Positions 1 through 64,000 of a stretch of DNA of 64,000 nt are shown in pieces (the first letter of the stretch is position 1; the number at the start of each line of letters is the position of its first letter). Made by a program: the position numbers and the translations under genes. This DNA comes from Rhodothermales bacterium (GTDB lineage: Bacteria; Bacteroidota; Rhodothermia; Rhodothermales; Bin80). The notes under the pieces were generated by a model. That model was not told the DNA's origin and made no database searches. It was given only the letters and a program-made list of their open reading frames with translations. Location: the NCBI GenBank assembly GCA_963663495.1, contig OY760427.1, forward strand, positions 5,119,690 to 5,183,689, in the 5' to 3' direction.

Positions 1-234
1 GATCGTCGGATGGAGTTGGAGGTAGGATACGGCTCGCGTGTTCACAGGCGCAGCGTGCTGCGGCCGCATGTGGGTATGGGGCTGCGCGACAGAGGCAGGG
101 ACTACCGCATAGGAGCGGGAGTACAGGGGCGCACGGGGTTAGGGTTCAGTGTGAGTGGTTTGGCGATGGAGCACATCGCGCCGTACCGCCCGGTGAGCTA
201 CGGCGTGACCGCGAGCGGTTACGTGCGTTGGTGA
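1..234 (+). CDS. 3' end (partial, gene starts upstream of the window) of a paralogue of the giant Calx-beta/beta-barrel surface protein
   Basis: The frame is open from base 1. Bases 1..234 align colinearly and without gaps to 9149..9382, with roughly 20 substitutions. Both encode ...MELEVGYGSRVHRRSVLRPHVGMGLRDRGRDYRIGAGVQGR.GLGFSVSGLAMEH.APYRPVSYGVTASGYV.W and end on Trp. Confidence 0.7.
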   Translation, partial: DRRMELEVGYGSRVHRRSVLRPHVGMGLRDRGRDYRIGAGVQGRTGLGFSVSGLAMEHIAPYRPVSYGVTASGYVRW

Positions 235-359
235 GATAAGATCGTTATGCTACTTCTGCCTACAGCCCACATGGCTTGCTTAACAAGGGATCGTCTGTTG
301 GGTCAGTCAGCATGTTGTGTTATGGTTTTGTGGGGCAGCAGAGCGGATCCAGGTAGTTA

Positions 360-2267
360 GTGCTTGTCAGAAAATGCCATTTTCTTGACTGACTTGGACC
401 CCCGAATGATTATGGAATCCGAATTCTGTTGTCTTGGGACAGGTCAAAGCGGGGTTTGTCCTCATTGACGCGGTCTATTCTGATGTTGGGAGCCCAAATT
501 CTTGGTGTCAAGGTGCCCACGAGCGACGGGAAGAGATACGTCGCCGCCGCCCGCCACAGGCTACTTGAATTTGCAACTAAGTTCGGTTGAAGAAACCGCT
601 ACGCCGCGCGCTTGCGGGCGGCGTGCCACCGTATTTTCCGCCTCTCCTTATTTCGCAGTATCAGCCCAAGGCGGTGCACGTTGGTCGCTACTACTACCAG
701 GGCGACCGTTCGGACAAATCCTTCCTCGCCATGGGTTCGAATCAGAGATAGCCCCCGCTGATTCAAGTTGTTGATCGCAGACTCTATGGCAGGATGCTGA
801 CGACGGGCCTCAACAAAGTCCGGCGCCTGCTCTCTCTCCTTATCCTCCTTGGTGCGACCGCCCTTCTTCGGCATCGCATTCAGATCCAATAGCTCATCCA
901 ACCTCTCGCGGTTGCTCGGGGAGTAAAAGCCCCGGTCCATACTGCACGAGACCAGCGACGGATTCCGCCGCTTCGCTCTCTCCATAAACGGCACAATCAT
1001 GTCCGAGTCCACCCCCTTTCGCACCACCTCATGCTGCACGATGAACTGGTGCTGATCTTCCATTGAGGTTACCATCATCCCCAGCTCTGCCTGCACTCCG
1101 GCCTTACCTTTGTTCTTCCACTGAACGTGAGACTCGTGGATAGAAAAGACCTTCTCTTCATGCGGAATCACTTCGCCCAATATCAGACGCCTATGTACTT
1201 GATCTACCTGCCTTTGCGCATGCCCCAAATAGTGTAGGACCTTGTCATGCGGTATCCCGGCCGCCTTCAGGGTGTCCACACTTGCCTCTGCGCGGAGAAC
1301 CAGCGTCCGGCACAAGGCAAGATACCTTTTCACCTTCGTCGTATCGCGCCATTGACGACGGGTACGCACGCTGTAGTAGAGCTCCTGTACTTTATTCGCC
1401 AAACACTTGTGCTTGCGCCAGCCTGGAATTTCAGGGGCATTACAAGCGCGATGCGCCTCCCGAACCATACAGTGCACGGCATCCCACAGCAGGCCAACAT
1501 CCGTCGGCCAGTCCACATGGGCCTTGGCAACAGACGAATCCACCCTGCACCGAAGCGGATCCCCCGGCGATACTCCTAACTCGCGGTGCCCGCAAGCCAC
1601 CACTGCCTCGCTGATCTCCTCCAGGACTTCCTCTGTAAGAAGACTTACGTTATCCACGAGGGTCTGTACATGATAGGTGGTATCGTCACCAAACTCCGAA
1701 TGTCCCAACATCATACGCACGTCGCTGTGACGGGCCGCCAGATTGCCCAAGCGGTCGAAATCGCAATCGATGGCCATCTTCAATACGCCCAGAACAAAGA
1801 TGCGCCATAGCGACATCCCCGGACGGCCCCGTTGCAGGTCCGTGTCTGGAAGCAGTCGCTTTTCCAGGATCTCGAAGATCTTGGTGCGGGCGGTATCGTC
1901 CATATACAAACCCTGTAGCCCGCGTAGCACGGCGGGAATGTCGTCTCGACTCTTGGGATTGAATCGGATCTCCTCAATGGGGACCTGTCCTAGCTGAAAC
2001 TGCGTATCCTCCACTAAGCGCATGTTGTTGTTAGGCGGAATATGGGAGCAAAAAGGAGCAAGAGGTGGCAAATACGCCGTATTTTGCTTGAAAAGCCGCG
2101 AATCTGCCAGACATTCGGAGAAACAGCCGATGGAGAAAGGTTGCGAAGAATTGGATTTAGTGGCCGCATAACCGTATGTCAGGGAAAGACTTGCAAAAAT
2201 ATGCAACCCACTACGGTGGTCCTTGTTCTGCCCCCGGTGCACATTAATGCCTTTTTCTGACAAGCAC
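360..2267 (-). mobile_element. Intact insertion sequence (1,908 bp), IS4/IS5-superfamily DDE type, family not assigned
   Basis: Perfect 15-bp terminal inverted repeats GTGCTTGTCAGAAAA lie at 360..374 and, reverse-complemented, at 2253..2267. A 6-bp direct repeat TAGTTA (354..359 and 2268..2273) flanks them. One long transposase ORF lies inside. Confidence 0.85.
599..2023 (-). CDS. DDE transposase of the IS at 360..2267
   Basis: The long ORF 599..2263 lies between the IRs. The likely start is the ATG at 2023 (MRLVEDTQFQLGQVPIEEIRFNPKSRDDIP...). The C-terminus (...RRQHPAIESAINNLNQRGLSLIRTHG...ATNVHRLG) resembles IS4/IS5-type transposase tails. The family call needs an ISfinder search. Confidence 0.7.
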   Translation of the reverse strand: MRLVEDTQFQLGQVPIEEIRFNPKSRDDIPAVLRGLQGLYMDDTARTKIFEILEKRLLPDTDLQRGRPGMSLWRIFVLGVLKMAIDCDFDRLGNLAARHSDVRMMLGHSEFGDDTTYHVQTLVDNVSLLTEEVLEEISEAVVACGHRELGVSPGDPLRCRVDSSVAKAHVDWPTDVGLLWDAVHCMVREAHRACNAPEIPGWRKHKCLANKVQELYYSVRTRRQWRDTTKVKRYLALCRTLVLRAEASVDTLKAAGIPHDKVLHYLGHAQRQVDQVHRRLILGEVIPHEEKVFSIHESHVQWKNKGKAGVQAELGMMVTSMEDQHQFIVQHEVVRKGVDSDMIVPFMERAKRRNPSLVSCSMDRGFYSPSNRERLDELLDLNAMPKKGGRTKEDKEREQAPDFVEARRQHPAIESAINNLNQRGLSLIRTHGEEGFVRTVALVVVATNVHRLGLILRNKERRKIRWHAARKRAA

Positions 2268-2749
2268 TAGTTAAGATTAGGTGCATGTTGGTGGCTGGGT
2301 GCACATTCTTGTGCCGATCGGTTTCTTGGAGCGTGCTTGCCAGAAAAAGGCATGATGGCTGAGACACGGCAAGACAACGCCGTTGAATACTCGTTCTATC
2401 CATCTGTAAGTGTTAGGGTTGCGGTCCTGCTACCTCCATACAATAGTAACGCCCCTGGTAACGGTCTGTAAACGCCTCCTATCCATTACGCTTCAGCTTG
2501 CCCACCGCAGCGCTCTCAGCGAATCCGTCTGCAGCCGCGGCACGCTCCCACTGGCGCAATGCGCCTGCTTCAGGCCTTCCGAACCGCCTCACAATTGTTC
2601 GAATACGCAGACCATACCTGTCTGCCCGTAAGGCGATATAATGGGGAATAACATAATTGCCGATTAGATTTTCTGCCAGTATTGCCAAACAATTATTCCA
2701 AGATTGTGTAGAATGTTGTGAACATGGGGAGGTGACGCCACGCAAGAGG

Positions 2750-5700
2750 ATGGGTAAGGTAAAGATGCTGTTACACGCCTGCTCTTGTAGGGCGGCATTT
2801 GTTGCTGTCGGGATGCTCGGTGCGGCGGCTGTACCGCATGTGGTTAGTCAGACATTGGAAGGAATCCACACCGGAGTCGCCCAACCGCTGCAGGGTCAGG
2901 CACGGATCAATCCGCACGCGGATGAAAGCCGCAGAGATGTAGCGTGGCACTTGAGAGAAGCGCAGGTATCCGACACGTTAGAGGCGGAATGTGTAAGCAA
3001 TCTGGAGGAAGCGGACGGTGTTGCGGCGCTTTGTACTGCGCTCGGAGGATGGTTACCGTACACACATGCATGGGTCTCAGGGCGCCGGTTCGTGGCCGCA
3101 GCTGATCACACAACGGGGTTTTCCGGTTTCGACGGGGTGCATTCTCAGGCAGCATTTCATCCAAAGCAGGAAGGCTTGGCAGGATTCGGTGAGCGGGTCA
3201 TCCGTGCCCCGGATGCTGGCCTGCTGGACCAGGACATTCGTATGGAGGTTAGCATCACCGCCTCCGAAAGACACGCAGAGACCGACGCGCTTGCCGCGCA
3301 ATCTTTACAGCGATGTACTGTTCCAGGGGGGCGGGGTGTTCTCGTTTACTGTTTCGAAGGTGGCGGACCGTATACGGTTAACGTTGTGATTAAATTGCGC
3401 AAACCTGCTAACCACGACCACGAATTCAAGATATCGTATTACGGTGGTTCTGCGACGGAAGGTGAGATTAATGACGGCGTGCCGGTGCCCTCGGATACTG
3501 ATTTTCAACGTATCGATCCATTCACGATAACAATTCGTCAGGGATACACGAGAGGCAGTAATTCCTTCTTGCTGGAGTTGTACGATGATAGCGACACAGA
3601 AATGGATGAGACAATCGACCTGATTACCCACCGCGTGGACACACCGACTCCTGTTCCAGTGGGTAAATTCAGGTATTACATACTGGATGACGATTCGTCC
3701 TATCTGTTCTTTAAAGAGTATAGAAACCCCGTGTACGAGTGCGATGGTTATGCATCGGTGCCGATCGTCCTTGTGGGACAATCCGATCAGGAAGTCACGG
3801 TCGATTTTTCGACGGGAAGTCATAAGATTTTTTTAGAGGATCCTGCAGCACCAGATGCAGATTACACGCCCGTGGATTCAACGCTCACATTCAGTCCCGG
3901 CGAAACAGAAAAGATTGTAAGAATTGACATAGCTGCGGATGAGATACCCGAGTCTCCCCTTGATGAGCACTTCCCGGTGGAGATGGCGAATCCCGTGAAT
4001 GCCCGGCTTATTCCCCCGACTTCAAGGTGGGACTTGACCCACGCACTCGTAAGAATTCGTGACGAGAGTTGCCTACCTCCATGGCAGGTTGCGGACGCTG
4101 TGGCAAATGAAGGCGATGGCACGATTGACTTTGATGTCAAGTGGCCTGGTTTCAGCGGTAACGATGAGCGGATATACTACAAGACCATCAATGGTACTGC
4201 TACAGCAGGGCAGGATTACGAGGCGAAAACAGACTTCATAACGTTCTCTACGCTGAACTCAACCGGGAGTGTCAGCAAGGAAACAATCTCAATTAACATA
4301 ATTGATGATCTTCTTGTAGAGCCCGACATGGAGCACTTTTCCGTAAGGCTTTGGAGTCAGACATCTCCAGCCCTCATGGCAATGGCTAAGGGTACAATTG
4401 AGGACGACGATGGTGTGCCGGTGGTTTCGATTGATGGCGGACCGGATGTGACCGAGGGAGAGGGAGCTACCTTCACCATCACAGCAAATCCAGTCCCGAC
4501 CACTACTGTGACGATCACACTTGAGGTCGCACAGTCAGGAGATTATGTAGCTGTCGGTGATTTGGGCACGAAGATGGTAGATGTAGGCACGATCGGCGCG
4601 AAAACGTACACGGTGGGCACCATATCGGACAATGTGGACGAGCCACCCGGCTCGGTAACGGTAACGTTGCAGGCGGGTACTGGATACACGGTGGCTGACC
4701 CACCTGACCATGAGGCCAGCGTAAACGTAGTAGACGACGACACACCGGAACTGGTGCTGAGCCCGTCAAGCCTTGAAATTCCGGAAGGGAGTACCGGTTC
4801 TTATACGGTGAAACTTGCCGCACAGCCGACGGGCACCGTGACCGTGAACATCACTGGAAATGCAGATACAGACCTGAAACCAAATGAGAACACACTGACC
4901 TTCACGGCCGCTGCTTGGAGTACTGCGCAGTTAGTCACCGTAACAGCGGAGCATGATGACGACGCTACTAACGACGCTGCAACACTTGCGCACACCGCTT
5001 CTGGCGGGGGCTACGGATCGGTGAGCAGGGATTTACCTGTGACGGTGACAGACGACGACACACCGGAACTGGTGCTGAGCCCGTCAAGCCTTGAAATTCC
5101 GGAAGGGAGTACCGGTTCTTATACGGTGAAGCTTGCTACACAGCCGACCGGCACCGTGACCGTGAACATCACTGGATATGCAGGTACAGACCTGAAACCA
5201 AATGAGAACACACTGACCTTCACGGCCGCTGCTTGGAGTACTGCGCAGTTAGTCACCGTGACAGCGGAGCATGATGACGACGCTACTAACGACGCTGCAA
5301 CACTTGCGCACACCGCTTCTGGCGGGGGCTACGGATCGGTGAGCAGGGATTTACCTGTGACGGTGACAGACGACGACACACCGGGGTTACGAATTGAGCC
5401 GATTACTTTAGCCGTGCTTGAAGGGGCGTCGGGCATATACCGCGTAGCACTGGAGACAGAACCGACCGGTACAGTGACGGTGACTATTGGAAGCGACAAT
5501 AGCGACGTGACGATGGTCGGTACTCCGCTGACATTCACTGCCGGTGATTGGGATTCGAAACAGACGGTAACGGTGCGTGCGGCGGAAGACGCAGACACGG
5601 ACGACGACATTGCTGTGCTTACGCACACTGCATCGGGAGGGGATTATGATTCCGTGACAGGGCCTGCTGTCACGGTGACGGTGAAGGACGATGATCCGGT

Positions 5701-8700
5701 GGCAGGGTTGGTGGTATCGCCCACTTACCTTTCGGTGACAGAGGGGGCGGAAGAGCATTTTTCGGTACGGCTACTCGCGGAACCCATGCAGGCGGTCAAT
5801 GTGGGGATCACGGGCGATGCGGGAACAGGATTAGGGGTAAGCCCGACTATGCTGCGGTTTACATCGGAGGATTGGAGCAGGCCTATTACGGTGATAGTCC
5901 GTGCGGAGGAGGACGACGATGTGATGGATGCAAGTGTACAGCTCACCCTTGCAGCATCCGGGGGTGTGTATGATGGTGAGACAGAGGATGTGGACATAGA
6001 TATACGAGACAATGACGTAGCAGGGATCGTGCTGGCACCTGCCGGTCTTACGGTACCGGAAGGGGGCGAAGCATCCTATACGGTGAGGCTGTCAGCGGAG
6101 CCATCGGGCGCGGTAACAGTGGAGATTGAAACCTACTCCGAGACGGATGTGACGCCGAACATGACTGTGCTGACATTCACGGGTGATGATTGGCATTCTG
6201 CGCAGGCGGTAGCCATACGTGCAAATGAGGACGACGACACGGTCAATGGCAGTGCTACGCTGACACACCGGGCGTCGGGTGCTGGCTACGATGGTGTTAC
6301 GGAGGACTTATTAGTCACAGTGTTGGATGATGACGAGGCAGGACTGGTGATCACCCCGAGAACATTATCGCTGAACGAGGGGGCAGCAGGCAAAATCTTT
6401 ACGGTGCGGCTCGCCTCTCCACCAACAGGTCAAGTGACTGTATTCGCCAGCGCAGAACCTGTACTGAACGGTAAGGTGTCCGTCAGTCTGCGGAGTTTGA
6501 CTTTCAACCCTACGGACTGGAAAACGGACCAGACGGTCACGGTGTCAGCATTGAACGATGCGGACTACGATGACGAGACCGGAGAGATACAGTTGTCAGC
6601 GAGTGGTGGTGGCTACGATGGAGTATCCGGGAATGTAGAGATAGGGATTCGAGACGATGATGTGCTGCCGCTTGTGCGTGTGTTGTCGGATGTGCGGGTA
6701 GGAGAAGGCGCAGGTACGGCAGAGTTTCGGGTGGGGTTAAGCGGAGAGACCACCAGCATTGTTACGGTCGGTTACCGTTCGCAAGATGTCACAGCGACAG
6801 CGGGTGCGGATTACCAGCATACAGGTGGGGTGCTCACATTCGAAGCAGGTGAGCTTGAGAAACGGATATTGGTGCAGATCATTGATGACGCATTGCACGA
6901 GGACGAAGAGGTTTTCGTGCTGGAGCTGGCGGACGCACAGGGCGCAGAGCTGGGCATGGCAACAAGCCGTGCCACCATCTTGGACGACGATTCTGAGCCG
7001 ACCGTTGGCATAACACCAGCGGTGTATGTACGGGAAGGGGGTATAGCAAATGTATACATCAGTCTCAGTAACGCAAGCACGAAGCCTGTTACAGTCTCGT
7101 ATAGTACAAATGATATGACAGCGTCAGCCGGAGATGACTACGAAGCAGCGAGCGGCGGATCGGTGACGATTGAGCCTGGTAGTATGGACGCCGTGGTAGC
7201 AATACGTACAACAGATGACGCAGTCCACGAAGGAAGGGAGGTATTTGTCGTGCAGCTTGACGGAGGCGGCCAATCCAAGGTGACGATACTGGACAATGAT
7301 CGTCTGCCACAGCTCTCCATAGGCGATGTGACAGTATCAGAGGATGGAGGGCGTGCGAAGCTTGCAGTGTCGCTGAGCGGTACGAGCGCGGTGCGTGTAG
7401 GGGTGGCATATGCCACGTATGACGATACGGCCAAGGCGGGGGCGGACTACGAGCGCACGCTTGGCACGCTGGTGTTTGCACCGGGGGAGACGGTGAGGAA
7501 TGTATGGGTACCGGTAGCGCGTGATGATGTGGAGGAGGAAGACGAGGGATTGGTAGTAAGGCTGAGTACTCCGGAGCATGCCGTGCTGTTGGATGCGGAG
7601 GGAGATGTGACGATTAAGGATGATCCGATAGAGGTCAGCATCCATGATGGTACAGGGACAGAGAGTTCGGAGGAACTGGTGATGGCGGTGCGGCTGAATT
7701 ATGGTAGCACCAAGGTGGTATCGGTGCAGTTTGCGGTGACAGGAGGCACGGCGACATCGGATGTGGACTACGAGGCGACGCAAGGGCTGGTGGTATTTGA
7801 GACCGGCAGTACGGAGGCGCAAGTAAGGATCCCGCTGATAGATGACGACTTGCAGGAAGGAAACGAAACGATAGAGGTGACGCTGTCGAATCCGGCCAAT
7901 GCGCAAATCGGGCAGGCGATGGCAACGGGCACGATCGTGGATGATGAGACTACGCCGGGAGTGCAGGTGCGAGCCATTGCAGTGTCGCAGAGCGAGGTGG
8001 TGTTTGCGGTGGGACTGCTGGCACCTGTGGCAGAGCGGCTGACGGGCCGTTACCGTACGGTAGACGGCACGGCATGGGCGGGAGAGGACTACGAGCGCAT
8101 GGAGGGGGTGCTGGAGTTTGGGCCTGGGGAGACAAGAAAAGAGGTGCGAGTGCAGTTACTGCGTGCTCAAAGTAGCGGGGAGGCGTTTGCGCTGATGGTG
8201 GAGTTGGGGGATGAGACAGTCCGAGAGGAGGTGGTATTGGGGTCGGAGGATACGGGAAACCGTGCGCGATTGGGCCGGAGTGTGGCGGTGCATATAGTGG
8301 AGGCGGTATCGGAGCGTATGGAGGGATCATTGGTGGGATGTATGCCGAGGCCGTTCCCTGGTCAGCGGGTACGGGCGTCGCATCTTTTGTCGGGCTGTGG
8401 CATGCAGGCAGGCGGAGAGCGGCTGAGTGTATGGGGTCGTGGTGCGTACAGCAGGTTGCAGAGCGGCGGGATATCGGGAGCGGATGTGGTGACGGCGTCA
8501 TTGGGGGCGGACTACCGTACGGGAGGTCGCTGGCTGATGGGGATGGCGGTATCACGCAGCGAGGCATTGGAGCAGGAAGGGACGCTACTACAGATGACGG
8601 GCTGGTATCCGTATGTGCGCTACGGAGGGATGCGGCATAGTGTGTGGGGGTTGGCAGGAGCAGGACAGGGAGTAGTGGCGGAAGCCGCGGACACGGGAAT

Positions 8701-9382
8701 GCGCATGATGGCAGCGGGCGTGGGTGGCACGTTGGTGCGCCGGGCGGGTGCGCGGCTGGGGTACGAGGCGGACGGGTTCTGGCTGGGGATGGATGGCGGG
8801 ATAGGGGTGAGCCGTGTTCGCGCGGGTCTGGAGGGATCGGTGATGTTGCAGGACATCTTGGAGCCGTATGTGGAGGCTGCGATCTTGCACAGCGGCGGGG
8901 ATGCGGAGAGAGGAATGGGAATGGAGGCAGGCGGAGGGTTACGGGTGCGGATGGGGATGTTGCATGCGGAGGTGATGTCAAGGCGTTTGGTGTTACATCA
9001 GGAGGATGGCTACGGGGAGTGGGGATATTCGGGTATGGTCCGCTATGGAGGAATGGAGGGATTGGGAGCGCAGGTGCGACCGACCTGGGGTCGTACGCAT
9101 GTGGGGACACTATGGCAGGCGGAGCGTCCGTGGGAAGTGTATCCGTCGGATCGTCGGATGGAGCTGGAGGTGGGGTATGGCTCGCGTGTTCACAGGCGCA
9201 GTGTACTGCGGCCGCATGTGGGTATGGGGCTGCGTGACAGAGGCAGGGACTACCGCATAGGAGCGGGCGTGCAGGGGCGCAAGGGGTTAGGATTCAGCGT
9301 GAGCGGTTTAGCGATGGAGCACATGGCACCATACCGACCGGTGAGCTACGGCGTGACCGCCAGCGGCTACGTGCAGTGGTAA
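2750..9382 (+). CDS. Giant secreted/surface protein: Calx-beta and Calx-beta-like repeat passenger with a C-terminal autotransporter-like beta-barrel
   Basis: The ORF is 2657..9382. The ATG at 2750 follows AAGAGGA and begins a signal-like peptide, MGKVKMLLHACSCRAAFVAVGMLGAAAV. Many modules carry the Calx-beta signature (e.g. TATAGADYQHTGGVLTFEAGELEKRILVQIIDDALHEDEEVFVLEL). The last ~330 aa are Gly/aromatic-rich alternating strands that end in ...YVQW. Confidence 0.85.
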   Translation: MGKVKMLLHACSCRAAFVAVGMLGAAAVPHVVSQTLEGIHTGVAQPLQGQARINPHADESRRDVAWHLREAQVSDTLEAECVSNLEEADGVAALCTALGGWLPYTHAWVSGRRFVAAADHTTGFSGFDGVHSQAAFHPKQEGLAGFGERVIRAPDAGLLDQDIRMEVSITASERHAETDALAAQSLQRCTVPGGRGVLVYCFEGGGPYTVNVVIKLRKPANHDHEFKISYYGGSATEGEINDGVPVPSDTDFQRIDPFTITIRQGYTRGSNSFLLELYDDSDTEMDETIDLITHRVDTPTPVPVGKFRYYILDDDSSYLFFKEYRNPVYECDGYASVPIVLVGQSDQEVTVDFSTGSHKIFLEDPAAPDADYTPVDSTLTFSPGETEKIVRIDIAADEIPESPLDEHFPVEMANPVNARLIPPTSRWDLTHALVRIRDESCLPPWQVADAVANEGDGTIDFDVKWPGFSGNDERIYYKTINGTATAGQDYEAKTDFITFSTLNSTGSVSKETISINIIDDLLVEPDMEHFSVRLWSQTSPALMAMAKGTIEDDDGVPVVSIDGGPDVTEGEGATFTITANPVPTTTVTITLEVAQSGDYVAVGDLGTKMVDVGTIGAKTYTVGTISDNVDEPPGSVTVTLQAGTGYTVADPPDHEASVNVVDDDTPELVLSPSSLEIPEGSTGSYTVKLAAQPTGTVTVNITGNADTDLKPNENTLTFTAAAWSTAQLVTVTAEHDDDATNDAATLAHTASGGGYGSVSRDLPVTVTDDDTPELVLSPSSLEIPEGSTGSYTVKLATQPTGTVTVNITGYAGTDLKPNENTLTFTAAAWSTAQLVTVTAEHDDDATNDAATLAHTASGGGYGSVSRDLPVTVTDDDTPGLRIEPITLAVLEGASGIYRVALETEPTGTVTVTIGSDNSDVTMVGTPLTFTAGDWDSKQTVTVRAAEDADTDDDIAVLTHTASGGDYDSVTGPAVTVTVKDDDPVAGLVVSPTYLSVTEGAEEHFSVRLLAEPMQAVNVGITGDAGTGLGVSPTMLRFTSEDWSRPITVIVRAEEDDDVMDASVQLTLAASGGVYDGETEDVDIDIRDNDVAGIVLAPAGLTVPEGGEASYTVRLSAEPSGAVTVEIETYSETDVTPNMTVLTFTGDDWHSAQAVAIRANEDDDTVNGSATLTHRASGAGYDGVTEDLLVTVLDDDEAGLVITPRTLSLNEGAAGKIFTVRLASPPTGQVTVFASAEPVLNGKVSVSLRSLTFNPTDWKTDQTVTVSALNDADYDDETGEIQLSASGGGYDGVSGNVEIGIRDDDVLPLVRVLSDVRVGEGAGTAEFRVGLSGETTSIVTVGYRSQDVTATAGADYQHTGGVLTFEAGELEKRILVQIIDDALHEDEEVFVLELADAQGAELGMATSRATILDDDSEPTVGITPAVYVREGGIANVYISLSNASTKPVTVSYSTNDMTASAGDDYEAASGGSVTIEPGSMDAVVAIRTTDDAVHEGREVFVVQLDGGGQSKVTILDNDRLPQLSIGDVTVSEDGGRAKLAVSLSGTSAVRVGVAYATYDDTAKAGADYERTLGTLVFAPGETVRNVWVPVARDDVEEEDEGLVVRLSTPEHAVLLDAEGDVTIKDDPIEVSIHDGTGTESSEELVMAVRLNYGSTKVVSVQFAVTGGTATSDVDYEATQGLVVFETGSTEAQVRIPLIDDDLQEGNETIEVTLSNPANAQIGQAMATGTIVDDETTPGVQVRAIAVSQSEVVFAVGLLAPVAERLTGRYRTVDGTAWAGEDYERMEGVLEFGPGETRKEVRVQLLRAQSSGEAFALMVELGDETVREEVVLGSEDTGNRARLGRSVAVHIVEAVSERMEGSLVGCMPRPFPGQRVRASHLLSGCGMQAGGERLSVWGRGAYSRLQSGGISGADVVTASLGADYRTGGRWLMGMAVSRSEALEQEGTLLQMTGWYPYVRYGGMRHSVWGLAGAGQGVVAEAADTGMRMMAAGVGGTLVRRAGARLGYEADGFWLGMDGGIGVSRVRAGLEGSVMLQDILEPYVEAAILHSGGDAERGMGMEAGGGLRVRMGMLHAEVMSRRLVLHQEDGYGEWGYSGMVRYGGMEGLGAQVRPTWGRTHVGTLWQAERPWEVYPSDRRMELEVGYGSRVHRRSVLRPHVGMGLRDRGRDYRIGAGVQGRKGLGFSVSGLAMEHMAPYRPVSYGVTASGYVQW
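4733..5368 (+). repeat. Two near-identical tandem 318-bp (106-aa) coding repeats inside the giant surface-protein gene
   Basis: GACGACGACACACCGGAACTGGTGCTGAGCCCGTCAAGCC... begins at 4733 and again at 5051. A diverged third unit begins at 5369. The peptides DDDTPELVLSPSSLEIPEGSTGSYTVKLA.QPTGTVTVNITG... differ at only a few residues. Confidence 0.95.
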
Positions 9383-9842
9383 GGAGTGCCAGTTATGCCA
9401 CATAATAGAACCGATACCCGATAGGTGCCCACCGGGTTGACGCACCGCGACCTTCAACACGATGCTTCCACACTGCCATGACACAGCGGACCTGAATGCC
9501 TAAAAGCAATCTGTCCAATAAGACTGCCCTGTTCTCAGGCTCTGGGACGCGCTTGGAGTAGTTTCAAGACAATGGAAAATGGTACCGGCGCCAGGTTGAT
9601 AAAAGGCTCCCCTTACTAAAATGTCGGACCACGATCCTTCACGAGAATAAAGGCAAATGTCGCCTTTGTGCGGGCACGCCACGATTGGCAGTTGCCTGAC
9701 GGGAATTGATCTCCGTAACGCCTCTTTAACGACCGAAAGAAGCCGTTGCGGCCCCGCAATTGCGCGAAAATCGTGAACATTTGCGGCTGGATATGCGATA
9801 AAGCAGGTTCTGACGCGTGCAAACGATTCCAAATTGCGTACA

Positions 9843-9870
9843 TTGGGGGGTAGGGTGGGGAAAAGTGGGG
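9843..9870 (+). promoter_or_regulatory. Candidate MraZ operator: three G-run boxes with exact 10-bp phasing upstream of mraZ
   Basis: In the sequence cattGGGGGG tagGGTGGGG aaaaGTGGGG, the G-runs end at 9850, 9860 and 9870. The last two boxes read GTGGGG. The array lies 26 bp upstream of the mraZ ATG (9896). Described MraZ sites are phased TGGGN-type direct repeats. Confidence 0.5.
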
Positions 9871-9895
9871 AATTCTCCCTACACGAAAGCTGCCA

Positions 9896-10339
9896 ATGGC
9901 CGGGTTTAAGGGACAGGCTTCATATGCCGTAGACGCAAAAGGGCGGGTTGCGATCCCTGCGAAAATGCGTGCAGCCATCGGCGACGATTTAACGAGCCCG
10001 ATAACCGTTACCCGCGGGTTCGAGAAGTGCATTTTTTTGTATCCGATCACAGCGTGGAATAGCCTCGAAGGAGGGATAGCTAATCTGAATCCGTACGACC
10101 GGAACGCTCGGGCTTTTGTGCGACGCACCATGATGTGGGCGGAAGAAGCAATGCTGGATCGCCAAGGCAGAATACCACTCCCCAAGATGCTTACCAAGTA
10201 TGCGCATATCAAGCAAAAGGCGTTGATTCTCGGAGCCTATGATCACATTGAGATATGGGATCCCGAAACATTCGATGCTTACATGACGGCCCAATCTGCC
10301 GATTATGAAACGCTCGCTGCGCGAGTCATGGGAGTATGA
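9896..10339 (+). CDS. mraZ: Transcriptional regulator MraZ
   Basis: MAGFKGQASYAVDAKGRVAIPAKMR... is a typical MraZ N-terminus. The size is 147 aa and it is the first gene of the dcw cluster. Confidence 0.95.
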   Translation: MAGFKGQASYAVDAKGRVAIPAKMRAAIGDDLTSPITVTRGFEKCIFLYPITAWNSLEGGIANLNPYDRNARAFVRRTMMWAEEAMLDRQGRIPLPKMLTKYAHIKQKALILGAYDHIEIWDPETFDAYMTAQSADYETLAARVMGV

Positions 10340-11295
10340 TGTCTCAGGAGTCCTACGCAACATCGTTCCATGCCCCTGTACTCTGCCACACGGCCGTGAA
10401 CACCCTCGTCACCGACCGATCAGGAGTGTATGTGGATGCCACCCTCGGCGGTGGCGGACACAGCCGCGCCCTGTTGGACCACTTGGCCAGCGAAGGGTCC
10501 GTGATTGGAATTGATCGTGACGAAGAAGCCATATGCGAAGCCAAGGCTAGGCTGGCAGATGAACGAATGCGCGGGCGCTTTAGGGCTCTACATGCAGCAT
10601 TTGACGAGCTGGAACGGTTCCTGTCGGCAACCGGACTGGCCAAGGTTGATGGCATCCTGGCGGACTTGGGTGTCTCGTCGTACCAACTGGATCGCGGCAA
10701 ACGAGGCTTCAGTCATCGCCTGACAGGCCCCCTGGATATGCGCATGGACAGACGGAAGGCAGATGTGGCAGCAGGGATACTTAATAGCTGGGATACGGGC
10801 AGAATAACAAAATTGCTTCGCAGCGCCGGCGAAGAGCCGGCGGCAGGACGCATTGCACGGGCCATTGTAGCGGCGCGGCCACTTGATTCAACAAAAGATC
10901 TTGCCTCAGCCGTGCGGAAAATGGTGCCGACCAGACTGGAAGCAAAGACGCTGGCACGGGTTTTCCAAGCCGTGCGCATTGCCGTAAATCAGGAGCTGAA
11001 CCAACTTGACTCCCTGTTCGGGGCAGCAGAACGGCTCGTTCGCACAGGTGGGCACATGACCATCATCAGTTACCACTCGCTGGAAGATCGGCGCGTAAAG
11101 CGCATGTTTCGATACGGTAACACCGACGGAGTCGCAGTCCGTGACATCTATGGCAACGTGCTGGCCCCGTGGAAGGAATTAATGCGCAGGCCCGTTCGAC
11201 CGTCTCCCGCCGAAGCAGCAGCCAACCCTCGTGCCCGTAGCGCAAAACTACGGGCTGCTGTGCGCCAGGACAATCATATCCCAACTACGATATGA
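10336..11295 (+). CDS. rsmH: 16S rRNA (cytosine1402-N4)-methyltransferase RsmH/MraW
   Basis: HAPVL...YVDATLGGGGHS... SAM-binding motif. ATGA overlap with mraZ. Conserved position in the cluster. Confidence 0.95.
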   Translation: MMSQESYATSFHAPVLCHTAVNTLVTDRSGVYVDATLGGGGHSRALLDHLASEGSVIGIDRDEEAICEAKARLADERMRGRFRALHAAFDELERFLSATGLAKVDGILADLGVSSYQLDRGKRGFSHRLTGPLDMRMDRRKADVAAGILNSWDTGRITKLLRSAGEEPAAGRIARAIVAARPLDSTKDLASAVRKMVPTRLEAKTLARVFQAVRIAVNQELNQLDSLFGAAERLVRTGGHMTIISYHSLEDRRVKRMFRYGNTDGVAVRDIYGNVLAPWKELMRRPVRPSPAEAAANPRARSAKLRAAVRQDNHIPTTI

Positions 11296-11331
11296 ACGTG
11301 AAACAGCCCACCTCTGCCAAGCTATAGAGCG

Positions 11332-11655
11332 GTGCCGACATTGGCAAATGTACCTGCAAATGCCCATGCGCGGCCGTGGATGCGCAATTCGACGGTGATG
11401 TTTACCGCCGGCGTGACATTGGTTGCCGTGGTGCTGACACTTTATATAGGTCACATTTACGCGACACAGGAACTAGTGAACAACTTGGAGACACAACGCC
11501 GCGAAGGACTGGAGCTGCGCTCAGAACGTGCAAGGCTGATGGGAAAGGTGGCCGAAGCGACAAAACCTACCACCATTTACCGATGGGCAGCCGAGCTGGG
11601 CCTGGAGGAAGGAGGACCATACGCCGCTATAATATACGTGGCTAATGACTACTAA
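11332..11655 (+). CDS. ftsL: FtsL-like small bitopic division protein
   Basis: Short ORF between rsmH and ftsI. It has one hydrophobic span (VMFTAGVTLVAVVLTLYIGHIY) followed by a coiled-coil-like segment. The start is uncertain (GTG 11332 or ATG 11380). Confidence 0.6.
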   Translation: MPTLANVPANAHARPWMRNSTVMFTAGVTLVAVVLTLYIGHIYATQELVNNLETQRREGLELRSERARLMGKVAEATKPTTIYRWAAELGLEEGGPYAAIIYVANDY

Positions 11656-13705
11656 CCCCTTAGGTACGGTACTGCGCAACCAGATCCTGGCTCGCACCCG
11701 CATCGTGCTGGTGCTCATGGTAACAGTGGCATTGTGCGTCACTGCCAGCGTGGCATGGATATATGTTGACGACGTTGAAGAGCTTCGCCGGGCCGGACTG
11801 CGCCAAATGGAGTCATTCGATGTGCTGCCGGCGAACCGAGGAGCAATTGTTGATACCAGGGAAAGGCCTGTAGCCATCAATGCAACGCGCTACGTCCTGG
11901 CACTAGACCCTACCGCTACACGGTTCAAAGCGACAAAAGAATCCGCGCTGAACCGGATAGCGCGTGCGACGGAAAAATCTGTAGAAGCCCTGAAAGACCG
12001 AATAGCGGCCCGGACTAGTGACCGCTATGCGTTGATGTTTACGCTTACCGAAGAGCAGTGGGCAGACCTGGAAGAGGCTGATCTCCCGGGAGTAATCCTG
12101 GAAGAAAACGCTACTCGCCGCTACATCTACAGCGAAACCGCAGCTCATGTGCTTGGCCATGTGGATCCGGATGGCGCAGGACTTGCCGGACTGGAACTGC
12201 AATACGATCACCTGCTGGCCGGGAAACCCGGTCGTAGACAACTGCTGCGCGACCGACTGGGGCAGCGGCGCGCGGATGCCAGTGCAACAATTCAAGAACC
12301 GGTTGATGGACACAGCATTGTGCTCACTATTGATATGGTCCGCCAGACTATCCTTGAAGAGGAACTTCAGCTAGGAATCAGGAACGCGAAGGCTGCACGC
12401 GGTACTGCCATTGCGATGGACCCCCACACGGGCGCTATCCTCGCACTCGCAAATTGGCCAACTTTTGACCCCAACTACCCGGGCCGCTACCCCGCAGCGC
12501 ACTGGCGTAACTATGCCGTGACCGACCGGATGGAACCCGGTTCAACATTCAAGATCGTAACAGCAATTGCGGCCCTGGAGCTCGGGATAACAACACTTGA
12601 TCGGCCTGTTAACACTGGAAATGGGTCGGCAGTATTTCATGGCAATACCATGCGGGACACGCGGGCACACGGAGTCATCCCGTTTGCCGATGTGATCGCC
12701 TTCAGCAGTAATGTCGGAATAGCGCGAACAGCGGCCCAGCTTCAACCGGCCGACCTGTACCGATACGCGCGTAACCTGGGATTCGGGGTAAAGACCTCAA
12801 TAGACCTCCCGGGAGAGGTGTCCGGGCGATTGAAAAATCCGGAACAGTGGAGTGCCACCACGCCAACATCCATGAGCATCGGTTACGATGTGGAAGTGAC
12901 AGCCATTCAGCTGCTCGCGGCCTACGCATCAATTGCTAACGGCGGGCTGCTAGTGCAGCCATATATCGTTTCGGAGCACAGGGATCCGCTGGGAGAAACG
13001 ATATGGAGCAGAACACAAGATCCCGCTGGACATGACTCCGTGCGCAGAGCATTTGACCAGTCCACAGCAGTAACGCTGCAGCCGGCCCTGACGGCGGTAG
13101 TGGAAAAAGGGACGGCGCAACTGGCAAGCATCCCGGGTACAGCCGTCGCAGGCAAGACAGGAACCGCCCGCAAAGTGGTCAATGGCGCATACACGTCCGA
13201 CTACCGCGCCACCTTCGTGGGCTATTTCCCGGCCGAAGCGCCGGAGGTCGCCATGATCATAGTGATAGATGAACCCAAGACCAGTGCATACGGCGGCCGA
13301 GTGGCAGCGCCCGTCTTTCAGTCAATAGCGAAGAGGTGGAGAAGCTTGGATCCACCTCCAGCATCACGGCTCACCAGCATTGATTCGCTAGTCGTTCCAG
13401 ATGTCCGCGGGCTACCACTAACCGCAGCCCGGAGACATTTGACGCTGGCAGGATTCACCATGATTGATGCTCCATATGAACCAGCTTTCGTCCATTGGCA
13501 ACAACCTGCGGCCGGAGAGCGGCGTGCCGCCGATACGCGTGTGTACCTTCGCTCGGGATCCGTAGTCCCATCCACCGAGCATCGGAGCCGCTTGGATGCA
13601 CGCGCCCGTGCATTCACACGTACCGCTGCGGCAACGGGCACGATGCCTAAGGGCTACGACACGGCGGACACCGGACATCCGACTGCAGACAAAGTAAACC
13701 AGTGA
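11645..13705 (+). CDS. ftsI: Penicillin-binding protein 3 / FtsI transpeptidase with C-terminal PASTA-like domain
   Basis: Transpeptidase motifs are present (STFK in EPGSTFKIVTA, SSN in FSSNVG, KTGT in AGKTGTA). It sits at the dcw position after ftsL. The C-terminus LVVPDVRGLPLTAARRHLTLAGF... is PASTA-like. Confidence 0.9.
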   Translation: MTTNPLGTVLRNQILARTRIVLVLMVTVALCVTASVAWIYVDDVEELRRAGLRQMESFDVLPANRGAIVDTRERPVAINATRYVLALDPTATRFKATKESALNRIARATEKSVEALKDRIAARTSDRYALMFTLTEEQWADLEEADLPGVILEENATRRYIYSETAAHVLGHVDPDGAGLAGLELQYDHLLAGKPGRRQLLRDRLGQRRADASATIQEPVDGHSIVLTIDMVRQTILEEELQLGIRNAKAARGTAIAMDPHTGAILALANWPTFDPNYPGRYPAAHWRNYAVTDRMEPGSTFKIVTAIAALELGITTLDRPVNTGNGSAVFHGNTMRDTRAHGVIPFADVIAFSSNVGIARTAAQLQPADLYRYARNLGFGVKTSIDLPGEVSGRLKNPEQWSATTPTSMSIGYDVEVTAIQLLAAYASIANGGLLVQPYIVSEHRDPLGETIWSRTQDPAGHDSVRRAFDQSTAVTLQPALTAVVEKGTAQLASIPGTAVAGKTGTARKVVNGAYTSDYRATFVGYFPAEAPEVAMIIVIDEPKTSAYGGRVAAPVFQSIAKRWRSLDPPPASRLTSIDSLVVPDVRGLPLTAARRHLTLAGFTMIDAPYEPAFVHWQQPAAGERRAADTRVYLRSGSVVPSTEHRSRLDARARAFTRTAAATGTMPKGYDTADTGHPTADKVNQ

Positions 13706-15210
13706 GAACATCAGTGCCAAAGCGGATCGCCTGGAACACGCTGGCAGAAGCGCTGCTGGAACGCGGCCTGTCAGTCGATGCGACAGCACATGACCGCCAC
13801 ATGGTGACGCACCTTACGCAGGACAGTCGGCAGGTACGCCCAGGAAGCGTCTTCGTGGCCATAAAGGGACTTACCCATGATGGACACAATTACGTAGGCA
13901 GCGCGCTGCGAAGCGGAGCAGCGGCAGTTGTATGCCAGGTCATGGATAAACAGCTACAATCGGCAGGGGCAGTGGTTGCGCACGTAACAGATTCCAGGAA
14001 GGCACTGGCAGTCCTGGCTTCTACAATGTCAGGGGATGCGCACCACCACCTGCACCTGTACGGCATAACGGGCACCAACGGCAAAACCACCACCTGTTAC
14101 CTGCTACACCATGTGCTGTCCAAGCTGATTGGCACAACAGGTCTTCTCGGTACAGTTGCCTACAAGTGGGGAAACACCCGTCTGCCATCGTCGCTGACGA
14201 CGCCGGGCCCCGTGGATCTGCACACCATGATGCGGCAAATGGTCAACGCAGGCTGCCGTAACTGCGTAATGGAGGTGTCCTCGCATTCGCTGAAGCAAGA
14301 CAGACCCTACGGCCTGTCCTACCAAGGGGCCGTATTTACCAATCTGTCGCAGGACCATCTGGACTATCATACCACATGGTCCGATTACCGGGAAACGAAG
14401 CGAAAACTGTTCACAGACCTGCCTGCTACGTCCACTGCCATTTATAACGCGGATGACCCCGCCGGGCAATGGATGGTCTCAAGAACGGCTGCACACCGCC
14501 TCTCCTACGGCACAAGTAGCGAGGCGGACATTCGGTTCCGTGTGGTAGATGATTCGCCAACGGGGCTCCGCCTCCTATTAGATGGTCGGGAGTGCTATAG
14601 TGCCATTGCAGGACGCTTCAACGCCTACAATGTGGCCGCAGCCTATGCCGCAGCCCAGTCGGCAGGGCTCGCTCAGTCCGGCATCGTGGGTGCGTTAAGC
14701 AGCTGCCCGCAGGTCCCCGGACGGCTCGAATGGCTGCGATGTCCAGACTCCACCACAGTCGTAGTGGATTATGCCCACACGCCGGACGCGCTGGAAAAAG
14801 CACTGCAAGCCCTGAAGACACTTAAACCAACGGGAGCCGCGCTCTGGTGCGTATTCGGGTGCGGCGGAGAACGAGACAAGACCAAGCGGCCCGTAATGGG
14901 CCGTGTGGCCGAGACGGAGGCCGACAACGTGATCGTAACGTCGGACAATCCAAGGTCAGAGCCGCAAGCCCGGATCTTCGGTGATATCGCCGCAGGGATG
15001 GATTATCCGGAAGCAGCAGAGTGGCAAAGGGACCGCCGGCTCGCAATCCACACCGCCATCCTGACGGCTGCACCTGGGGACTTGATTCTTGTCGCCGGAC
15101 GCGGACACGAAACCATGCAGATACAGCAAGGATCAGCGCATGTGCTGAGTGATCGCTTTGAAGTGCAGCACGCACTGTTCGAACGTGAGTCTATATGCTC
15201 TACTACCTGA
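13702..15210 (+). CDS. murE: UDP-N-acetylmuramoyl-L-alanyl-D-glutamate--2,6-diaminopimelate ligase MurE
   Basis: Mur ligase P-loop GITGTNGKTTT. DNPR motif (VTSDNPRSE). Position in the dcw cluster. Confidence 0.9.
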   Translation: MRTSVPKRIAWNTLAEALLERGLSVDATAHDRHMVTHLTQDSRQVRPGSVFVAIKGLTHDGHNYVGSALRSGAAAVVCQVMDKQLQSAGAVVAHVTDSRKALAVLASTMSGDAHHHLHLYGITGTNGKTTTCYLLHHVLSKLIGTTGLLGTVAYKWGNTRLPSSLTTPGPVDLHTMMRQMVNAGCRNCVMEVSSHSLKQDRPYGLSYQGAVFTNLSQDHLDYHTTWSDYRETKRKLFTDLPATSTAIYNADDPAGQWMVSRTAAHRLSYGTSSEADIRFRVVDDSPTGLRLLLDGRECYSAIAGRFNAYNVAAAYAAAQSAGLAQSGIVGALSSCPQVPGRLEWLRCPDSTTVVVDYAHTPDALEKALQALKTLKPTGAALWCVFGCGGERDKTKRPVMGRVAETEADNVIVTSDNPRSEPQARIFGDIAAGMDYPEAAEWQRDRRLAIHTAILTAAPGDLILVAGRGHETMQIQQGSAHVLSDRFEVQHALFERESICSTT

Positions 15211-16367
15211 TAAAGTACATAGAAGATCAATTCCATCCTCCGGGATTTCAGGTGGTGGAGTTTATCACAGTGCGCGCAGCGCTGGCGGCGATCACGGCCC
15301 TCGTAGTCGCTGTCGTCTTGGGACCACGCCTCATCCGCATGCTCCATCGCATGCAGATTACCGACAACGTACGTGCAGGAACTGCACGTGGGGCGGTGGA
15401 CCACACTCACAAGAAGGGGACCCCAACCATGGGGGGTGTCATCATCCTGATAGGCGTATTGGGAGGCACCGTGCTCTGGGGCGCCATCGCAGAGGTATAC
15501 GTGGCCATGATCATGGTGGCCACAATATGGATCGGCGGCTTCGGCATGGTGGATGACTATCTGAAGGTGACCAGAGCCGATACCGCAGGTATGAGCGCTC
15601 GGGTAAAGCTCATTGGACAGGTGGGCCTAGGACTCGTCGTCGGCATCCTACTGTACACCCTCCCGCAGTTTGCAGATGTGCGGTCCATGACTGATCTGCC
15701 ATTCATTCGCAACTGGCAGTTTGACTACAATATCCTGGGAAAACTGTTTTCGCCAGATGAAGGCCCGCCGTTAGAGTTGGGATGGATCATATTCGTTCCG
15801 GTCGTCATCCTTGTGGTTACGGCTACATCAAATGCCGTCAACCTTACCGACGGACTTGACGGTCTGGCGACAAGCGTCACGGCAACGGTCGGCGTAGGGC
15901 TCGTGGCACTATGCTATGTGTCCGGACACAGGGGGCTTGCGGAGTATCTGGGAGTCCTGTACCTGCCCGGAGCCGGAGAACTAACCGTATTCGCCGCCGC
16001 TATCGCGGCGGCCTGCCTCGGGTTTCTCTGGTTCAATTGTTATCCGGCATCAGTATTCATGGGTGACACCGGATCGTTGGCGCTCGGCGCAGCTGTGGGC
16101 GTCATGGCTTTGATGGTAAAGAAAGAACTACTATTGCCTCTGCTATGCCTCGTGTTTCTGGTAGAAGCCCTCTCGGTAATCATTCAGGTAGGATACTTCA
16201 AGTATACGCGCCGTCGTACAGGTACCGGAAAGCGCGTGTTCAGGATGGCACCACTTCATCACCACTATGAGGCGAAGGGAATGCACGAGACTAAGGTGGT
16301 GGTTCGGTTCGCAATCATAAGTGTCCTGGCAGTCATCACCACACTCCTAACGCTTCGAATCCAATAA
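15195..16367 (+). CDS. mraY: Phospho-N-acetylmuramoyl-pentapeptide transferase MraY
   Basis: N-terminus MLYYLIKYIEDQF. Polytopic membrane protein with NAVNLTDGLDGLA and HHHYE motifs. Confidence 0.95.
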   Translation: MLYYLIKYIEDQFHPPGFQVVEFITVRAALAAITALVVAVVLGPRLIRMLHRMQITDNVRAGTARGAVDHTHKKGTPTMGGVIILIGVLGGTVLWGAIAEVYVAMIMVATIWIGGFGMVDDYLKVTRADTAGMSARVKLIGQVGLGLVVGILLYTLPQFADVRSMTDLPFIRNWQFDYNILGKLFSPDEGPPLELGWIIFVPVVILVVTATSNAVNLTDGLDGLATSVTATVGVGLVALCYVSGHRGLAEYLGVLYLPGAGELTVFAAAIAAACLGFLWFNCYPASVFMGDTGSLALGAAVGVMALMVKKELLLPLLCLVFLVEALSVIIQVGYFKYTRRRTGTGKRVFRMAPLHHHYEAKGMHETKVVVRFAIISVLAVITTLLTLRIQ

Positions 16368-16371
16368 TGGA

Positions 16372-17736
16372 ATGAAGTTACCCAATCTTTCAGGCCAGAG
16401 AGTAGCCGTGCTCGGTGCAGCACGGAGCGGAATAGCTGCGTCACGGCTACTTGTGGCGCACGGCGCAAGCGTGTTGCTTTCTGAACATCTCCCCTTATCA
16501 GCCACAGAAACAGTCCACCTTCAGTCCCTTGGCTTGGATGTGGAGACGGGGGGGCATACACAACGGGTTCTGGAAACCGACTTCATCGTGGTCAGCCCAG
16601 GTGTACCGAGCCATACGCCCGTGGTACTACAGGCTCGGCGCCAAAACATCCCGGTCTATTCAGAACTCGAGGTCGCTTCATGGTTCTGCAAGGCAAGAAT
16701 CGTTGCCATCACCGGGACCAATGGCAAGACAACCACATGTACCCTGCTGCATGCAATGCTGAACAGGACCGGTAAGAAGGCAGTTCTTGCAGGCAACATC
16801 GGTGACCCGCTTTCCAATCATGTTACCAGTACGAAGCCGGACGGAACGGTCGTGCTTGAGGTGTCAAGCTTCCAGTTGGACCACATCTATTCATTCCGGC
16901 CGTCCGTAAGCGTTCTGCTCAACATCACTCCAGACCATCTGGATCGATACAACGGGTCATTCGAAAAGTACGCCCACGCTAAGTTCAGACTGCTGGAAAA
17001 CCAGGGCAAGGGAGATACGGTCGTGTACAACCATGACGATGCGGTCGTACGTAAACAGGCAGAGCACGCAGCTAAAACCCAGGCACTGCGGGCCATAGGA
17101 TTCAGTTACTACGCAACGCTGACCAACGGTGTATCAATTGAAAAAGCGGGCGTGGTTGAGAGGGTCAATGGTCGACCGACCAACATTCTGCACGCGCACG
17201 ATTCCGCCATCGGAGGGCTCGGCAAGGTGCATACCAGCCTGGCCGCCATCGCAACCGCACGTGCACTGGAGATAAACAATGAAGTAATACGCAATAGCCT
17301 TCTCGCATTCGAAGGGCTAGCCCACCGAATGGAAATCGTACGCGATGTTGACGGCGTCCGGTACATCAATGACTCCAAAGCTACAAACGTCAACGCGCTT
17401 TGGTACGCACTTGAATCAATTAACAATCCTATTGTGCTGATTGCCGGCGGCAGAGACAAAGGCAACGACTATTCGGCAATCAGCGCTCTTGTTGAACAGA
17501 AAGTTGATGCGGTAGTGAGTTATGGCGAGGAGGGCGCCGCACTGGCCCGGGAGTTGGGGAAGCACACCCGACATGCGCATGTTGTCCCGACGCTTGAAGA
17601 TGCTATGAAGGTCGCCAGGCCGCTTGCCCGGCCAGGTACCGCGGTCCTGCTAAGTCCCGCCTGCTCCTCCTTGGACCAGTTCGAGAGCTACGCCCACCGC
17701 GGCAATGCCTTCAAAAGGATCGTAAGCACCTACTGA
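16372..17736 (+). CDS. murD: UDP-N-acetylmuramoylalanine--D-glutamate ligase MurD
   Basis: GAARSG Rossmann start. ITGTNGKTTT P-loop. Position after mraY. Confidence 0.9.
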   Translation: MKLPNLSGQRVAVLGAARSGIAASRLLVAHGASVLLSEHLPLSATETVHLQSLGLDVETGGHTQRVLETDFIVVSPGVPSHTPVVLQARRQNIPVYSELEVASWFCKARIVAITGTNGKTTTCTLLHAMLNRTGKKAVLAGNIGDPLSNHVTSTKPDGTVVLEVSSFQLDHIYSFRPSVSVLLNITPDHLDRYNGSFEKYAHAKFRLLENQGKGDTVVYNHDDAVVRKQAEHAAKTQALRAIGFSYYATLTNGVSIEKAGVVERVNGRPTNILHAHDSAIGGLGKVHTSLAAIATARALEINNEVIRNSLLAFEGLAHRMEIVRDVDGVRYINDSKATNVNALWYALESINNPIVLIAGGRDKGNDYSAISALVEQKVDAVVSYGEEGAALARELGKHTRHAHVVPTLEDAMKVARPLARPGTAVLLSPACSSLDQFESYAHRGNAFKRIVSTY

Positions 17737-17742
17737 CACTCT

Positions 17743-18915
17743 GTGAATAACCCGCAATCCATAGCAGCACGTTCGGCCATCCAGCGTAGCCCGACCGATA
17801 AGTACGTCATCTGGATCTTGCTTATGCTGTCGGCAATAGGCGTTCTCGCAGTCTACAGCTCGGTTGGCTTCCTGGCAAACGTTGCGGCAGACGGGAATTC
17901 CGGACACTTCCTCGGGCGCCACCTGATACGTCTCGGGCTTGCAATAAGCGCAGTAGCTATTTTCTCGTTCTTGGACTACCATGTGATTGCACGCATGGCA
18001 CGCGTCTTTCTGATCGGTGCAATTGTGCTTCTGGTGCTCGTGCATTTGTTCGGAGTCTCCTACGGAGGCGCTACCCGCTCACTACACCTTGGACCCGTAA
18101 ACCTGCAGGCGTCCGATGTGGGGAAAGTGGCATTACTGCTCTACGTCGGGGTGCTGCTGGCACGTAAGCAAGCGTATATCCATAGCCTTTCGCGGGCAAC
18201 CGCGCCCATCTTCCTCTCTGCAATGGCGGTGATCGTGCTGATTGGGATGGAAGACCTGTCAACTGCAACTCTGGTCCTGATTGTGGTCTGCACCATGTGT
18301 TTTGTCGGACGCGTACGTCCGCTCCATCTCGCAGGACTAGGTGCCGTGACCGTCTTGTGCGCATCGCTGCTGCTCCTCGCCTCTCCTGCGCGCGCCGCCC
18401 GGCTTGAAGCCTATACAGGCATAAAATTGTTCGACCAAAAGGAGCAAGCGGACGTCGTCAGCGAAAATGCCGGGAGGTACCAGATCCAGCAAGCCCGCAT
18501 TGCCTTTGCGATGGGAGGACTCACCGGAAGAGGCCCCGGAAGAAGTATTCAGCGTGACTTCTTACCCGTGCCCTACAATGACTTCATCTTCGCCATCATA
18601 GCAGAAGAGTACGGATTTATAGGCGCAATGGTGGTCCTGCTCCTATTCATAGGTCTGCTGCTGCGAGGGTACCTGAGCATTGCACGCTGGGCACCCGATC
18701 CTCTTGGCCTTTTTCTGGCTGTCGGGCTATCCACCATGGTCGTACTGTATGGACTGGTGCATGCCGCCGTTTCAACCGGACTGGTGCCGGTCACCGGCCT
18801 ACCAATGCCGATGGTGTCATACGGCGGCACCTCAATGCTGGCAAATGGCGTCATGATAGGCATCTTGCTGAATATTGCCAGGCAGCGTACACGCGATGAA
18901 CCTGTAGCGATATGA
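17743..18915 (+). CDS. ftsW: Peptidoglycan glycosyltransferase FtsW (SEDS family)
   Basis: Polytopic membrane protein with SEDS motifs (...DFIFAIIAEEYGFIGA..., PMPMVSYGGTSM). GTG start. Confidence 0.9.
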   Translation: MNNPQSIAARSAIQRSPTDKYVIWILLMLSAIGVLAVYSSVGFLANVAADGNSGHFLGRHLIRLGLAISAVAIFSFLDYHVIARMARVFLIGAIVLLVLVHLFGVSYGGATRSLHLGPVNLQASDVGKVALLLYVGVLLARKQAYIHSLSRATAPIFLSAMAVIVLIGMEDLSTATLVLIVVCTMCFVGRVRPLHLAGLGAVTVLCASLLLLASPARAARLEAYTGIKLFDQKEQADVVSENAGRYQIQQARIAFAMGGLTGRGPGRSIQRDFLPVPYNDFIFAIIAEEYGFIGAMVVLLLFIGLLLRGYLSIARWAPDPLGLFLAVGLSTMVVLYGLVHAAVSTGLVPVTGLPMPMVSYGGTSMLANGVMIGILLNIARQRTRDEPVAI

Positions 18916-20039
18916 AAAGGCCTCCGCGCATACTCCTGGCCGGCGGCGGTACCGGAGGGCATGTGTATCCGGCTATTGCCATCGCAGATGCGATTCGGTC
19001 CCGCGATTCGGAGGCCGCAATTGCATTCGCAGGCACGCGGGAACGCATTGAATGGTCTGCAGTGCCAAAAGCAGGATACTCCATCTACCCCATCACAACC
19101 ACCGGGCTGAATCGGAGACATCCGCTACGTAACCTCCGTGTGTTAGGGAAATTGTCCAAAGGGTTGCTTCAAAGCCTTGCACTTGTGCGGGCCTTTGATC
19201 CGGATGCTGCGGTAGGCACCGGCGGCTATGTTTCCGGGCCTGTGTTGCTTGCGGCACACTTGAGAAGGCGTCCCATCGTCATTCAAGAACAGAACGCGTT
19301 AGCCGGTATCACCAATAAGCTCCTCGCCTCCAAGGCTGCACAAATACATATTGCATTCGACGAGACGCAAGCGTCGTTCCCTAAGAAACTATGCCGAATC
19401 AACGGTAACCCCACGCGATCAGAGCTACGGTCTGCTGATGACACCGCCGCCCGAGAGCATTTTGGAATACCCGACAATGCTACGGTACTGTTTGTGTTTG
19501 GAGGGTCCTTGGGCAGCCGTGCCTTGAATCAGGCTTTAGAGCGCCACCTTCCACTCCTGATGCAAGACGCAGGACTATTCATACTGTGGCAGACAGGTAG
19601 GAGATACTATGGCAATCTGCATAACCGGGTGCCTGAACACGAGCGCCTTCGGTTAATGGAATATGTGGATCGGATGGACTTGGCATATGCTGCTGCGGAT
19701 CTGGCGGTGTGCCGTGCAGGAGCATTGACATGCAGCGAGCTCCTTGCTACCGGAACCCCAGCGATCCTGGTACCGTCTCCCAATGTCACGGCAGATCATC
19801 AGACCGTAAATGCAAAAGCGGTAGAGACTGTAGGAGCGGCGATCCACGTGCGCGAGAAGGATCTGGATAAGGCATTGCAGGCGCTAGTACCCGGCCTCCT
19901 GCAGGATTCGGAGAAGCGTGCCACCATGACCAGGAAGGCCCGCGCCGCTGCCGCTCCCGACGCCGCGGCACGAATTGCAGATGATGTCCTTAAACTGGTT
20001 GGTTGGACCCCTCCCGCGCAACTATTGAAAAGCTCATGA
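18912..20039 (+). CDS. murG: UDP-GlcNAc:lipid I N-acetylglucosamine transferase MurG
   Basis: LAGGGTGGHVYPAIAIA N-terminal motif. Position after ftsW. Confidence 0.95.
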   Translation: MKRPPRILLAGGGTGGHVYPAIAIADAIRSRDSEAAIAFAGTRERIEWSAVPKAGYSIYPITTTGLNRRHPLRNLRVLGKLSKGLLQSLALVRAFDPDAAVGTGGYVSGPVLLAAHLRRRPIVIQEQNALAGITNKLLASKAAQIHIAFDETQASFPKKLCRINGNPTRSELRSADDTAAREHFGIPDNATVLFVFGGSLGSRALNQALERHLPLLMQDAGLFILWQTGRRYYGNLHNRVPEHERLRLMEYVDRMDLAYAAADLAVCRAGALTCSELLATGTPAILVPSPNVTADHQTVNAKAVETVGAAIHVREKDLDKALQALVPGLLQDSEKRATMTRKARAAAAPDAAARIADDVLKLVGWTPPAQLLKSS

Positions 20040-21448
20040 CTATGGTCGGACTGAAGGCACAAATGCTGGGCCGAACGCGACATGTCCACATGGTGGGAAT
20101 CGGCGGCATTGGCATGAGTTCCATCGCCACTGTGCTGCTGGCCCGCGGGTTCCGGGTTTCCGGCTCGGACCTGACGGAGAGTGAGATAACGGCAGGCCTG
20201 GAAAAAGAGGGGGCGACCGTGTACTTGGGGCACGCGGCAGAGCAAATTGGAAATGCCGATGTCGTGGTGTATTCGTCTGCTGTTGTACCACACTTGAATG
20301 CAGAGACCCTAGCAGCATTGGATAGGCACATTCCCATTATCCCCAGGGCGTTAATGCTCGGGGAGCTGATGCGGATGAAATATGGAGTCGCTGTGGCTGG
20401 AACCCACGGCAAGACCACAACGACATCGCTGGTAGGCCTCGTCGTGCGCGCGGGTGGGTACGACCCGACGGTGGTCGTAGGCGGGAAGGTAGAAGCGTTC
20501 TGTACGAACGCGACATCGGGAGAAGGAGATATTATCGTCATAGAGGCAGACGAATATGATCGGACCTTCCTGAGGCTTACTCCTGTACTCGCCGTCATCA
20601 CGTCCCTGGAAGCCGAGCATATGGATACCTATGCCGACTTGGCGGATCTCAATGATGCGTTTGTCTCATTCGCAAACTCGGTGCCATTTTTTGGTGCCGT
20701 AGTGACCTGCCTTGACGATGCCGGTGTACAGGAAATACTTGGCAGAATATCACACCGTATAGTAACATACGGCGTCTCCCGCCAAGCGATGGTCAGAGCG
20801 GAAAACGTGAGGCAGCACGGACTCAAAGTCTGCTTTACGGTCAGCGCGCATGACCGTGTGCTGGGGACGATAAGTCTCCAGGCTCCCGGACACCACAACG
20901 TGCAAAATGCGCTTGCAGCCGTTGCCATCGGCTTGGAATTGGACATGCCCTTTGAAAAGATCCGGGCCGGGCTGGAGCGGTTCACCGGCGTGCAACGCCG
21001 TTTTCAGGTGCTGGGGGAAAGTCGCGGCATCCTGGTCATAGATGACTACGCCCATCACCCCACCGAAATCGAAGCAACCCTTCGGGCGGCCTGTGATGTA
21101 TATGCGGATCGTCGCGTCGTGGCAGTGTTTCAACCCCACCTGTACTCCCGTACCGTAAATCTGTCGGTACGGTTTGGAGCATCCTTTACCAATGCGGACG
21201 CGGTAGTGTTAACGGATATCTACGGGGCTCGTGAAAAGCCTATACCCAACGTATCCGGGCAGCTGATCGTTAAGGAAGCTGCGGCCCGTGGTCATCGCAA
21301 TGTGCACTATGTGCCAAGGAAAGCCGAGCTTGTTGAAGTGCTGGCGGATCTCTGTAGCAGAGGCGATGTCGTCATCTTCATGGGTGCAGGGGATATCTGG
21401 CGGATTTCCCGGCAATTCCTCTCTGTACTCAAGCGGGAGGCAGCATGA
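20036..21448 (+). CDS. murC: UDP-N-acetylmuramate--L-alanine ligase MurC
   Basis: HMVGIGGIGMSSIA and AGTHGKTTTTS motifs. The ORF opens at 20003, but the ATG at 20036 gives the usual ATGA overlap with the murG stop. Confidence 0.9.
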   Translation: MTMVGLKAQMLGRTRHVHMVGIGGIGMSSIATVLLARGFRVSGSDLTESEITAGLEKEGATVYLGHAAEQIGNADVVVYSSAVVPHLNAETLAALDRHIPIIPRALMLGELMRMKYGVAVAGTHGKTTTTSLVGLVVRAGGYDPTVVVGGKVEAFCTNATSGEGDIIVIEADEYDRTFLRLTPVLAVITSLEAEHMDTYADLADLNDAFVSFANSVPFFGAVVTCLDDAGVQEILGRISHRIVTYGVSRQAMVRAENVRQHGLKVCFTVSAHDRVLGTISLQAPGHHNVQNALAAVAIGLELDMPFEKIRAGLERFTGVQRRFQVLGESRGILVIDDYAHHPTEIEATLRAACDVYADRRVVAVFQPHLYSRTVNLSVRFGASFTNADAVVLTDIYGAREKPIPNVSGQLIVKEAAARGHRNVHYVPRKAELVEVLADLCSRGDVVIFMGAGDIWRISRQFLSVLKREAA

Positions 21449-22191
21449 AGAAACCCTTTCTCCTGCCGACCCGCATCGTCGCGGTTGGCGTCCTTGCAGG
21501 AATCTGCACAGCGACGGCATTGGCTAGCTGGTGGCGGATATCAGAAAACCAGCATTGCCAGGAGATGCATTTTTCAGGCCTTGACCGTCTGGAAACAAAC
21601 ATCCTTGTGCGCATGGCCGAGGGCCTGACAAGTCCTACCATCGTTGCGGACCGCATCAGGCGCCATCCGTGGATACGCTGGGCGCAGGCCAAATGCACCT
21701 GGAATGCCCGAATGCAAATCCATGTGGTGGAACGCCAGCCAGTACTGCGCGCTATGCCCCCGGGAAATGACTGGGGGTACTATCTGGACCAGGAAGGATT
21801 CCGCATGCCTGCAACGTACGCCGTTGATGTGCCCATCGTTCGTGGAGAAGAAGTAGAACCGTTTCACCCGCTACGTCCCATTGAGTCCGCGTTGGTCCGC
21901 AAGCTGGCACGCGCTGTCGCCAACGTGGAAAAACGCACCGATGCGCTGCTGTCTGAATTTGTCGTCGAGGGCGGGGAGGTGCGGCTCTATACGCCGGCCA
22001 CCAGTGGTTTCGCATCAACAGAAGTCCGGCTCGGCCGCGAATACTTTGGTGAACGGATGGTGGTTCTGACAGCATTCTGGTTCCAGGCTATGCTTCTGCA
22101 GCCGAACATAGGCCTGGTTGACCTGCGCTTCCGCGAACAGGTGATTACCCGACCAGCCGCCCTTCAGAACAATGAACCCCTAACGCTATGA
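21445..22191 (+). CDS. ftsQ: Cell division protein FtsQ (POTRA-containing)
   Basis: Single N-terminal TM segment (IVAVGVLAGICTATALASWW). Size and position between murC and ftsA. Confidence 0.75.
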   Translation: MKKPFLLPTRIVAVGVLAGICTATALASWWRISENQHCQEMHFSGLDRLETNILVRMAEGLTSPTIVADRIRRHPWIRWAQAKCTWNARMQIHVVERQPVLRAMPPGNDWGYYLDQEGFRMPATYAVDVPIVRGEEVEPFHPLRPIESALVRKLARAVANVEKRTDALLSEFVVEGGEVRLYTPATSGFASTEVRLGREYFGERMVVLTAFWFQAMLLQPNIGLVDLRFREQVITRPAALQNNEPLTL

Positions 22192-23480
22192 CAGAACGTA
22201 TCGTAGTGGGCATGGACATCGGTACGACGAAGGTGTGTACTGTCGTAGCAAAGGCCGATGAGTTAGGACGTATCAATATCATCGGCATGGGAATTGCCAA
22301 GTCCGATGGTATTAACCGAGGCGTGGTGGTGAACATAAACCGCACTGTGGACGCAGTGCGGGAGGCCACCGCCGAAGCCGAGCGCTCCGCCTCCGTCACG
22401 GTTCAGAGTGTCGTAGCGGGCATCGCGGGGGATCATATACGAAGCCTGCAAAGCCGCGGGGTAGTGACAATCGTGAACCATGATCAACAGATCACTCAGC
22501 GGGATTTGCGCCGGCTGCTGGAAGATACCACGCATGTAGCCCTGCCTGCCGACCAGGAAATTCTCCACGTACTACCGCAGGAGTACATCGTAGACGGGCA
22601 GGACGGTGTGACCGATCCGGTGGGTATGAGCGGCGTCCGCCTGGAGGCCAATGTGCATATCATCACCGGCCTCGTTACGGCTGCCAAGAACATCTACCGC
22701 TGCATTGAACGGGCGGGTTACCAGGTAGTCGATATCGTGCTTGAGCCGCTGGCGTCATCGTTCGCCGTCCTGCACGGGGATGAGAAAGAGATCGGCGTTG
22801 CCCTCATTGATATAGGAGGCGGAACCACGGATATCGCCGTGTTTGAAGACGGCACGATTCGGCACGCGGCCGTCATTGCCGTGGCCGGCAACAAAGTCAC
22901 GGACGATCTGCGCCGCGGCCTGGGAGTCCGCAATGAGGATGCGGAGCAGTTGAAACAGCAGTTTGGTAGCGCACTCGCGGAAATAGTGGAGGAACCGGAG
23001 GATATCCTGATCCCGGGCATTGGCGGCAGAAGCGAAAAAAGAATCGCACGGTCGGCGTTGGCGCAGATCATCCAACCCCGTATGGAGGAGATTCTTGAGT
23101 TTGCCGTCAACGAAATCCGGCTTAGCGGATACCGCAATAGGCTTGCAGCGGGCGCCGTGCTAACGGGCGGCGGATCACTAACCGAGGCAACCGCCGCCCT
23201 CGGTGCCGAAGTACTGGGAATGGAAGCCCGCGTCGGATACCCCACAGGTATCGCGGGCGGGCTGGTAGACGAAGTAACAAATCCCAAGTACGCTACGGCA
23301 GTAGGACTCGTCTTGTATGCGCTGCAGCCTCGCATTCTAGGGGCAGCACCGATAGAAGGCCACGACCCCAATCGCTCAAGATCAGGAGCCATTATAACGA
23401 GACAAGATCAGACGGACCACAGTACTAACCTCATGCAACGGATTGCCGGCCGCATGAGAGATTGGTTCAACGAATTTTAG
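22188..23480 (+). CDS. ftsA: Cell division protein FtsA (actin-like ATPase)
   Basis: VGMDIGTTKVCTVVA, IDIGGGTTDIAVF and GGGSL motifs. Confidence 0.95.
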   Translation: MTERIVVGMDIGTTKVCTVVAKADELGRINIIGMGIAKSDGINRGVVVNINRTVDAVREATAEAERSASVTVQSVVAGIAGDHIRSLQSRGVVTIVNHDQQITQRDLRRLLEDTTHVALPADQEILHVLPQEYIVDGQDGVTDPVGMSGVRLEANVHIITGLVTAAKNIYRCIERAGYQVVDIVLEPLASSFAVLHGDEKEIGVALIDIGGGTTDIAVFEDGTIRHAAVIAVAGNKVTDDLRRGLGVRNEDAEQLKQQFGSALAEIVEEPEDILIPGIGGRSEKRIARSALAQIIQPRMEEILEFAVNEIRLSGYRNRLAAGAVLTGGGSLTEATAALGAEVLGMEARVGYPTGIAGGLVDEVTNPKYATAVGLVLYALQPRILGAAPIEGHDPNRSRSGAIITRQDQTDHSTNLMQRIAGRMRDWFNEF

Positions 23481-23505
23481 CCGCCACAGCTCAAAGACAA
23501 GTACC

Positions 23506-24774
23506 ATGACTACAGACCATCAATTACAAGCTGAACTGCCCATCACACCGCTTGACGACGAGCCAACGGAGCCACGCGAAGCGTCCGACTACGCATTCGA
23601 GCACGACAGCCTGGTTGCTGCCAAACTTGCTGTCGTCGGTGTTGGTGGAGGCGGAGGAAACGCCGTCAACAACATGATTGGACAGGGAATTACCGGCGTG
23701 GATTTCATTGCAGTCAACACGGACGCACAGGCCCTGGCAAGCAACCTTGCACTTATAAAAGTTCAGGCCGGACGCAAGCTGACGAAGGGGCTCGGAACGG
23801 GGGCGCGACCCGCTGTCGGCGCGGAGGCCGTAGAGGAGGATGTTGACATAGTCAAGGCCAAGCTGAAGGGGTACGATATGGTCTTCATCACGGCCGGCAT
23901 GGGCGGCGGAACAGGTACGGGTGGCGCCCCGGTATTGGCAAGTGTGGCACGCAACTTGGGAATCCTCACCGTCGCGATCGTTACTGAGCCGTTTGTGTGC
24001 GAAGGTCGCAGGAGAGCTAAAATGGCTTCGGAAGGGATCACCAAGCTGCGAGAGCATGTTGATACAATGGTAGTGATACCCAATGAGCGCTTGCTTGACA
24101 TATCGGACGAGGCCACCAGTCTGGTTGATGCATTCCGGTGCGCGGACAATGTCTTGTACAGTGCTACGCGGGGGATTGCAGACCTGATCACCGTGCATGG
24201 CCTGATCAACCTTGACTTTGCCGATGTTCGTACGACCATGCGCGACGGAGGTACCGCTCTCATGGGATCAGCCATAGCAACAGGTGACAGTAGGGCGGAA
24301 AATGCGGCGATGGAAGCCATAACAAGCCCCCTTCTTGATGGGCTGTCTATTGCGGGCGCACGGAATGTCCTGGTCAATATCACCGCCGGTACCTCGCTCG
24401 GAATACGTGAAGCAACCGCAGCCACCAGTATCATTCAGCAAGAGGCGGGAGACGATGTTGAGGTGATATTTGGCACCGTGATTGATGACTCCATGGGCGA
24501 CAACCTACGGGTAACCGTCATTGCCACAGGATTCAGTAAGGGGCGTCCGAGCCGGACAACACGCAGAACCGTTCCTCTACGAGATGCCGTGTACAACTAC
24601 AAGGGAGAAGCAAGCCTCAAGGTGCTAGATACGCCTGCGTACGAAAGACGGCGGACGAAACCTACCGAGGCACCAACCGAGGAGGCGCAGCCACGCGTAA
24701 CGAGAGATAAGCATGAGCCCTCACCGCCGAGGGTCAGGGATGCGCCAGCCTTCTTGCGGCGCATGCTTGACTGA
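23506..24774 (+). CDS. ftsZ: Cell division GTPase FtsZ
   Basis: GVGGGGGNAVNNM and ITAGMGGGTGTGGAPV tubulin signature. About 40-aa acidic N-terminal extension and a long linker. Confidence 0.97.
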   Translation: MTTDHQLQAELPITPLDDEPTEPREASDYAFEHDSLVAAKLAVVGVGGGGGNAVNNMIGQGITGVDFIAVNTDAQALASNLALIKVQAGRKLTKGLGTGARPAVGAEAVEEDVDIVKAKLKGYDMVFITAGMGGGTGTGGAPVLASVARNLGILTVAIVTEPFVCEGRRRAKMASEGITKLREHVDTMVVIPNERLLDISDEATSLVDAFRCADNVLYSATRGIADLITVHGLINLDFADVRTTMRDGGTALMGSAIATGDSRAENAAMEAITSPLLDGLSIAGARNVLVNITAGTSLGIREATAATSIIQQEAGDDVEVIFGTVIDDSMGDNLRVTVIATGFSKGRPSRTTRRTVPLRDAVYNYKGEASLKVLDTPAYERRRTKPTEAPTEEAQPRVTRDKHEPSPPRVRDAPAFLRRMLD

Positions 24775-24867
24775 TTATATGACCGACCAAATGGAAACCT
24801 GCACATAGATACAGTAGTACCCTGTGGTCTTTTATTAAACGGATAATACGCACTATCGTAGTCTCGA

Positions 24868-25131
24868 ATGCCCCAACATAAGTCAGCAGCCAAGCGCGTT
24901 CGCCAGAATGCCAAACGCCGGCTGCGCAACAGGTACCATCGGAGCCAAGTCCGCACCATGGTCAGAAAGCTCCGTACCACTTACAATGCGGAAGAGGCAC
25001 AAGCGCTCTTTCCCCCTGTGCAGGCGATGATAGATCGCCTTGCTGCAAAAGGTATCCTGCACCCCAACAAGGCTGCGAACTACAAAAGGGTGCTGGCCCG
25101 GCATGTTCGGGAGTTGACGCAAACAAACTGA
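24868..25131 (+). CDS. rpsT: 30S ribosomal protein S20
   Basis: MPQHKSAAKRVRQNAKRRLRNR... 87 aa, basic. Confidence 0.95.
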   Translation: MPQHKSAAKRVRQNAKRRLRNRYHRSQVRTMVRKLRTTYNAEEAQALFPPVQAMIDRLAAKGILHPNKAANYKRVLARHVRELTQTN

Positions 25132-25188
25132 CGTTCGCTCACTGACTCCGGCTCACATACCTATTATGAAGCAGTCTGGAAATGCATA

Positions 25189-26769
25189 ATGCCCGCATCT
25201 TACCACCAAACCCAGTATCCCATGCTACGCAGGCTTTCTATAGTCACCCTCTTGGTCATCGCCGGAGGGTTGATGCTTACGGAAACAACGAGAGCACAGC
25301 ATGTGCGCCCCGAAGGCACCTTCTTTATCAAGCCTTCAATTGGTGTTTCCACGTACCTAGGCGACAATGAAGCATCGCCATTGAACTTTAATGGCGATGG
25401 TCTTGGCGTCGCGTTTCCCTGGCTGATCGGGGCAGAAGTCGGCTATCAAACATCGGTACCATTCTCCATAAGCGGGGCCTTGATTATTGCAGATTACCCG
25501 GTCATCACACAGCACCACCCGCCGCCCCACCGCACCGACGCATCTGTAGCGGATGACCCGTCTGTTCGTACGTCCATCAGAGCCATGGGACGCTATACCT
25601 TCGCAGGTCCCGAAGATCGCTCGGCGCTCTACCTGAATCTGGGTCTCGTTTACTCGTTCGGAACTGTGACCCAGAACGAACCGCCTTCGTTTTCTCGGAC
25701 GGAGAGTGGAAGTGCATTTGGTCCGGTCGTAGGCGCCGGATTGGACGTTACGCTAAATCTCCGGACATCGTTTTTTGCGGAGTATAATGCAGGCATCCAC
25801 TTTAATGACGATGCATTGGATGGTAGGGCAGATGTTGCCTTTGGCGGAATAGATGTCTTGGGTGGCTTTGGTTTTGGACTCAAGTACAATATGAAAGCGG
25901 CGGTCACACCGCCCAAGGAACTTATGGCGACATGTCCATCGGAACCGGCTATTGCTGGCCAGCCGGCAGCCTTCAGTACCGTATTGAACCGGGGCATTAC
26001 CCAACCGGTTGAAGTGATGTGGAACTTCGGTGACGACAACAGTGCTTCCGGTATGGAAGTGATGCATACCTTCACGGTTGGCGGGGTGTACAGCGTTACC
26101 TACACGGCTTCGAATGTGGCCGGCGAGTCAACATCGACGCCCTGCCAGGTTACTGTCCAGGTACCGGCCGAGATTGTCGCTACTACGGCCAGCCGCAACT
26201 CGGTAAGCATTTGCGATACGGACCCATCCATTACCTTCAGCGCCAATGTTCGCGGAGATTCCCCCATGACGTACAGTTGGGACTTCGGCGATGGCAACAC
26301 AAGCGACGAGCCTAACCCGAGCCACGCCTATGGGGAAATGGGCACCTATCAGGTCACACTGATGCTGATGAATGTTGCCGGGACAGACGAGTCCACGATT
26401 GAGATCGTTGTTACGGACGAGGATTGCTTTAACTGCGACATCTCAACCATGAACCCGGTGTTCTTCGAACATAACTCGTCCGTCCTTACCCCCGAAGGAC
26501 TGGAAGAGCTCGCTGAAAATCTTGAAATCCTGCAGAATTGCGTTTTCCCGGCCCGCATAGAAGGCCATGCAGCATTTAACGAGCGCAACCGATTGGGGCT
26601 GTCTGAAGATCGCGCCCGCGCCGTGATGCAGTACTATGTTGACAACGGCATTGATGGTGCCCGCCTGAGCATGGTAGGCTTAGGATCAACCGCGCAGACA
26701 ACCAAGAAGAGCGGCGCCAGCGAGTTCCGTCGCGTGGATACCATCCCAGTCGTCGGGGACGGTATGTAG
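25189..26769 (+). CDS. Outer-membrane protein: N-terminal beta-barrel region, two PKD domains, C-terminal OmpA-like peptidoglycan-binding domain
   Basis: A signal peptide begins at M12 (25222): MLRRLSIVTLLVIAGGLMLTETTRAQ. PKD signatures are WNFGDDNSASG...YSVTYTASNVAGES and WDFGDGNTSDEPNPSHAY...YQVTLMLMNVAG. The OmpA_C-like end is NPVFFEHNSSVL...LSEDRARAV..YYV..GI...L...GLG. Confidence 0.8.
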   Translation: MPASYHQTQYPMLRRLSIVTLLVIAGGLMLTETTRAQHVRPEGTFFIKPSIGVSTYLGDNEASPLNFNGDGLGVAFPWLIGAEVGYQTSVPFSISGALIIADYPVITQHHPPPHRTDASVADDPSVRTSIRAMGRYTFAGPEDRSALYLNLGLVYSFGTVTQNEPPSFSRTESGSAFGPVVGAGLDVTLNLRTSFFAEYNAGIHFNDDALDGRADVAFGGIDVLGGFGFGLKYNMKAAVTPPKELMATCPSEPAIAGQPAAFSTVLNRGITQPVEVMWNFGDDNSASGMEVMHTFTVGGVYSVTYTASNVAGESTSTPCQVTVQVPAEIVATTASRNSVSICDTDPSITFSANVRGDSPMTYSWDFGDGNTSDEPNPSHAYGEMGTYQVTLMLMNVAGTDESTIEIVVTDEDCFNCDISTMNPVFFEHNSSVLTPEGLEELAENLEILQNCVFPARIEGHAAFNERNRLGLSEDRARAVMQYYVDNGIDGARLSMVGLGSTAQTTKKSGASEFRRVDTIPVVGDGM

Positions 26770-26779
26770 TACACCGCAG

Positions 26780-26817
26780 CCCCCCCGAGTTCTGCCTGCA
26801 GGTAGAACTCGGGGGGG
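26780..26817 (+). terminator. Strong GC hairpin downstream of the OmpA/PKD gene (terminator-like, no U-tract)
   Basis: Perfect 14-bp stem, CCCCCCCGAGTTCT (26780..26793) pairing with AGAACTCGGGGGGG (26804..26817). The loop is 10 nt. It starts 11 bp after the stop codon. Confidence 0.6.
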
Positions 26818-26974
26818 CGTATGGTTGCGGAGCTCCCTGGGCGTTTAAAGGGAGTTATATAGCTGACTGCCCACGCGTTAAATTGTTGAAATAATAGCAG
26901 TTTGGTCGCGAATAGCGGGAACCGACTATACCGAAAATGGGTACCATCCCGTGATAGATTGATGACCTAACTAA

Positions 26975-27931
26975 ATGCCTTCAAAGAAAAGAAACAACAG
27001 AAACACCAATGGCCCTGGACGGGCTGATCGTGAAGGAGTGTCCTTGATCAAGCTAACCAAAATGTTTCCAGACGACCCATCAGCCGAAGCATGGTTCGCA
27101 GTGAAGCGTTGGGGCGACACTCCTGTTTGCCCGCACTGTGCGTCTAAGAACGTACAGTCTGGCGCCAGACATCCTAGCATGCCTTATCGTCGCCGTAGTT
27201 GCCGTAAACGATTCAGTGTCCGCATAGGGACTGTAATGCAGGACTCGAAACTGGGATACCAGGTATGGGCATTAGCCATTTACATCATGACTACCAGTAT
27301 CAAGGGCGTATCCAGCATGAAGCTGCATCGTGACCTTGGCATAACCCAGACGACAGCGTGGCATCTGGCCCACCGTATTCGACAATCATGGAATGGAGAG
27401 CATGCACTATTTGCCGGTCCGGTAGAGGTTGACGAAGCCTACTTCGGTGGCAAGGAAAAGAACAAGCACGCCAGCAAGAAGCTGAAAGCAGGCCGTGGGC
27501 CAGTAGGTAAGAAAGCCGTTGTAGGAGTCCGTGATCGTGTCACCAATAGCATTTCTGCCCAGGTAGTAGAAAACATAGACGGACAGACGCTCAATGCGTT
27601 TGTGGATACCCATGTCTCGGAAGACACCGAGGTCTATACGGATGGCACGTCAGCATACCGGGGCCGCAACAACCACGCCTACGTACGTCACGCTGTTGGC
27701 GAATACGTTCGTGAGCAGGTCCATACCAATGGCGTAGAGAGCTTCTGGTCTTTGCTGAAGCGTGGGTACTACGGAACGTACCACCACATGAGCAAGAAAC
27801 ACCTACAGCGGTACGTGAACGAATTTGCAGGGCGACACAATGCACGCGACTACGACACAGCGGAGCAAATGACAATAATTGCTCAAGGACTGGTCGGTAA
27901 ACGGCTCATGTACAAATCCCTCATTTCATAG
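26975..27931 (+). CDS. IS1595-family DDE transposase
   Basis: N-terminal zinc ribbon CPHCAS...YRRRSCRKRFSVRIGTVMQDSKL. HTH region LGITQTTAWHLAHRIR. Catalytic region VEVDEAYFGG...VYTDGTSAY...TNGVESFWSLLKRG, with E..K spacing as in DDEK members. Confidence 0.9.
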   Translation: MPSKKRNNRNTNGPGRADREGVSLIKLTKMFPDDPSAEAWFAVKRWGDTPVCPHCASKNVQSGARHPSMPYRRRSCRKRFSVRIGTVMQDSKLGYQVWALAIYIMTTSIKGVSSMKLHRDLGITQTTAWHLAHRIRQSWNGEHALFAGPVEVDEAYFGGKEKNKHASKKLKAGRGPVGKKAVVGVRDRVTNSISAQVVENIDGQTLNAFVDTHVSEDTEVYTDGTSAYRGRNNHAYVRHAVGEYVREQVHTNGVESFWSLLKRGYYGTYHHMSKKHLQRYVNEFAGRHNARDYDTAEQMTIIAQGLVGKRLMYKSLIS

Positions 27932-27991
27932 CTAAACGTAAGCGGTAACGTATCAAGCCATCCGTACTCATGCGCACTCCGGGCATCGGCC

Positions 27992-28180
27992 GGCTACCAC
28001 TACTTGCTCGTGGACGAAGAACGGAGACTAACGGGCCGCGCAATACTGCGCCTGCAAGGCTTCCCCGACCGCTACGAGATTGACAGTCCGATAACGACCG
28101 TCAGACGGCTTACTGGCAACGCCGTACCCATTCCGGTGGTCAGGGCCGTTATGCGCCAGCTTTTCCATGTCTGTGCTTGA
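27992..28180 (+). pseudogene. C-terminal remnant (63 codons) of a C5-cytosine DNA methyltransferase
   Basis: It translates to GYHYLLVDEERRLTGRAILRLQGFPDRYEIDSPITTVRRLTGNAVPIPVVRAVMRQLFHVCA*. This carries the conserved C5-MTase C-terminal motifs (R.LT..E.ARLQGFPD and GNAVP). No upstream catalytic PCQ/ENV part is present. Confidence 0.7.
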
Positions 28181-28420
28181 TGGCCCGCGTCTCATGGGTT
28201 CGTCCGGTGCGCTTCGTGGCCCGTACCGGGGTCCGCCCAGTACTTCCGCATTGTCAAGAGCGTCCCGATATAAGCCAAGGAATCGGTCCTGAAGTTGATC
28301 GACTGTCGTGAAAACTGGATCGCAATGTATGCAGCCTCCTACTCTAAGCAGATGTCCGCCATGAAATCATTTCGGTATTCTGCCCCAATGGATTAGTGCT
28401 ACTCTATAGCCTATAACACC

Positions 28421-28585
28421 ATGAGCATAGATAAATCCCCGAAGCCCGGTAACAAGATTCAGGAAACGAAACGCCCCGGCCGCCCCGTAACAAACGACAT
28501 TCTCAATATCCAACAATCCATCCCTACCATACCGGAAGAACTGGCGAAAGCCATCCTGTCCGCACCACCAAAGCACAAAAAGTAA
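28421..28585 (+). CDS. Small basic ORF (54 aa) next to the right IR of the IS1595-family element; function unknown
   Basis: ATG 28421 to TAA 28583..28585: MSIDKSPKPGNKIQETKRPGRPVTNDILNIQQSIPTIPEELAKAILSAPPKHKK. It is not in the ORF track (shorter than 60 aa). Its last ~17 codons are retained, in antisense orientation, in the leaders of both tnpB elements. Confidence 0.3.
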   Translation: MSIDKSPKPGNKIQETKRPGRPVTNDILNIQQSIPTIPEELAKAILSAPPKHKK

Positions 28586-28624
28586 CGCCCGCGAAAACGC
28601 GTGACACTCAGCCATATAACTCCC

Positions 28625-29093
28625 AAATGCATGCAGAGGAGCAGTCATTTCCGATACTTCGGAGAAAATATCAGAAGACCGGTGCGCCTCGGCGATCTCG
28701 GCGTCCGTCAATCCCTCAATGATCTGCATCGGTGCGGCAGCACGCATCGCCCGGTCAAGCGGGTCCCTTAGGAAAAGGCTACTATGTTCGTTTGTCCTCT
28801 GCACAGCGCGAGCCACCCACTCGCCGAACAGGCTGTCGCCGCATCGGAGATGATGATCAAGAAAGCTTAGCGGAGCGCCGACGGTGAAGGTGTGGAGCCA
28901 AAGCGACACCTTGGCCAGCTCTACCGCCATTGGGATCTTATCAACACCGTAGACGCACCGCTTGAGCACCATGCGACGGATAATGTGCTGATCGTCAAGC
29001 TGATCCGTATTGTATGCCCGGCCCTTGTCCTCCGCGTTACCAATGATCTTATTGCGGATAGCGTCAATCCTCTCTGCAAGCGGAGAAAGATAT
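28625..29093 (-). pseudogene. Internal fragment of a type IIG / Eco57I- or PglX-like N6-adenine DNA methyltransferase gene, trapped between two IS ends
   Basis: The minus-strand translation is ...LAERIDAIRNKIIGNAEDKGRAYNTDQLDDQHIIRRMVLKRCVYGVDKIPMAVELAKVSLWLHTFTVGAPLSFLDHHLRCGDSLFG... The (I)YGVD..P.AVE.AK..LWL block is typical of these large MTases. Both sides are cut by GGGAGTTATATGG ends that point outwards. Confidence 0.6.
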
Positions 29094-29140
29094 GGGAGTT
29101 ATATGGCTGAATGCCACGCGTTTTCGCAGGAGTTACTTAT

Positions 29141-31491
29141 CCTAACTTCGCCATTTCGTAGTGCTACTAACCTACGGAATTCTCCCGTGGCCATATTTGG
29201 ACCGTTTTTTTCAGGAGCAATGGATGGTGAGATTTACCGGATCGGTTGAAGTTGGTTTAGGGTGGTTTGAATCCCTGATTACCTGGTGTTTTGCCGCCTG
29301 TTTCGCTGCGATCTATCTCGGATCGTTTCCATCGGACGTAGCTCTGGTGGCTCCATCTGGAGTACGCTATCTCAACCGTTGTGAAGGGACCATACGTCAT
29401 GAGTCTGGAGGCTTCTGGCTCACCGGTGCACTCGCTTCCTCCACATGCTCGGTCACGGTGCGGGTCGCATCCGGATCATACACGTATCCCAGTACCGCAA
29501 AGAACTGTACCATACTCGGAGGCAGATCCTGATCCACCTCCGTGATCAGGTACCGATATTGGTTCTTAACCATCTTGGTCGTAATCCGACGAATCCTGTT
29601 CAACCTGTCTCGGATCGTCGCCCAACTATCATGAATCCCGTGTTCCTTGAGTCTGGTGCGAACCAGATGGGCAGCATGATAAGCCAGTACCGTGATGAAC
29701 AGATGTCCTTCAATGCGGTCATCTCTGCTGTGGTAGATGGGCCGTAGACCGAGGTCCGATTTCATGACTCTGAATGTGCGCTCAATCTCTGTAAGTCGCC
29801 AGTAGGTTCGTGCAACCGTTTCCACCGACCATCCGGTATGACTGGTCCGAAGCACATACCCTCCGCTGGCCTGGGTGCGACGCGCATGCGACGCACGCCG
29901 GGTCACCGTAACGGATTCTGCATGCTTGGTGCCCTCCTTTTTGCTGACCTCTACCTCATACAGGTGTGAGACCTTCTTGTACTTTTCCTTCAGACGACCA
30001 ACCTTTATCGTGACCTTTTCATAGTTCTTCAAGTACCCGGGTTTCGAGAGTCCCTCATGTAGTGTAGTGAGCGCCTTCACAAACTTCTTGCATTGGGTTT
30101 CAAGGATCTGATCCTCCTTCGCCTGCTTGGCCTCACTGTGCACAAACACGCGTAGTTCCGCATTATCTTCAACGTCTTTTTCGTCTTCGCCATCTTCGCC
30201 ATCTTTTTCCTTTTTGGTGACCTTCCAGGCTTTGATCTTGACTCCCCCGGCGGTCGTAAACTGTTGATCCGGCTTGTTTTCGGGGACTGGAGGGGCTTTG
30301 GAACGCTCCACGGTGATCCAGTTCAGTCCCTGTTCTTTCAGGTACTGCAGATTCTGCTCCGTCGCAATGCCGGAGTCCATAATCACTGTGGGCGTAGCGC
30401 CGTTTAGTTTCTCAATCGCCTCTTTGAGCGTTGCCGGTTCCCCTGCATTGCCCGGCAGGATCTGCACATTGCGGGGGAACCCCGAACCATCCAGGGTGAG
30501 CGCCAGCGTAACCAACGGACAATCACTGCGCTTTTCCTTGCTGCGCCCATGCGACAACAACTTCCCTTTCTTCTTGCCGTGGTAATAGGTATTGGTTAAA
30601 TCATAAAAGACGATCGTTTCTTCAAACTGCAATACCGCTTTGGTAATGCCAAAGAGTTTCTCCAGGATCTCATCCATATGCTTATGGATCAGATCGGTGC
30701 AACGATAGAGGGTGTTGAGACTCGGGGGTTCCAAATCCAGAAGCTGCAGAACACTGGAGGTTTTACACAGCCATTTATGCGTTTCTCGTTCACTGCCCGG
30801 GTGGAGCATACGTCCGACGATCAGCGCACAGCAGAGCTTGACGTGTTTCTCGCAGAAGTTGAGCGAACGTAGCAGTACAGCCAGTCCGAGCTGTTCCAAT
30901 GTCTGAAGGATCAGTCGTTCTCCGCCGACGGTCCGGGAATCGGGATGGGTTGTTTTCTCTGGATCAATGAGGTGTTGCTGATGGGATGTGCGATGGATGT
31001 CGTAGCCCTTGCTTTCGAGATGTGCAACGATGTCGTCGACCGCATTGAGAAAGGCTTCATCATTCTGGAAAGGGAGGCTGGCTTTCCCTTTGAGTCGGGC
31101 AGTAACGCAATGGGTCAGTTCCCCCCACAGACTGCGGGGGATGTTGAAGTTCGGGCCGAGATTAAGGAGGGTGCGGTGTTTGGAGGTACCGTCTTTGCGA
31201 TAGGATTCGATGAGGGCAAAGCTGTTGCATTTCTTACCGTCTTTACGTTTGTAGGGTCGGTTTCGGATAAACATGATCGGAGTGTGGAATTGGTACGAGG
31301 TAAGGTACCGGGGTGGTTGGGGGGAGGTTCCCGTCCACACCTCTATAGCACTACATTGCCTTTTCCGAAAAAGTCGGCTAAAAAAGGTCGAAAAACGCCG
31401 AATTTAGCCGAAATAGCCCTATTAGGAGGGAAAAACGAGAGAATTGGAGGCGGAACTCAGCGTTTTCCCCTGACCGGATGGCGAAGTTAGG
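29141..31491 (-). mobile_element. IS1634-like (IS4-related) insertion sequence, 2,351 bp, nested in the leader of tnpB element copy 1
   Basis: The 14-bp IRs are CCTAACTTCGCCAT (29141..29154) and its reverse complement at 31478..31491. A 4-bp duplication TTAT lies at 29137..29140 and 31492..31495. Removing the IS plus one TTAT restores the leader seen in copy 2, apart from one substitution. Confidence 0.85.
29397..31274 (-). CDS. IS1634-family-like DDE transposase
   Basis: The ORF is 29397..31340; the likely start is M23 (31274). The N-terminus MFIRNRPYKRKDGKKCNSFALIESYRKDGTSKHRTLLNLG is the typical opening of IS1634-type transposases. The protein is about 625 aa. Confidence 0.75.
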   Translation of the reverse strand: MFIRNRPYKRKDGKKCNSFALIESYRKDGTSKHRTLLNLGPNFNIPRSLWGELTHCVTARLKGKASLPFQNDEAFLNAVDDIVAHLESKGYDIHRTSHQQHLIDPEKTTHPDSRTVGGERLILQTLEQLGLAVLLRSLNFCEKHVKLCCALIVGRMLHPGSERETHKWLCKTSSVLQLLDLEPPSLNTLYRCTDLIHKHMDEILEKLFGITKAVLQFEETIVFYDLTNTYYHGKKKGKLLSHGRSKEKRSDCPLVTLALTLDGSGFPRNVQILPGNAGEPATLKEAIEKLNGATPTVIMDSGIATEQNLQYLKEQGLNWITVERSKAPPVPENKPDQQFTTAGGVKIKAWKVTKKEKDGEDGEDEKDVEDNAELRVFVHSEAKQAKEDQILETQCKKFVKALTTLHEGLSKPGYLKNYEKVTIKVGRLKEKYKKVSHLYEVEVSKKEGTKHAESVTVTRRASHARRTQASGGYVLRTSHTGWSVETVARTYWRLTEIERTFRVMKSDLGLRPIYHSRDDRIEGHLFITVLAYHAAHLVRTRLKEHGIHDSWATIRDRLNRIRRITTKMVKNQYRYLITEVDQDLPPSMVQFFAVLGYVYDPDATRTVTEHVEEASAPVSQKPPDS

Positions 31492-31649
31492 TTATTGTGC
31501 TTTGGTGGTGCAGACAGGATGGCTTTTGCCAGTTTTTCATAATCGGCTCCCGCTTTTCACGAAAAACTGCAATTATTTCAAATAACTCAACACGTGGGTA
31601 CGCATGGAATATAATTTTCATATATTAGGGAGTTATATATCACAGTGCC

Positions 31650-32900
31650 ATGCCCGAAACGGTTAGTGCATACCGCAATATCACATACAGGCTGTTGCCC
31701 GGAAGTCGAAGTAACGCCAAGCAACTTGCTGGATTAGCGGGTGCGTGTAGGTTTGTGTGGAATGCCATCCTCGCAGAGCAGAGCGAGGCCTACAAGAAAG
31801 CGAAAGAGGCTGGAGAGAAGCCGCCCTCGGTAAGCTTCTTCTCGCTGGGGAAGCGGTTCACGGCACTGCGCCGTACGGTCGAGTGGCTACCTGAATACTC
31901 CTTTGGTGTCGTTAGATACACATTGAAATATCAGGCGGATGCATGGAAAGCATTCTTCAAGGAAGGTAAGAGAAGACCGAGATTCCATTCCAGACGTGGT
32001 AGTACGCCTTCGTTCACGATCCCGGATAACGTAAGGGTTCGGGATGGCAAGCTGTATATCCCGAAAGTGGGATATATGGCGCTCCGCAGGCGGGGAGGCA
32101 ACCCGTACCCTGATGGTATACCCATCAAAGCCACTGTAAAGAAGAACGCAGGCAAATGGTATGCTGTCATCTGCTACAAGATGGAGGCACCTGTAATAGA
32201 GGATACCGGCAGTGCTGTAGGCATTGACCGTAATTGCGGGCAGATCGCTATGGTCTCCACAGAGGGCGATACAAGCATTATCAGACAACCGGATACGAAG
32301 CGTCTTGATGCCAAGTTGAAGCGGCATCAGCGAAGACTGGCGAGACAGAAGAAAGGCTCCAACCGTCGTAACAGGCGGAAGCATAGAATCGCCCGCATAC
32401 AGCGCAAGCGTGCTACCATCCTCAAGAATGCGAACCACCAGGTAAGTCGCAGTATTGCCAAATGCTCCTCAACGGTGATACTGGAGGACCTAAAGATCAA
32501 AGCGATGACACGTTCAGCTAAGGGGACGATGGAGAGCTTTGGCACAAACGTCAGACAGAAGTCTGGCCTCAACCGTGGAATACTGCGAACAGGTTGGGGC
32601 CAGCTGGATCAGATGCTGAGCTATAAGTGCCGCAAGGTGATAAAGGTTACCGCTGCCTATACCAGTCAGCGGTGTTCTGTGTGTGGGCACACAGAAGCGA
32701 GTAACCGTAAGACGCAGAGCAAATTCACGTGTATGTCCTGTGGACATGCGGATCATGCAGACCTGAATGCGGCTGCAAACATACTGGCCTCCGGGATTGG
32801 GGCTTCTGCACGGCGAGGGGCGTTCGGGTTACCGACCCCTATGACCCGTGAAATTGATACTAGTGCCTCACTGTGTACAGTTGGTCACTCACGTATATAA
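31650..32900 (+). CDS. tnpB: TnpB (OrfB_IS605/Zn-ribbon) RNA-guided-nuclease family protein, apparently intact
   Basis: 416 aa. RuvC-I is AVGIDRN and RuvC-II is TVILEDLKIK. The zinc finger is CSVCGH...FTCMSCGHADHAD, and RuvC-III is DLNAAANIL. Confidence 0.9.
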   Translation: MPETVSAYRNITYRLLPGSRSNAKQLAGLAGACRFVWNAILAEQSEAYKKAKEAGEKPPSVSFFSLGKRFTALRRTVEWLPEYSFGVVRYTLKYQADAWKAFFKEGKRRPRFHSRRGSTPSFTIPDNVRVRDGKLYIPKVGYMALRRRGGNPYPDGIPIKATVKKNAGKWYAVICYKMEAPVIEDTGSAVGIDRNCGQIAMVSTEGDTSIIRQPDTKRLDAKLKRHQRRLARQKKGSNRRNRRKHRIARIQRKRATILKNANHQVSRSIAKCSSTVILEDLKIKAMTRSAKGTMESFGTNVRQKSGLNRGILRTGWGQLDQMLSYKCRKVIKVTAAYTSQRCSVCGHTEASNRKTQSKFTCMSCGHADHADLNAAANILASGIGASARRGAFGLPTPMTREIDTSASLCTVGHSRI

Positions 32901-32905
32901 TTCCC
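32760..32905 (+). ncRNA. Candidate omega-RNA (reRNA) scaffold overlapping the tnpB 3' end and the right end
   Basis: This is by analogy to characterised TnpB loci. The segment is conserved between the two copies right up to the ends (32905 and 42873), after which they diverge completely. It contains local hairpins such as AGGGGCG..CGACCCCT. The boundaries are a guess. Confidence 0.3.
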
Positions 32906-32920
32906 CGTTTAAACCCGCTA

Positions 32921-33907
32921 ATGTGCGAGATGACGAATCCCCAGCGTTTGGCCCGCGACCTTAAGCAGGAGGCCCGTCGGCTTGGATTGGCAGCCTGCGG
33001 TATTGCGAAGGCTGAGCGATTGGACGAGCAGGCGCGGCTCTTGGAAGCATGGCTTACAGCAGGACGCCATGCTTCCATGTCGTACATGGACCGAAACTTT
33101 GAAAAGCGGATTGACCCGACCCGACTGGTGGACGGAGCCCAGTCCGTAGTATCTGTGATTGACAACTACTATCACCCCGACCCTGCACCCGTTAAGGACT
33201 CGCTAGGCTGCATTAGCCGGTACGCACGGGGAGACGATTACCATTACGTGCTGAAGGACAAGCTCTTTGCACTGTACCACTGGCTTGAAGATCGTGTGGG
33301 AACCATGACCGGGCGGGTGTTCGTGGATTCTGCCCCCGTGATGGACAAGGAATGGGCCCGGAGGAGCGGTCTCGGCTGGATAGGTAAACATTCAAACCTG
33401 ATAAACCCATCCCTGGGCTCCTATGTATTCATAGGGGAGATGATCATCAGTGTGCCGCTTGCGGCGGACAATCCCTTCCAAACCGATCACTGCGGGTCAT
33501 GCACCGCATGCATGGACGCCTGTCCAACCGATGCCATCTACCGTCCCTATGCGGTGGATGCAAACCGGTGCATTTCGTATTGGACCATAGAGCATCGGGG
33601 GGACACCATCCCGGAAACCTTGGGAGAAAAGTTTGGCAACTGGATCTTCGGCTGCGACATTTGCCAGGAAGTATGCCCTTGGAACAAGTTCAGCCGCCCA
33701 ACCCGCGAGCCTCGGTATCAGGCACGCCCGGACGCAACCGATACGTCCCTTGACACATGGATGGAATTAGACATGGAAGCCTTTCGCGCACGCTTCAGGA
33801 ACAGCCCCGTGAATCGTGCACGCTTTGAAGGATTTGTCCGCAATGTCCGCAACGCACGCGCTAACCGGGATCGGCACTCTCCAGACGCAGCAGAGGGAAA
33901 AGAATAA
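32921..33907 (+). CDS. queG: Epoxyqueuosine reductase QueG
   Basis: CGSCTACMDACPTDAI, CISYWTIEHRG and CDICQEVCPWNKF motifs. The start is ATG 32921 or 32930; the upstream part of ORF 32873.. lies inside the IS right end. Confidence 0.9.
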   Translation: MCEMTNPQRLARDLKQEARRLGLAACGIAKAERLDEQARLLEAWLTAGRHASMSYMDRNFEKRIDPTRLVDGAQSVVSVIDNYYHPDPAPVKDSLGCISRYARGDDYHYVLKDKLFALYHWLEDRVGTMTGRVFVDSAPVMDKEWARRSGLGWIGKHSNLINPSLGSYVFIGEMIISVPLAADNPFQTDHCGSCTACMDACPTDAIYRPYAVDANRCISYWTIEHRGDTIPETLGEKFGNWIFGCDICQEVCPWNKFSRPTREPRYQARPDATDTSLDTWMELDMEAFRARFRNSPVNRARFEGFVRNVRNARANRDRHSPDAAEGKE

Positions 33908-35372
33908 CATCCCGGATGGATGACTGGTCCGTCATCACCATGGCAAGGCGATCAATGCCGACACCAAGACCCGCAGTTGGCGGCATGCCGTATTCGAGAG
34001 CGCGAAGGTAGTCCTCGTCCACGGGCATCGCCTCGACATCTCCACCGCTGGCCTGTTGACGCTGCTCCATAAACCGGGCACGCTGGTCCTCAGGGTCATT
34101 GAGCTCGCTGAAGGCGTTGCAGAGTTCCTTACCGTTACAGAACCCCTCAAAGCGCTCCACCAACCCGTGCCGGGAGCGATGCCGTTTTGCGAGAGGGCTT
34201 AGCGCAAGCGGGTAGTCAATAATGAAGGTGGGCTGAACGAGGTGCGGCTCCACAGTCTCACTGAATATCAGGTCAAGCAGCTTGCCCTCCCCCATCGTGC
34301 CGTCTGGCTCCAAACCCCGTTTGTGCGCAGCAGCCTCCAGCGTTTCCCTGCCAGCGCCGTACAAGTCCAGACCTGTATACGCACGTATGGCATCAAAAAA
34401 GGGGAGGCGGCGCCAAGGCGGGGCAAACGACAGCTGGCCGTCTCCGCAAGGCACTTCCGCCGTGCCGTGTATGCCGCGTGCCACATAGCACAGCATTTCC
34501 TCTACCAATTCCATCATCCAGCGGTAGTCTTTATAGGCGACATACAGCTCAAGCATGGTGAATTCAGGGTTGTGGTACCGGCTAATCCCCTCGTTGCGGA
34601 AGTCCTTGGCAATCTCGTATACCCCGTCAAAGCCACCTACGATCAATCGCTTAAGGTACAGCTCATCTGCTATGCGCAGGTACAGCGTCATATCAAGAGC
34701 ATTGTGATGGGTCACAAAAGGACGCGCGGCTGCGCCGCCGTAGATCGGCTGTAACGCCGGTGTCTCCACCTCCACATAGCCACGCTCATCCAGAAAGCCG
34801 CGCAGCAGTGTAATCATCCGGGCTCGCCGTTCAAACACCTCGCGGACATCAGGGTTAACGGCCAGATCCACATACCGCTGGCGGTAGCGGAGCTCCTGGT
34901 CGGTCAGCCTGTTGAACTGCTGATCATCGGCCTTCTTGCCTGCCGGAAGCGGGCGGAGAGCCTTTGCCAATAGTGCAAAGCGGGTTGCGTGGACCGTGAT
35001 TTCTCCCACACGCGTTCGGAATACAAACCCCGCAACACCTACCACATCGCCCAAGTCCAGCAGGCGCTTGAAGGCTTCATTGTAGAACCCTGGCGGAAGG
35101 TCGTCCCGCCGCAGGTAGACCTGGATTCGTCCGGTTGCGTCCTGCAGATCAATAAACGCAGCCTTACCCATCACTCGCTTGGACACGATGCGGCCGGCGA
35201 TGGATACAAGCATCGCTCCGTCCGCGTGCTGCGTGTCGTCGAATGTCTCTACGACGGTACGTACATGGAAGTCTACGTCCCAAGCGTACGGGTACGGCTC
35301 CGTACCCCTGGCGCGCAGCGCACCAAGTGCCTCCCTCCGGGTGTCCTCCTGGTCAGTGTATGCGCGCGCCAA
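33861..35372 (-). CDS. lysS: Lysine--tRNA ligase (class II)
   Basis: OB-fold N-terminus. Class II motifs (...FRNEGISRYHNPEFTMLE..., ...GLGVGIDRLAMVMT...). Confidence 0.95.
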   Translation of the reverse strand: MARAYTDQEDTRREALGALRARGTEPYPYAWDVDFHVRTVVETFDDTQHADGAMLVSIAGRIVSKRVMGKAAFIDLQDATGRIQVYLRRDDLPPGFYNEAFKRLLDLGDVVGVAGFVFRTRVGEITVHATRFALLAKALRPLPAGKKADDQQFNRLTDQELRYRQRYVDLAVNPDVREVFERRARMITLLRGFLDERGYVEVETPALQPIYGGAAARPFVTHHNALDMTLYLRIADELYLKRLIVGGFDGVYEIAKDFRNEGISRYHNPEFTMLELYVAYKDYRWMMELVEEMLCYVARGIHGTAEVPCGDGQLSFAPPWRRLPFFDAIRAYTGLDLYGAGRETLEAAAHKRGLEPDGTMGEGKLLDLIFSETVEPHLVQPTFIIDYPLALSPLAKRHRSRHGLVERFEGFCNGKELCNAFSELNDPEDQRARFMEQRQQASGGDVEAMPVDEDYLRALEYGMPPTAGLGVGIDRLAMVMTDQSSIRDVILFPLLRLESADPG

Positions 35373-35388
35373 GTGCAGCCTGCGGGAA

Positions 35389-36111
35389 TTATAGGCTCAC
35401 GGGTGTCACTTGCATCGGGATATCCACCAGCGGCCGGTCTGGGGTGCGAGAGCTCTGCGACATGCCAGCGGGCGTGGCCACCCTCGTAATGTGGTCAAGC
35501 ACATTAAACCCTTCCACCAACTCGCCAAAAACCGTGTACCCGCCATCCAGCATCGGAGCTCCACCGTCCGTTGTATACCCTTCCCGTTCCTCCTCGGAGT
35601 ACGAGAACGACGGATCTTCAAATTGCTGCCGTGCCCTTTCCTCGAATTGCGACAGATGGTCCGGTGGATAAAGAGTACCGTGAACAATGTAAAACTGGCT
35701 CCCGCTGGATGCCCGTTCCGGGTTCATTTGGTCCGGTGTCCGCGCCGCTGCCAGCGCGCCGCGCTTATGGAGTAAGCTACGGTTGATTTCTTTCGGGGTC
35801 GTGTACCCCGGTCCCCCCTGCCCATCGTTGTCAGGGTTATCATCGCGGGAATTCGGGTCTCCACCCTGAATCATGAATCCGGCCATCACCCGATGAAAGG
35901 TTGTTCCGTCGAAAAATTCGTCTGCAGCAAGCCGTTTGAAGTTGTCCCTGTGCAGCGGCGTTTCATCGTAAAGCCTAATGACCATACGCCCGTACGGAGT
36001 ATCAATGGCATAGTAGTTGGTGTCTGCGGCGCTATTCGCACCCGGGCCCTCATTAATACAGCTTGAAGTCAAAGCCACTACAACCAGGAAAAGAGAAATC
36101 CTATTGAACAT
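35389..36111 (-). CDS. Cyclophilin-type peptidyl-prolyl cis-trans isomerase (lipoprotein-like signal)
   Basis: FHRVMAGFMIQGGDP signature. N-terminus MFNRISLFLVVVALTSSC. Confidence 0.9.
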   Translation of the reverse strand: MFNRISLFLVVVALTSSCINEGPGANSAADTNYYAIDTPYGRMVIRLYDETPLHRDNFKRLAADEFFDGTTFHRVMAGFMIQGGDPNSRDDNPDNDGQGGPGYTTPKEINRSLLHKRGALAAARTPDQMNPERASSGSQFYIVHGTLYPPDHLSQFEERARQQFEDPSFSYSEEEREGYTTDGGAPMLDGGYTVFGELVEGFNVLDHITRVATPAGMSQSSRTPDRPLVDIPMQVTPVSL

Positions 36112-36499
36112 TGCCTAATTTGCTATGATGGGTTTGGAAGTATGCCAATACAGCTACCTTCAATAGTGTTTCCTGCTCCACCCCGGACAAGCCGGCAGGC
36201 AGGACCTCCATGACCTCCCACACCCAGTGTCCGTCCGCTTCCATGCCGGTTCGCTGATAAAAGCCCAAGGTTTCGAAGGCGCAGTATGTTCCCTCCACCA
36301 CAAGGCGCTCTTTTGTCGTCTTATCCAGGTCGCGAGCATATCCTCTGCCCGTTTCCTGTATGCCGATTAGAAACAATATGCCGTCCAGGTCACACTTTCG
36401 TCTGAACCGTTCCTTAAGCTGGACCGTGAGCCGCTGCCAGCGTTCTTCCACAACCTTGCGGGATCTCAATTGTGATTCCCATGAGGCGATATCGGGCAT
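36101..36499 (-). CDS. Hypothetical protein (132 aa)
   Basis: The ORF overlaps the start of the downstream PPIase gene by 11 nt, so an operon with the PPIase gene and lysS is likely. I recognise no motif. Confidence 0.45.
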   Translation of the reverse strand: MPDIASWESQLRSRKVVEERWQRLTVQLKERFRRKCDLDGILFLIGIQETGRGYARDLDKTTKERLVVEGTYCAFETLGFYQRTGMEADGHWVWEVMEVLPAGLSGVEQETLLKVAVLAYFQTHHSKLGNVQ

Positions 36500-36520
36500 G
36501 CTGAATGTGTCCGCGGCAAG

Positions 36521-37747
36521 GTGCGCCCCGAACAGAGATTCTTGCGGGAGGTTCCATTCGTGCGACTAGAGGCCCCTATACGTCCGCATGGTAAAGGATC
36601 CCGGAAAGCGGGTGTCCGGGGTACGCTCTTGATGTTGGACCATGCAGCGGTTCTCGGTGGAGCGGAGTGGTCCTTATACGATATTGCACGGCATCGCCCG
36701 TGCTCAGTCCTGCTATTTGAGGATGGCCCCCTCCGCGATATGCTATTGAAGGAACATGTTCCATGTGCTGTCATGCCTGCTCCCAACCTGCTCCGACGGC
36801 GGGGATCCACCTCACGCGCTGGCTGCAGGCTCCTGTTGCCTATGCAGCTAAGACATTTTGCTCGGCAGGTCAGCCGCCGGGCGCGCGGGGCGGGGATGCT
36901 CTATGCAAATTCTCTTCAATCGTTTCTGGTGGCCGCGGAGGCCGGAAGGCACGCACAAGTCCCTGTTATCTGGCACTTGAGAGAAATGCTGTCCGCACCG
37001 TACATTGACGGCGTGGGCCGGCGGTTGTGCGTGCGCTTCTCCCGCCGGCCAGCCGTATATATCATTGCGAACTCGCATGCCACCGCCCGTACATTCGTTG
37101 ATGCTGGCGGTGCGCCCGAGCGTCTTAGCGTGATTCACAACGGGGTTGAGGTGCACGCCGCTGCGGAACCCGCCATCAGCGTGCGATGGAATGGCTCTCC
37201 GGTGGTAGGCATGTTCGCCCGCCTGGCGCGCTGGAAGGGACACAGGGTGCTGCTTGACGCTCTGGCTTTGATGCCGGGCGTGCATGCCGTCATTGCCGGC
37301 GCGCCACTATTCGAATCGCCTGCATATGCAGCGGAGCTGAAGCAGCGTGCTGCAGGCTTGGACATTGATGAACGCGTCCATTTTGTAGGCCACCGGAGCG
37401 ATGTTCACGCTTTGATGCAGAGCGTTGACATCGTCGTGCACGCTTCAGTAGCCCCCGAGCCGTTCGGGCGCGTGATTGTGGAAGCGATGCACCTCGCCAA
37501 ACCTGTAGTAGCCACCGACACGGGAGGTGTGAAAGAACTTATCACGCACGGGAAGAACGGGATACTAATACCGCCCGCGGACGCCAGCCGACTTGCGAGC
37601 GCCGTAATGGAGCTGTTGAACGACAAGAATGCGGCGGCACACATGGGACGGCGAGGCGCCGCCGTGGCCGCCGCGAGGTTTTCATTACCGGCGATGCTTG
37701 CCAAATTGGATGCTCGTCTGGTAAGCATCGAGGAAGCGGGAGCATAA
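36521..37747 (+). CDS. Glycosyltransferase family 4 (GT-B, retaining)
   Basis: C-terminal EX7E region (SVAPEPFGRVIVEAMHLAKPVVATDTGGVKELI). The start is uncertain; M38 at 36632 (MLDHAAVLGGAEWSLYD) looks more like the usual N-terminus. Confidence 0.8.
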   Translation: MRPEQRFLREVPFVRLEAPIRPHGKGSRKAGVRGTLLMLDHAAVLGGAEWSLYDIARHRPCSVLLFEDGPLRDMLLKEHVPCAVMPAPNLLRRRGSTSRAGCRLLLPMQLRHFARQVSRRARGAGMLYANSLQSFLVAAEAGRHAQVPVIWHLREMLSAPYIDGVGRRLCVRFSRRPAVYIIANSHATARTFVDAGGAPERLSVIHNGVEVHAAAEPAISVRWNGSPVVGMFARLARWKGHRVLLDALALMPGVHAVIAGAPLFESPAYAAELKQRAAGLDIDERVHFVGHRSDVHALMQSVDIVVHASVAPEPFGRVIVEAMHLAKPVVATDTGGVKELITHGKNGILIPPADASRLASAVMELLNDKNAAAHMGRRGAAVAAARFSLPAMLAKLDARLVSIEEAGA

Positions 37748-37781
37748 CGACGCCATGATCCGATATTCTCCTGAAGCACTG

Positions 37782-38849
37782 TCAGTCGCGCAAGCGGACG
37801 CCAAGCCCGGGGGCGTTGAGCGTAAACAGTCTGCCCCCGTCCAGGCGCACGCCTCCTGTTGCGGCATCCCTTGAAAGATCAAAACTGCCATCAAGGTCGA
37901 GGTATCGGGTCGCAGGACACGCGTACGCCGTGTGCAATGCAGCCGCAATGCTGATTACGCTTTCGTCCATACAACCCCACATGAGCGATTTCCCCGCGTT
38001 ATGCGCCGTACGGGCGATAGCCCGCGCCGCCAGCACGCCCCCGCACTTCATCAGCTTAATATTGAAGATGCCGTAGGGACCGGAGCTGCCGGACAACTTC
38101 TTCGCGTCCTCCTCGGAATGCAGGCTCTCGTCGGCTGCCATCCTCGGTACTACGCTTTTCGGGAGGCTGCCCAGCGCATGGCAGGAGCCCGGTGGCATGG
38201 GTTGCTCTATCAGTTCGATGTCCAGTTCAGACACCAGTGCAGATAGTGCTCTCGTTTCTTCCAGGTTGTATCCCTGGTTTGCGTCCACCCGGATACGAAT
38301 GGACGGACCCACACGACGCCGCAGCGCATGGAGCCGCTCAGCATCTTCCAGCGCGTCGTGCCCAAGCTTGACCTTGATGCAGGAGAAGCCGCGGCCCACA
38401 TACTCATCGGCCTCACGCAGGGTCTCAGCAACCGATAGAATACCGATAGTGATGGATGTTGCAAGGCCCCGGTGGTGGCGACCGAGGTAATCGACCAGTG
38501 GCTTGCCTGCCGCACATGCCAACAGGTCATGCAACGCCATATCCAGCGCCGCCCGCGCGGAAGGGTGGGCGGCAAGCCTTTGCCCCACCCACTCTACGAG
38601 TTTCCTGCTATCGTCCAAGCTACTGCCAACCAGTGTGTCCCGACCGACAGCCTCTATTCTATCGGCGCAAGACGCTGCGGTCTCACCCGTAACATCGGTT
38701 GGTGCCGCGGATCCAAGGCCTACCTTGCCGCAATCCGTGGCAAGGCGAACAAACTGAAGGGAGACGGCATCCACCGACTTGAAGGCGATGGTATAGGGAC
38801 GTACTAACGGCAGGTCTTCCTGCCAGGACTCAAGATGCCGTATGACCAT
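37782..38849 (-). CDS. Enolase-superfamily dipeptide epimerase (L-Ala-D/L-Glu epimerase-like)
   Basis: Mandelate racemase/muconate-lactonising-type motifs (KVKLG, RVDANQGY, IEQP, ADES, KLMKCGG). Confidence 0.8.
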   Translation of the reverse strand: MVIRHLESWQEDLPLVRPYTIAFKSVDAVSLQFVRLATDCGKVGLGSAAPTDVTGETAASCADRIEAVGRDTLVGSSLDDSRKLVEWVGQRLAAHPSARAALDMALHDLLACAAGKPLVDYLGRHHRGLATSITIGILSVAETLREADEYVGRGFSCIKVKLGHDALEDAERLHALRRRVGPSIRIRVDANQGYNLEETRALSALVSELDIELIEQPMPPGSCHALGSLPKSVVPRMAADESLHSEEDAKKLSGSSGPYGIFNIKLMKCGGVLAARAIARTAHNAGKSLMWGCMDESVISIAAALHTAYACPATRYLDLDGSFDLSRDAATGGVRLDGGRLFTLNAPGLGVRLRD

Positions 38850-39903
38850 GACGACAACGGGCTGCGATGGTTTGAGCGATCAAGGTTACACCGTCCTCCA
38901 GCGGGATGGCTACGGGCAGGCCCAGCGATGCAGAAAGATCCTTTTGGGCCCGGAGAGCCTGGCGCCTCGTCATGCCGCGCGTGAAGAGGCTTATGCCCCA
39001 GACATCCGCGCCCAATATCCTGACCAGAGCAATCTCATCTTCCAATGACGGGATCCGGCATCCGGTGGACTCAAAGCCTTCATAAAACTGACGGTTCGGA
39101 GCATGCTGCAGAATGACCCCATGTGCTGCGCCGGAAAGAATAAGCTCGGAACCGGCCGGTCCTGAAGGATTTCGCAGGCCCGACTGTCCTTCCATGAGTA
39201 TTATGTCCGGGTGGGAGCCTGCTTCACATGCGAGCAGCGCCGCTTCAAGCTCCCCGGAGACAAAATCGTTGAGTGTGGCATCGAAAATAAATCCGTAGTC
39301 AAGTCCCTGCAGCCACCCTGTCTGGCCGGTAAATATCATCTGCGTATTAATGCCAAAGGCCCGAAGCTCATCGCGGAGAAGCAGACAGGTAGTGCGTTTG
39401 CCGATGGCGCAATCTGTCCCCAGCACGGCCACACGCCGAGCCTGTACGGAGTAGACCTCGCCTGTCCAAAACCGAAGATCTCGTGTTGGCTTCGGTTTAC
39501 GTATGTCAATAATGGATCCCCCGCTTCCCTCTATAAGCTTGCAGATCGCGGGATCGGCGGATAGCAGGTGATGCAATCCATTGACCAGTGTCATGCCATG
39601 TGCGGCAGCTGATTTGAGATCACTATAAAGCGTGCGAGGAAGAACGCCGCCGATGGTCGCAACGCCGATAACGCAATGTGTGGGGGGCGGCGTTAAGGTT
39701 GCAAGCGCATCCGGCACGGAGCCGAGCACAGGGATGCCCCTACGTTCACCGTCCAGTATGCTCCCGGCGTCCTGCCCGGACTGCTGTGCGTCAACTACCG
39801 CGGCAAGCTCATATCTGCAAGGGCCGCGTACCAGACCGTGCGTCGTCTTTGCGAAAACGGAGTCGAAGTAGCCCGCTGTCAGTGCTATTGCCCGGGAATG
39901 CAT
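38830..39903 (-). CDS. DUF1611-family protein (usual partner of the dipeptide epimerase)
   Basis: P-loop-like LGTDCAIGKRTT, family-typical length, and a 20-nt overlap with the epimerase gene. Confidence 0.7.
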   Translation of the reverse strand: MHSRAIALTAGYFDSVFAKTTHGLVRGPCRYELAAVVDAQQSGQDAGSILDGERRGIPVLGSVPDALATLTPPPTHCVIGVATIGGVLPRTLYSDLKSAAAHGMTLVNGLHHLLSADPAICKLIEGSGGSIIDIRKPKPTRDLRFWTGEVYSVQARRVAVLGTDCAIGKRTTCLLLRDELRAFGINTQMIFTGQTGWLQGLDYGFIFDATLNDFVSGELEAALLACEAGSHPDIILMEGQSGLRNPSGPAGSELILSGAAHGVILQHAPNRQFYEGFESTGCRIPSLEDEIALVRILGADVWGISLFTRGMTRRQALRAQKDLSASLGLPVAIPLEDGVTLIAQTIAARCRHGHTAS

Positions 39904-39963
39904 GCCTTGCGCATATTCTGGCTCGGTACAGACTCAATATACATTCCGCGGAACCTTGCCCGT

Positions 39964-41218
39964 TTAGTCCCAATGCCGGCCCGGTATGCGTGTACGCAAT
40001 ACTCCGCGGTACCTCATGACAAGACATTGGCTCACCAACCGTTGGGCCCTACGATGGCGCAGGCAGACGTGCCCTTTCCGCGCAGGGCAACAGCACCTAA
40101 GCGCTTTCCCTCCGGTCTTCCTGTACAGATTCACAAGCTGCTCTGCCGGATAGGCTTCTGCATCCAGATCGGTGATCAGATAGAAATGCCGCGGGAAAAG
40201 CTCTCCCGGCACCGGATCAACCACGAGCACCACACGACGCTCTACGGACCAGCACTTTGCACGGTAGCGCAGTTCGTGGTAGCATTCGTCCGATGGCTGA
40301 TCACCCTCCAAATGAGGCGCCGCAAGCCCGTCAATCACATCGTTTCCTTTCAGACGCATCACATAGCCGATACGGTCGTTCTCCAGCTTATCACATAACT
40401 CTCCACTGTTGAAGCCTGCGTCCAATCGGACAATGACCCTGTCGGCCACATGTTCACGCAATGCCAGCCCAATGCGTCGAATGAAACCGTAGCAGTCCTT
40501 CACCACATTCTGCGTGCCCCCTCGCAATTCCGCCCCCAACATGTCACCCGACTCACCGCATATGGCGATAAGGAGCAGAAAGATGGTGCGCTTATAATAC
40601 CCGTTCCATTTGCTGCCCTGCTGCTTGCCATGCGTATCTACCGGTACACCGTCCACATCAAAGACTACCTCGGGGCGGCGCTTCCCGCCACCACGCTGCA
40701 CCAGGTGCTCCATGGCGAATGTCTCTGCAAAAAGGCGCAACTTCTTGAAATTCTTTTTCCCGGCCAACATGCGCACGAAGCGAGACATGGTTGGCTGGGA
40801 TGCCAGGGACCTATCGTCTCTGTAATGCCTCCATACCCCTTTTGGAAGAAGTGGCCACGCGCATGGCGGGGTCCCTTCGAAGCTTGTCCGCATCTGACTG
40901 ACGGCCCCACCCCTGCACATGTTGCAGCAGGTACTGCCGCACTAACTCCTCAAGGCTATGCGTAATCCGAGCTTGGGACCGATTGTCCTTAAGCACGGAA
41001 GCGAGTCGGCATGCCAAGGTGCTGATCACCATGAGCAGGCGCATAGGAATGACGCCCGCATCCGATGTTAGATTATCGGTCTTGGAGCGTACAACTTTAG
41101 CGGATTTATTGAACTGGCAAGCGAACAGAAGGTTGGATTTGGGATCTTGCATCGGGTGTGTTACAGGGTGAATGGGTATTGGGGTCTCTAAACGTTTGAG
41201 TATCGCGCAAGAACCCAT
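39964..41218 (-). pseudogene. IS1380-family transposase, frameshifted with a degenerate 3' part
   Basis: Two overlapping ORFs in different frames (40811..41218 and 39964..40920). The N-terminal part is ...LTSDAGVIPMRLL...ITHSLEELVRQYLLQHVQGWGRQSDADKLRRDPAMRVA. It continues as ...SLASQPTMSRF...VFDVDGVPVDTHGKQQG... The tail after LYRKTGGKA is non-homologous. Confidence 0.75.
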
Positions 41219-41583
41219 TCCAACCGTGTATAGCCAACATCTTACACCATAAACTTAAACGACGATTTCCCGCCGGTTAACTCCCTTATGAATAAGGGAG
41301 GGTTATGGTAGGACAATTTTCAGCTGCCGTACGATTTTGCAGAAAACGCCAACATGCATAGATGGCTGTAACGTAAACTTGGGGGGTTATATGGCTGAGT
41401 GCCACGCGTTTTCGCAGGAGTTACTTTTTGTGCTTTGGTGGTGCAGACAGGATGGCTTTCGCCAGTTTTTCATAATCGATTCCCGCTTTTCACGAACAAA
41501 CTGCAATTATTTCAAATAACTCAACACGTGGGTATTCATGCTATATAATTACCATCTATTAGGGAATTATATAGCACAGTGCC

Positions 41584-42812
41584 ATGCCCGAAACGGTTAG
41601 TGCATACCGCAATATCACATACAGGCTGTTGCCCGGAAGTCGGAGTAACGCCAAGCAACTTGCTGGATTAGCGGGTGCGTGTAGGTTTGTGTGGAATGCC
41701 ATCCTCGCAGAGCAGAGCGAGGCGCACAAGAAAGCGAAAGAGGCTGGAGAGAAGCCGCCCTCGGTACGCTTCTTCTCGCTGGGGAAGCGGTTCACGGCGC
41801 TGCGCCGCACGGTCGAGTGGCTACCTGAATACTCCTTTGGTGTCGTTAGATACACATTGTCGTTAGATACACATTGTCGTTAGATACACATTGAAATATC
41901 AGGCGGATGCATGGAAGGCATTCTTCAAGGAGGGTAAGAGAAGACCGAGATTCCATTCCAGACGTGCGTAGTACGCCTTCGTTCACGATCCCGGATAACG
42001 TAAGGGTTCGGGATGGTAAGCTGTATATCCCGAAAGTGGGATATATGGCGCTCCGCAGGCGGGGAGGCAACCCGTACCCTGATGGTATACCCGTCAACGC
42101 CACGGTAAAGAAGAACGCCGGCAAGTGGTATGCTGTCATCCGCTACAAGATGGAGGCACCTGTAATAGAGGATACCGGCGGTGCTGTAGGCATTGACCGT
42201 AATTGCGGGCAGGTCGCTATGGTCTCCACAGAGGGCGATACAAGCACTGTCAGACAACCGGATACGAAGCGTCTTGATGCCAAGTTGAAGCGGCATCAGC
42301 GAAGACTGGCGAGACAGAAGAAAGGCTCCAACCGTCGTAACAGGCGGAAGCATAGAATCGCCCGCATACAGCGCAAGCGTACTAACGTCCTCAAGAATGC
42401 GAACCACCAGGGTAGTCGCAGTATTGCCAATTGCTCCTCAACGGTGATACTGGAGGACCTGAAGATCAAAGCGATGACACGTTCAGCTAAGGGGACGATG
42501 GAGAGCTTTGGCACAAACGTCAGACAGAAGTCTGGCCTCAACCGTGGGATACTGCAAACAGGTTGGGGCCAGCTGGATCAGATGCTGGGCTATAAGTGCC
42601 GCAAGGTGATAAAGGTTACCGCTGCCTATAGCAGTCAGCGGTGTTCTGTGTGTGGGCACACAGAAGCGAGTACCCGTAAGACACGGAGCAAATTCACGTG
42701 TATGTCCTGTGGCCATGCGGATCATGCAGACCTGAATGCGGCTGCAAACATACTGGCCTCCGGGATTGGGGCTGCTGCACGGCGAGGGGCGTTTGGGTAC
42801 CGACCCCTATGA
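41584..42812 (+). pseudogene. tnpB: tnpB pseudogene (copy 2)
   Basis: About 95% identical to 31650..32900 but split into ORFs 41584..41883 and 41907..42812. The lesions are a 34-bp tandem expansion (41841..41891), a 1-bp insertion near 41965, and a 1-bp deletion near 42797 that moves the stop. Confidence 0.9.
41841..41891 (+). repeat. Perfect triplication of a 17-bp unit inside tnpB copy 2
   Basis: TGTCGTTAGATACACAT occurs three times back to back (41841..41857, 41858..41874, 41875..41891). The intact copy 1 has a single unit. Confidence 0.97.
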
Positions 42813-42907
42813 CCCGTGAAATTGATACCAGTGCCTCACTGGGTACAGTTGGTCACTCACGTATATAATTCCCTAAACTTGAAACGCTGAATTGATTACG
42901 ACGAACG

Positions 42908-45478
42908 ATGATACCAAAACCGGTCCGAACCCTTACCGCCTCCCCAGCACTACCGCCGGCCCTCATGCGTTTGCGCGAGCTGGCTTACAATCTGCGATGG
43001 GCTTGGGATGAAGATGCGCTTGACCTGTTCCGCCGGCTCGGCACTGATCATTGGTCAGCGTCCGGACACAACCCCGTCCTGCTGCTCGGCATATTGCCCC
43101 AGCAGGAACTGATAGACGCAAGCAACGACGAATCTTTTCTAGCGCACTTGAAGCGCGTGAGTGCGGACCACGATGCCTACATGGCACAAACATCAACCTG
43201 GTACCAGAAAAACGGTGGAGAGAACACCGATGTAGTCGCCTACTTCTCCGCGGAGTTCGGGGTGACGGAATGTTTGCCGATTTTCGCGGGCGGCCTTGGA
43301 GCGCTGGCAGGTGACCATCTCAAGTCGGCCAGCGATATGGGTATCCCTCTTGTGGGGGTAGGACTACTGTATCAACAGGGATATTTTCGGCAGCACCTCA
43401 ATGAGGCGGGATGGCAGCAGGAAACCTACCAGCCCAACGATTTTGCCAATCTGCCGTTAGTGCTGGAGTATGACACGCATGGGGCGCCGCTAACCGTTAG
43501 CGTGGGATTTCCGGGACGGCAGGTTCACGCACGGATCTGGCGCGTGCAGGTGGGGCGCGTACCGCTGTATCTCCTTGATACGAACTTTGCCGCCAATCCG
43601 CGCGACGAGGACAGGGACCTGACAGATTACCTCTATGGCGGCGGCGATGAGCTTCGTATCCGGCAGGAGGTGATGTTGGGAATAGGAGGCTATCGTGCAC
43701 TGCACGCACTGAACATACGCCCCGGGATCTACCATATCAACGAAGGCCATTCGGCCTTCCTCGCACTGGAGCGGATACGCATCTACATGCAGAGCAAAGG
43801 TCTCTCGTTTGATGAAGCGCGTCTTGCGGCAACAGCAGGAATCGTCTTTACTACGCACACGCCGGTGGAGGCGGGGCATGATCGATTCGTCCCGCGCCTG
43901 ATGGACACCTACCTCACAGGATTTGCAGAACGGGAATTGCATCTTTCGCGGCGGGACTTTCTCGGACTCGGCAGGCATGACGCGAACAATGACAACGAGA
44001 AATTCGGCATGACGAAGCTTGCTCTCCAGATGTGTGCGGTTTGCAACGGTGTCGCCAAGCTCCACGGAGAGGTTAGCCGGAAAATGTGGCAGAATCTCTG
44101 GCCTAATGTGCCGGAGCACGAAATACCGATTGGGCATGTAACGAACGGGGTGCATGTATCAAGCTGGCTGTCGTCAGATATGAAACAGCTTTTTGATCGG
44201 TATCTGGGGCCGAGGTGGAGGACGGAACCGGGAGACAGGTCTATATGGAGCCGCATAGACCAGGTGCCGAGGGCTGCCTTGTGGCGGACGCATGTCTTGC
44301 GGCGCGAGCGATTGATTGATCTGGCACGCAAGCGCGTGCAACTACAACTGCATCGCGTCGGCGCACCCCAAGCTGACCAGCATGCTGCAGCTGCGGTACT
44401 TGACCCTCAAGCATTGACGATAGGGTTCGCCCGTCGCTTTGCGACCTACAAGAGGGCGACGCTCCTTCTCAGCGACCTGGATCGCCTTGCGCGCATCGTA
44501 GGCAGCGAGGACCATCCGGTGCAGATCATATTCTCCGGCAAGGCACACCCCAGAGACCAACCGGGCAAGGAACTCATACAGCGCATTGTGACAATAGCAA
44601 GACAGCACCCATTTCGTGGTCGCATTGTGTTTCTTGAAGACTATGACATGGCCATCACCAGGGCGATGGTGCAAGGGGCGGATGTTTGGCTTAACACGCC
44701 CCGGAGGCCCCGCGAGGCCAGTGGCACAAGCGGAATGAAAGCCGCCGTGAATGGGTGCCTGAATGTCAGCGTGTTGGATGGATGGTGGGACGAAGCATAC
44801 GATCCGGATCTCGGGTGGGCCATCGGCACAAGAGAGGTTATATCAGACCAAGCCTATCAGGATGCTGTTGAGGCAGACAATCTGTATGACGTTCTGGAGC
44901 ACGACATTGTGCCGCTGTTCTACAGGCGAACATCCGACGGGCTGCCGCGCGAGTGGATCCAGCGGATGCACGGCTCCATTGCCGAGTATGCATCACGGTT
45001 CAATTCCCATCGCATGGTAGAGGAGTACTATACCGGGGCCTACCGCTTGGTGGCCAGCCATTGCAATGATCTGATTACCGAGGATATGAGCAACGTGCAA
45101 GCGCTTGCCGCTTGGAGCGGCAAGGTTGCATCGAAATGGGGTTCGGTACGGATCCGTACAGAGGGGTGCGGGACCAAGAGTATGTTGCAGGTGGGCGAGA
45201 CCTTTTGCGTACGCGCAAGCGTGGACCTCGGTGGGCTTGAACCAGATGACGTGGATGTCGAACTCTACTTCGGCGAGGTGACAGCTGCAGAGGAGATCGT
45301 GCACCCGCAAGTGATCCCACTTGAGATGACGGGTAGAGACGGTGGCACCTACGCGTTTGGCACCGATACCGTTACCTGCCCCCGCAGCGGCTTGTTCGGA
45401 TATACGGTACGGGTCGTACCGAAACGGAAGGGTGTACCTTGGATGCGGGGTTGGGCCGTATGGCCATCTGCCGAATAA
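42908..45478 (+). CDS. glgP: Alpha-glucan phosphorylase (GT35, DUF3417-type N-terminus)
   Basis: LAYNLRWAWDEDALDLF N-terminal region. PLP-lysine motif EASGTSGMKAAVNG. Confidence 0.9.
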   Translation: MIPKPVRTLTASPALPPALMRLRELAYNLRWAWDEDALDLFRRLGTDHWSASGHNPVLLLGILPQQELIDASNDESFLAHLKRVSADHDAYMAQTSTWYQKNGGENTDVVAYFSAEFGVTECLPIFAGGLGALAGDHLKSASDMGIPLVGVGLLYQQGYFRQHLNEAGWQQETYQPNDFANLPLVLEYDTHGAPLTVSVGFPGRQVHARIWRVQVGRVPLYLLDTNFAANPRDEDRDLTDYLYGGGDELRIRQEVMLGIGGYRALHALNIRPGIYHINEGHSAFLALERIRIYMQSKGLSFDEARLAATAGIVFTTHTPVEAGHDRFVPRLMDTYLTGFAERELHLSRRDFLGLGRHDANNDNEKFGMTKLALQMCAVCNGVAKLHGEVSRKMWQNLWPNVPEHEIPIGHVTNGVHVSSWLSSDMKQLFDRYLGPRWRTEPGDRSIWSRIDQVPRAALWRTHVLRRERLIDLARKRVQLQLHRVGAPQADQHAAAAVLDPQALTIGFARRFATYKRATLLLSDLDRLARIVGSEDHPVQIIFSGKAHPRDQPGKELIQRIVTIARQHPFRGRIVFLEDYDMAITRAMVQGADVWLNTPRRPREASGTSGMKAAVNGCLNVSVLDGWWDEAYDPDLGWAIGTREVISDQAYQDAVEADNLYDVLEHDIVPLFYRRTSDGLPREWIQRMHGSIAEYASRFNSHRMVEEYYTGAYRLVASHCNDLITEDMSNVQALAAWSGKVASKWGSVRIRTEGCGTKSMLQVGETFCVRASVDLGGLEPDDVDVELYFGEVTAAEEIVHPQVIPLEMTGRDGGTYAFGTDTVTCPRSGLFGYTVRVVPKRKGVPWMRGWAVWPSAE

Positions 45479-45483
45479 GGTGT

Positions 45484-46275
45484 CTATGGGATTGCAGGCA
45501 GTTGCGCCAAGTCCAGCTTGCCCGGGTTCTCAAAAATCGCGGCAGGTAGGTCGTCGAACACGGCCACATTAGGCAAAATTAAGGACGACCCGTCGGGGCG
45601 CATCCCCCTGTCGTCGGAAAGAAGGATGGCTCCGTGTCGTTGCCAGTTCAGCCATGGATACGTCATTTTCGGTTCGGGATCGTCCGAAGAGGCATAGTAG
45701 GACCATTGCCCCACCAGCATGGTCTCCGTATCAATAAACACTTCGTAGCGGTTATCAGGGGTCATCCCGACATCCTTGAATGTTAGCGAAAGGACTTCCG
45801 CCGCCCGACCATCTTCCATGATCCCGGCCCCCTCGTATCGGAGTGTGACACCGGAATCCTTAAGCTTGTAGGGCATAAGCAGCCAGTACGAACTATTTAT
45901 CCAGTTCCGGTAGGCCTGCAGGAGAAGAGAATCACGGCCGCGCGTGTCCGTTACATGCAGTCCGTTTTGCCATGCATCGCCGTGCCGGGATTCCAGATTC
46001 ATCAGAACGACGGTGCTGTCGCGCTGCCAGCGAAATCGGCCCGTCCATTTATCCCAGATCTGATCATCAGCGAAAAAGCTCCAGGACAGGTAGCGGGTCT
46101 GGTCCCACGCGCTCCTCCCTCCCATGCTGCTCATGACATCATCGGCAATCTCCACTGCACGGCTGTCCGAGCCAGCCGCATTAAAACCCTCCATGGGCGG
46201 GTTATCCTCTGCCTGATTGGCGCACGAGATATACAGTAGCAGAGCGAGTAAGATCAGGATAAGGTCGCGCATCAT
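45484..46275 (-). CDS. Hypothetical lipoprotein
   Basis: Lipobox-like N-terminus MMRDLILILLALLLYISC. 263 aa, with coding-like composition. No motif recognised. Confidence 0.5.
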   Translation of the reverse strand: MMRDLILILLALLLYISCANQAEDNPPMEGFNAAGSDSRAVEIADDVMSSMGGRSAWDQTRYLSWSFFADDQIWDKWTGRFRWQRDSTVVLMNLESRHGDAWQNGLHVTDTRGRDSLLLQAYRNWINSSYWLLMPYKLKDSGVTLRYEGAGIMEDGRAAEVLSLTFKDVGMTPDNRYEVFIDTETMLVGQWSYYASSDDPEPKMTYPWLNWQRHGAILLSDDRGMRPDGSSLILPNVAVFDDLPAAIFENPGKLDLAQLPAIP

Positions 46276-46280
46276 TCAAT

Positions 46281-48641
46281 GTGAGAGTGCAAAAATGCTA
46301 TCTTGTCGGGGTTGAATATACCGGAATTGCCATGGTTGGTGTTACTCATGAGGCGGCGGTAAAATCTTGCTGCATATGGTTGATTATGGCAGCTGGAGGA
46401 TTCTGGACCTTGGAAGGACATTCCCAGGCGATCACTGCTGCGGACTATGAGCATGCGCAGTCTTTCCTGTCGGCCACGGTCAACCCGCTGGTTTATAACG
46501 ATGATGTACGCCCCCGCTGGTTGGAAGATGATCGGTTCTGGTATGCAAACATAACCCGCTCGGGTACGCAGTACGTACTGATAGATCCAACAGGCGCAAG
46601 CCGTGCCCCGCTATTCGACCACGAGGGGATGGCAGCATCCTTGTCCCGGGTGTTGGAGATGGATATTGAGTCACAGGGACTCCCTCGGCTGGTTAGATAT
46701 TCTGATGGCATGCTGACGTTTGATGAGTATGGGGAGCGGGTGGTGTGCGACGCGGAAGAACTGACATGTGCATTAGCCCAGAGCAGCTCTGAGACGGTTC
46801 CTTACTCCACCAAGTCACCGGACGGCAGGCATGCGGCATTCATTCGCGACCATAACCTGTGGGTACGGCATCTTGCTACGGGCACGGAGATCCAACTCAC
46901 CACTGATGGCGAAGAAGGCTACGGGTATGCTACCAACAACGCCGGTTGGGTACGTAGCAGGAGGCCGGTACTACTGTGGTCCCCGGATTCTCAAAAGATA
47001 GCTACGTTTCAGCATGATGGGCGGGGAGTAGGCGAAATGTACACCGTATCTACGCGCGTAGGCCACCCGCAGCTTGACAGATGGCGCTATCCACTCGTCG
47101 GCGACAGTCTGATTTTTCGCATCGCGCGCGTGGTAGTCCATTTGGAAGGGCCTCATGTGGTTCGCCTGGACATGCCGGCTGATCCTCACCGAAGCACTAC
47201 CACCGATCATGTAGCGAATTGGCAGGGGCAATTTCTTGATGTACAATGGAGCCCTGACTCCGAGGCGCTTGCGTTCATATCAAGTTCCCGTGACCACAAG
47301 AACGCCACTCTTCGGCTGGCCGATGCAGCGTCGGGGAGCGTGCGGGAGGTGCTGGCCGAGCATGCTCCGACGTATTACGAGTCTGGCATAGATGCGGAAA
47401 ATTGGCGCGTTCTTTTTGGCTCCGACGAGGTGCTCTGGTTCTCCGAAAGAGACGATTGGGGACACCTGTACCTTTACGACCTCAAGAGCGGAGCATTGAA
47501 AGACCGTGTTACGGAGGGCGAATGGGCTGTCCAGCAGGTTGTGCGTTTGGATGATGAATCGCGCTATGTGTACTTCAATGCTGGGGGGCGAGACGGGCCT
47601 GACCCCTATTACCATTCTCTCTACCGCGTCCATCTTGACAGTGGCGCTGTAGCATTGCTTACTCCGGAAACTGCGCACCATACAGCATCTTTCAGTCCAT
47701 CAGGCCGGTTCTTTGTGGACCGATTCTCCACACCATCGGTGCCTCCTACAGCTGTCGTGCGGCGCGGTGATGGTACGTACGTAATGGAGTTGGAAACCGC
47801 TGACATTGCGGACTTGGAGGCAGCGGGATGGCAGCCCCCGCAGTCCGTGGTTGTGAAGGCGCGGGACGGCCAAACGGATCTGTACGGGCTTCTGTACAAC
47901 CCTACCCGTCTGGATTCCACGCGCTCGTACCCCATACTGAACTATATCTATCCCGGTCCCCAGTCCGGGAGCGTGGGAAGCCGCTCATTTCGTGCGGCTC
48001 GCGGAGATAAGCAGGCTGTGGCAGAGCTGGGCTTTGTCGTTGTTGAAGTAGATGCGATGGGGACGCCGGGGCGTTCCAAATCGTTTCATGACGCCTATTA
48101 CGGACAGATGGGAGACAACGGCATCCCCGACCAGATTACCGCGATTCAACAATTGGCCGCATCTCGTCCCTGGATGGATCTGGAGCGCGTTGGCATCTGG
48201 GGGCATTCCGGGGGCGGGTTTGCCTCGACCGGTGCCATCTTACGATTTCCGGACTTTTACAAGGTTGCGGTGTCCGGCGCGGGCAATCATGACAACCGTA
48301 ACTACGAGGATGACTGGGGTGAAAAATGGCATGGGCTCCTAGAGACCTATCCTGATGGAACAACGAACTACGACAGCCAGGCCAACCATCTTCTTGCGGC
48401 CAACCTGGAGGGAAAACTTCTGCTGGCCCACGGGATGCTGGATGACAATGTCCCTGCGTCCAATACCTTGTTGATGGTGGATGCTCTGATCAAGGCAAAC
48501 AAGGACTTTGATCTGGTGATCTTCCCGAATGCAAACCACGGTTTATTTCCTGCGCGGACATACTGGATGCGCAAACGATGGGACTACTTTGTCCGCCACT
48601 TGCACGGCACGGAGCCCCCGAAGGAGTTTGCCTTCAATTAG
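46281..48641 (+). CDS. S9B-family serine peptidase (dipeptidyl-peptidase IV-like)
   Basis: Beta-propeller-type N-terminal region plus a hydrolase domain with the nucleophile elbow GIWGHSGGGF, then LLAHGMLDDNV and NANHG. The start is uncertain (46281, 46332 or 46386). Confidence 0.85.
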   Translation: MRVQKCYLVGVEYTGIAMVGVTHEAAVKSCCIWLIMAAGGFWTLEGHSQAITAADYEHAQSFLSATVNPLVYNDDVRPRWLEDDRFWYANITRSGTQYVLIDPTGASRAPLFDHEGMAASLSRVLEMDIESQGLPRLVRYSDGMLTFDEYGERVVCDAEELTCALAQSSSETVPYSTKSPDGRHAAFIRDHNLWVRHLATGTEIQLTTDGEEGYGYATNNAGWVRSRRPVLLWSPDSQKIATFQHDGRGVGEMYTVSTRVGHPQLDRWRYPLVGDSLIFRIARVVVHLEGPHVVRLDMPADPHRSTTTDHVANWQGQFLDVQWSPDSEALAFISSSRDHKNATLRLADAASGSVREVLAEHAPTYYESGIDAENWRVLFGSDEVLWFSERDDWGHLYLYDLKSGALKDRVTEGEWAVQQVVRLDDESRYVYFNAGGRDGPDPYYHSLYRVHLDSGAVALLTPETAHHTASFSPSGRFFVDRFSTPSVPPTAVVRRGDGTYVMELETADIADLEAAGWQPPQSVVVKARDGQTDLYGLLYNPTRLDSTRSYPILNYIYPGPQSGSVGSRSFRAARGDKQAVAELGFVVVEVDAMGTPGRSKSFHDAYYGQMGDNGIPDQITAIQQLAASRPWMDLERVGIWGHSGGGFASTGAILRFPDFYKVAVSGAGNHDNRNYEDDWGEKWHGLLETYPDGTTNYDSQANHLLAANLEGKLLLAHGMLDDNVPASNTLLMVDALIKANKDFDLVIFPNANHGLFPARTYWMRKRWDYFVRHLHGTEPPKEFAFN

Positions 48642-48675
48642 TTGGGATGCGTGCGTCGTTGTCAGATGAGGAAGG

Positions 48676-50382
48676 ATGTTCAGGGCGCTGCTAACGGCCG
48701 TGCTGGTCGTGTGGTGTGGTTGCACACCTGTGAACCGCTACGACCTTATCCTCCGAGGTGGGATGATCTACGACGGGAGTGGGGCGCCCCCATTCATAGC
48801 CGATGTCGGTGTCCGTGGATTGCGCGTCGCCGCGGTGGGTGACCTGGCAGGTGCACATGCCGATACAGTGCTTGATGTATCGGGCCTTGCCGTCAGCCCT
48901 GGCTTCATAAATATGCTCAGTTGGGCTCCGCTGTCCTTGATCCGGGATGGGAGGTCCGAGAGCGATATCCGCCAGGGAATTACATTGGAGCTGTTTGGTG
49001 AAGGTCAGTCAATGGGCCCGCTGAATGCTGCAATGAAATCGGAGGTACTCCGCGGACTCGTGGAGTACCTTGGCGGAGACGATGCTTACCGGGCTGCAAC
49101 CGGCAGGGAGCCGGTTACCCTGCCGTGGACAACGCTCAGGGAGTATCTGGATTTTCTGGTTACTAAAGGGGTGGCGCCAAACGTTGCGTCCATGGTGGGC
49201 GCTACTACGGTTCGCGAACACGAGTTAGGGCACGAGAACCGCCAGCCGAGCCCCGCCGAGCTGCGTCGGATGCAGGAGCACGTTGCTGCCGCCATGGCGG
49301 ATGGAGCAATGGGATTGGGCGCTTCCCTGATTTATGCGCCGGCATTTTATGCCGAGACCGAAGAACTGGTGGCCCTCAGCACGGTGATTTCATCGTACGA
49401 TGGCTTGGTGACCGCGCATATCCGCAGTGAAGGAAATAAGTTGTTAGAATCTGTTGACGAACTGATTACGATTGCCCGAGAGGCGGATGTTCGCGCTGAA
49501 ATTTACCATCTGAAGGCCGCAGGACAGTCGAACTGGGGAAAGCTGGATTCCGTGGTAGCCCATGTGGAGGCGGCCAGAGCAGAGGGCCTTGCCATCACAG
49601 CCGACATGTACACGTATACTGCCGCTGCTACAGGATTCGATGCGGCCATGCCGCCGGAGGTACAGGAAGGGGGCTTTGGCGCCTGGCGGATGCGGCTTCA
49701 GGATCCTGCTACGCGCGACCGATTGGAGCAGGAGATGAATACGCCGACCGACGCGTGGGAGAATCTATATCTGGCAGCGGGTGCGGATAATATTCTGTTG
49801 GGTGGCTTCCGGAGCAGCGAGCTACGACCGCTTGTGGGAAGGACCCTGGCAGATGTGGCGGCCGAACGCGGGACATCACCGGCGGCTACAGCCATGGACT
49901 TGGTTGTGGAAGACAGCAGCCGGGTGGATGTAGTGTTTTTTGTGATGGCGGAAGAGAACATCCGCAACAAGTTGCGTCTTCCTTGGGTCAGCCTCGGAAC
50001 GGATGCTCCGTCGATGGCCACTGAGGGGGCGTTTCTTGAGAGCAATCCTCATCCGCGAGCGTATGGTGCGTTTCCACGGCTCTTGGGCAAGTACGTTCGC
50101 GATGAAGGCATTCTTTCGCTTGCGGAAGCGATCCGTCGCATAACGTCATTGCCGGCGGATAATCTTGCGATTGACGGTCGGGGAAGGCTGGTTGAGGGTC
50201 ATTACGCAGACATCGCCGTATTTGACACTGCAGAAATCCGGGACCGCGCCACCTACGAAGCGCCGCATCAGTACTCCACGGGCATGGTACATGTGCTTAT
50301 AAACGGCACGCTGGTGCTTCTGGATGGCGACCATACCGGTGCGCTGCCCGGCCGGGTTGTGCTGGGCCCCGGCGCGGAGTAA
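48676..50382 (+). CDS. N-acyl-D-amino-acid deacylase (D-aminoacylase) family amidohydrolase
   Basis: N-terminus DLILRGGMIYDGSGAPPFIADVGVRG..V.AVGDL. The length and C-terminal ...DIAVFD... are typical of the family. Lipoprotein-like signal (VVWCGC). Confidence 0.8.
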   Translation: MFRALLTAVLVVWCGCTPVNRYDLILRGGMIYDGSGAPPFIADVGVRGLRVAAVGDLAGAHADTVLDVSGLAVSPGFINMLSWAPLSLIRDGRSESDIRQGITLELFGEGQSMGPLNAAMKSEVLRGLVEYLGGDDAYRAATGREPVTLPWTTLREYLDFLVTKGVAPNVASMVGATTVREHELGHENRQPSPAELRRMQEHVAAAMADGAMGLGASLIYAPAFYAETEELVALSTVISSYDGLVTAHIRSEGNKLLESVDELITIAREADVRAEIYHLKAAGQSNWGKLDSVVAHVEAARAEGLAITADMYTYTAAATGFDAAMPPEVQEGGFGAWRMRLQDPATRDRLEQEMNTPTDAWENLYLAAGADNILLGGFRSSELRPLVGRTLADVAAERGTSPAATAMDLVVEDSSRVDVVFFVMAEENIRNKLRLPWVSLGTDAPSMATEGAFLESNPHPRAYGAFPRLLGKYVRDEGILSLAEAIRRITSLPADNLAIDGRGRLVEGHYADIAVFDTAEIRDRATYEAPHQYSTGMVHVLINGTLVLLDGDHTGALPGRVVLGPGAE

Positions 50383-50449
50383 TAGTTTGTAGCATTTTGA
50401 TGAATATTGTCTCAGCGCCCGAGGCGTGCTAGCAGAATCGTAGCTCATC

Positions 50450-51994
50450 ATGGCCGATAGGCAAGAAGCATTACAAACACTGCGCGAGGAAGCACGCCTT
50501 GGTGGTGGAGCGGCGAGGATGGCGCGGCAGCATGCACAGGGCAAGCTCACCGCGAGAGAGCGCGTGGAGGTGTTGTTGGACGATGACTCCTTTGAGGAGA
50601 TTGGGATGTTCGTTCGACACCAGTGCCACGACTTTGGCCTGCAGGGCAACCGGCCCTTAGGCGATGGTGTGGTAACAGGCCACGGTCTGATCAACGGGCG
50701 CACGGTGTTTGTGTATAGCCAGGATTTTACTGTATTGGGAGGCTCCCTCGGCAGGGCACATGCGGATAAGATTGTCAACATCATGCGCATGGCACTCAAT
50801 ACGGGTGCACCTATCGTGGGCTTGAATGATTCAGGAGGGGCCCGGATTCAGGAGGGTGTCGTCTCGCTCGGGGGGTACGCAGACATTTTTCTGCTCAACA
50901 CGGTGGCTTCCGGGGTGGTACCGCAGATTTCGGCGGTGCTAGGACCGTGTGCCGGCGGGGCAGTGTATAGCCCGGCGATCATGGACTTGGTATTCATGGT
51001 AAAAGGCAGCAGTTACATGTTCGTCACTGGACCGGAGGTGGTTCGCACGGTTACACAGGAGGATGTGACGCTTGAGGAGTTGGGTGGTGCGAGCACGCAC
51101 GCGACGAAGAGCGGCGTTGCCCACGTAGCGTGCGAGAACGATGTCGCATGCCTGATGCGTATCCGTGAGGCGTTGCGGTATCTGCCACAGAATTGTGATG
51201 AGTTGCCTCCGGCGTGGCAAACTGGCGATCTGGTATCCAGGGCAGACCCTGCCCTGGATACCCTGGTGCCGAAAAATGCGAACAAGCCCTATGACATGAG
51301 GACTGTGATCCTGTCAGTGGTTGATGAGGGACGCTTTTTTGAGATTCACAAAGAGTACGCACAGAACATTCTTTGTGGCTTCGCCAGTCTTGGTGGGCAG
51401 TCAGTAGGAATCGTGGCCAACCAGCCAGCGATCCTGGCTGGTGTGTTGGATATTGACGCGTCCGTCAAAGGCGCGCGCTTTGTTCGGTTTTGCGACGCCT
51501 TCAATGTACCCTTGCTGGTGTTTGAGGATGTACCAGGATTCTTGCCGGGCACCGATCAGGAATGGCGGGGCATTATCAGGCATGGTGCAAAATTGCTTTA
51601 TGCATTCTGCGAAGCGACCGTACCACGCGTAACCGTCATTACCCGCAAGGCATATGGTGGAGCATATGATGTAATGAACTCAAAGCATATCCGCGGTGAC
51701 GTAAGCTTTGCGTGGCCCACGGCGGAAATCGCCGTAATGGGACCACAAGGGGCCGTTGAAATCATCCACCGAAAGCAGCTGGCAGCAGCCAATGATCGTG
51801 AAGCTGCAATACGAGATTTTGCCAAGGAGTATAAGAGCGCGTTTGCAAATCCCTACATAGCGGCGGAATACGGCTATGTGGACGATGTTATCCTACCGCG
51901 GGAAACCAGGCAACGATTGATCCGCAGTCTGGCGATGCTTCGCAATAAAGCTGTGCGAAATCCGAAAAAGAAACACGGCAATATGCCGCTATAA
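50450..51994 (+). CDS. Acyl-CoA carboxylase carboxyltransferase (beta) subunit (propionyl-CoA carboxylase / methylmalonyl-CoA carboxyltransferase type)
   Basis: [31 protein letters not shown] and [13 protein letters not shown] motifs. Confidence 0.9.
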
Positions 51995-52115
51995 TGAGCA
52001 AATGGAAGGGATTGCGTGCAAAAATGTGGATAAAGTGTGCATTATTTACGATCTTTGGCACCGCTAGGTAGCACCCTCTTTTCTTCGGATTCCGGTTAAT
52101 ATTGACCCTTCGACC

Positions 52116-54248
52116 ATGACATTTAAGCGAACAAGCTGTCTAATTATTGCGGTTGCGTGCTTTGGTGTTTCTCTCTGTCTTGGGCAGGAGAGCACTAGGA
52201 TAGCACCTGCGCTTGGCATCATACCGACGGAGTCCTTGAAGGGCTACGATCATTATTTGCTCCAGCAGGACCTTGAAGGGTCTGCTTTGACGCGGCAGCA
52301 AGTTGAGCTCCGCATCGCCCGTATTTACGAGTACCAGTCAGATGTATTAACGGCGTTGGCCTATGGTGATAACGTGAAGGCGGGAGCAATTCTGGACCGG
52401 GCAATGCTTTCTTTGGAGCGGCTTGCGTCGCGCCGCAGGCTTCACCAGGATGTGCGGTTCCAGGAGTTGTATCGTTCCGTCGTTATTGAGTACGAGCGCC
52501 ATTTTGGATCGATTGACCTTGCAATGGAAGAGGTCCGTAAGTTGAGGCCGCTGTTTTTCCTGGATGCGGTTGCCATCAGTGAGCCGGAAGTTGAAGACCG
52601 CCCTCCTATGCGAGCGGTTGGCGCGCCCCTGCAAACGCGGGTTCCTATGCCGCTAAACAGCCGCGTGCGCAGTACGATTACTTGGTTCTTGCAGAACAGG
52701 AGGTCAAACCTTGAGCGCTGGATGACACGGGCGGACACATACTTCCCCATGATGTCCAAGATCTTCGCAGAAGAGGGACTGCCGGATGAATTGAAGTATT
52801 TGTCTGCAGTAGAGAGTGCCCTTCAACCTGCCGTTGTCAGCTCTGCCAAAGCGGTAGGTCTTTGGCAGTTCATGAGTGCAACCGGCAAGGCCTACGATTT
52901 GAAGATAGATTCCTGGGTTGATGAGCGGATGGATCCGGAAAAAGCTACGCGCGCTGCTGCGAAGCACCTGAAGGATCTGTACCGGATGTATGGCAATGAT
53001 TGGCATGTCGCCATGGCAGGATATAACTGCAGTCCACGATGTATCCAGCGCGCCATTCGTCGGGCCGGGGGGTCCATGAAAAACATCCCCTCCTATTGGG
53101 ACTTTTTGCGCTACCTCCCCCGGGAGACGCAGGGATACTTGCCGCAATACATTGCTGTGGCTCACATAATGTCGAATCCTGAGCAGTACGGGTTGGCAAA
53201 TGCGCCGATTGGTCAGCCACTGGCTTTTGAGATGGTTACAATTCGGGGCGGGATGGATCTGGCAGAGTTGGCGAGGCTTGCAGGGACGGACGAGGAGACA
53301 CTTCAGGCGCTCAACAGCGAACTGAAGCGAGGTAGTACGCCGCCGGGTAGAGCAGAATATCAGTTGCGGCTACCCCCAAACCATGCTGAGCAATTCAAGG
53401 CTTCCCTAGCGGGTTTGCCGCAGGAATTCGTTTCGGCAGCGAAGTCCATCCGGTACCGGGTTCGCCGGGGAGACTCGCTCGGGCGTATCGCAGAAGCGCA
53501 CGGGGTAACCGTGCAGGATTTGCGATCACATAACGAGTTCCGGGGCTCAGTTATACATCCGGGGCAGATACTGGAGATTCCGCCAATGAGTGGCAGCAAC
53601 TTTGTCGCACTTGTAGATCCTACTGTGCGAACGGTCAATTACGGTACGCGGGAGATAAGCCCGCTGATTCACGATCCTATCGTAGTACAGCCAACGAACC
53701 GGCAAACCGTGCCTGCTGTGCCTGCAAGGCTAAGCGCATCCCAGAGCGTAACTTCTTCGAAATCCGACCAGCGTTCAACCCAAGCTATAACCGAGGAATC
53801 GACTACCGTTCATATTGTGCGCAGGGGCGAGACGCTGGGGAATCTGGCCCGGCAGTACGGTACGTCTGTACGTAATCTGCAGAACTGGAATAATTTGCGA
53901 GGAACGCGGATCAGGGTAGGGCAGCGACTGAATGTACGTGGCAATTCAAGCCGCGTTGTGCATACGGTACGTCGTGGAGAGACATTAGGCAAACTGGCCG
54001 ACCAATATGGGACCAGCGTGCGTAGCATCCAAAACTGGAATAATCTGCGTGGGACCAGGATACGTGTGGGACAGCATCTGACGATACGTGCAAACACCCA
54101 AGCAGAGAAGATTCATGTTGTGCGTCGTGGGGAGTCTTTGTCTCGCATTGCGCAGCGCTACGGAGCGTCAGTCAACAGCATTCGTGATGTGAACGGTCTT
54201 CGCAGCTCCGTCATTCATCCAGGCCAGCGTCTGATGATTCCCCAATAG
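52116..54248 (+). CDS. Membrane-bound lytic murein transglycosylase D-like protein with four LysM domains
   Basis: The SLT domain shows AVESALQP...AKAVGLWQFM..TG..Y. The C-terminal half holds four LysM repeats of the form (Y/H)xVRRG(D/E)(S/T)LxxIAxxYG. Confidence 0.85.
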   Translation: MTFKRTSCLIIAVACFGVSLCLGQESTRIAPALGIIPTESLKGYDHYLLQQDLEGSALTRQQVELRIARIYEYQSDVLTALAYGDNVKAGAILDRAMLSLERLASRRRLHQDVRFQELYRSVVIEYERHFGSIDLAMEEVRKLRPLFFLDAVAISEPEVEDRPPMRAVGAPLQTRVPMPLNSRVRSTITWFLQNRRSNLERWMTRADTYFPMMSKIFAEEGLPDELKYLSAVESALQPAVVSSAKAVGLWQFMSATGKAYDLKIDSWVDERMDPEKATRAAAKHLKDLYRMYGNDWHVAMAGYNCSPRCIQRAIRRAGGSMKNIPSYWDFLRYLPRETQGYLPQYIAVAHIMSNPEQYGLANAPIGQPLAFEMVTIRGGMDLAELARLAGTDEETLQALNSELKRGSTPPGRAEYQLRLPPNHAEQFKASLAGLPQEFVSAAKSIRYRVRRGDSLGRIAEAHGVTVQDLRSHNEFRGSVIHPGQILEIPPMSGSNFVALVDPTVRTVNYGTREISPLIHDPIVVQPTNRQTVPAVPARLSASQSVTSSKSDQRSTQAITEESTTVHIVRRGETLGNLARQYGTSVRNLQNWNNLRGTRIRVGQRLNVRGNSSRVVHTVRRGETLGKLADQYGTSVRSIQNWNNLRGTRIRVGQHLTIRANTQAEKIHVVRRGESLSRIAQRYGASVNSIRDVNGLRSSVIHPGQRLMIPQ

Positions 54249-54348
54249 CTGTCGTGCTCAAACCCGATTTACGGTAGTAGCGGGTGACCGAGGGGATTGC
54301 CTTCAGGATTTTATTGGCTCGCTCAATAAGCCAGCCGTGACGGAGAAA

Positions 54349-55383
54349 TCACGCAGAGGCGGCTTTCAGGCAGTCTCCAGAGCACAATGCCGTTGGAGCG
54401 TAGTGCCGGATGAAACTGAAATGAGCATCTCTTTGCGGTTGTACCGTCGACACATCGTCTAGGGAGACGACTACTGTTCCTCCGCAGCATTTTCCATGTT
54501 CACGTCCTCTGGCAAATGCCAGGGGAGATTGATTGGCCGCGGCCTTCGGCAATCGGCTTGCGCAATGCTCGGACAGTTGCGTGCAGACGATGCGCGCCTT
54601 GGGGCACAGGCGGCGGAGTAGCCGAACCGTTTCAGGACTAGGAGTGGAATACACTCCGCGCCCAATTGAAAAGATCACAAGCTCGGGTTTAACTTCTTTC
54701 AGCAAATTTTCCATGTAACATTGCAGATCACTCCCCGCACGTGGCGGACAACCATGGTGCGGATAGACCAAAATTGGAGCATTAAGGTCTGGTGAGCGCC
54801 TCAGCAGTTCGTAGAGGCCTACGTCATCCATGTCCCCTGGTAGCAAAGCAATCTTGGACGAATTAACTGAGACAGCTAGAATAGCACTAACCGAGTTTGT
54901 GCGTACTTTCGATCCAGACTTGAGCGTGCTGCCAGGGCCTTTGCCTGCCAGATACCGACTGGGACCTACAACGTCAATGGACACATGGCCATCAAGCATT
55001 TCTGAATGACCTGACACTAGACCCAACTTGAATTCAAGTGATCCAGCGTGATGCGCTCTATCAAGCTCATAGAGCAGGTCGTCCCATACCTCCGTGTTTT
55101 TTGAGTCGCTATTAACAATAACGCGACCGATTGTTATGGCTTGGGTAGCAAGAATACCCGCTAGTGCACCTATATGATCTGCATCAGCGTGTGAGAGATA
55201 AACTGTGCGGATATGTGTGATTTTCTGCTGATTAAGGAATTCCGATAACGTGCTTTGCCGTCCTACGTCCACTACAACAACGCTATCTTCGCCAGCAATA
55301 ATTACGGTACTGTTGCCATGCCCAACATCCAAGAAACAAATGTGTCGGCGTAGTGGCATCGCAAGATTCACTGTGTTTCCCAT
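54349..55383 (-). CDS. ComEC/Rec2-type metallo-beta-lactamase-fold hydrolase (putative nuclease), last gene of the island operon
   Basis: ICFLDVGHGNSTVI followed by VYLSHADADHIGAL (H65-x-D67-x-D69-H70) matches the ComEC-type MBL pattern. A Cys-rich C-terminal ~80 aa follows. The start overlaps, or nearly abuts, the upstream gene. Confidence 0.7.
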   Translation of the reverse strand: MGNTVNLAMPLRRHICFLDVGHGNSTVIIAGEDSVVVVDVGRQSTLSEFLNQQKITHIRTVYLSHADADHIGALAGILATQAITIGRVIVNSDSKNTEVWDDLLYELDRAHHAGSLEFKLGLVSGHSEMLDGHVSIDVVGPSRYLAGKGPGSTLKSGSKVRTNSVSAILAVSVNSSKIALLPGDMDDVGLYELLRRSPDLNAPILVYPHHGCPPRAGSDLQCYMENLLKEVKPELVIFSIGRGVYSTPSPETVRLLRRLCPKARIVCTQLSEHCASRLPKAAANQSPLAFARGREHGKCCGGTVVVSLDDVSTVQPQRDAHFSFIRHYAPTALCSGDCLKAASA

Positions 55384-56021
55384 TCGTCAAAGTACAAGTC
55401 GCGGGCCTCTTCAGCTCCCGTATTCACTAGGGCGTGAAAGCGCCGGCCAGGCTCTACCAGCTTCGCGACATTAGCCGGCAAGTAGTCAATGTAGATCGGC
55501 ACTCTGATTCGTACGCTCCAAGCTGGAACCACCGCGTAGAAACACTCATGGTCTTCGTCAACATCGTCCACCCGGACGAGCGTTCGCCAGGGCTTGCGTG
55601 AGGACTGAATGTTGCCGGCCAATTCCTGTCCAGACTGTTCTAATGCATGCTTAAGGCTGCTAGGATCTAGAACTGTTGTTCTAAGGACTCTGGGAATGAA
55701 TCTCAAACAGTCTCGCCTAATCGGGACGGGATCAATGCTGGTGACTAGGACGCCGGGGACGCCAGCGCGATAACATTGCCTTAGGATCTCATCGCCATTG
55801 CACGGTGCGTAACTGCGTTTCTTAAGGTGGTAATCGCATAATATGGCGTCATTTGGCTGAATTGTAGTAACGAAGCTCTGAATGTCAGGACCTGGGAATC
55901 GGTCAATCTCCTTGGGAGTAAGCTCCATGTCTTCAATGACAAGTGTGAAGGCCTCCCTTGCCAGTGGTTCGTCATCAACGATCAGGATTCGATCTATTGA
56001 TTGGCTCTTTGACTTCAGCAT
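55368..56021 (-). CDS. Receiver (REC)-domain protein with an uncharacterised ~90-aa C-terminal domain
   Basis: RILIVDDEPLAREAF supplies the acidic pair D16/D17. AILCDYHL supplies the putative phospho-acceptor D63. GVLVTS supplies T94/S95. I see no DNA-binding output domain. Confidence 0.65.
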   Translation of the reverse strand: MLKSKSQSIDRILIVDDEPLAREAFTLVIEDMELTPKEIDRFPGPDIQSFVTTIQPNDAILCDYHLKKRSYAPCNGDEILRQCYRAGVPGVLVTSIDPVPIRRDCLRFIPRVLRTTVLDPSSLKHALEQSGQELAGNIQSSRKPWRTLVRVDDVDEDHECFYAVVPAWSVRIRVPIYIDYLPANVAKLVEPGRRFHALVNTGAEEARDLYFDEWETQ

Positions 56022-56023
56022 TT

Positions 56024-58117
56024 CTAACTTCCTAATATGGGTAGGTATACGGAGATGACAGCGCCGCCACGAAGTCCGTGCTCGATCGCCTCAACCGAGC
56101 CGCCAAAATCAAGCACAGCATCACGAACGATAGTTAAACCCAGTCCCGTCCCGTTCTTGCGCGTTGTTCTGCCAGGAAGCCATATATCAGATGTGTTTAT
56201 TCCACTGATTCCCGGTCCATTGTCGCTAATGGAAAGGCACCAGCGATCGTCTGCAATCCTGGTATTAATCTCTATGATCCGATGTTCAGTCGCTACGTCC
56301 TCGAATGCTGCCACACTGTTATTGATAAGATTTGCAATTATTGATTCCACGGCCGCATGCTGACCACGGAGAAAGGGATTACCGGAGGCAAGTGACTTAA
56401 TCAGGTGAACGTCAGCCCCTTGGAGAAACGGATGATAAGTGTGCAAAATGTCGTCCAAAACGCCGTGTAATTCGAGTCGAATATTCCTGCGCTTACCATG
56501 GTCCAGTAAACTCAGCGTAACACTACTCAAAACGGCGAGACTTTCCAGAGCCCTTTTAATTAGGTTGATCGGTTTTTGCAATTGGCTCTGGTAAAGTTCT
56601 CTACAAGTCCTTTGTGCGCGGCGTTCCAAAGCAGAAAGCGACTGCCAGATGACCTTGATGGGATTCGAGTTAGACTCGTGGGCAAACGTTGCAGCGGTAA
56701 TGCCCGCTGTACTAAGCGTGCGATACAACTGGACCTCTTTTTGGAGGGTGTTTACCTCCTCGTCGCGGAAGGATTCGTAGGAAGCAAAAGCACGCTGGAT
56801 GCCCGTTCGCATTTCTTCTGGAACTGCGGCCAGAGAATCGCCAAAACTCTGCTTAGCTTTTGATGACTCCTTTGGCGCAATTGCACGTCTTTCGCGACGG
56901 CGATGTTCTGCTGATCGTAGCCTACAACTCGCCATCCATTCCATGGCATCGGATGCAAAGATTCGCAAATCATTGAAGGCAACATTCTCAATAAAACCAG
57001 AGCGATCCGTCTTCTCAACAAGTTGGTTTTGCAGATTATGGACTTCGATTCGTCCAATCGAAGTGTTGGTTCCCGGCCGTTCTTCAGGACTCTTCACACG
57101 CCGCAAATTCATTCCAAGCCAATCATCGCGCGGGCCTCCGTAAGGGCTTACCCGCAGGCCGTTGCAGTATATGTGGACACCGCCGAATTCTTTAAGCCAT
57201 TTACGGACCTCGCCCACCGTTGACTGGCGCGTGGAAAACGTATCTTTATTGAGAATAAATACCCATAGGTCAAACGTAGCCGGTGGGCATTGGTAAACAG
57301 CCTTCGGACGGCGAGCAATATCGTCATGTTCTGCCTGAAAGAGGACTGCGCCCTTCCAGTCAACAATTTCTGCTCGGACCTCACCGCCTGCAAGCATTTC
57401 AGCATGAAGATGGTATTCGGCATCGTCGAAGTAACGGTTCCGGATCAATACTTCCAAGTCATTGAATTCAGGAGAGTGAAGTTCAGGGTAAAATCCTTGC
57501 GGGTTAGAGCTAAAAGGGTCGGCAAGTAGAATTAGCTCGCGCGCGAGACGCTTTACTTCATGGTAGCCATAACCTTCCCGCAGCTCCCTGATTTCAATCT
57601 TTGTCCCCAAATCTGCCCCATAGCCATTAGCGCGGGTCCAGATTTTCAGAGTAACGTCTTCAACTGTGGACGCATTGTCGAATCGGTCCCACTCAATCTG
57701 CAATTCGTGCAGGCTATCCTTTTCCTGCTTGGAAATCGTGGACAGAAGTGCGACTCGCCCCATTCGAAGAGCGGCCAGCCTACCCAAGCCCTTGCTCCCT
57801 GCGGGTGTACGGCCCAGTCGGGTCTGCTTTGTAGGACTCTTCGAAGATCGGCCCAAGACTAGCCAGCCATCTGTGATCTGCCCCGAGGTCATCCCGTAAC
57901 CGTTGTCTTGGACGATTATCGCGCCACCTGGTCGGCGAATATCTTGTAGCTTGATGCTGCATGTGGTTGCATCGGCATCATAGGCATTCTTGGCAAGCTC
58001 TAAGATGCCTTTGCTTAAAGTGGGATTCAGTTCCTCACCAAGTCTTTTTACTATTTCGGGAGCGAACCTAAGGCGCCCGTCTACTGAACGATAGTCGCTC
58101 ACGGCTTGTACCACCAA
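56024..58117 (-). CDS. Dual GHKL protein: N-terminal MORC/HATPase_c_3-like ATPase fused to a C-terminal histidine-kinase transmitter (DHp + CA)
   Basis: The N-terminal Bergerat fold shows ILELAKNAYDADA (N-box), VQDNGYGM (G1) and GSKGLGRLA (G2). An H-box-like TFAHESNSNP sits at H480. The C-terminal CA domain shows IANLINNSVAAF (N), SISDNGPGIS (G1) and GTGLGLTIV (G2). There is no TM segment. Confidence 0.7.
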   Translation of the reverse strand: MVVQAVSDYRSVDGRLRFAPEIVKRLGEELNPTLSKGILELAKNAYDADATTCSIKLQDIRRPGGAIIVQDNGYGMTSGQITDGWLVLGRSSKSPTKQTRLGRTPAGSKGLGRLAALRMGRVALLSTISKQEKDSLHELQIEWDRFDNASTVEDVTLKIWTRANGYGADLGTKIEIRELREGYGYHEVKRLARELILLADPFSSNPQGFYPELHSPEFNDLEVLIRNRYFDDAEYHLHAEMLAGGEVRAEIVDWKGAVLFQAEHDDIARRPKAVYQCPPATFDLWVFILNKDTFSTRQSTVGEVRKWLKEFGGVHIYCNGLRVSPYGGPRDDWLGMNLRRVKSPEERPGTNTSIGRIEVHNLQNQLVEKTDRSGFIENVAFNDLRIFASDAMEWMASCRLRSAEHRRRERRAIAPKESSKAKQSFGDSLAAVPEEMRTGIQRAFASYESFRDEEVNTLQKEVQLYRTLSTAGITAATFAHESNSNPIKVIWQSLSALERRAQRTCRELYQSQLQKPINLIKRALESLAVLSSVTLSLLDHGKRRNIRLELHGVLDDILHTYHPFLQGADVHLIKSLASGNPFLRGQHAAVESIIANLINNSVAAFEDVATEHRIIEINTRIADDRWCLSISDNGPGISGINTSDIWLPGRTTRKNGTGLGLTIVRDAVLDFGGSVEAIEHGLRGGAVISVYLPILGS

Positions 58118-59562
58118 GGCATTTCAGAAACTGCACTTGTGGTAAGGTGCCGACAACGTAGCCGCGCATTGAGCCACTTATCGCTCTTAGGGGAAGCTAG
58201 TCGAAGCATCAATTCACGGCAGGTGCGGGCAGTACCGTCATGGGGCAGTAGTGCGATCAAGTGGTTTTCAACCGCAACAGGTGTCTTGCCTAGAACTAAC
58301 GTGGCAACGGCTCGAGGGCCGCAGTCAGGTCTGGAAGTTCTCTTAACACAAACAAAGGGTGGACTGAAAAGCCGACCCTCAAACCGCCGGTAACTCGCAA
58401 TCGCGGAGTATTCAACCCAAGGAGCAAGTGTTCGGGCATTAACATAAGGTGCGAGCGGACCCGTTTCTGCGTGTCGGTGTGGGACAACTGGTCCCACACG
58501 GACCGCAAAACGTTTTCCAATACCATACGTAGGTTGGCGAGGGGGAGGTATTGAGTCGGACTTATCCTGATCCGAGTTCCTTTTAAAGTGGAGCAGATAA
58601 ATATCCACATCGGCTCGGTGATCGAATAACCCCAGCGATTTTTCGCTGATAATGGACCCCGATGCGTGCGTCTTATTGCGCCATTTCACGTACCGGCTTC
58701 CAGATCTAAGGACATCAGGCAGAAGTGCAACAATTCTTGTACCATCGGAGGCATCGCGGACGGCACGGTCAACGAACACAGCCGCACTGTTCACACGCCC
58801 CGAGGCCCACTCGCAATCGGCTGGTGCAGTGGTGTAGCCAAACGGCGGATTCATAATGACTACATCAACACATGGCATGGGCCGCAACGGAGCTAGGGAA
58901 TCGGCGACTTTTATGTGGGGAAATGGGGCAGAGGGCAGACTTGAGTCGAACGGAGGCTGGATTCCATGGCGCTTGGCGGCGAGTAGCGTTAGTCTCAACT
59001 TTGCTAACCGCACAAACTGGGCAGAAACATCAGAACCAGCCAGAAGCTTTCCCCATTCATGCAAGGTATCTCGAAAAGTGGACTGACGTGGTAATTGCTG
59101 TGCTGTAGCCAGCAAGAGATCGCCGGCGCCACACGCTGGATCGTAGATTCTTGGGGGAACTGACTTACCATTAATGGCAAGTTTTGCCATTTTCCTAGCC
59201 AGCTTGAACCCGGTGAAATAGGCTCCCTGCCGCTTGAGATCAATCTTCGGAACGTGTTCAAAAAGGACCTGATAAGGTTCGCCGTTAAGGCAATGCGCCA
59301 GCTTATTGAACCATTCCCTACTGTCAACTGACTCTCGCAATTGAACCAACTCGTGGATGGACTCTACGTACCGCGAAAATCCTTTCGAACAATCGCTAGC
59401 AATTCGGTGTTGATCTCTGGAATTCAATTGGGAATCGGTTTTACTTGCGTGCTCATAAAATCCCCATTCCTCAGTGTAGGAGAGCTGGCCAGAATTGCCG
59501 TATTTAATCCCAAGTCTAACGAACCTAGAGCTTTGATGCCTAGCTGATATCACAACCAACAT
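58099..59562 (-). CDS. Gamma-class N6-adenine DNA methyltransferase with fused C-terminal target-recognition region
   Basis: Motif I is IYDPACGAGDLLL (aa 139-151), upstream of motif IV VIMNPPFGY (aa 236-244). The C-terminal ~200 aa resemble TaqI/Eco57I-type TRDs. The stop overlaps the start of the kinase gene (GTGA or a 19-nt overlap). Confidence 0.8.
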   Translation of the reverse strand: MLVVISARHQSSRFVRLGIKYGNSGQLSYTEEWGFYEHASKTDSQLNSRDQHRIASDCSKGFSRYVESIHELVQLRESVDSREWFNKLAHCLNGEPYQVLFEHVPKIDLKRQGAYFTGFKLARKMAKLAINGKSVPPRIYDPACGAGDLLLATAQQLPRQSTFRDTLHEWGKLLAGSDVSAQFVRLAKLRLTLLAAKRHGIQPPFDSSLPSAPFPHIKVADSLAPLRPMPCVDVVIMNPPFGYTTAPADCEWASGRVNSAAVFVDRAVRDASDGTRIVALLPDVLRSGSRYVKWRNKTHASGSIISEKSLGLFDHRADVDIYLLHFKRNSDQDKSDSIPPPRQPTYGIGKRFAVRVGPVVPHRHAETGPLAPYVNARTLAPWVEYSAIASYRRFEGRLFSPPFVCVKRTSRPDCGPRAVATLVLGKTPVAVENHLIALLPHDGTARTCRELMLRLASPKSDKWLNARLRCRHLTTSAVSEMPWWYKP

Positions 59563-59608
59563 CGGGTTGGCAGAACCGATTCAAATCAGATCCTCCCAAT
59601 GCATCTAG

Positions 59609-59881
59609 TCAAGAGAATAGCTCAAAGTAGGCAAATGCGTACTTATCCCTCAAGACTGCCAACTTAGTTTTATTGTACGTGGCAGAGATCAGGCCGCAAC
59701 CCTTGGACGCTGAGCCATGACACTTAGTTGAGAGAGGAGCCGGATCTTTAATGCGCATGCGTAGATTCGCGCCGGGGGGCTTTTGGAGGATCAGTGCCTT
59801 ACCGTCAGAGATGTAGGTATTGCTTTGGGGGAGTACGTTGAGCAATGCGGCTTGCCCTGCCCTTTGCCCATAAATCATCAT
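59609..59881 (-). CDS. Hypothetical small protein (90 aa) upstream of the MTase operon
   Basis: ORF in the same orientation, 46 bp upstream of the MTase start, with lower-GC composition like the island. No motif recognised. Confidence 0.3.
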   Translation of the reverse strand: MMIYGQRAGQAALLNVLPQSNTYISDGKALILQKPPGANLRMRIKDPAPLSTKCHGSASKGCGLISATYNKTKLAVLRDKYAFAYFELFS

Positions 59882-60064
59882 AGCGATTCGATTTTGCGTC
59901 GGTTCTGGTCAACTCTCGCTGGCATAGCTGTCGGAATATCTCGGGTATCTCGGCCTAGCAGGTATGGGGTGTGACTTGAGGTGAATAATGCCATCCTCTC
60001 GTGCGGTTACGCGATCTCTACCTGCGCCGCTTCCCTTGGCGCTACATTGCCTACCTCCACGAAG

Positions 60065-60259
60065 CTAAGGCTGCAGTCTCATGGCGATATTTTCGCCTCC
60101 AGTATTCAACTGTCTGTACGAGATGCCGTGCTCTGCACAAAACGCCAACGCCGCTGCGGACTGAGTCCTTTCGTTATACCGCTCTACCAGCGGAAACATC
60201 TCTTCCGCCGTACGTTTGGGCTGTACCATGCGATCTGGTGTCTGGGTTTTCACGTCCAC
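60065..60259 (-). pseudogene. Remnant of an IS-associated helix-turn-helix accessory protein (IS66-family orf1-like)
   Basis: The peptide ...KRTAEEMFPLVERYNERTQSAAALAFCAEHGISYRQL... resembles the small HTH proteins encoded upstream of IS66-type transposases. It ends prematurely and no transposase gene follows. Confidence 0.3.
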
Positions 60260-60323
60260 GGGTAAGCTCCCCAGAACCCGTCACCTAATCAAGATGCAGT
60301 TCACCGCACGCTTACGCACGTTG

Positions 60324-60640
60324 TGTGGCCACCACGGCGGTGGCGCGTGAGCTGGTCGGCTTTCTTTGGGAAGCGCTGCACAAGCACACGGGCAGAGTCG
60401 TTGCCGACGGCAGCCTAATTTGTACCTTTCAATCAAATGATCTATGGAGAAGCGATCGGGGACGGTAAGGAGAATCCACGTCAGTCCCTTGCGATAGCTG
60501 GCTATATAGCCGGTGAGTGCGCGTCATCAGATAGTGGCAGCTCCCGTCGAAACCGAAATCATGCGTAATGATCCTTAGAGGCTTTGCACGCGAATACCAG
60601 ATTGATTAGCCGTCGAAGACGCCCGGTCGCTTTCCCATAG
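60324..60640 (+). pseudogene. 3' remnant of an IS110-family transposase (frameshifted)
   Basis: Frame 1 reads VATTAVARELVGFLWEALHK... A second frame reads ...GENPRQSLAIAG... A third reads ...HANTRLISRRRRP*. Together these recall the conserved C-terminal ARELAGFxW block and the ...ISLINRR tail of IS110-family proteins. The N-terminal catalytic part is absent. Confidence 0.4.
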
Positions 60641-60997
60641 GTCAAACCAATATTCTTCATGTAATCTTCACAAACATATCATCACATTGGGTCCTACTAT
60701 ACCGTCCTACTATACTAGGGACTAGGTGGCTTGGGATCGTGCAATGACGGAGTACTCACCATCCGATCCAGATTGGGGTTTCAAGTACGCAAATAGCTTG
60801 ACGCAAATCCCGGTACACTCTCGGTTGGCTGCGCCAGGGTAACGACAAGCCTTCCAAAAACAAGGACAGGGTAAGCGTGCGATTAATGCATTCTCCAGCT
60901 CCCTTGCTGTGGACCTTTTACCGATCGCATCCCATTATCCACCAAGCATGCGACCCGCGTTTCCCCACAATGGTGCGCTTACACGGTGCATACCAAG

Positions 60998-62290
60998 TCA
61001 GAATAGCGCGATCAGAAACGCCAAAAACGCCAGGAATAGCAAGACTCCTTCTGGCAACTTGATCCTCCGCGACCGAAATGCCGGCAGGAGGGCAAACGTG
61101 AGCGCCGCAGCAAAGATAAGTGTCTTCTGCGTAGTCGCATCCCCCACCGGAAGGGAGACAAACAGACCGCAACTGCCCATGATGAGGAATACGTCAAATA
61201 TGTTCGACTGCAGGATGTGACCTATTAGCAGCATATGTCGGCCACGACGCACGACCTTCGTTGCGACGACGATATCCGGGAGCGATGTGCCTACGGCAAT
61301 TGCCGAGGCAGCGAGCACACCAGAGTCGATCCCCAATTCTTCCGCCAGCACCAGCACCGTCTTGACAATTACGCTTCCGGACAGAAAGACAACCGCCAAA
61401 TTAATGCCCATCAAAAGGGTCAAGACCAATTTCGACTGATTGCGTAGCACTGTTGCGACGAATCGCGGGAACGGTACTGAACTGGGGTGACGTTTCCATG
61501 CCACAAACAAGGTTATCTGAAAAACCAATACTCCGACGAGGCTGAGAAGGAACAACGCCTTGGTGCTCGCGCTTTCAATAGGCGTAGCCTGCCAGAAGAC
61601 GGCAAAAAGCAGCACCACCGCCAGTGGACTACCAATAATCCTTGCAGCATCCGTGAACGGTATCCGCACCAACAATGACCGCCTTGTTGCAGCAGACGCC
61701 CCCTTCCCCGCTGCCTGCACCACATCTGCGGGTATCGGAGTGCTTGAAGATGGACTGGACCGCCGAAGTACCTCGTTAGCAATGAACGCAAGGTATCCAA
61801 CGATGAAAAGGATAGCGTCCGCGCGGGAAAAAACGCCGTCCATACACAACAACGCCGCCAACAGAGTGGAAAAGACGGCAAAGAAAAGAGGGGTACCAAG
61901 TGAATCGCTTTCTGCATTGTCCGCCCCCAGCTGTATAGCACCACCCGCGTACGGCCGCGCCAAAGAAAATAATTGCAGCTTGCCGTCTTTGGTTCGAACA
62001 AAGCAGTAAAGGCCGATGGCGGCCAGCCCCAATCCGGCTCCGATATTGGCGATAATTGTTCCAAATACTGTCGGAGCGACCAACTCGGGAGCTTCCTCTC
62101 CCACAGCAGCAATGGAAGTCATGAGCTCTGGCAGCGACGTACCGACCCCTACGATCAGGCTCCCGATAAAGTAATCCTTGAGATGCAGCTGCCTGCCAAG
62201 CGTACTTGCTACGTCTATCAGCTCATCCGAAGACTTGGATATAGCATAGACAGCCGCAGCCAACAGCAGGAGATAAAGGATGACGGCCAT
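60998..62290 (-). CDS. CaCA-family cation/Ca2+ exchanger membrane protein
   Basis: Two alpha-repeat signatures, VGVGTSLPELMTS and AVGTSLPDIVVAT. Polytopic membrane protein of 430 aa. Confidence 0.8.
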   Translation of the reverse strand: MAVILYLLLLAAAVYAISKSSDELIDVASTLGRQLHLKDYFIGSLIVGVGTSLPELMTSIAAVGEEAPELVAPTVFGTIIANIGAGLGLAAIGLYCFVRTKDGKLQLFSLARPYAGGAIQLGADNAESDSLGTPLFFAVFSTLLAALLCMDGVFSRADAILFIVGYLAFIANEVLRRSSPSSSTPIPADVVQAAGKGASAATRRSLLVRIPFTDAARIIGSPLAVVLLFAVFWQATPIESASTKALFLLSLVGVLVFQITLFVAWKRHPSSVPFPRFVATVLRNQSKLVLTLLMGINLAVVFLSGSVIVKTVLVLAEELGIDSGVLAASAIAVGTSLPDIVVATKVVRRGRHMLLIGHILQSNIFDVFLIMGSCGLFVSLPVGDATTQKTLIFAAALTFALLPAFRSRRIKLPEGVLLFLAFLAFLIALF

Positions 62291-62396
62291 ATGCGCTAAA
62301 CTGGTCTGACGTCTTCGCGTCTCGTGTTAACCGATACCCGAACGCTACGTCAACACAGATTAGGCGATTCCGTGCCCACGTAATCTCACGTCGTAG

Positions 62397-63152
62397 CTAC
62401 CGCCGCAGCAAAGTCTTGGTATAAGTCCGCCGCATACGTGCGATGCTGGAGATAGAAATGCCTTTCGGGCACACAGCTTCGCATTCGGTGTGATTGGAGC
62501 AATCGCCAAAGCCCTCGCGGGCCATCTGGTCTATCATTCCCCGTGCGCGCTCTCCCGATTCAACCGCGCCCTGCGGTAGCAACTCCAAATGGGCAATCTT
62601 TGCGGCGGTGAACAGAGAGGCAGAGGAATTGGGACACGCTGCTACACAAGCGCCGCAACCGATACATGCCGCATAATCCATCGCCTGGTCTGCATCCGCC
62701 TTGCGAATCAGGATCGCATTCGCATCGGGAGACCCTCCGGTAGAACTGCTGATATAACCCCCGGCAACAATTATCCTGTCAAAGGCACTGCGATCCACCA
62801 CCAAGTCTTTAACAATGGGGAAGGCCGCTGCCCTCCACGGTTCGACAACGATCATGTCACCATCACTAAACGATCGCATATGAAGCTGGCAAACGGCTGT
62901 CAGTCGTTCGGGGCCGTGAGCCACGCCCCCAACCATGATACCGCAAGACCCGCATATGCCCTCCCGGCAATCACTGTCAAATTCCACCGGATCTTCACCC
63001 CGCTCAATTAGCTGCTCATTGAGTACATCAAGGAGCTCCAGAAAAGACATATGCTGGCTGGCGTCCACCACCTTATAGTCAGCAAGTTTACCAGGTTGGT
63101 CCGGTCCAGATTGCCTCCAAATACGCAGGTGTATGGTCATACCTTGTGCCAC
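62397..63152 (-). CDS. sdhB: Succinate dehydrogenase / fumarate reductase iron-sulfur subunit
   Basis: Cys clusters [22 protein letters not shown] and CTECEAVCP. It lies directly downstream of the flavoprotein subunit gene. Confidence 0.9.
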
Positions 63153-63172
63153 ATCAATTGCCTACCGTCCGA

Positions 63173-64000
63173 TTACTTATAGCTGCGTGTCGAGAGTTGC
63201 ACTGACTCAAAAGATAGCAGCTCGTTGTGTTGAACCGGAGGATTTGCATCACCGGCATGCGCCCATGCTGTTACGTGCGCGTAGTCCGCATCATTCCGAA
63301 GGGCTTCACCTCCCTCCGTCTGGTATTCCTCACGGAAATGCCCTCCACAGGATTCCTCACGTTTCAAGGCATCAAGTGCCATGAGTTCTCCCAAGTCAAG
63401 GAAATCGGCCAAGCGCCCCGCAAACTCAAGATTCTTATTGTAGGTGTCGTTGGTTCCCGGTACACGGACATCCTGCCAAAACTCGTCACGTAGCCCTCGC
63501 ACATCGGAAACTGCGCGTTCCAAGCCGCTTGCAGTACGCGACATCCCAACGTGGTTCCACATTATGCGGCCAAGATCCCTATGAAAGGCAGTGACGGTCT
63601 TCCTGCCCTGCACTGCAAGTAGCCGACGCAATCGATCCGTAGCCGCTTCTTCGGCCTCCGCAAATGCTTCGTGGTCAGAACTCACACCCTTGTCGGGGGC
63701 TTCACGCGCGAGATAATTGCCGAGAGTAAAGGGAATAACAAAGTAACCGTCAGCTAGTCCCTGCATTAGGGCACTTGCCCCTAACCGGTTGGCCCCATGG
63801 TCGGAAAAATTTGCTTCTCCAAGAACGAACAGTCCAGGAATTGTGCTCTGCAGCTCATAGTCGACCCATAGCCCGCCCATTGTATAGTGTACAGCCGGAT
63901 AGATACGCATCGGCACATTAAACGGATTTTCACCGGTGATCCGTTCGTACATTTCGAACAAATTTCCATACCGTTCGGAGATGGATCGCCTCCCCAACCG
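63173..64000 (-). CDS. sdhA: Succinate dehydrogenase / fumarate reductase flavoprotein subunit, C-terminal part (gene continues beyond the window end)
   Basis: ...[10 protein letters not shown]..., [27 protein letters not shown] and ...[11 protein letters not shown]... The frame stays open to the window edge. Confidence 0.9.

Follow-up and report, generated by a model that had tools for sequence, protein, structure and literature searches.

Composite transposons of the Tn10/Tn5 type consist of two arms served by one transposase, with the outer ends being the ones that are used and the only ones flanked by a duplication of the target. IS1595-family elements of the ISNwi1-type subgroup encode a transposase with a zinc ribbon, generate AT-rich 8-bp duplications and frequently carry passenger genes. 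TnpB, the ancestor of Cas12, is known chiefly from the IS200/IS605 and IS607 elements, where excision is scarless and no target duplications arise; terminal inverted repeats (IRs) are lacking in IS200/IS605 elements, and their single-strand Y1 transposition inserts them 3' of a 4-5-nt motif (PMC13565253). Branches of TnpB associated with DDE transposases were published in 2023 (Altae-Tran et al., PMC10691335; reviewed in PMC13565253), and the sections of that study considered here describe solo tnpB genes ringed by ends resembling those of transposase-bearing elements, for which mobilisation in trans was proposed (PMC10691335), the DDE partners named in the corresponding sections of both sources being IS630, ISL2 and IS1031, with IS1595 absent from them. 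Eukaryotic Fanzor genes likewise reside in DDE transposons, as cargo of unrelated transposases between terminal inverted repeats and target-site duplications (Bao and Jurka 2013, PMC3627910), while a 2026 review considers prokaryotic TnpB-DDE pairings rare and their logic unclear. No paper pairing IS1595, ISXO2 or ISNwi1 with TnpB was found in the searchable literature.

Architecture of the locus

The window (the whole 64-kb stretch of Rhodothermales DNA that was analysed) contains, at 26850..32905, a structure of ~6 kb, which we consider, at a probability of roughly 0.85, to be a compound transposon whose arms are different elements with common IS1595-type terminal IRs. Its blocks follow in the order of an IS1595 element (henceforth A), a 469-bp methyltransferase piece, an inverted MITE, an 8-bp spacer and a tnpB element, i.e., two arms with one type of end surround unrelated coding DNA. 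The four end motifs listed in the initial annotation are all present (GGGAGTTATATAGCTGA at 26850 (+), GGGAGTTATATGGCTGA ending at 28624 (-) and repeated at 29094 (+), and GGGAATTATATACGTGA ending at 32905 (-)), and two more had been overlooked, namely a fifth IS1595-type end (GGGAGTTATATA at 31628 (+), marking the left boundary of the tnpB element) and a degenerate sixth one finishing at 31619. GGGARTTATATR is common to the ends at 26850, 28624, 29094, 31628 and 32905, and the end 17-mer, when up to three mismatches are allowed, occurs 8 times in the window versus 0.06 times expected. The window holds two copies of the octamer CGTTTAAA and no more, one at 26842..26849 (preceded by a G at 26841) and one at 32906..32913, each of them abutting an outermost end, and the probability of two given 8-mers matching by chance is 1.5e-5; the inner flanks, AAATGCAT (from 28625) and AAAGATAT (up to 29093), have no match between them or elsewhere. 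The 8-bp target-site duplication of the composite is present at its outer ends only, just as had been claimed at the outset. The composite is located just upstream of queG, two candidate starts of which come next, at 32921 and 32930.

The left arm, A, spans 1775 bp (26850..28624, +) and has the IRs GGGAGTTATATAGCTGACTGCC on the left and GGGAGTTATATGGCTGAGTGTC on the right (the latter as the reverse complement), which pair over 20 nt at 90%. Its DDE transposase of 318 aa, encoded by an intact frame (26975..27931, +) with an N-terminal zinc ribbon, matches PF12762 (E=2e-37) and NF033547 (188.8 bits, with the cut-off at 75), upholding the initial assignment of this arm to the IS1595 family, while the ribbon itself scores slightly below the cut-off of PF12760 (23.9 bits versus 25.4); going by the ISfinder consensus “ggnnatTAT”, the element may belong to the ISNwi1-type subgroup. 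At 97% identity, the transposase matches a 20-member cluster of one 5.9-Mb genome. A itself was seen solely inside composites, and it is relatives (n = 19) that provide the 8-bp duplications of the IS1595 type. Within A, at 28004..28180 (+), is a C-terminal remnant (~50 codons) of a C5 cytosine DNA methylase (PF00145 positions 274-323 of 324). Related IS1595 elements are 2-3.2 kb in size, with passengers that include DNA methylases downstream of the transposase (e.g., in L073), and full-length C5 methylases occupy the same place in three of them (L109, L117 and L135); the remnant in A is probably a relic of such a passenger gene. It was also considered as a part of the trapped gene, and rejected as such for being of another enzyme family, on the other strand and within the IRs of A.

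The trapped fragment itself (28625..29093, -) is 469 bp long, makes up one uninterrupted 156-codon frame and has both of its ends cut exactly by the element ends. Its homologues (P0255 and others) continue past both cut points (...EALVEG/YLSPLAERID... and ...APLHAF/ISLVHAFDW..., with the slash denoting the cut), the closest read-through homologue being 83% identical and from another organism. Together with weak Pfam/NCBIfam matches, these homologues support its identification as an internal piece of one Eco57I/type IIG/PglX-like N6-adenine methyltransferase gene, and the single open frame, spanned by homologues at both ends, agrees with the original view that the unrelated inner flanks derive from one interrupted type IIG-like gene. 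A PDB sequence search using the fragment retrieved chance matches only.

The right arm had been described simply as a tnpB element; it does end in one with the same termini, but it also comprises a MITE and 8 bp, and is split by an IS1634-family element. The MITE (172 bp) is a miniature, inverted derivative of A, composed of ~80 bp of the left end of A (83% identity) and 92 bp of its right end (91%), and it has been cut in two by the later arrival of IS1634: the first part (29094..29140, -) matches the right end of A, with 49 nt of the 29094 region being 90% complementary to 28580..28628, and the second part (31492..31619, -) finishes in the degenerate copy of the left end. As befits a MITE, it is short and non-coding, carries both IS ends and is known with a duplication of its own, CCTGCTAT, which flanks a solo 170-bp copy in two metagenomic contigs (L161/L162). 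The IS1634-family element within it (2351 bp, 29141..31491, -) features the IR CCTAACTTCGCC, TTAT on both sides (29137..29140 and 31492..31495) and a 647-aa transposase ORF (29397..31340; NF033559 at 295 bits, the cut-off being 100), and other copies of the composite are devoid of it. The MITE is separated from the tnpB element by the 8-bp spacer ATATATTA (31620..31627), the length of which equals one target duplication. The tnpB element (1278 bp, 31628..32905, +), with the IRs GGGAGTTATATA on the left and TATATAATTCCC on the right, encodes an intact TnpB of 416 aa (31650..32900, +; PF12323, PF01385 and PF07282; NF040570 at 249.5 bits versus a cut-off of 100), the stop codon lying 5 bp from the right element end. 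The protein retains all the RuvC motifs (GIDRN, LEDL, HADLNAA) as well as the CxxC..CxxC zinc finger, and matches the ISDra2 TnpB structure 8bf8 at E=1.4e-22, with the NCBIfam models for IS200/IS605-TnpB and IS607-TnpB both remaining under their cut-offs (188 vs 425 and 96 vs 350).

A second, independent copy of the right arm, likewise overlooked at first and 96.4% identical to that of the composite, is found in the window at 41374..42881 (+), flanked by the duplication TAAACTTG (41374..81 and 42874..81) and consisting of a MITE (41382..41553), the spacer ATCTATTA (41554..61) and a tnpB element (41562..42873) whose gene has decayed. The right arm is mobile alone, as seen from this duplication of its own and from another one, (G/A)TTAATAT, in L162; its sequence (MITE, 8 bp, tnpB element) is already that of a small composite.

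Movement as a unit and competing explanations

An independent, repeat-rich metagenome assembly (ENA ERZ21861969) has two contigs, L161 and L162, carrying the same succession of A, 469-bp fragment, MITE, 8 bp and tnpB element, 98.6-99.6% identical to that of the window and lacking IS1634. When read as reverse complements, the left flank in L161 is ...TTCTGG ATATCATA/GGGAGTT and the right flank in L162 is AATTCCC/ATATCATA CCCTAC (with the slash at the element boundary), the ATATCATA pair having been put together from the two contigs because each of these second-site haplotypes has one of its sides rearranged. That the composite also occupies another site, where the duplication differs, is direct evidence of its movement as one unit, and the initial proposal that both arms had moved together by way of the outer ends gains support from it. 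The ORF running across the junction from the right end of A into the fragment exists in at least five distinct 201-aa variants on one 5.9-Mb genome. The ends are used promiscuously: in L162, a deletion-inversion joins a MITE end and the left end of A to an inverted 8-bp duplication (TATGCTAA/TTAGCATA), and a 14-kb block of L161, delimited by a MITE end on one side and the right end of a tnpB element on the other, is flanked by the duplication TTTCCAAA. Two checks advocated in the initial annotation yielded no hit: an exact 23-mer scan of metagenomes did not retrieve the reconstructed empty site CTGGGCGTTTAAACCCGCTAATG, and no donor methyltransferase gene with the reciprocal junctions was found among the homologues examined.

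If the locus is indeed a compound transposon, both arms would have inserted 469 bp apart, tail to tail, in an N6-methyltransferase gene, after which an IS1595 transposase, presumably that of the left arm or of another copy, would have used the IS left end and the tnpB right end as a pair. Everything between the paired ends would then have moved, with a staggered 8-bp cut being made at the new target. CGTTTAAA, 7-16 bp upstream of queG, would be one of these targets, and IS1634 would have been inserted later, into the window copy. The chemistry might be of the cut-and-paste kind, as the deletion-inversion in L162 suggests.

Several other histories of the locus are imaginable. Given that there are ~200 tnpB and 20-40 IS1595 copies, and that the haplotypes L161 and L162 are rearranged with respect to one another, recombination among copies is plausible in general, and the arms might have inserted separately and been brought together by homologous recombination, the outer octamers being a remnant of a single earlier insertion; this, however, would need one crossover to fall where no homology exists, and the recurrence of the AAATGCAT...AAAGATAT junctions at a second site, with a different matching octamer, is not expected from recombination near queG, which makes this history very unlikely. 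An inversion by recombination between the arms was rejected, as the outer octamers are direct and not inverted. Slightly less improbable, although still hard to favour, is the notion that 26850..32905 is one long IS1595 element with passengers (the “+” kind of ISfinder), in which the methyltransferase fragment and tnpB would be cargo of a single ancestral element and MITEs inserted afterwards would account for the inner ends. The passenger-laden relatives of 2-3.2 kb, as well as the composite behaving as one multicopy element, speak for it. A MITE inserted in the cargo, however, would give two contiguous ends within a direct 8-bp repeat, whereas the inner ends face each other across 469 bp, so that the fragment lies outside both elements; moreover, the fragment is cut exactly at the termini, the right arm is separately mobile with its own duplications, and tnpB is a cargo in none of the 80 sampled IS1595 elements.

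The suspicion of an assembly artefact, i.e., of collapsed or chimeric repeats, is understandable for a region made up almost wholly of repeated elements and compared with metagenomic contigs. Yet the order and the junctions seen in the window recur in L161 and L162, which stem from an independent assembly, and in five protein variants of the 5.9-Mb genome, and a chimeric join would not give exactly matching outer octamers; we deem this the most far-fetched of the explanations.

As a compound transposon, the locus resembles Tn10 and Tn5 in having unrelated DNA between its arms, in carrying the target duplication at its outer ends only and in the use of inner ends that leads to deletion-inversions (as in L162). 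Unlike in Tn10 and Tn5, its arms differ from each other: the left one is the autonomous IS, the right one a non-autonomous unit of MITE and tnpB element, and no more than ~12-22 nt of terminal sequence are common to both; what is trapped between them is a dead piece of a gene and not a selectable one, and the composites are nested, at 1.5 kb, 3.7-6 kb and 14 kb.

TnpB elements with IS1595-type ends

Relatives of this TnpB reside in 1.3-1.5-kb elements of Rhodothermales, Paracoccaceae and Gammaproteobacteria, which begin with GGGRNTTATATA and are flanked by perfect 8-bp duplications. Every end pair with a perfect 8-bp duplication (35/35, comprising the two window elements and 33 from MAGs of Rhodothermales, Paracoccaceae, Arenicellales and Gammaproteobacteria) encloses a tnpB, the IRs being 12-16 nt long, with GGGRNTTATATA at their start and 12-16 of the 16 terminal positions pairing. 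The 19 metagenomic elements that encode an IS1595 transposase have the termini GGGAATTATATAC... and GGGAATTATATA, with perfect 8-bp duplications as well, and terminus positions 12-16 covary by host; in Paracoccaceae, for example, ...TATATCGA is found in the IS1595 element L073 and in the tnpB elements alike. The 20-member transposase cluster and a 212-member TnpB cluster are on the same 5.9-Mb genome, the copies there numbering ~200 for tnpB and 20-40 for IS1595. The tnpB elements are too small to hold tnpA, no transposase was seen inside the simple tnpB elements compared, and, as none of the 80 sampled IS1595 loci holds a tnpB between the ends of the element, the link between IS1595 and tnpB appears to be in trans only, with transposase and tnpB sharing one element solely in composites such as 26850..32905. 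The shared termini and 8-bp duplications imply that this TnpB family would be moved in trans by a DDE transposase, and they support the use of the tnpB ends by an IS1595-type one; the recognition of the tnpB right end, which the initial annotation had put forward for this locus, is in this way backed family-wide, on the strength of sequence comparisons.

These elements share with the DDE-associated TnpB branches the placement of tnpB in an IR-bounded transposon and a gene 3' end less than 250 bp from the element end (5 bp here). They differ in that the partner is IS1595, in that the association is in trans only (some members of those branches unite a DDE transposase and a tnpB in one element, which not one of the 80 IS1595 loci does), in the ~200 copies in one genome and in the G that precedes the duplication in almost all copies. 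The ISNwi1-type elements differ from them in turn, the tnpB elements having the ends without a transposase. A single tnpB in 1.3-1.5 kb, with a putative structured RNA extending over its 3' end to the right boundary, is reminiscent of the IS1341-type solo tnpB elements of IS200/IS605, unlike which they have IRs of 12-24 nt and 8-bp duplications and so do not show the IS200/IS605 hallmark. Compared with Fanzor transposons, they are prokaryotic and far more compact, and their right IR coincides with the putative scaffold end.

That scaffold, a candidate omega RNA at 32809..32905 (+), overlaps the tnpB 3' end and runs into the right IR, with its conserved helices at 32809..32850. It comprises 13 pairs (98.1% paired), 11 of which have compensatory changes; none of the 500 shuffles reached the observed value, and slid controls gave 31-48%. 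No Rfam family matches anything in the window. The base directly 5' of the left duplication is a G in 42 of the 43 tnpB elements, and this G is absent at the same position (-1) from the transposase-bearing IS1595 relatives and from a solo MITE. A duplication of 9 bp, or boundaries off by one base, was considered as an account of this G and rejected, since what precedes the right copy is no G but the element's own invariant terminal C. It is conceivable, albeit somewhat doubtful, that the tnpB elements represent an RNA-guided nuclease adapted to a duplication-making DDE transposon, in which the right IR would at the same time form the 3' end of the omega-RNA scaffold, so that the 8-bp duplication would come first in the guide, the G might be the target-adjacent motif and the terminal C would protect occupied sites; TnpB would then either select the surviving insertions or be coupled to the target choice of the transposase. 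TnpB and the candidate omega RNA, with such a guide, might act on empty sites as in IS605.

The composite shows how elements of this kind pick up pieces of host genes and disperse them. The locus offers a concrete high-copy system, with an identifiable autonomous IS1595 partner, common ends, nested composites recording recent activity and a conserved candidate scaffold ending in an IR, and these properties make two questions testable: how does an RNA-guided nuclease help a presumed cut-and-paste transposon that makes target duplications, and is the invariant G a target-adjacent motif?

Anatomy of the composite and its arms

The composite between OmpA/PKD and queG (26850..32905) begins after the left target duplication, CGTTTAAA (26842..26849), with arm A, an IS1595-family element (26850..28624), followed by a trapped methyltransferase fragment (28625..29093, minus strand, a single open frame of 156 codons) and by a right arm that consists of a 172-bp MITE in inverted orientation (29094..29140 plus 31492..31619), an 8-bp spacer, ATATATTA, and a tnpB element with inverted repeats of its own (31628..32905), whereupon the right target duplication, again CGTTTAAA, follows 32905 and leads to queG. 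The MITE is split by an IS1634-family element (29141..31491) with TTAT flanks. Each of the four end motifs reported in the initial annotation lies exactly where it had been placed, as does each of the two CGTTTAAA octamers; chance alone would give 0.06 matches to the 17-nt end motif in the window, up to three mismatches being allowed, but eight are found, and CGTTTAAA occurs just twice in the 64 kb, each time adjoining an outermost end. That inventory, however, had left out two ends, one at 31628 and a degenerate one finishing at 31619, which bring the total to six, and, while its reading of the whole as a composite stands, the anatomy of its right arm had to be corrected. The IS1634-family insertion and the additional copy of the right arm (41382..42873) had likewise been missed. 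The inner junction of the composite reads ...CATATAACTCCC|AAATGCAT, and an empty allele of the OmpA/PKD-queG site would read ...CCCTGGG CGTTTAAA CCCGCTAATG....

Arm A encodes an intact transposase of 318 aa (PF12762, E=2e-37; NF033547 over its cut-off), downstream of which a C5 DNA methylase gene survives as its final ~50 codons (28004..28180). This remnant is presumably a decayed passenger gene; related IS1595 elements from metagenomes, 2-3.2 kb in length, carry full-length passengers at the same position, and these are C5 methylases at three of the loci (L109, L117, L135). Passenger genes downstream of the transposase are common in IS1595 elements with these termini, others being an N4/N6-type methylase (L073) and KilA-N, P63C and Bro-N domain proteins.

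The MITE, a miniature derivative of A, joins ~92 bp from the right end of A (91% identity) to ~80 bp from its left end (83%), and the TnpB next to it is intact (416 aa, every RuvC and zinc-finger motif present), its stop codon lying 5 bp from the element end. The unit at 41382..42873 repeats the MITE-8 bp-tnpB arrangement at 96.4% identity and has its own duplication, TAAACTTG; its tnpB gene has decayed, with a 17-bp unit, TCGTTAGATACACATTG, in triplicate at 41843..41893 and a 1-bp insertion near 41966. The right arm is a mobile composite in its own right, and the length of its spacer, exactly one target duplication, fits the insertion of one element into the duplication beside the other before their joint movement began. 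The IS1634-family element (647-aa transposase, inverted repeat CCTAACTTCGCC) is missing from the other copies of the composite and is therefore the most recent event at the locus. In both copies of the MITE, the end facing tnpB contains a sigma-70-like site (31587..31615 and 41521..41549; a TCACCA-type first hexamer read as TCAACA, a 17-nt spacer and TATAAT, 10/12), and an outward-reading TATAAT lies within the terminal repeat at 32893..32905, both being consensus matches only.

The trapped fragment is cut exactly at element ends on both sides and, judged by sequence comparison, derives from the interior of a large N6-adenine methyltransferase gene, because homologues such as P0255, a read-through protein from another organism (83% identical), run beyond both of its ends, because the precomputed Pfam matches of these homologues are Eco57I, PF20473 and N-6 methylase, and because P0255 aligns, albeit weakly, with BREX PglX methylases (~1200 aa), to residues ~310-400; the DPAMGSGHF SAM-binding motif is found in such homologues as well. 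A further copy of the fragment, P0372, encoded on a 5.9-Mb genome, is interrupted at an earlier point: after ...SSLFL it runs into the same kind of end, whose translation reads GNYIAEY. It could represent what is left of the donor gene or, alternatively, a variant composite.

tnpB elements with IS1595-type ends

Comparison of the window TnpB with one genome per species yielded 80 loci from Rhodothermales, Paracoccaceae, Arenicellales and other Gammaproteobacteria MAGs, in which tnpB lies within a 1.33-1.46-kb element whose ends are inverted repeats (12-16/16 positions) starting GGGRNTTATATA. Perfect 8-bp duplications flank 35 end pairs, 33 from these MAGs and the window's two, and every one of these pairs encloses tnpB; several further pairs show a 7/8 duplication match. 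As transposition of the IS200/IS605 and IS607 kinds makes neither inverted repeats nor duplications (PMC13565253), these tnpB elements are incompatible with either. The metagenomic relatives of the IS1595 transposase (37-57% identity), for their part, belong to elements with termini GGGAATTATATAC..., 19 of which have perfect 8-bp duplications, and the sub-terminal positions covary with host lineage, ...TATATCGA, for example, being found in both a Paracoccaceae IS1595 element (L073) and Paracoccaceae tnpB elements. No tnpB was present as cargo among the sampled IS1595 elements, which argues for its mobilisation in trans. The same 5.9-Mb genome holds both the transposase (a 20-member cluster) and TnpB (a 212-member cluster), the non-autonomous tnpB element thereby far outnumbering its presumed driver transposase.

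On that genome, to which the clusters of P0001, P0135 and P0256 all belong, 212 distinct TnpB variants (90% clustering) were counted versus only ~20-40 transposase variants. At four of the tnpB loci (L002, L003, L004, L010), another element, beginning GTGTGCCACGAAAATACAT..., sits inside the terminal-repeat TATATA, and the same insertion position in several independent tnpB elements suggests that it is an IS targeting these ends.

Repeated movement and its probable explanation

The 6-kb composite has transposed on more than one occasion. P0256, a 201-aa ORF (28367..28972, minus strand), reads out of the trapped fragment and into the right end of A, its residues 1-116 being identical to the window's trapped-fragment frame, and the 5.9-Mb genome encodes five different 201-aa versions of it that preserve this junction exactly, along with a frameshifted one. 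Two contigs of an independent ENA assembly (ERZ21861969), L161 and L162, contain the same composite (98.6-99.6% identity) without IS1634 and in another neighbourhood, the left flank in L161 reading ...TTCTGG ATATCATA|GGGAGTT and the right flank in L162 AATTCCC|ATATCATA CCCTAC. The other side is rearranged in each haplotype, in L161 by an IS256-like insertion within the tnpB 3' end and in L162 by a deletion-inversion (reverse complement 6484..6977), where a MITE end and A's left end each join an inverted copy of an 8-mer (TATGCTAA / TTAGCATA) that comes from inside A's transposase gene, and where the 2 kb between these two ends in L161 are gone; such a product is the hallmark of intramolecular cut-and-paste transposition via the inner ends. 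L161 furthermore contains a 14-kb block (reverse complement 2076..16100) that has a MITE end on one side, the right end of a tnpB element on the other and a perfect duplication, TTTCCAAA, at its edges. Host DNA, two IS1595 copies and a pair of tnpB units lie inside this block, which looks like a third-level composite, the contig being repeat-rich metagenome sequence and possibly misassembled. In composites of all three sizes, 1.5 kb, 3.7-6 kb and 14 kb, the left end used is thus of the IS1595 type and the right end is that of tnpB.

Compound transposons are textbook matter, and such a mechanism, in which the IS1595 transposase would pair unlike but related ends and the whole block would be transposed, is the reading we favour, at a probability of about 0.85. 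Transposition of the whole block by this transposase accounts for every junction, in support of the composite-transposon interpretation originally proposed. Three alternatives, recombination among dispersed copies, a single cargo-bearing IS and misassembly, are each contradicted by particular observations, one of them, for the cargo-bearing IS, being the lack of tnpB cargo in the sampled IS1595 elements.

The G at -1, the candidate guide RNA and queG

When 24 elements are aligned over their final 220 nt, four helices at 32809..32850 have 98.1% of cells paired and compensatory changes in 11 of 13 pairs, a value that 500 shuffles never attained, with slid controls at 31-48% pairing. These helices mark the candidate omega-RNA scaffold that is expected here, which overlaps the TnpB C-terminal codons and extends into the right inverted repeat, so that the guide would begin with the target duplication and, in the copy within the composite, would read CGTTTAAACCCGCTAATG.

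Directly 5' of the left duplication (tnpB orientation), a G is present in 42 of 43 tnpB elements (binomial ~3e-21, background 0.3), the mirror-image C after the right duplication being seen in 16/43, with no matching signal. This G is kept where the left end is that of the MITE or A, namely in both window elements (26841, 41373) and the L161 composite, and is also found at the right arm's inner flank (29085, then AAAGATAT); the 14-kb block of L161, with an A, is an exception. Transposase-bearing IS1595 elements have it in only 4 of 19 cases, and one solo MITE has a T. The -1 asymmetry tracks tnpB. In the empty site, the G is positioned where a TnpB target-adjacent motif would sit, a C being there when the site is occupied, and the G may be that motif.

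At the host locus, 7-16 bp separate the composite from the start of queG downstream, because of which queG may now be reliant on transcription that reads out of the element.

TnpBs associated with DDE transposases and bounded by inverted repeats, solo copies of which were inferred to be mobile in trans, have been described by Altae-Tran et al. 2023 (PMC10691335), and a 2026 review lists ISL2, IS630 and IS1031 as partners, calling such pairings rare (PMC13565253). None of the texts searched connected TnpB to IS1595. Compound transposons and DDE-linked TnpBs are both known already, and of the features described here only the G at -1 might go beyond them.

Follow-up and report, generated by a model that had tools for sequence, protein, structure and literature searches.

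A decayed tnpB in a composite element

In the 64,000-nucleotide stretch of DNA analyzed here (hereafter, the window), a 1,492-bp element at 41382..42873 begins with GGGGGTTATATGGCTGAGTGCC and ends with GTCACTCACGTATATAATTCCC, with terminal inverted repeats (TIRs) that match at 16 of 22 positions. Direct reading of the sequence places identical copies of the octamer TAAACTTG on either side of it, at 41374..41381 (preceded by a G at 41373) and at 42874..42881, as a target site duplication (TSD). The only gene within these boundaries is a tnpB on the forward strand (41584..42868); a transposase is absent. This tnpB retains 96.4% DNA identity to an intact copy at 31650..32900, from which it differs by three frameshifting indels: 34 additional bp at 41841..41874, where a 17-bp unit now stands in three copies, one additional base at 41967, and one missing base at 42797. 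The original prediction, which had been made from the sequence of the window, already described the perfect repeat, the inverted ends, and the decayed tnpB unaccompanied by a transposase, and all of these were confirmed.

What did not hold was the description of the locus as a single tnpB-bearing TIR element. The TIRs, the TSD, and the gene are as described, but 41382..42873 is not one simple unit: it consists of a 172-bp MITE-like unit with the outer TIR GGGGGTTATATGGCTGAGTGCC (41382..41553), an 8-bp spacer, ATCTATTA, at the junction (41554..41561), and a 1.3-kb tnpB cassette (41562..42873). Both the MITE and the cassette bear IS1595-type TIRs. The left TIR of the cassette, GGGAATTATATAGCACAGTGCC (41562..41583, forward strand), lies immediately 5' of the tnpB start codon, and its right TIR reads inward as GGGAATTATATACGTGAGTGAC (42852..42873, reverse strand), again by direct reading of the sequence. 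These two repeats share GGGAATTATATA, identical at 12 of 12 positions at both ends, and match at 17 of 22 positions overall, making them a better pair than the outer TIRs (16/22). At the 3' end of the cassette, an ωRNA-like structured RNA module (42756..42873, forward strand) overlaps the end of tnpB and stops at the right TIR tip. Under the model proposed below, the guide would begin in the right TSD copy. The element is a dead copy, and the composite inserted via its outermost TIRs, generating the 8-bp duplication.

The MITE-like unit is an internal-deletion derivative of an IS1595-family element and is inverted relative to the IS found at 26850..28624 in the same window. In reverse complement, the right end of this IS aligns with the first ~90 nt of the composite, and its left end aligns with the last ~85 nt of the MITE, up to position 41553; a resemblance of the left end of the element to the ends of the IS had been part of the original prediction. 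The left TIR of the cassette matches the left TIR of the IS at 18 of 22 positions, and the end motif occurs eight times in the window versus 0.08 expected occurrences.

A candidate partner and a second copy in the same window

The IS at 26850..28624 (forward strand) is an IS1595-family, ISNwi1-like element with TIRs GGGAGTTATATAGCTGACTGCC and GGGAGTTATATGGCTGAGTGTC, and it is the candidate trans-acting partner of the tnpB composite. It encodes a 318-aa transposase (26975..27931, forward strand), whose class could be assigned by its Pfam matches to DDE_Tnp_IS1595 (2e-37) and Zn_ribbon_IS1595, and it contains a passenger remnant, the C-terminal fragment of a C5 DNA methylase (~28013..28182, DNA_methylase domain match). 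The ends of this IS and those of the tnpB cassette agree at 17 to 18 of 22 positions.

A second composite copy with the same architecture, which the original prediction had missed, is located at 29094..32905 (forward strand). Its MITE (29094..29140 and 31496..31619) is split by the insertion of an unrelated IS of 2,351 bp (29141..31491) and is followed by the spacer ATATATTA (31620..31627) and a tnpB cassette (31628..32905). The latter holds the intact tnpB (31650..32900), encoding 416 aa with matches to Pfam HTH_OrfB_IS605, OrfB_IS605, and Cas12f1-like_TNB, and an ωRNA module (32787..32905) that the covariance model described below (R1) matches with 127 bits at 32779..32905. Since the spacer is kept between the two copies, the composite is ancestral to both.

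Between the IS and the second copy lies a captured 469-bp fragment of an Eco57I-like methylase gene (28625..29093), which is not contiguous with the adjoining host genes. The octamer CGTTTAAA is found at 26842..26849, preceded by a G at 26841, and again at 32906..32913, bounding the entire block 26850..32905. As the same octamer stands on both sides, the IS, the gene fragment, and the second copy appear to have moved together, which implies a 6,056-bp compound transposon that would have used the left TIR of the IS and the right TIR of the tnpB cassette.

TnpB and the structured RNA at its 3' end

The TnpB protein has the domain architecture expected of this family, with a RuvC D-E-D triad and CxxC...CxxC zinc-finger motifs; at least 98 of 101 homologue clusters retain D193, E279, D371, and the four cysteines. 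Its best relatives in the PDB are TnpB structures, including that of ISDra2 TnpB (PDB accession no. 8bf8; E value of ~1e-22), and it shares ~35% identity with classical TnpBs of the IS605 family, E. coli InsQ among them. PLSDB plasmids contained no close relative, all matches being classical IS605-type TnpBs with less than 37% identity.

The RNA module is supported by covariation: alignment A1 shows 18 base pairs with 97% pairing, and compensatory changes occur in 13 of these, whereas none of 500 shuffles reached the observed level and slid controls were only 32 to 48% paired. Covariance model R1 scored 114 bits at 42748..42873 in the decayed copy and matched the 3' end of essentially every related tnpB locus (~80), with the match ending at the right TIR tip. 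It found no match in 94 autonomous IS1595 loci, and an Rfam scan of 26000..44000 matched no family. These elements therefore carry a structured ωRNA-like RNA that extends over the 3' part of tnpB and abuts the transposon end. Because this RNA runs into the right TIR and stops there, tnpB is probably more than passive cargo, a refinement of the original prediction, which had placed the gene inside the element as cargo.

Within the module, the distance from the conserved GUGAAAU motif to the end of the element is 37 to 51 nt, and this stretch consists of a clade-specific hairpin plus the TIR and not of a conserved spacer. Duplexes of the right TIR with the sequence downstream of GUGAAAU were predicted to be modestly more stable for cognate combinations (mean, −7.8 kcal/mol) than for noncognate combinations (−5.6 kcal/mol). 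This is suggestive of pairing between the two, but the segment could equally be a DNA-level repeat bound by the transposase. One further element, L057:56-239, is a 184-bp MITE with only TIRs, a leader, and the ωRNA-like module. Its IS1595-type TIRs and its 8-bp TSD, matching at seven of eight positions, make it a DDE-type MITE.

Related TnpB elements in other bacteria

We collected 80 related tnpB loci from Rhodothermales, Paracoccaceae, Arenicellales, other Gammaproteobacteria, and Bacteroidota. In these loci, tnpB sits within TIR elements of 1.2 to 1.6 kb, which are too small for a second gene, and its stop codon lies 5 to 30 bp from the end of the element, well within 250 bp of an inverted repeat-bounded end. 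The TIRs show 16 to 29 matches over 22 to 30 nt. Tabulating the flanks, as the original prediction had proposed, revealed perfect 8-bp TSDs in 36 of the 65 elements with both TIRs and TSDs matching at seven of eight positions in 8 more; a Bacteroidota example has the TSD AAAGCAAA. The same cassette type, TIR and TSD bounded, recurs in several bacterial phyla, in some cases with a longer 5' leader and in others lacking it, and in L001 the short cassette by itself has a perfect TSD.

None of the related TnpB elements contains an IS1595 transposase, and neither among the 80 TnpB loci nor among the 94 IS1595 loci does a DDE transposase gene adjoin tnpB; among the sampled TnpB loci, an IS1595-type transposase is nearby only at L073. 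Accompaniment by a Y1 TnpA was also checked, and tblastn with an IS200 TnpA query gave no match in the window or in any of the 80 loci. Elements of the IS200/IS605 family have neither TIRs nor TSDs but subterminal hairpins, a Y1 TnpA, and a 4- to 5-nt target, and IS607 elements have a serine recombinase TnpA and likewise no TIRs or TSDs. The present elements share with the IS1341 group of IS200/IS605 the single tnpB, the ωRNA over its 3' end, the many copies, and the canonical domains with the RuvC triad. They differ from it in their 20- to 30-nt TIRs, their 8-bp TSDs (seen together with TIRs at 44 related sites and in the window), and their probable IS1595-type DDE partner, and only tnpB is found inside the TSD-delimited boundaries. 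Membership in IS607 is contradicted by the same TIRs and TSDs and by boundaries that leave no space for a second gene.

IS1595-family elements as the likely partners

The same GGGnnTTATAT ends and perfect 8-bp TSDs are seen in autonomous members of the IS1595 family from other samples, and some of their TIRs are nearly identical to those of TnpB elements over 22 to 24 nt. For example, the TIR of autonomous element L172, GGGGATTATATACGTGAGTGCCC, is almost identical to the TnpB element TIRs of L011 and the window, and the TIR of the L045 TnpB element matches that of autonomous L110 at 20 of 24 positions. The TnpB elements thus combine an 8-bp TSD with TIRs that also bound elements encoding a DDE_Tnp_IS1595 transposase. 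Within the IS1595 family, the ISNwi1 and ISNwi1+ groups are characterized by 8-bp TSDs, GGnnatTAT ends, and passenger genes; the present elements resemble them in TSD length, in the form of their ends, and in carrying a passenger gene; the passengers of the autonomous relatives examined are restriction-modification genes. Unlike in these groups, the tnpB elements have no transposase, and their passenger is a mobile-element nuclease with an RNA fused to the TIR. A parental autonomous form, i.e., an autonomous IS1595 element with TnpB inside, was not present in the 80 metagenome loci.

From the shared ends and the TSD length only, we infer that the TnpB elements are mobilized in trans by an IS1595-family DDE transposase. 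This agrees with the original view of a nonautonomous IS1595/ISNwi1-type element with tnpB inside, for which the shared ends, the TSDs, and the Pfam-assigned transposase of the window provide sequence-level support; the observations named at the outset as counting against that view (relatives without TSDs or TIRs, a Y1 or serine TnpA in related elements, or an octamer already duplicated at empty sites) were not encountered. We therefore consider it probable that 41382..42873 is a dead nonautonomous IS1595-family (ISNwi1-like) transposon with the TnpB/ωRNA module as its payload.

A guanine precedes the target site duplication

The base immediately 5' of the TSD (position −1) is a G at 42 of 43 unique related sites and at both sites in the window (44/45 in total), compared with 11 of 33 autonomous IS1595 elements (Fisher's exact test, P of ~1e-9, computed on an earlier count of 40/41). 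The standalone ωRNA MITE L057:56-239 has an A at this position. A 9-bp TSD or a shifted boundary does not account for the G, as the right repeat copy is invariably preceded by the C that ends the TIR. Target choice guided by TnpB in a CAST-like manner was likewise discarded, given that the insertion sites are mutually unrelated and the nuclease residues are intact.

The G at position −1 may instead reflect a TAM-like constraint. TnpBs of IS200/IS605 elements have been shown to cut a site at which recombination then restores or spreads the element, and a similar cycle can be pictured here. An IS1595-family DDE transposase acting in trans (in the window, 26975..27931) would bind the TIRs and move the element by cut-and-paste. 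The ωRNA scaffold would include the right TIR and read out into the flank, so that the guide would comprise the duplicated octamer and the DNA downstream. TnpB would then cut the unoccupied or precisely excised site, and recombination would restore or spread the element. The near-invariant G 5' of the duplication would represent the TAM position, at which an empty site would be told by its G from an occupied site, where the TIR supplies its terminal C. If only G-adjacent insertions were restored or driven by TnpB, this would account for the 44/45 bias and for the large copy numbers in symbiont genomes. It is thus tempting to speculate that these elements are a bacterial OMEGA system adapted to DDE cut-and-paste, with a TIR-built scaffold, an octamer-plus-flank guide, a single-base G/C TAM, and retention of G-adjacent insertions, although we put this forward tentatively, as a possibility that we would not bet on.

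Alternatively, the G might reflect the target sites preferred by the particular lineage of IS1595 transposases responsible for moving these elements, with TnpB and a TAM playing no part. The autonomous elements of the window and L073, the two genomes known to carry TnpB elements of this kind, and those of L161, L164, and L167 all have a G at position −1, on the left (transposase-upstream) side. L161, L164, and L167, which are 62 to 66% identical to the transposase of the window, make up three of the six closer autonomous relatives (62 to 67% identity). The G^A bond is attacked by one specific end, and an asymmetric transpososome could impose a G there. Yet the other three closer relatives, L168, L169, and L172, have C, C, and A, and a G is found in only 7 of the 26 more distant autonomous elements, some of which share TIRs with TnpB elements. 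Moreover, the bias spans TnpB elements of several bacterial classes, which are presumably moved by different transposases, and the G-side end of the composite in the window derives from the right and not the left end of the IS. A preference of the transposase is a real contender, which we also hold short of an even chance.

Another explanation would be that TnpB and its RNA no longer serve the transposon, acting, for example, as an RNA-guided regulator or as a nuclease with a fixed internal guide. TnpB exaptation is reportedly known from TldR, and the 37 to 51 nt after GUGAAAU could in principle be a fixed guide. We consider this improbable: the catalytic residues are conserved, the stretch in question is the clade-specific hairpin plus TIR mentioned above, the many mobile copies are typical of selfish elements, and the target asymmetry is hard to account for without a function that reads the flank.

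That the locus is an ordinary IS200/IS605 (IS1341-type) solo tnpB located between unrelated IS1595 or MITE ends, so that the TIRs and the 8-bp repeat would have nothing to do with its movement, is already contradicted by the present results and highly improbable. The ~35% identity to TnpBs such as InsQ and the fact that the outer left end in the window belongs to a separate MITE would fit it, but TIRs belonging to the cassette itself lie directly at the start codon and within 5 to 30 bp of the stop, TIR- and TSD-bounded cassettes recur at 44 sites in several bacterial phyla, R1 stops exactly at the TIR tip in ~80 loci, no Y1 TnpA was found, and the short cassette of L001 has a perfect TSD alone. 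Finally, the 8-bp repeats of the window are almost certainly neither coincidental nor the outcome of recombination between copies. Such exchange does occur, since the flanks do not match in 21 of the 65 related elements, but two independent perfect octamers flank TIR pairs in the window, each with a chance of ~1 in 65,536 per fixed junction pair and only ~16 possible end pairings, and 36 further perfect TSDs exist elsewhere.

Relation to known TnpB and Fanzor systems

The original prediction held tnpB to be canonically linked to IS200/IS605 and IS607 only, which is out of date: Altae-Tran et al. (PNAS, 2023; PMC10691335) describe, in the main text, six DDE-associated TnpB branches (DDE-1 to DDE-6) with inverted terminal repeats, a TnpB 3' end no more than 250 bp from the transposon end, and solo TnpBs with the same ends that are apparently mobilized in trans. 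IS630 is the DDE family named there, and ISL2 and IS1031 are given in a 2026 review (PMC13565253). The clade studied here resembles the branches described in that main text in that TnpB lies within inverted-repeat elements, with its 3' end near the transposon end, and occurs as solo copies. It differs from them in its probable IS1595 partner and in never being found beside its own transposase in 80 loci. The main text of PMC10691335 makes no mention of 8-bp TSDs, of an ωRNA that stops where the TIR does, or of a G on one side only, and we found no report, in that main text or elsewhere, that names IS1595 as a TnpB partner family. Likewise, a search for literature on TnpB together with IS1595, ISNwi1, passenger genes, or sponge symbionts retrieved nothing specific. 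Thus, TnpB in DDE transposons is already published, and what is new here, as far as we found, is the partner family.

The same applies to the proposed parallel with Fanzor nucleases, which stands as a likeness but not as a new idea, the partner family alone being new. Fanzor1 and Fanzor2* occur in eukaryotic and viral TIR transposons, such as the nonautonomous SfAV element (Yoon et al., 2023; PMC10711439). Like the element at 41382..42873, the SfAV element is a nonautonomous TIR/TSD transposon that carries only the nuclease, with the TIR proposed to be part of the scaffold and the guide to come from the flank. Our element differs in being bacterial, in its compact, canonical TnpB of ~400 aa, and in its probable IS1595 partner, and its 8-bp TSD is not a constant part of the scaffold because it is variable. 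With these differences, it is the closest bacterial counterpart to nonautonomous Fanzor elements that we found.

The elements bear on the question of how a cut-and-paste DDE transposon can benefit from an RNA-guided homing nuclease: excision by a DDE transposase already leaves a break, and a TSD separates the flank from the transposon end. The association of TnpB with DDE transposases is called rare in the 2026 review (PMC13565253), which speculates on the reason. The present family is a compact natural bacterial system, with dozens to hundreds of copies per genome in several phyla, and its clear ends, identifiable partner transposase, standalone ωRNA MITE, and sharp G at position −1 make the question testable. 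It could also supply small TnpBs of ~400 aa with an unusual TAM. Standalone ωRNA elements were described by Altae-Tran et al. in 2021, as summarized in the main text of PMC10691335; L057:56-239 resembles them in keeping the ωRNA module without tnpB and differs in being bounded by IS1595-type TIRs and the 7/8 TSD. In terms of abundance, the cluster of TnpBs 98% identical to ours comprises 212 member sequences, compared with 41 in the two transposase clusters, including the one that is 97% identical.

Composite structure of the tnpB element

Reading positions 41200..43100 directly bore out every sequence statement that the original prediction had made about 41374-42881. The target-site duplication (TSD) TAAACTTG, at 41374..41381 and 42874..42881, encloses a 1,492-bp element that begins with GGGGGTTATATGGCTGAGTGCC and ends with GTCACTCACGTATATAATTCCC, with 16 of 22 terminal positions in inverted repeat. 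A degenerate form of the end motif has eight matches in the window, versus 0.08 expected by chance: the two ends of an IS1595-family IS (26850..28624), three sites in a second tnpB-bearing element (copy 2; 29094..32905), and three in the present one (copy 1; 41382..42873). Copy 1 is a composite. It starts with a 172-bp MITE (41382..41553) made of both ends of the IS in reverse complement, the initial ~90 nt corresponding to the right end and the final ~85 nt to the left end. An 8-bp spacer, ATCTATTA (41554..41561), leads to a tnpB cassette (41562..42873) with terminal inverted repeats (TIRs) of its own, which share an identical GGGAATTATATA, match at 17/22 positions overall, and on the left side run without a gap (0 bp) into the tnpB ATG at 41584.

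The two copies are 96.4% identical. Relative to copy 2, the tnpB of copy 1 has gained 34 bp by tandem duplication (41841..41874) and one further base (41967) and has lost one base (42797), which breaks the gene and leaves a pseudogene. The 17-bp unit TGTCGTTAGATACACAT, present once in the intact gene, occurs three times in tandem at 41841..41893 of the decayed one, the 34-bp gain from these extra units constituting one of the three frameshifts. Immediately upstream of copy 1 lies another decayed IS, whose DDE_Tnp_1_4 transposase gene on the minus strand (39964..41218) is frameshifted into ORFs of 318 and 135 aa.

Copy 2 lies within a putative compound transposon

Copy 2 repeats the MITE-spacer-cassette layout and holds an intact tnpB (31650..32900) whose 416-aa product features the domains HTH_OrfB_IS605, OrfB_IS605, and Cas12f1-like_TNB. 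Its MITE is interrupted by an unrelated 2,351-bp IS (29141..31491) that has perfect 12-bp TIRs (CCTAACTTCGCC), is flanked on either side by TTAT, and encodes a 647-aa DDE_Tnp_1 transposase on the minus strand. The flanks of copy 2 show no TSD of its own; CGTTTAAA is found at 26842..26849 and 32906..32913, on both sides of the block 26850..32905. Since this duplication brackets the whole block, the IS, a 469-bp fragment of an Eco57I-like methylase gene (28625..29093), and copy 2 seem to have moved together as a 6,056-bp compound transposon, whose ends are the left TIR of the IS and the right TIR of the cassette and which has apparently picked up part of a host or restriction-modification (R-M) gene. 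Both 8-bp-duplicating events in the window end at the cassette right TIR, which has thus been a functional end in two independent events. The IS itself encodes a 318-aa protein with a DDE_Tnp_IS1595 domain (2e-37) and an IS1595 zinc ribbon; a further gene inside it, for a C5 DNA methylase, is reduced to its C-terminal stub (about 28013..28182).

Related TnpB elements and their autonomous partners

Scanning a single genome for each species yielded 80 loci with TnpB relatives (45-78% identity) in MAGs of Rhodothermales, Paracoccaceae, Arenicellales, and other Gammaproteobacteria, many of them from sponge metagenomes; a separate look-up added one Bacteroidota MAG. Element ends were located by a covariance model of the right end and a subsequent search for the partner TIR. 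Both TIRs (GGGnnTTATAT...) were recovered in 65 of 68 elements, inverted at up to 29/30 positions, and the elements, 1.2-1.6 kb in size, had 36 perfect 8-bp TSDs and a further 8 matching at 7/8. One locus (L001) consists of the short cassette alone, as found in the window, with a flanking TSD. No TnpB element in the related loci contained an IS1595 transposase. A tblastn search of the window and the related loci with an IS200 TnpA query detected no Y1 transposase, and the elements, as delimited by their TSDs, are too small to include a serine recombinase gene.

Relatives of the 318-aa transposase (37-67% identity), found in metagenome loci and by protein look-ups, led to 32 autonomous TSD-flanked elements of 1.8-3.2 kb (26 from metagenomes and 6 closer relatives, of which L164 is known by its left end only); the total of 33 used below includes the IS of the window. 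These have the GGGnnTTATAT ends of the TnpB elements, and their 8-bp TSDs are perfect. The TIR of the autonomous L172, GGGGATTATATACGTGAGTGCCC, is almost that of the TnpB locus L011, GGGAATTATATACGTGAGTGCCC, and the window right TIR, GGGAATTATATACGTGAGTGAC, while those of L110 (autonomous) and L045 (TnpB element) match at 20 of 24 positions. None of the sampled autonomous elements contained tnpB. Most carry R-M passengers, and complete R-M genes (Dcm, N6_N4 MTase-HNH, Vsr, GIY-YIG) lie 3' of the transposase in L089, L123, L161, and L166-L174, so this IS group acts as a carrier of R-M genes and systems. The 98%-identical TnpB cluster (P0001) has 212 members versus 41 in two transposase clusters (P0121 and P0123), a ratio expected if non-autonomous elements outnumber their helper. 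If these members lie in the source genome, as is probable, they would amount to a very large expansion there.

An RNA module extends to the TIR tip

Conservation in the final ~120 nt of the elements exceeds what the coding sequence requires. When 18 diverse 3' ends were aligned and the stems predicted by RNAalifold were checked by pair counts, 18 pairs were 97.2% paired, 13 of them with compensatory changes; none of 500 shuffles reached this level, and slid controls were 32-48% paired. The helices occupy 32787..32850 in copy 2, with the module continuing to 32905. A covariance model combining the structured region and the right TIR matched virtually all tnpB loci at their 3' end, always ending at the TIR tip, and had no match in 94 autonomous IS1595 loci. 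One 184-bp MITE (L057:56-239), with TnpB-element TIRs and an 8-bp TSD at 7/8, retains only a leader and the RNA module and has no tnpB, which makes it a standalone ωRNA element.

The conserved GACCCGUGAAAU is followed downstream by a short segment, GAUxyz, that resembles TIR positions UAUxyz. The xyz bases covary by clade in both (ACG/ACA/ACC, CGA, GCY, ACCUGACU), so the segment can pair with the right TIR around a variable hairpin. An energy test of this pairing gave a modest signal, and a repeated binding site in the DNA would give an identical picture; the pattern is suggestive of a TIR that forms part of the RNA scaffold, in agreement with the description of Fanzor1 (Yoon et al. 2023, PMC10711439).

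In several copies (window, L006, L008, and L029) the tnpB frame reads through the ωRNA region to a stop, 32898..32900 in the window, that is the TAA of the TIR's TATATAA, 5 bp from the element end. The protein aligns with ISDra2 TnpB from end to end, and at least 98 of 101 homologue clusters retain D193, E279, D371, and both CxxC pairs.

A near-invariant G beside the duplication

Reconstructed target sites feature a symmetric AT-rich octamer, N-W-W-N-N-W-W-N, common to the autonomous elements, with A at position 1 in two thirds of sites. Directly 5' of the left octamer, G occupies 42 of 43 unique TnpB-element sites and both window events, and it is kept in 55/64 left flanks without a TSD partner; just 3' of the right octamer the bases show no bias (C14, A11, G11, T7). 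The sole clear exceptions are L008 and the ωRNA MITE L057:56-239, which has A. Among autonomous elements the G appears in 11/33 (distant, 7/26; closer, 4/7; Fisher p ~1e-9, computed on an earlier TnpB count of 40/41). G^A is the top-strand bond that has to be attacked by the 3' end on the ωRNA side.

It is tempting to speculate that the duplicated octamer and its flank serve as guide. The guide target would be preceded by G in an empty site and, in an occupied one, by the C with which the TIR ends, so that G, as the TAM position, would spare the donor, and only G-adjacent insertions would be restored or driven to the frequency needed for a MAG consensus. We prefer this reading tentatively, judging its chance somewhat below even. 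Alternatively, the G may be a target preference of one particular transposase lineage, a view that we consider possible yet less than probable: it is at odds with the enrichment over the autonomous elements as a whole, and it would account for the G in autonomous elements of both sampled TnpB-bearing genomes (the window and L073) and in three of six closer autonomous relatives (L161, L164, and L167). The A in the single ωRNA MITE counts against the guide reading. The finding would gain in interest if the G, read as a TAM, did tell empty sites from occupied ones.

Relation to known TnpB systems

The element is, judged by its ends and TSD, a non-autonomous, ISNwi1-like member of the IS1595 family. 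TIRs, 8-bp TSDs, and matching autonomous ends thus support the original prediction of such an element with tnpB on board, and the copies elsewhere, which might have lacked TIRs or TSDs, have both. There is likewise no sign that the octamer existed in duplicate at the site before the insertion. The ISNwi1 group name and end consensus are those of ISfinder; the pattern holds in the autonomous elements studied here. TIRs and TSDs, together with the absence of Y1 hits in the window and related loci and the lack of room for a serine recombinase gene, set these elements apart from IS200/IS605, IS1341-type, and IS607 elements.

The concept of TnpB in DDE transposons has been published before: six TnpB branches were associated with DDE transposases (Altae-Tran et al. 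2023, PMC10691335), and a 2026 review (PMC13565253) names ISL2, IS630, and IS1031 as partners and calls such associations rare. Our literature search, which took in the main text of Altae-Tran et al. 2023, found no paper naming IS1595, which as far as found is a new partner family. Screens that rely on gene adjacency would probably overlook this clade, since in our sample the transposase is never next to tnpB. Three testable details also look new: an ωRNA whose end coincides with the TIR tip, a DDE-type MITE with a standalone ωRNA, and the near-invariant G next to the duplication.

Other insertions at the element ends

Two further patterns were seen at TIRs. In a Rhodothermales MAG (L002, L003, and L004 at ~5200-5230 and 3900-3990; L010 at ~5245), another element lies within the TATATA of the cassette TIR, its junction reading ...GTATATA|GTGTGCCACGAAAATAC...GGGGGTCG; this points to a second mobile element that has these TIRs as its target. 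In Paracoccaceae, TTTGCCTGGCGCAA or its reverse complement takes the place of a TSD at the TIR tip (left flank in L017, L020, L022, L024, and L034; right flank in L063 and L077); either one repeat family has been hit several times, or the TIR tip is itself the target of an element.
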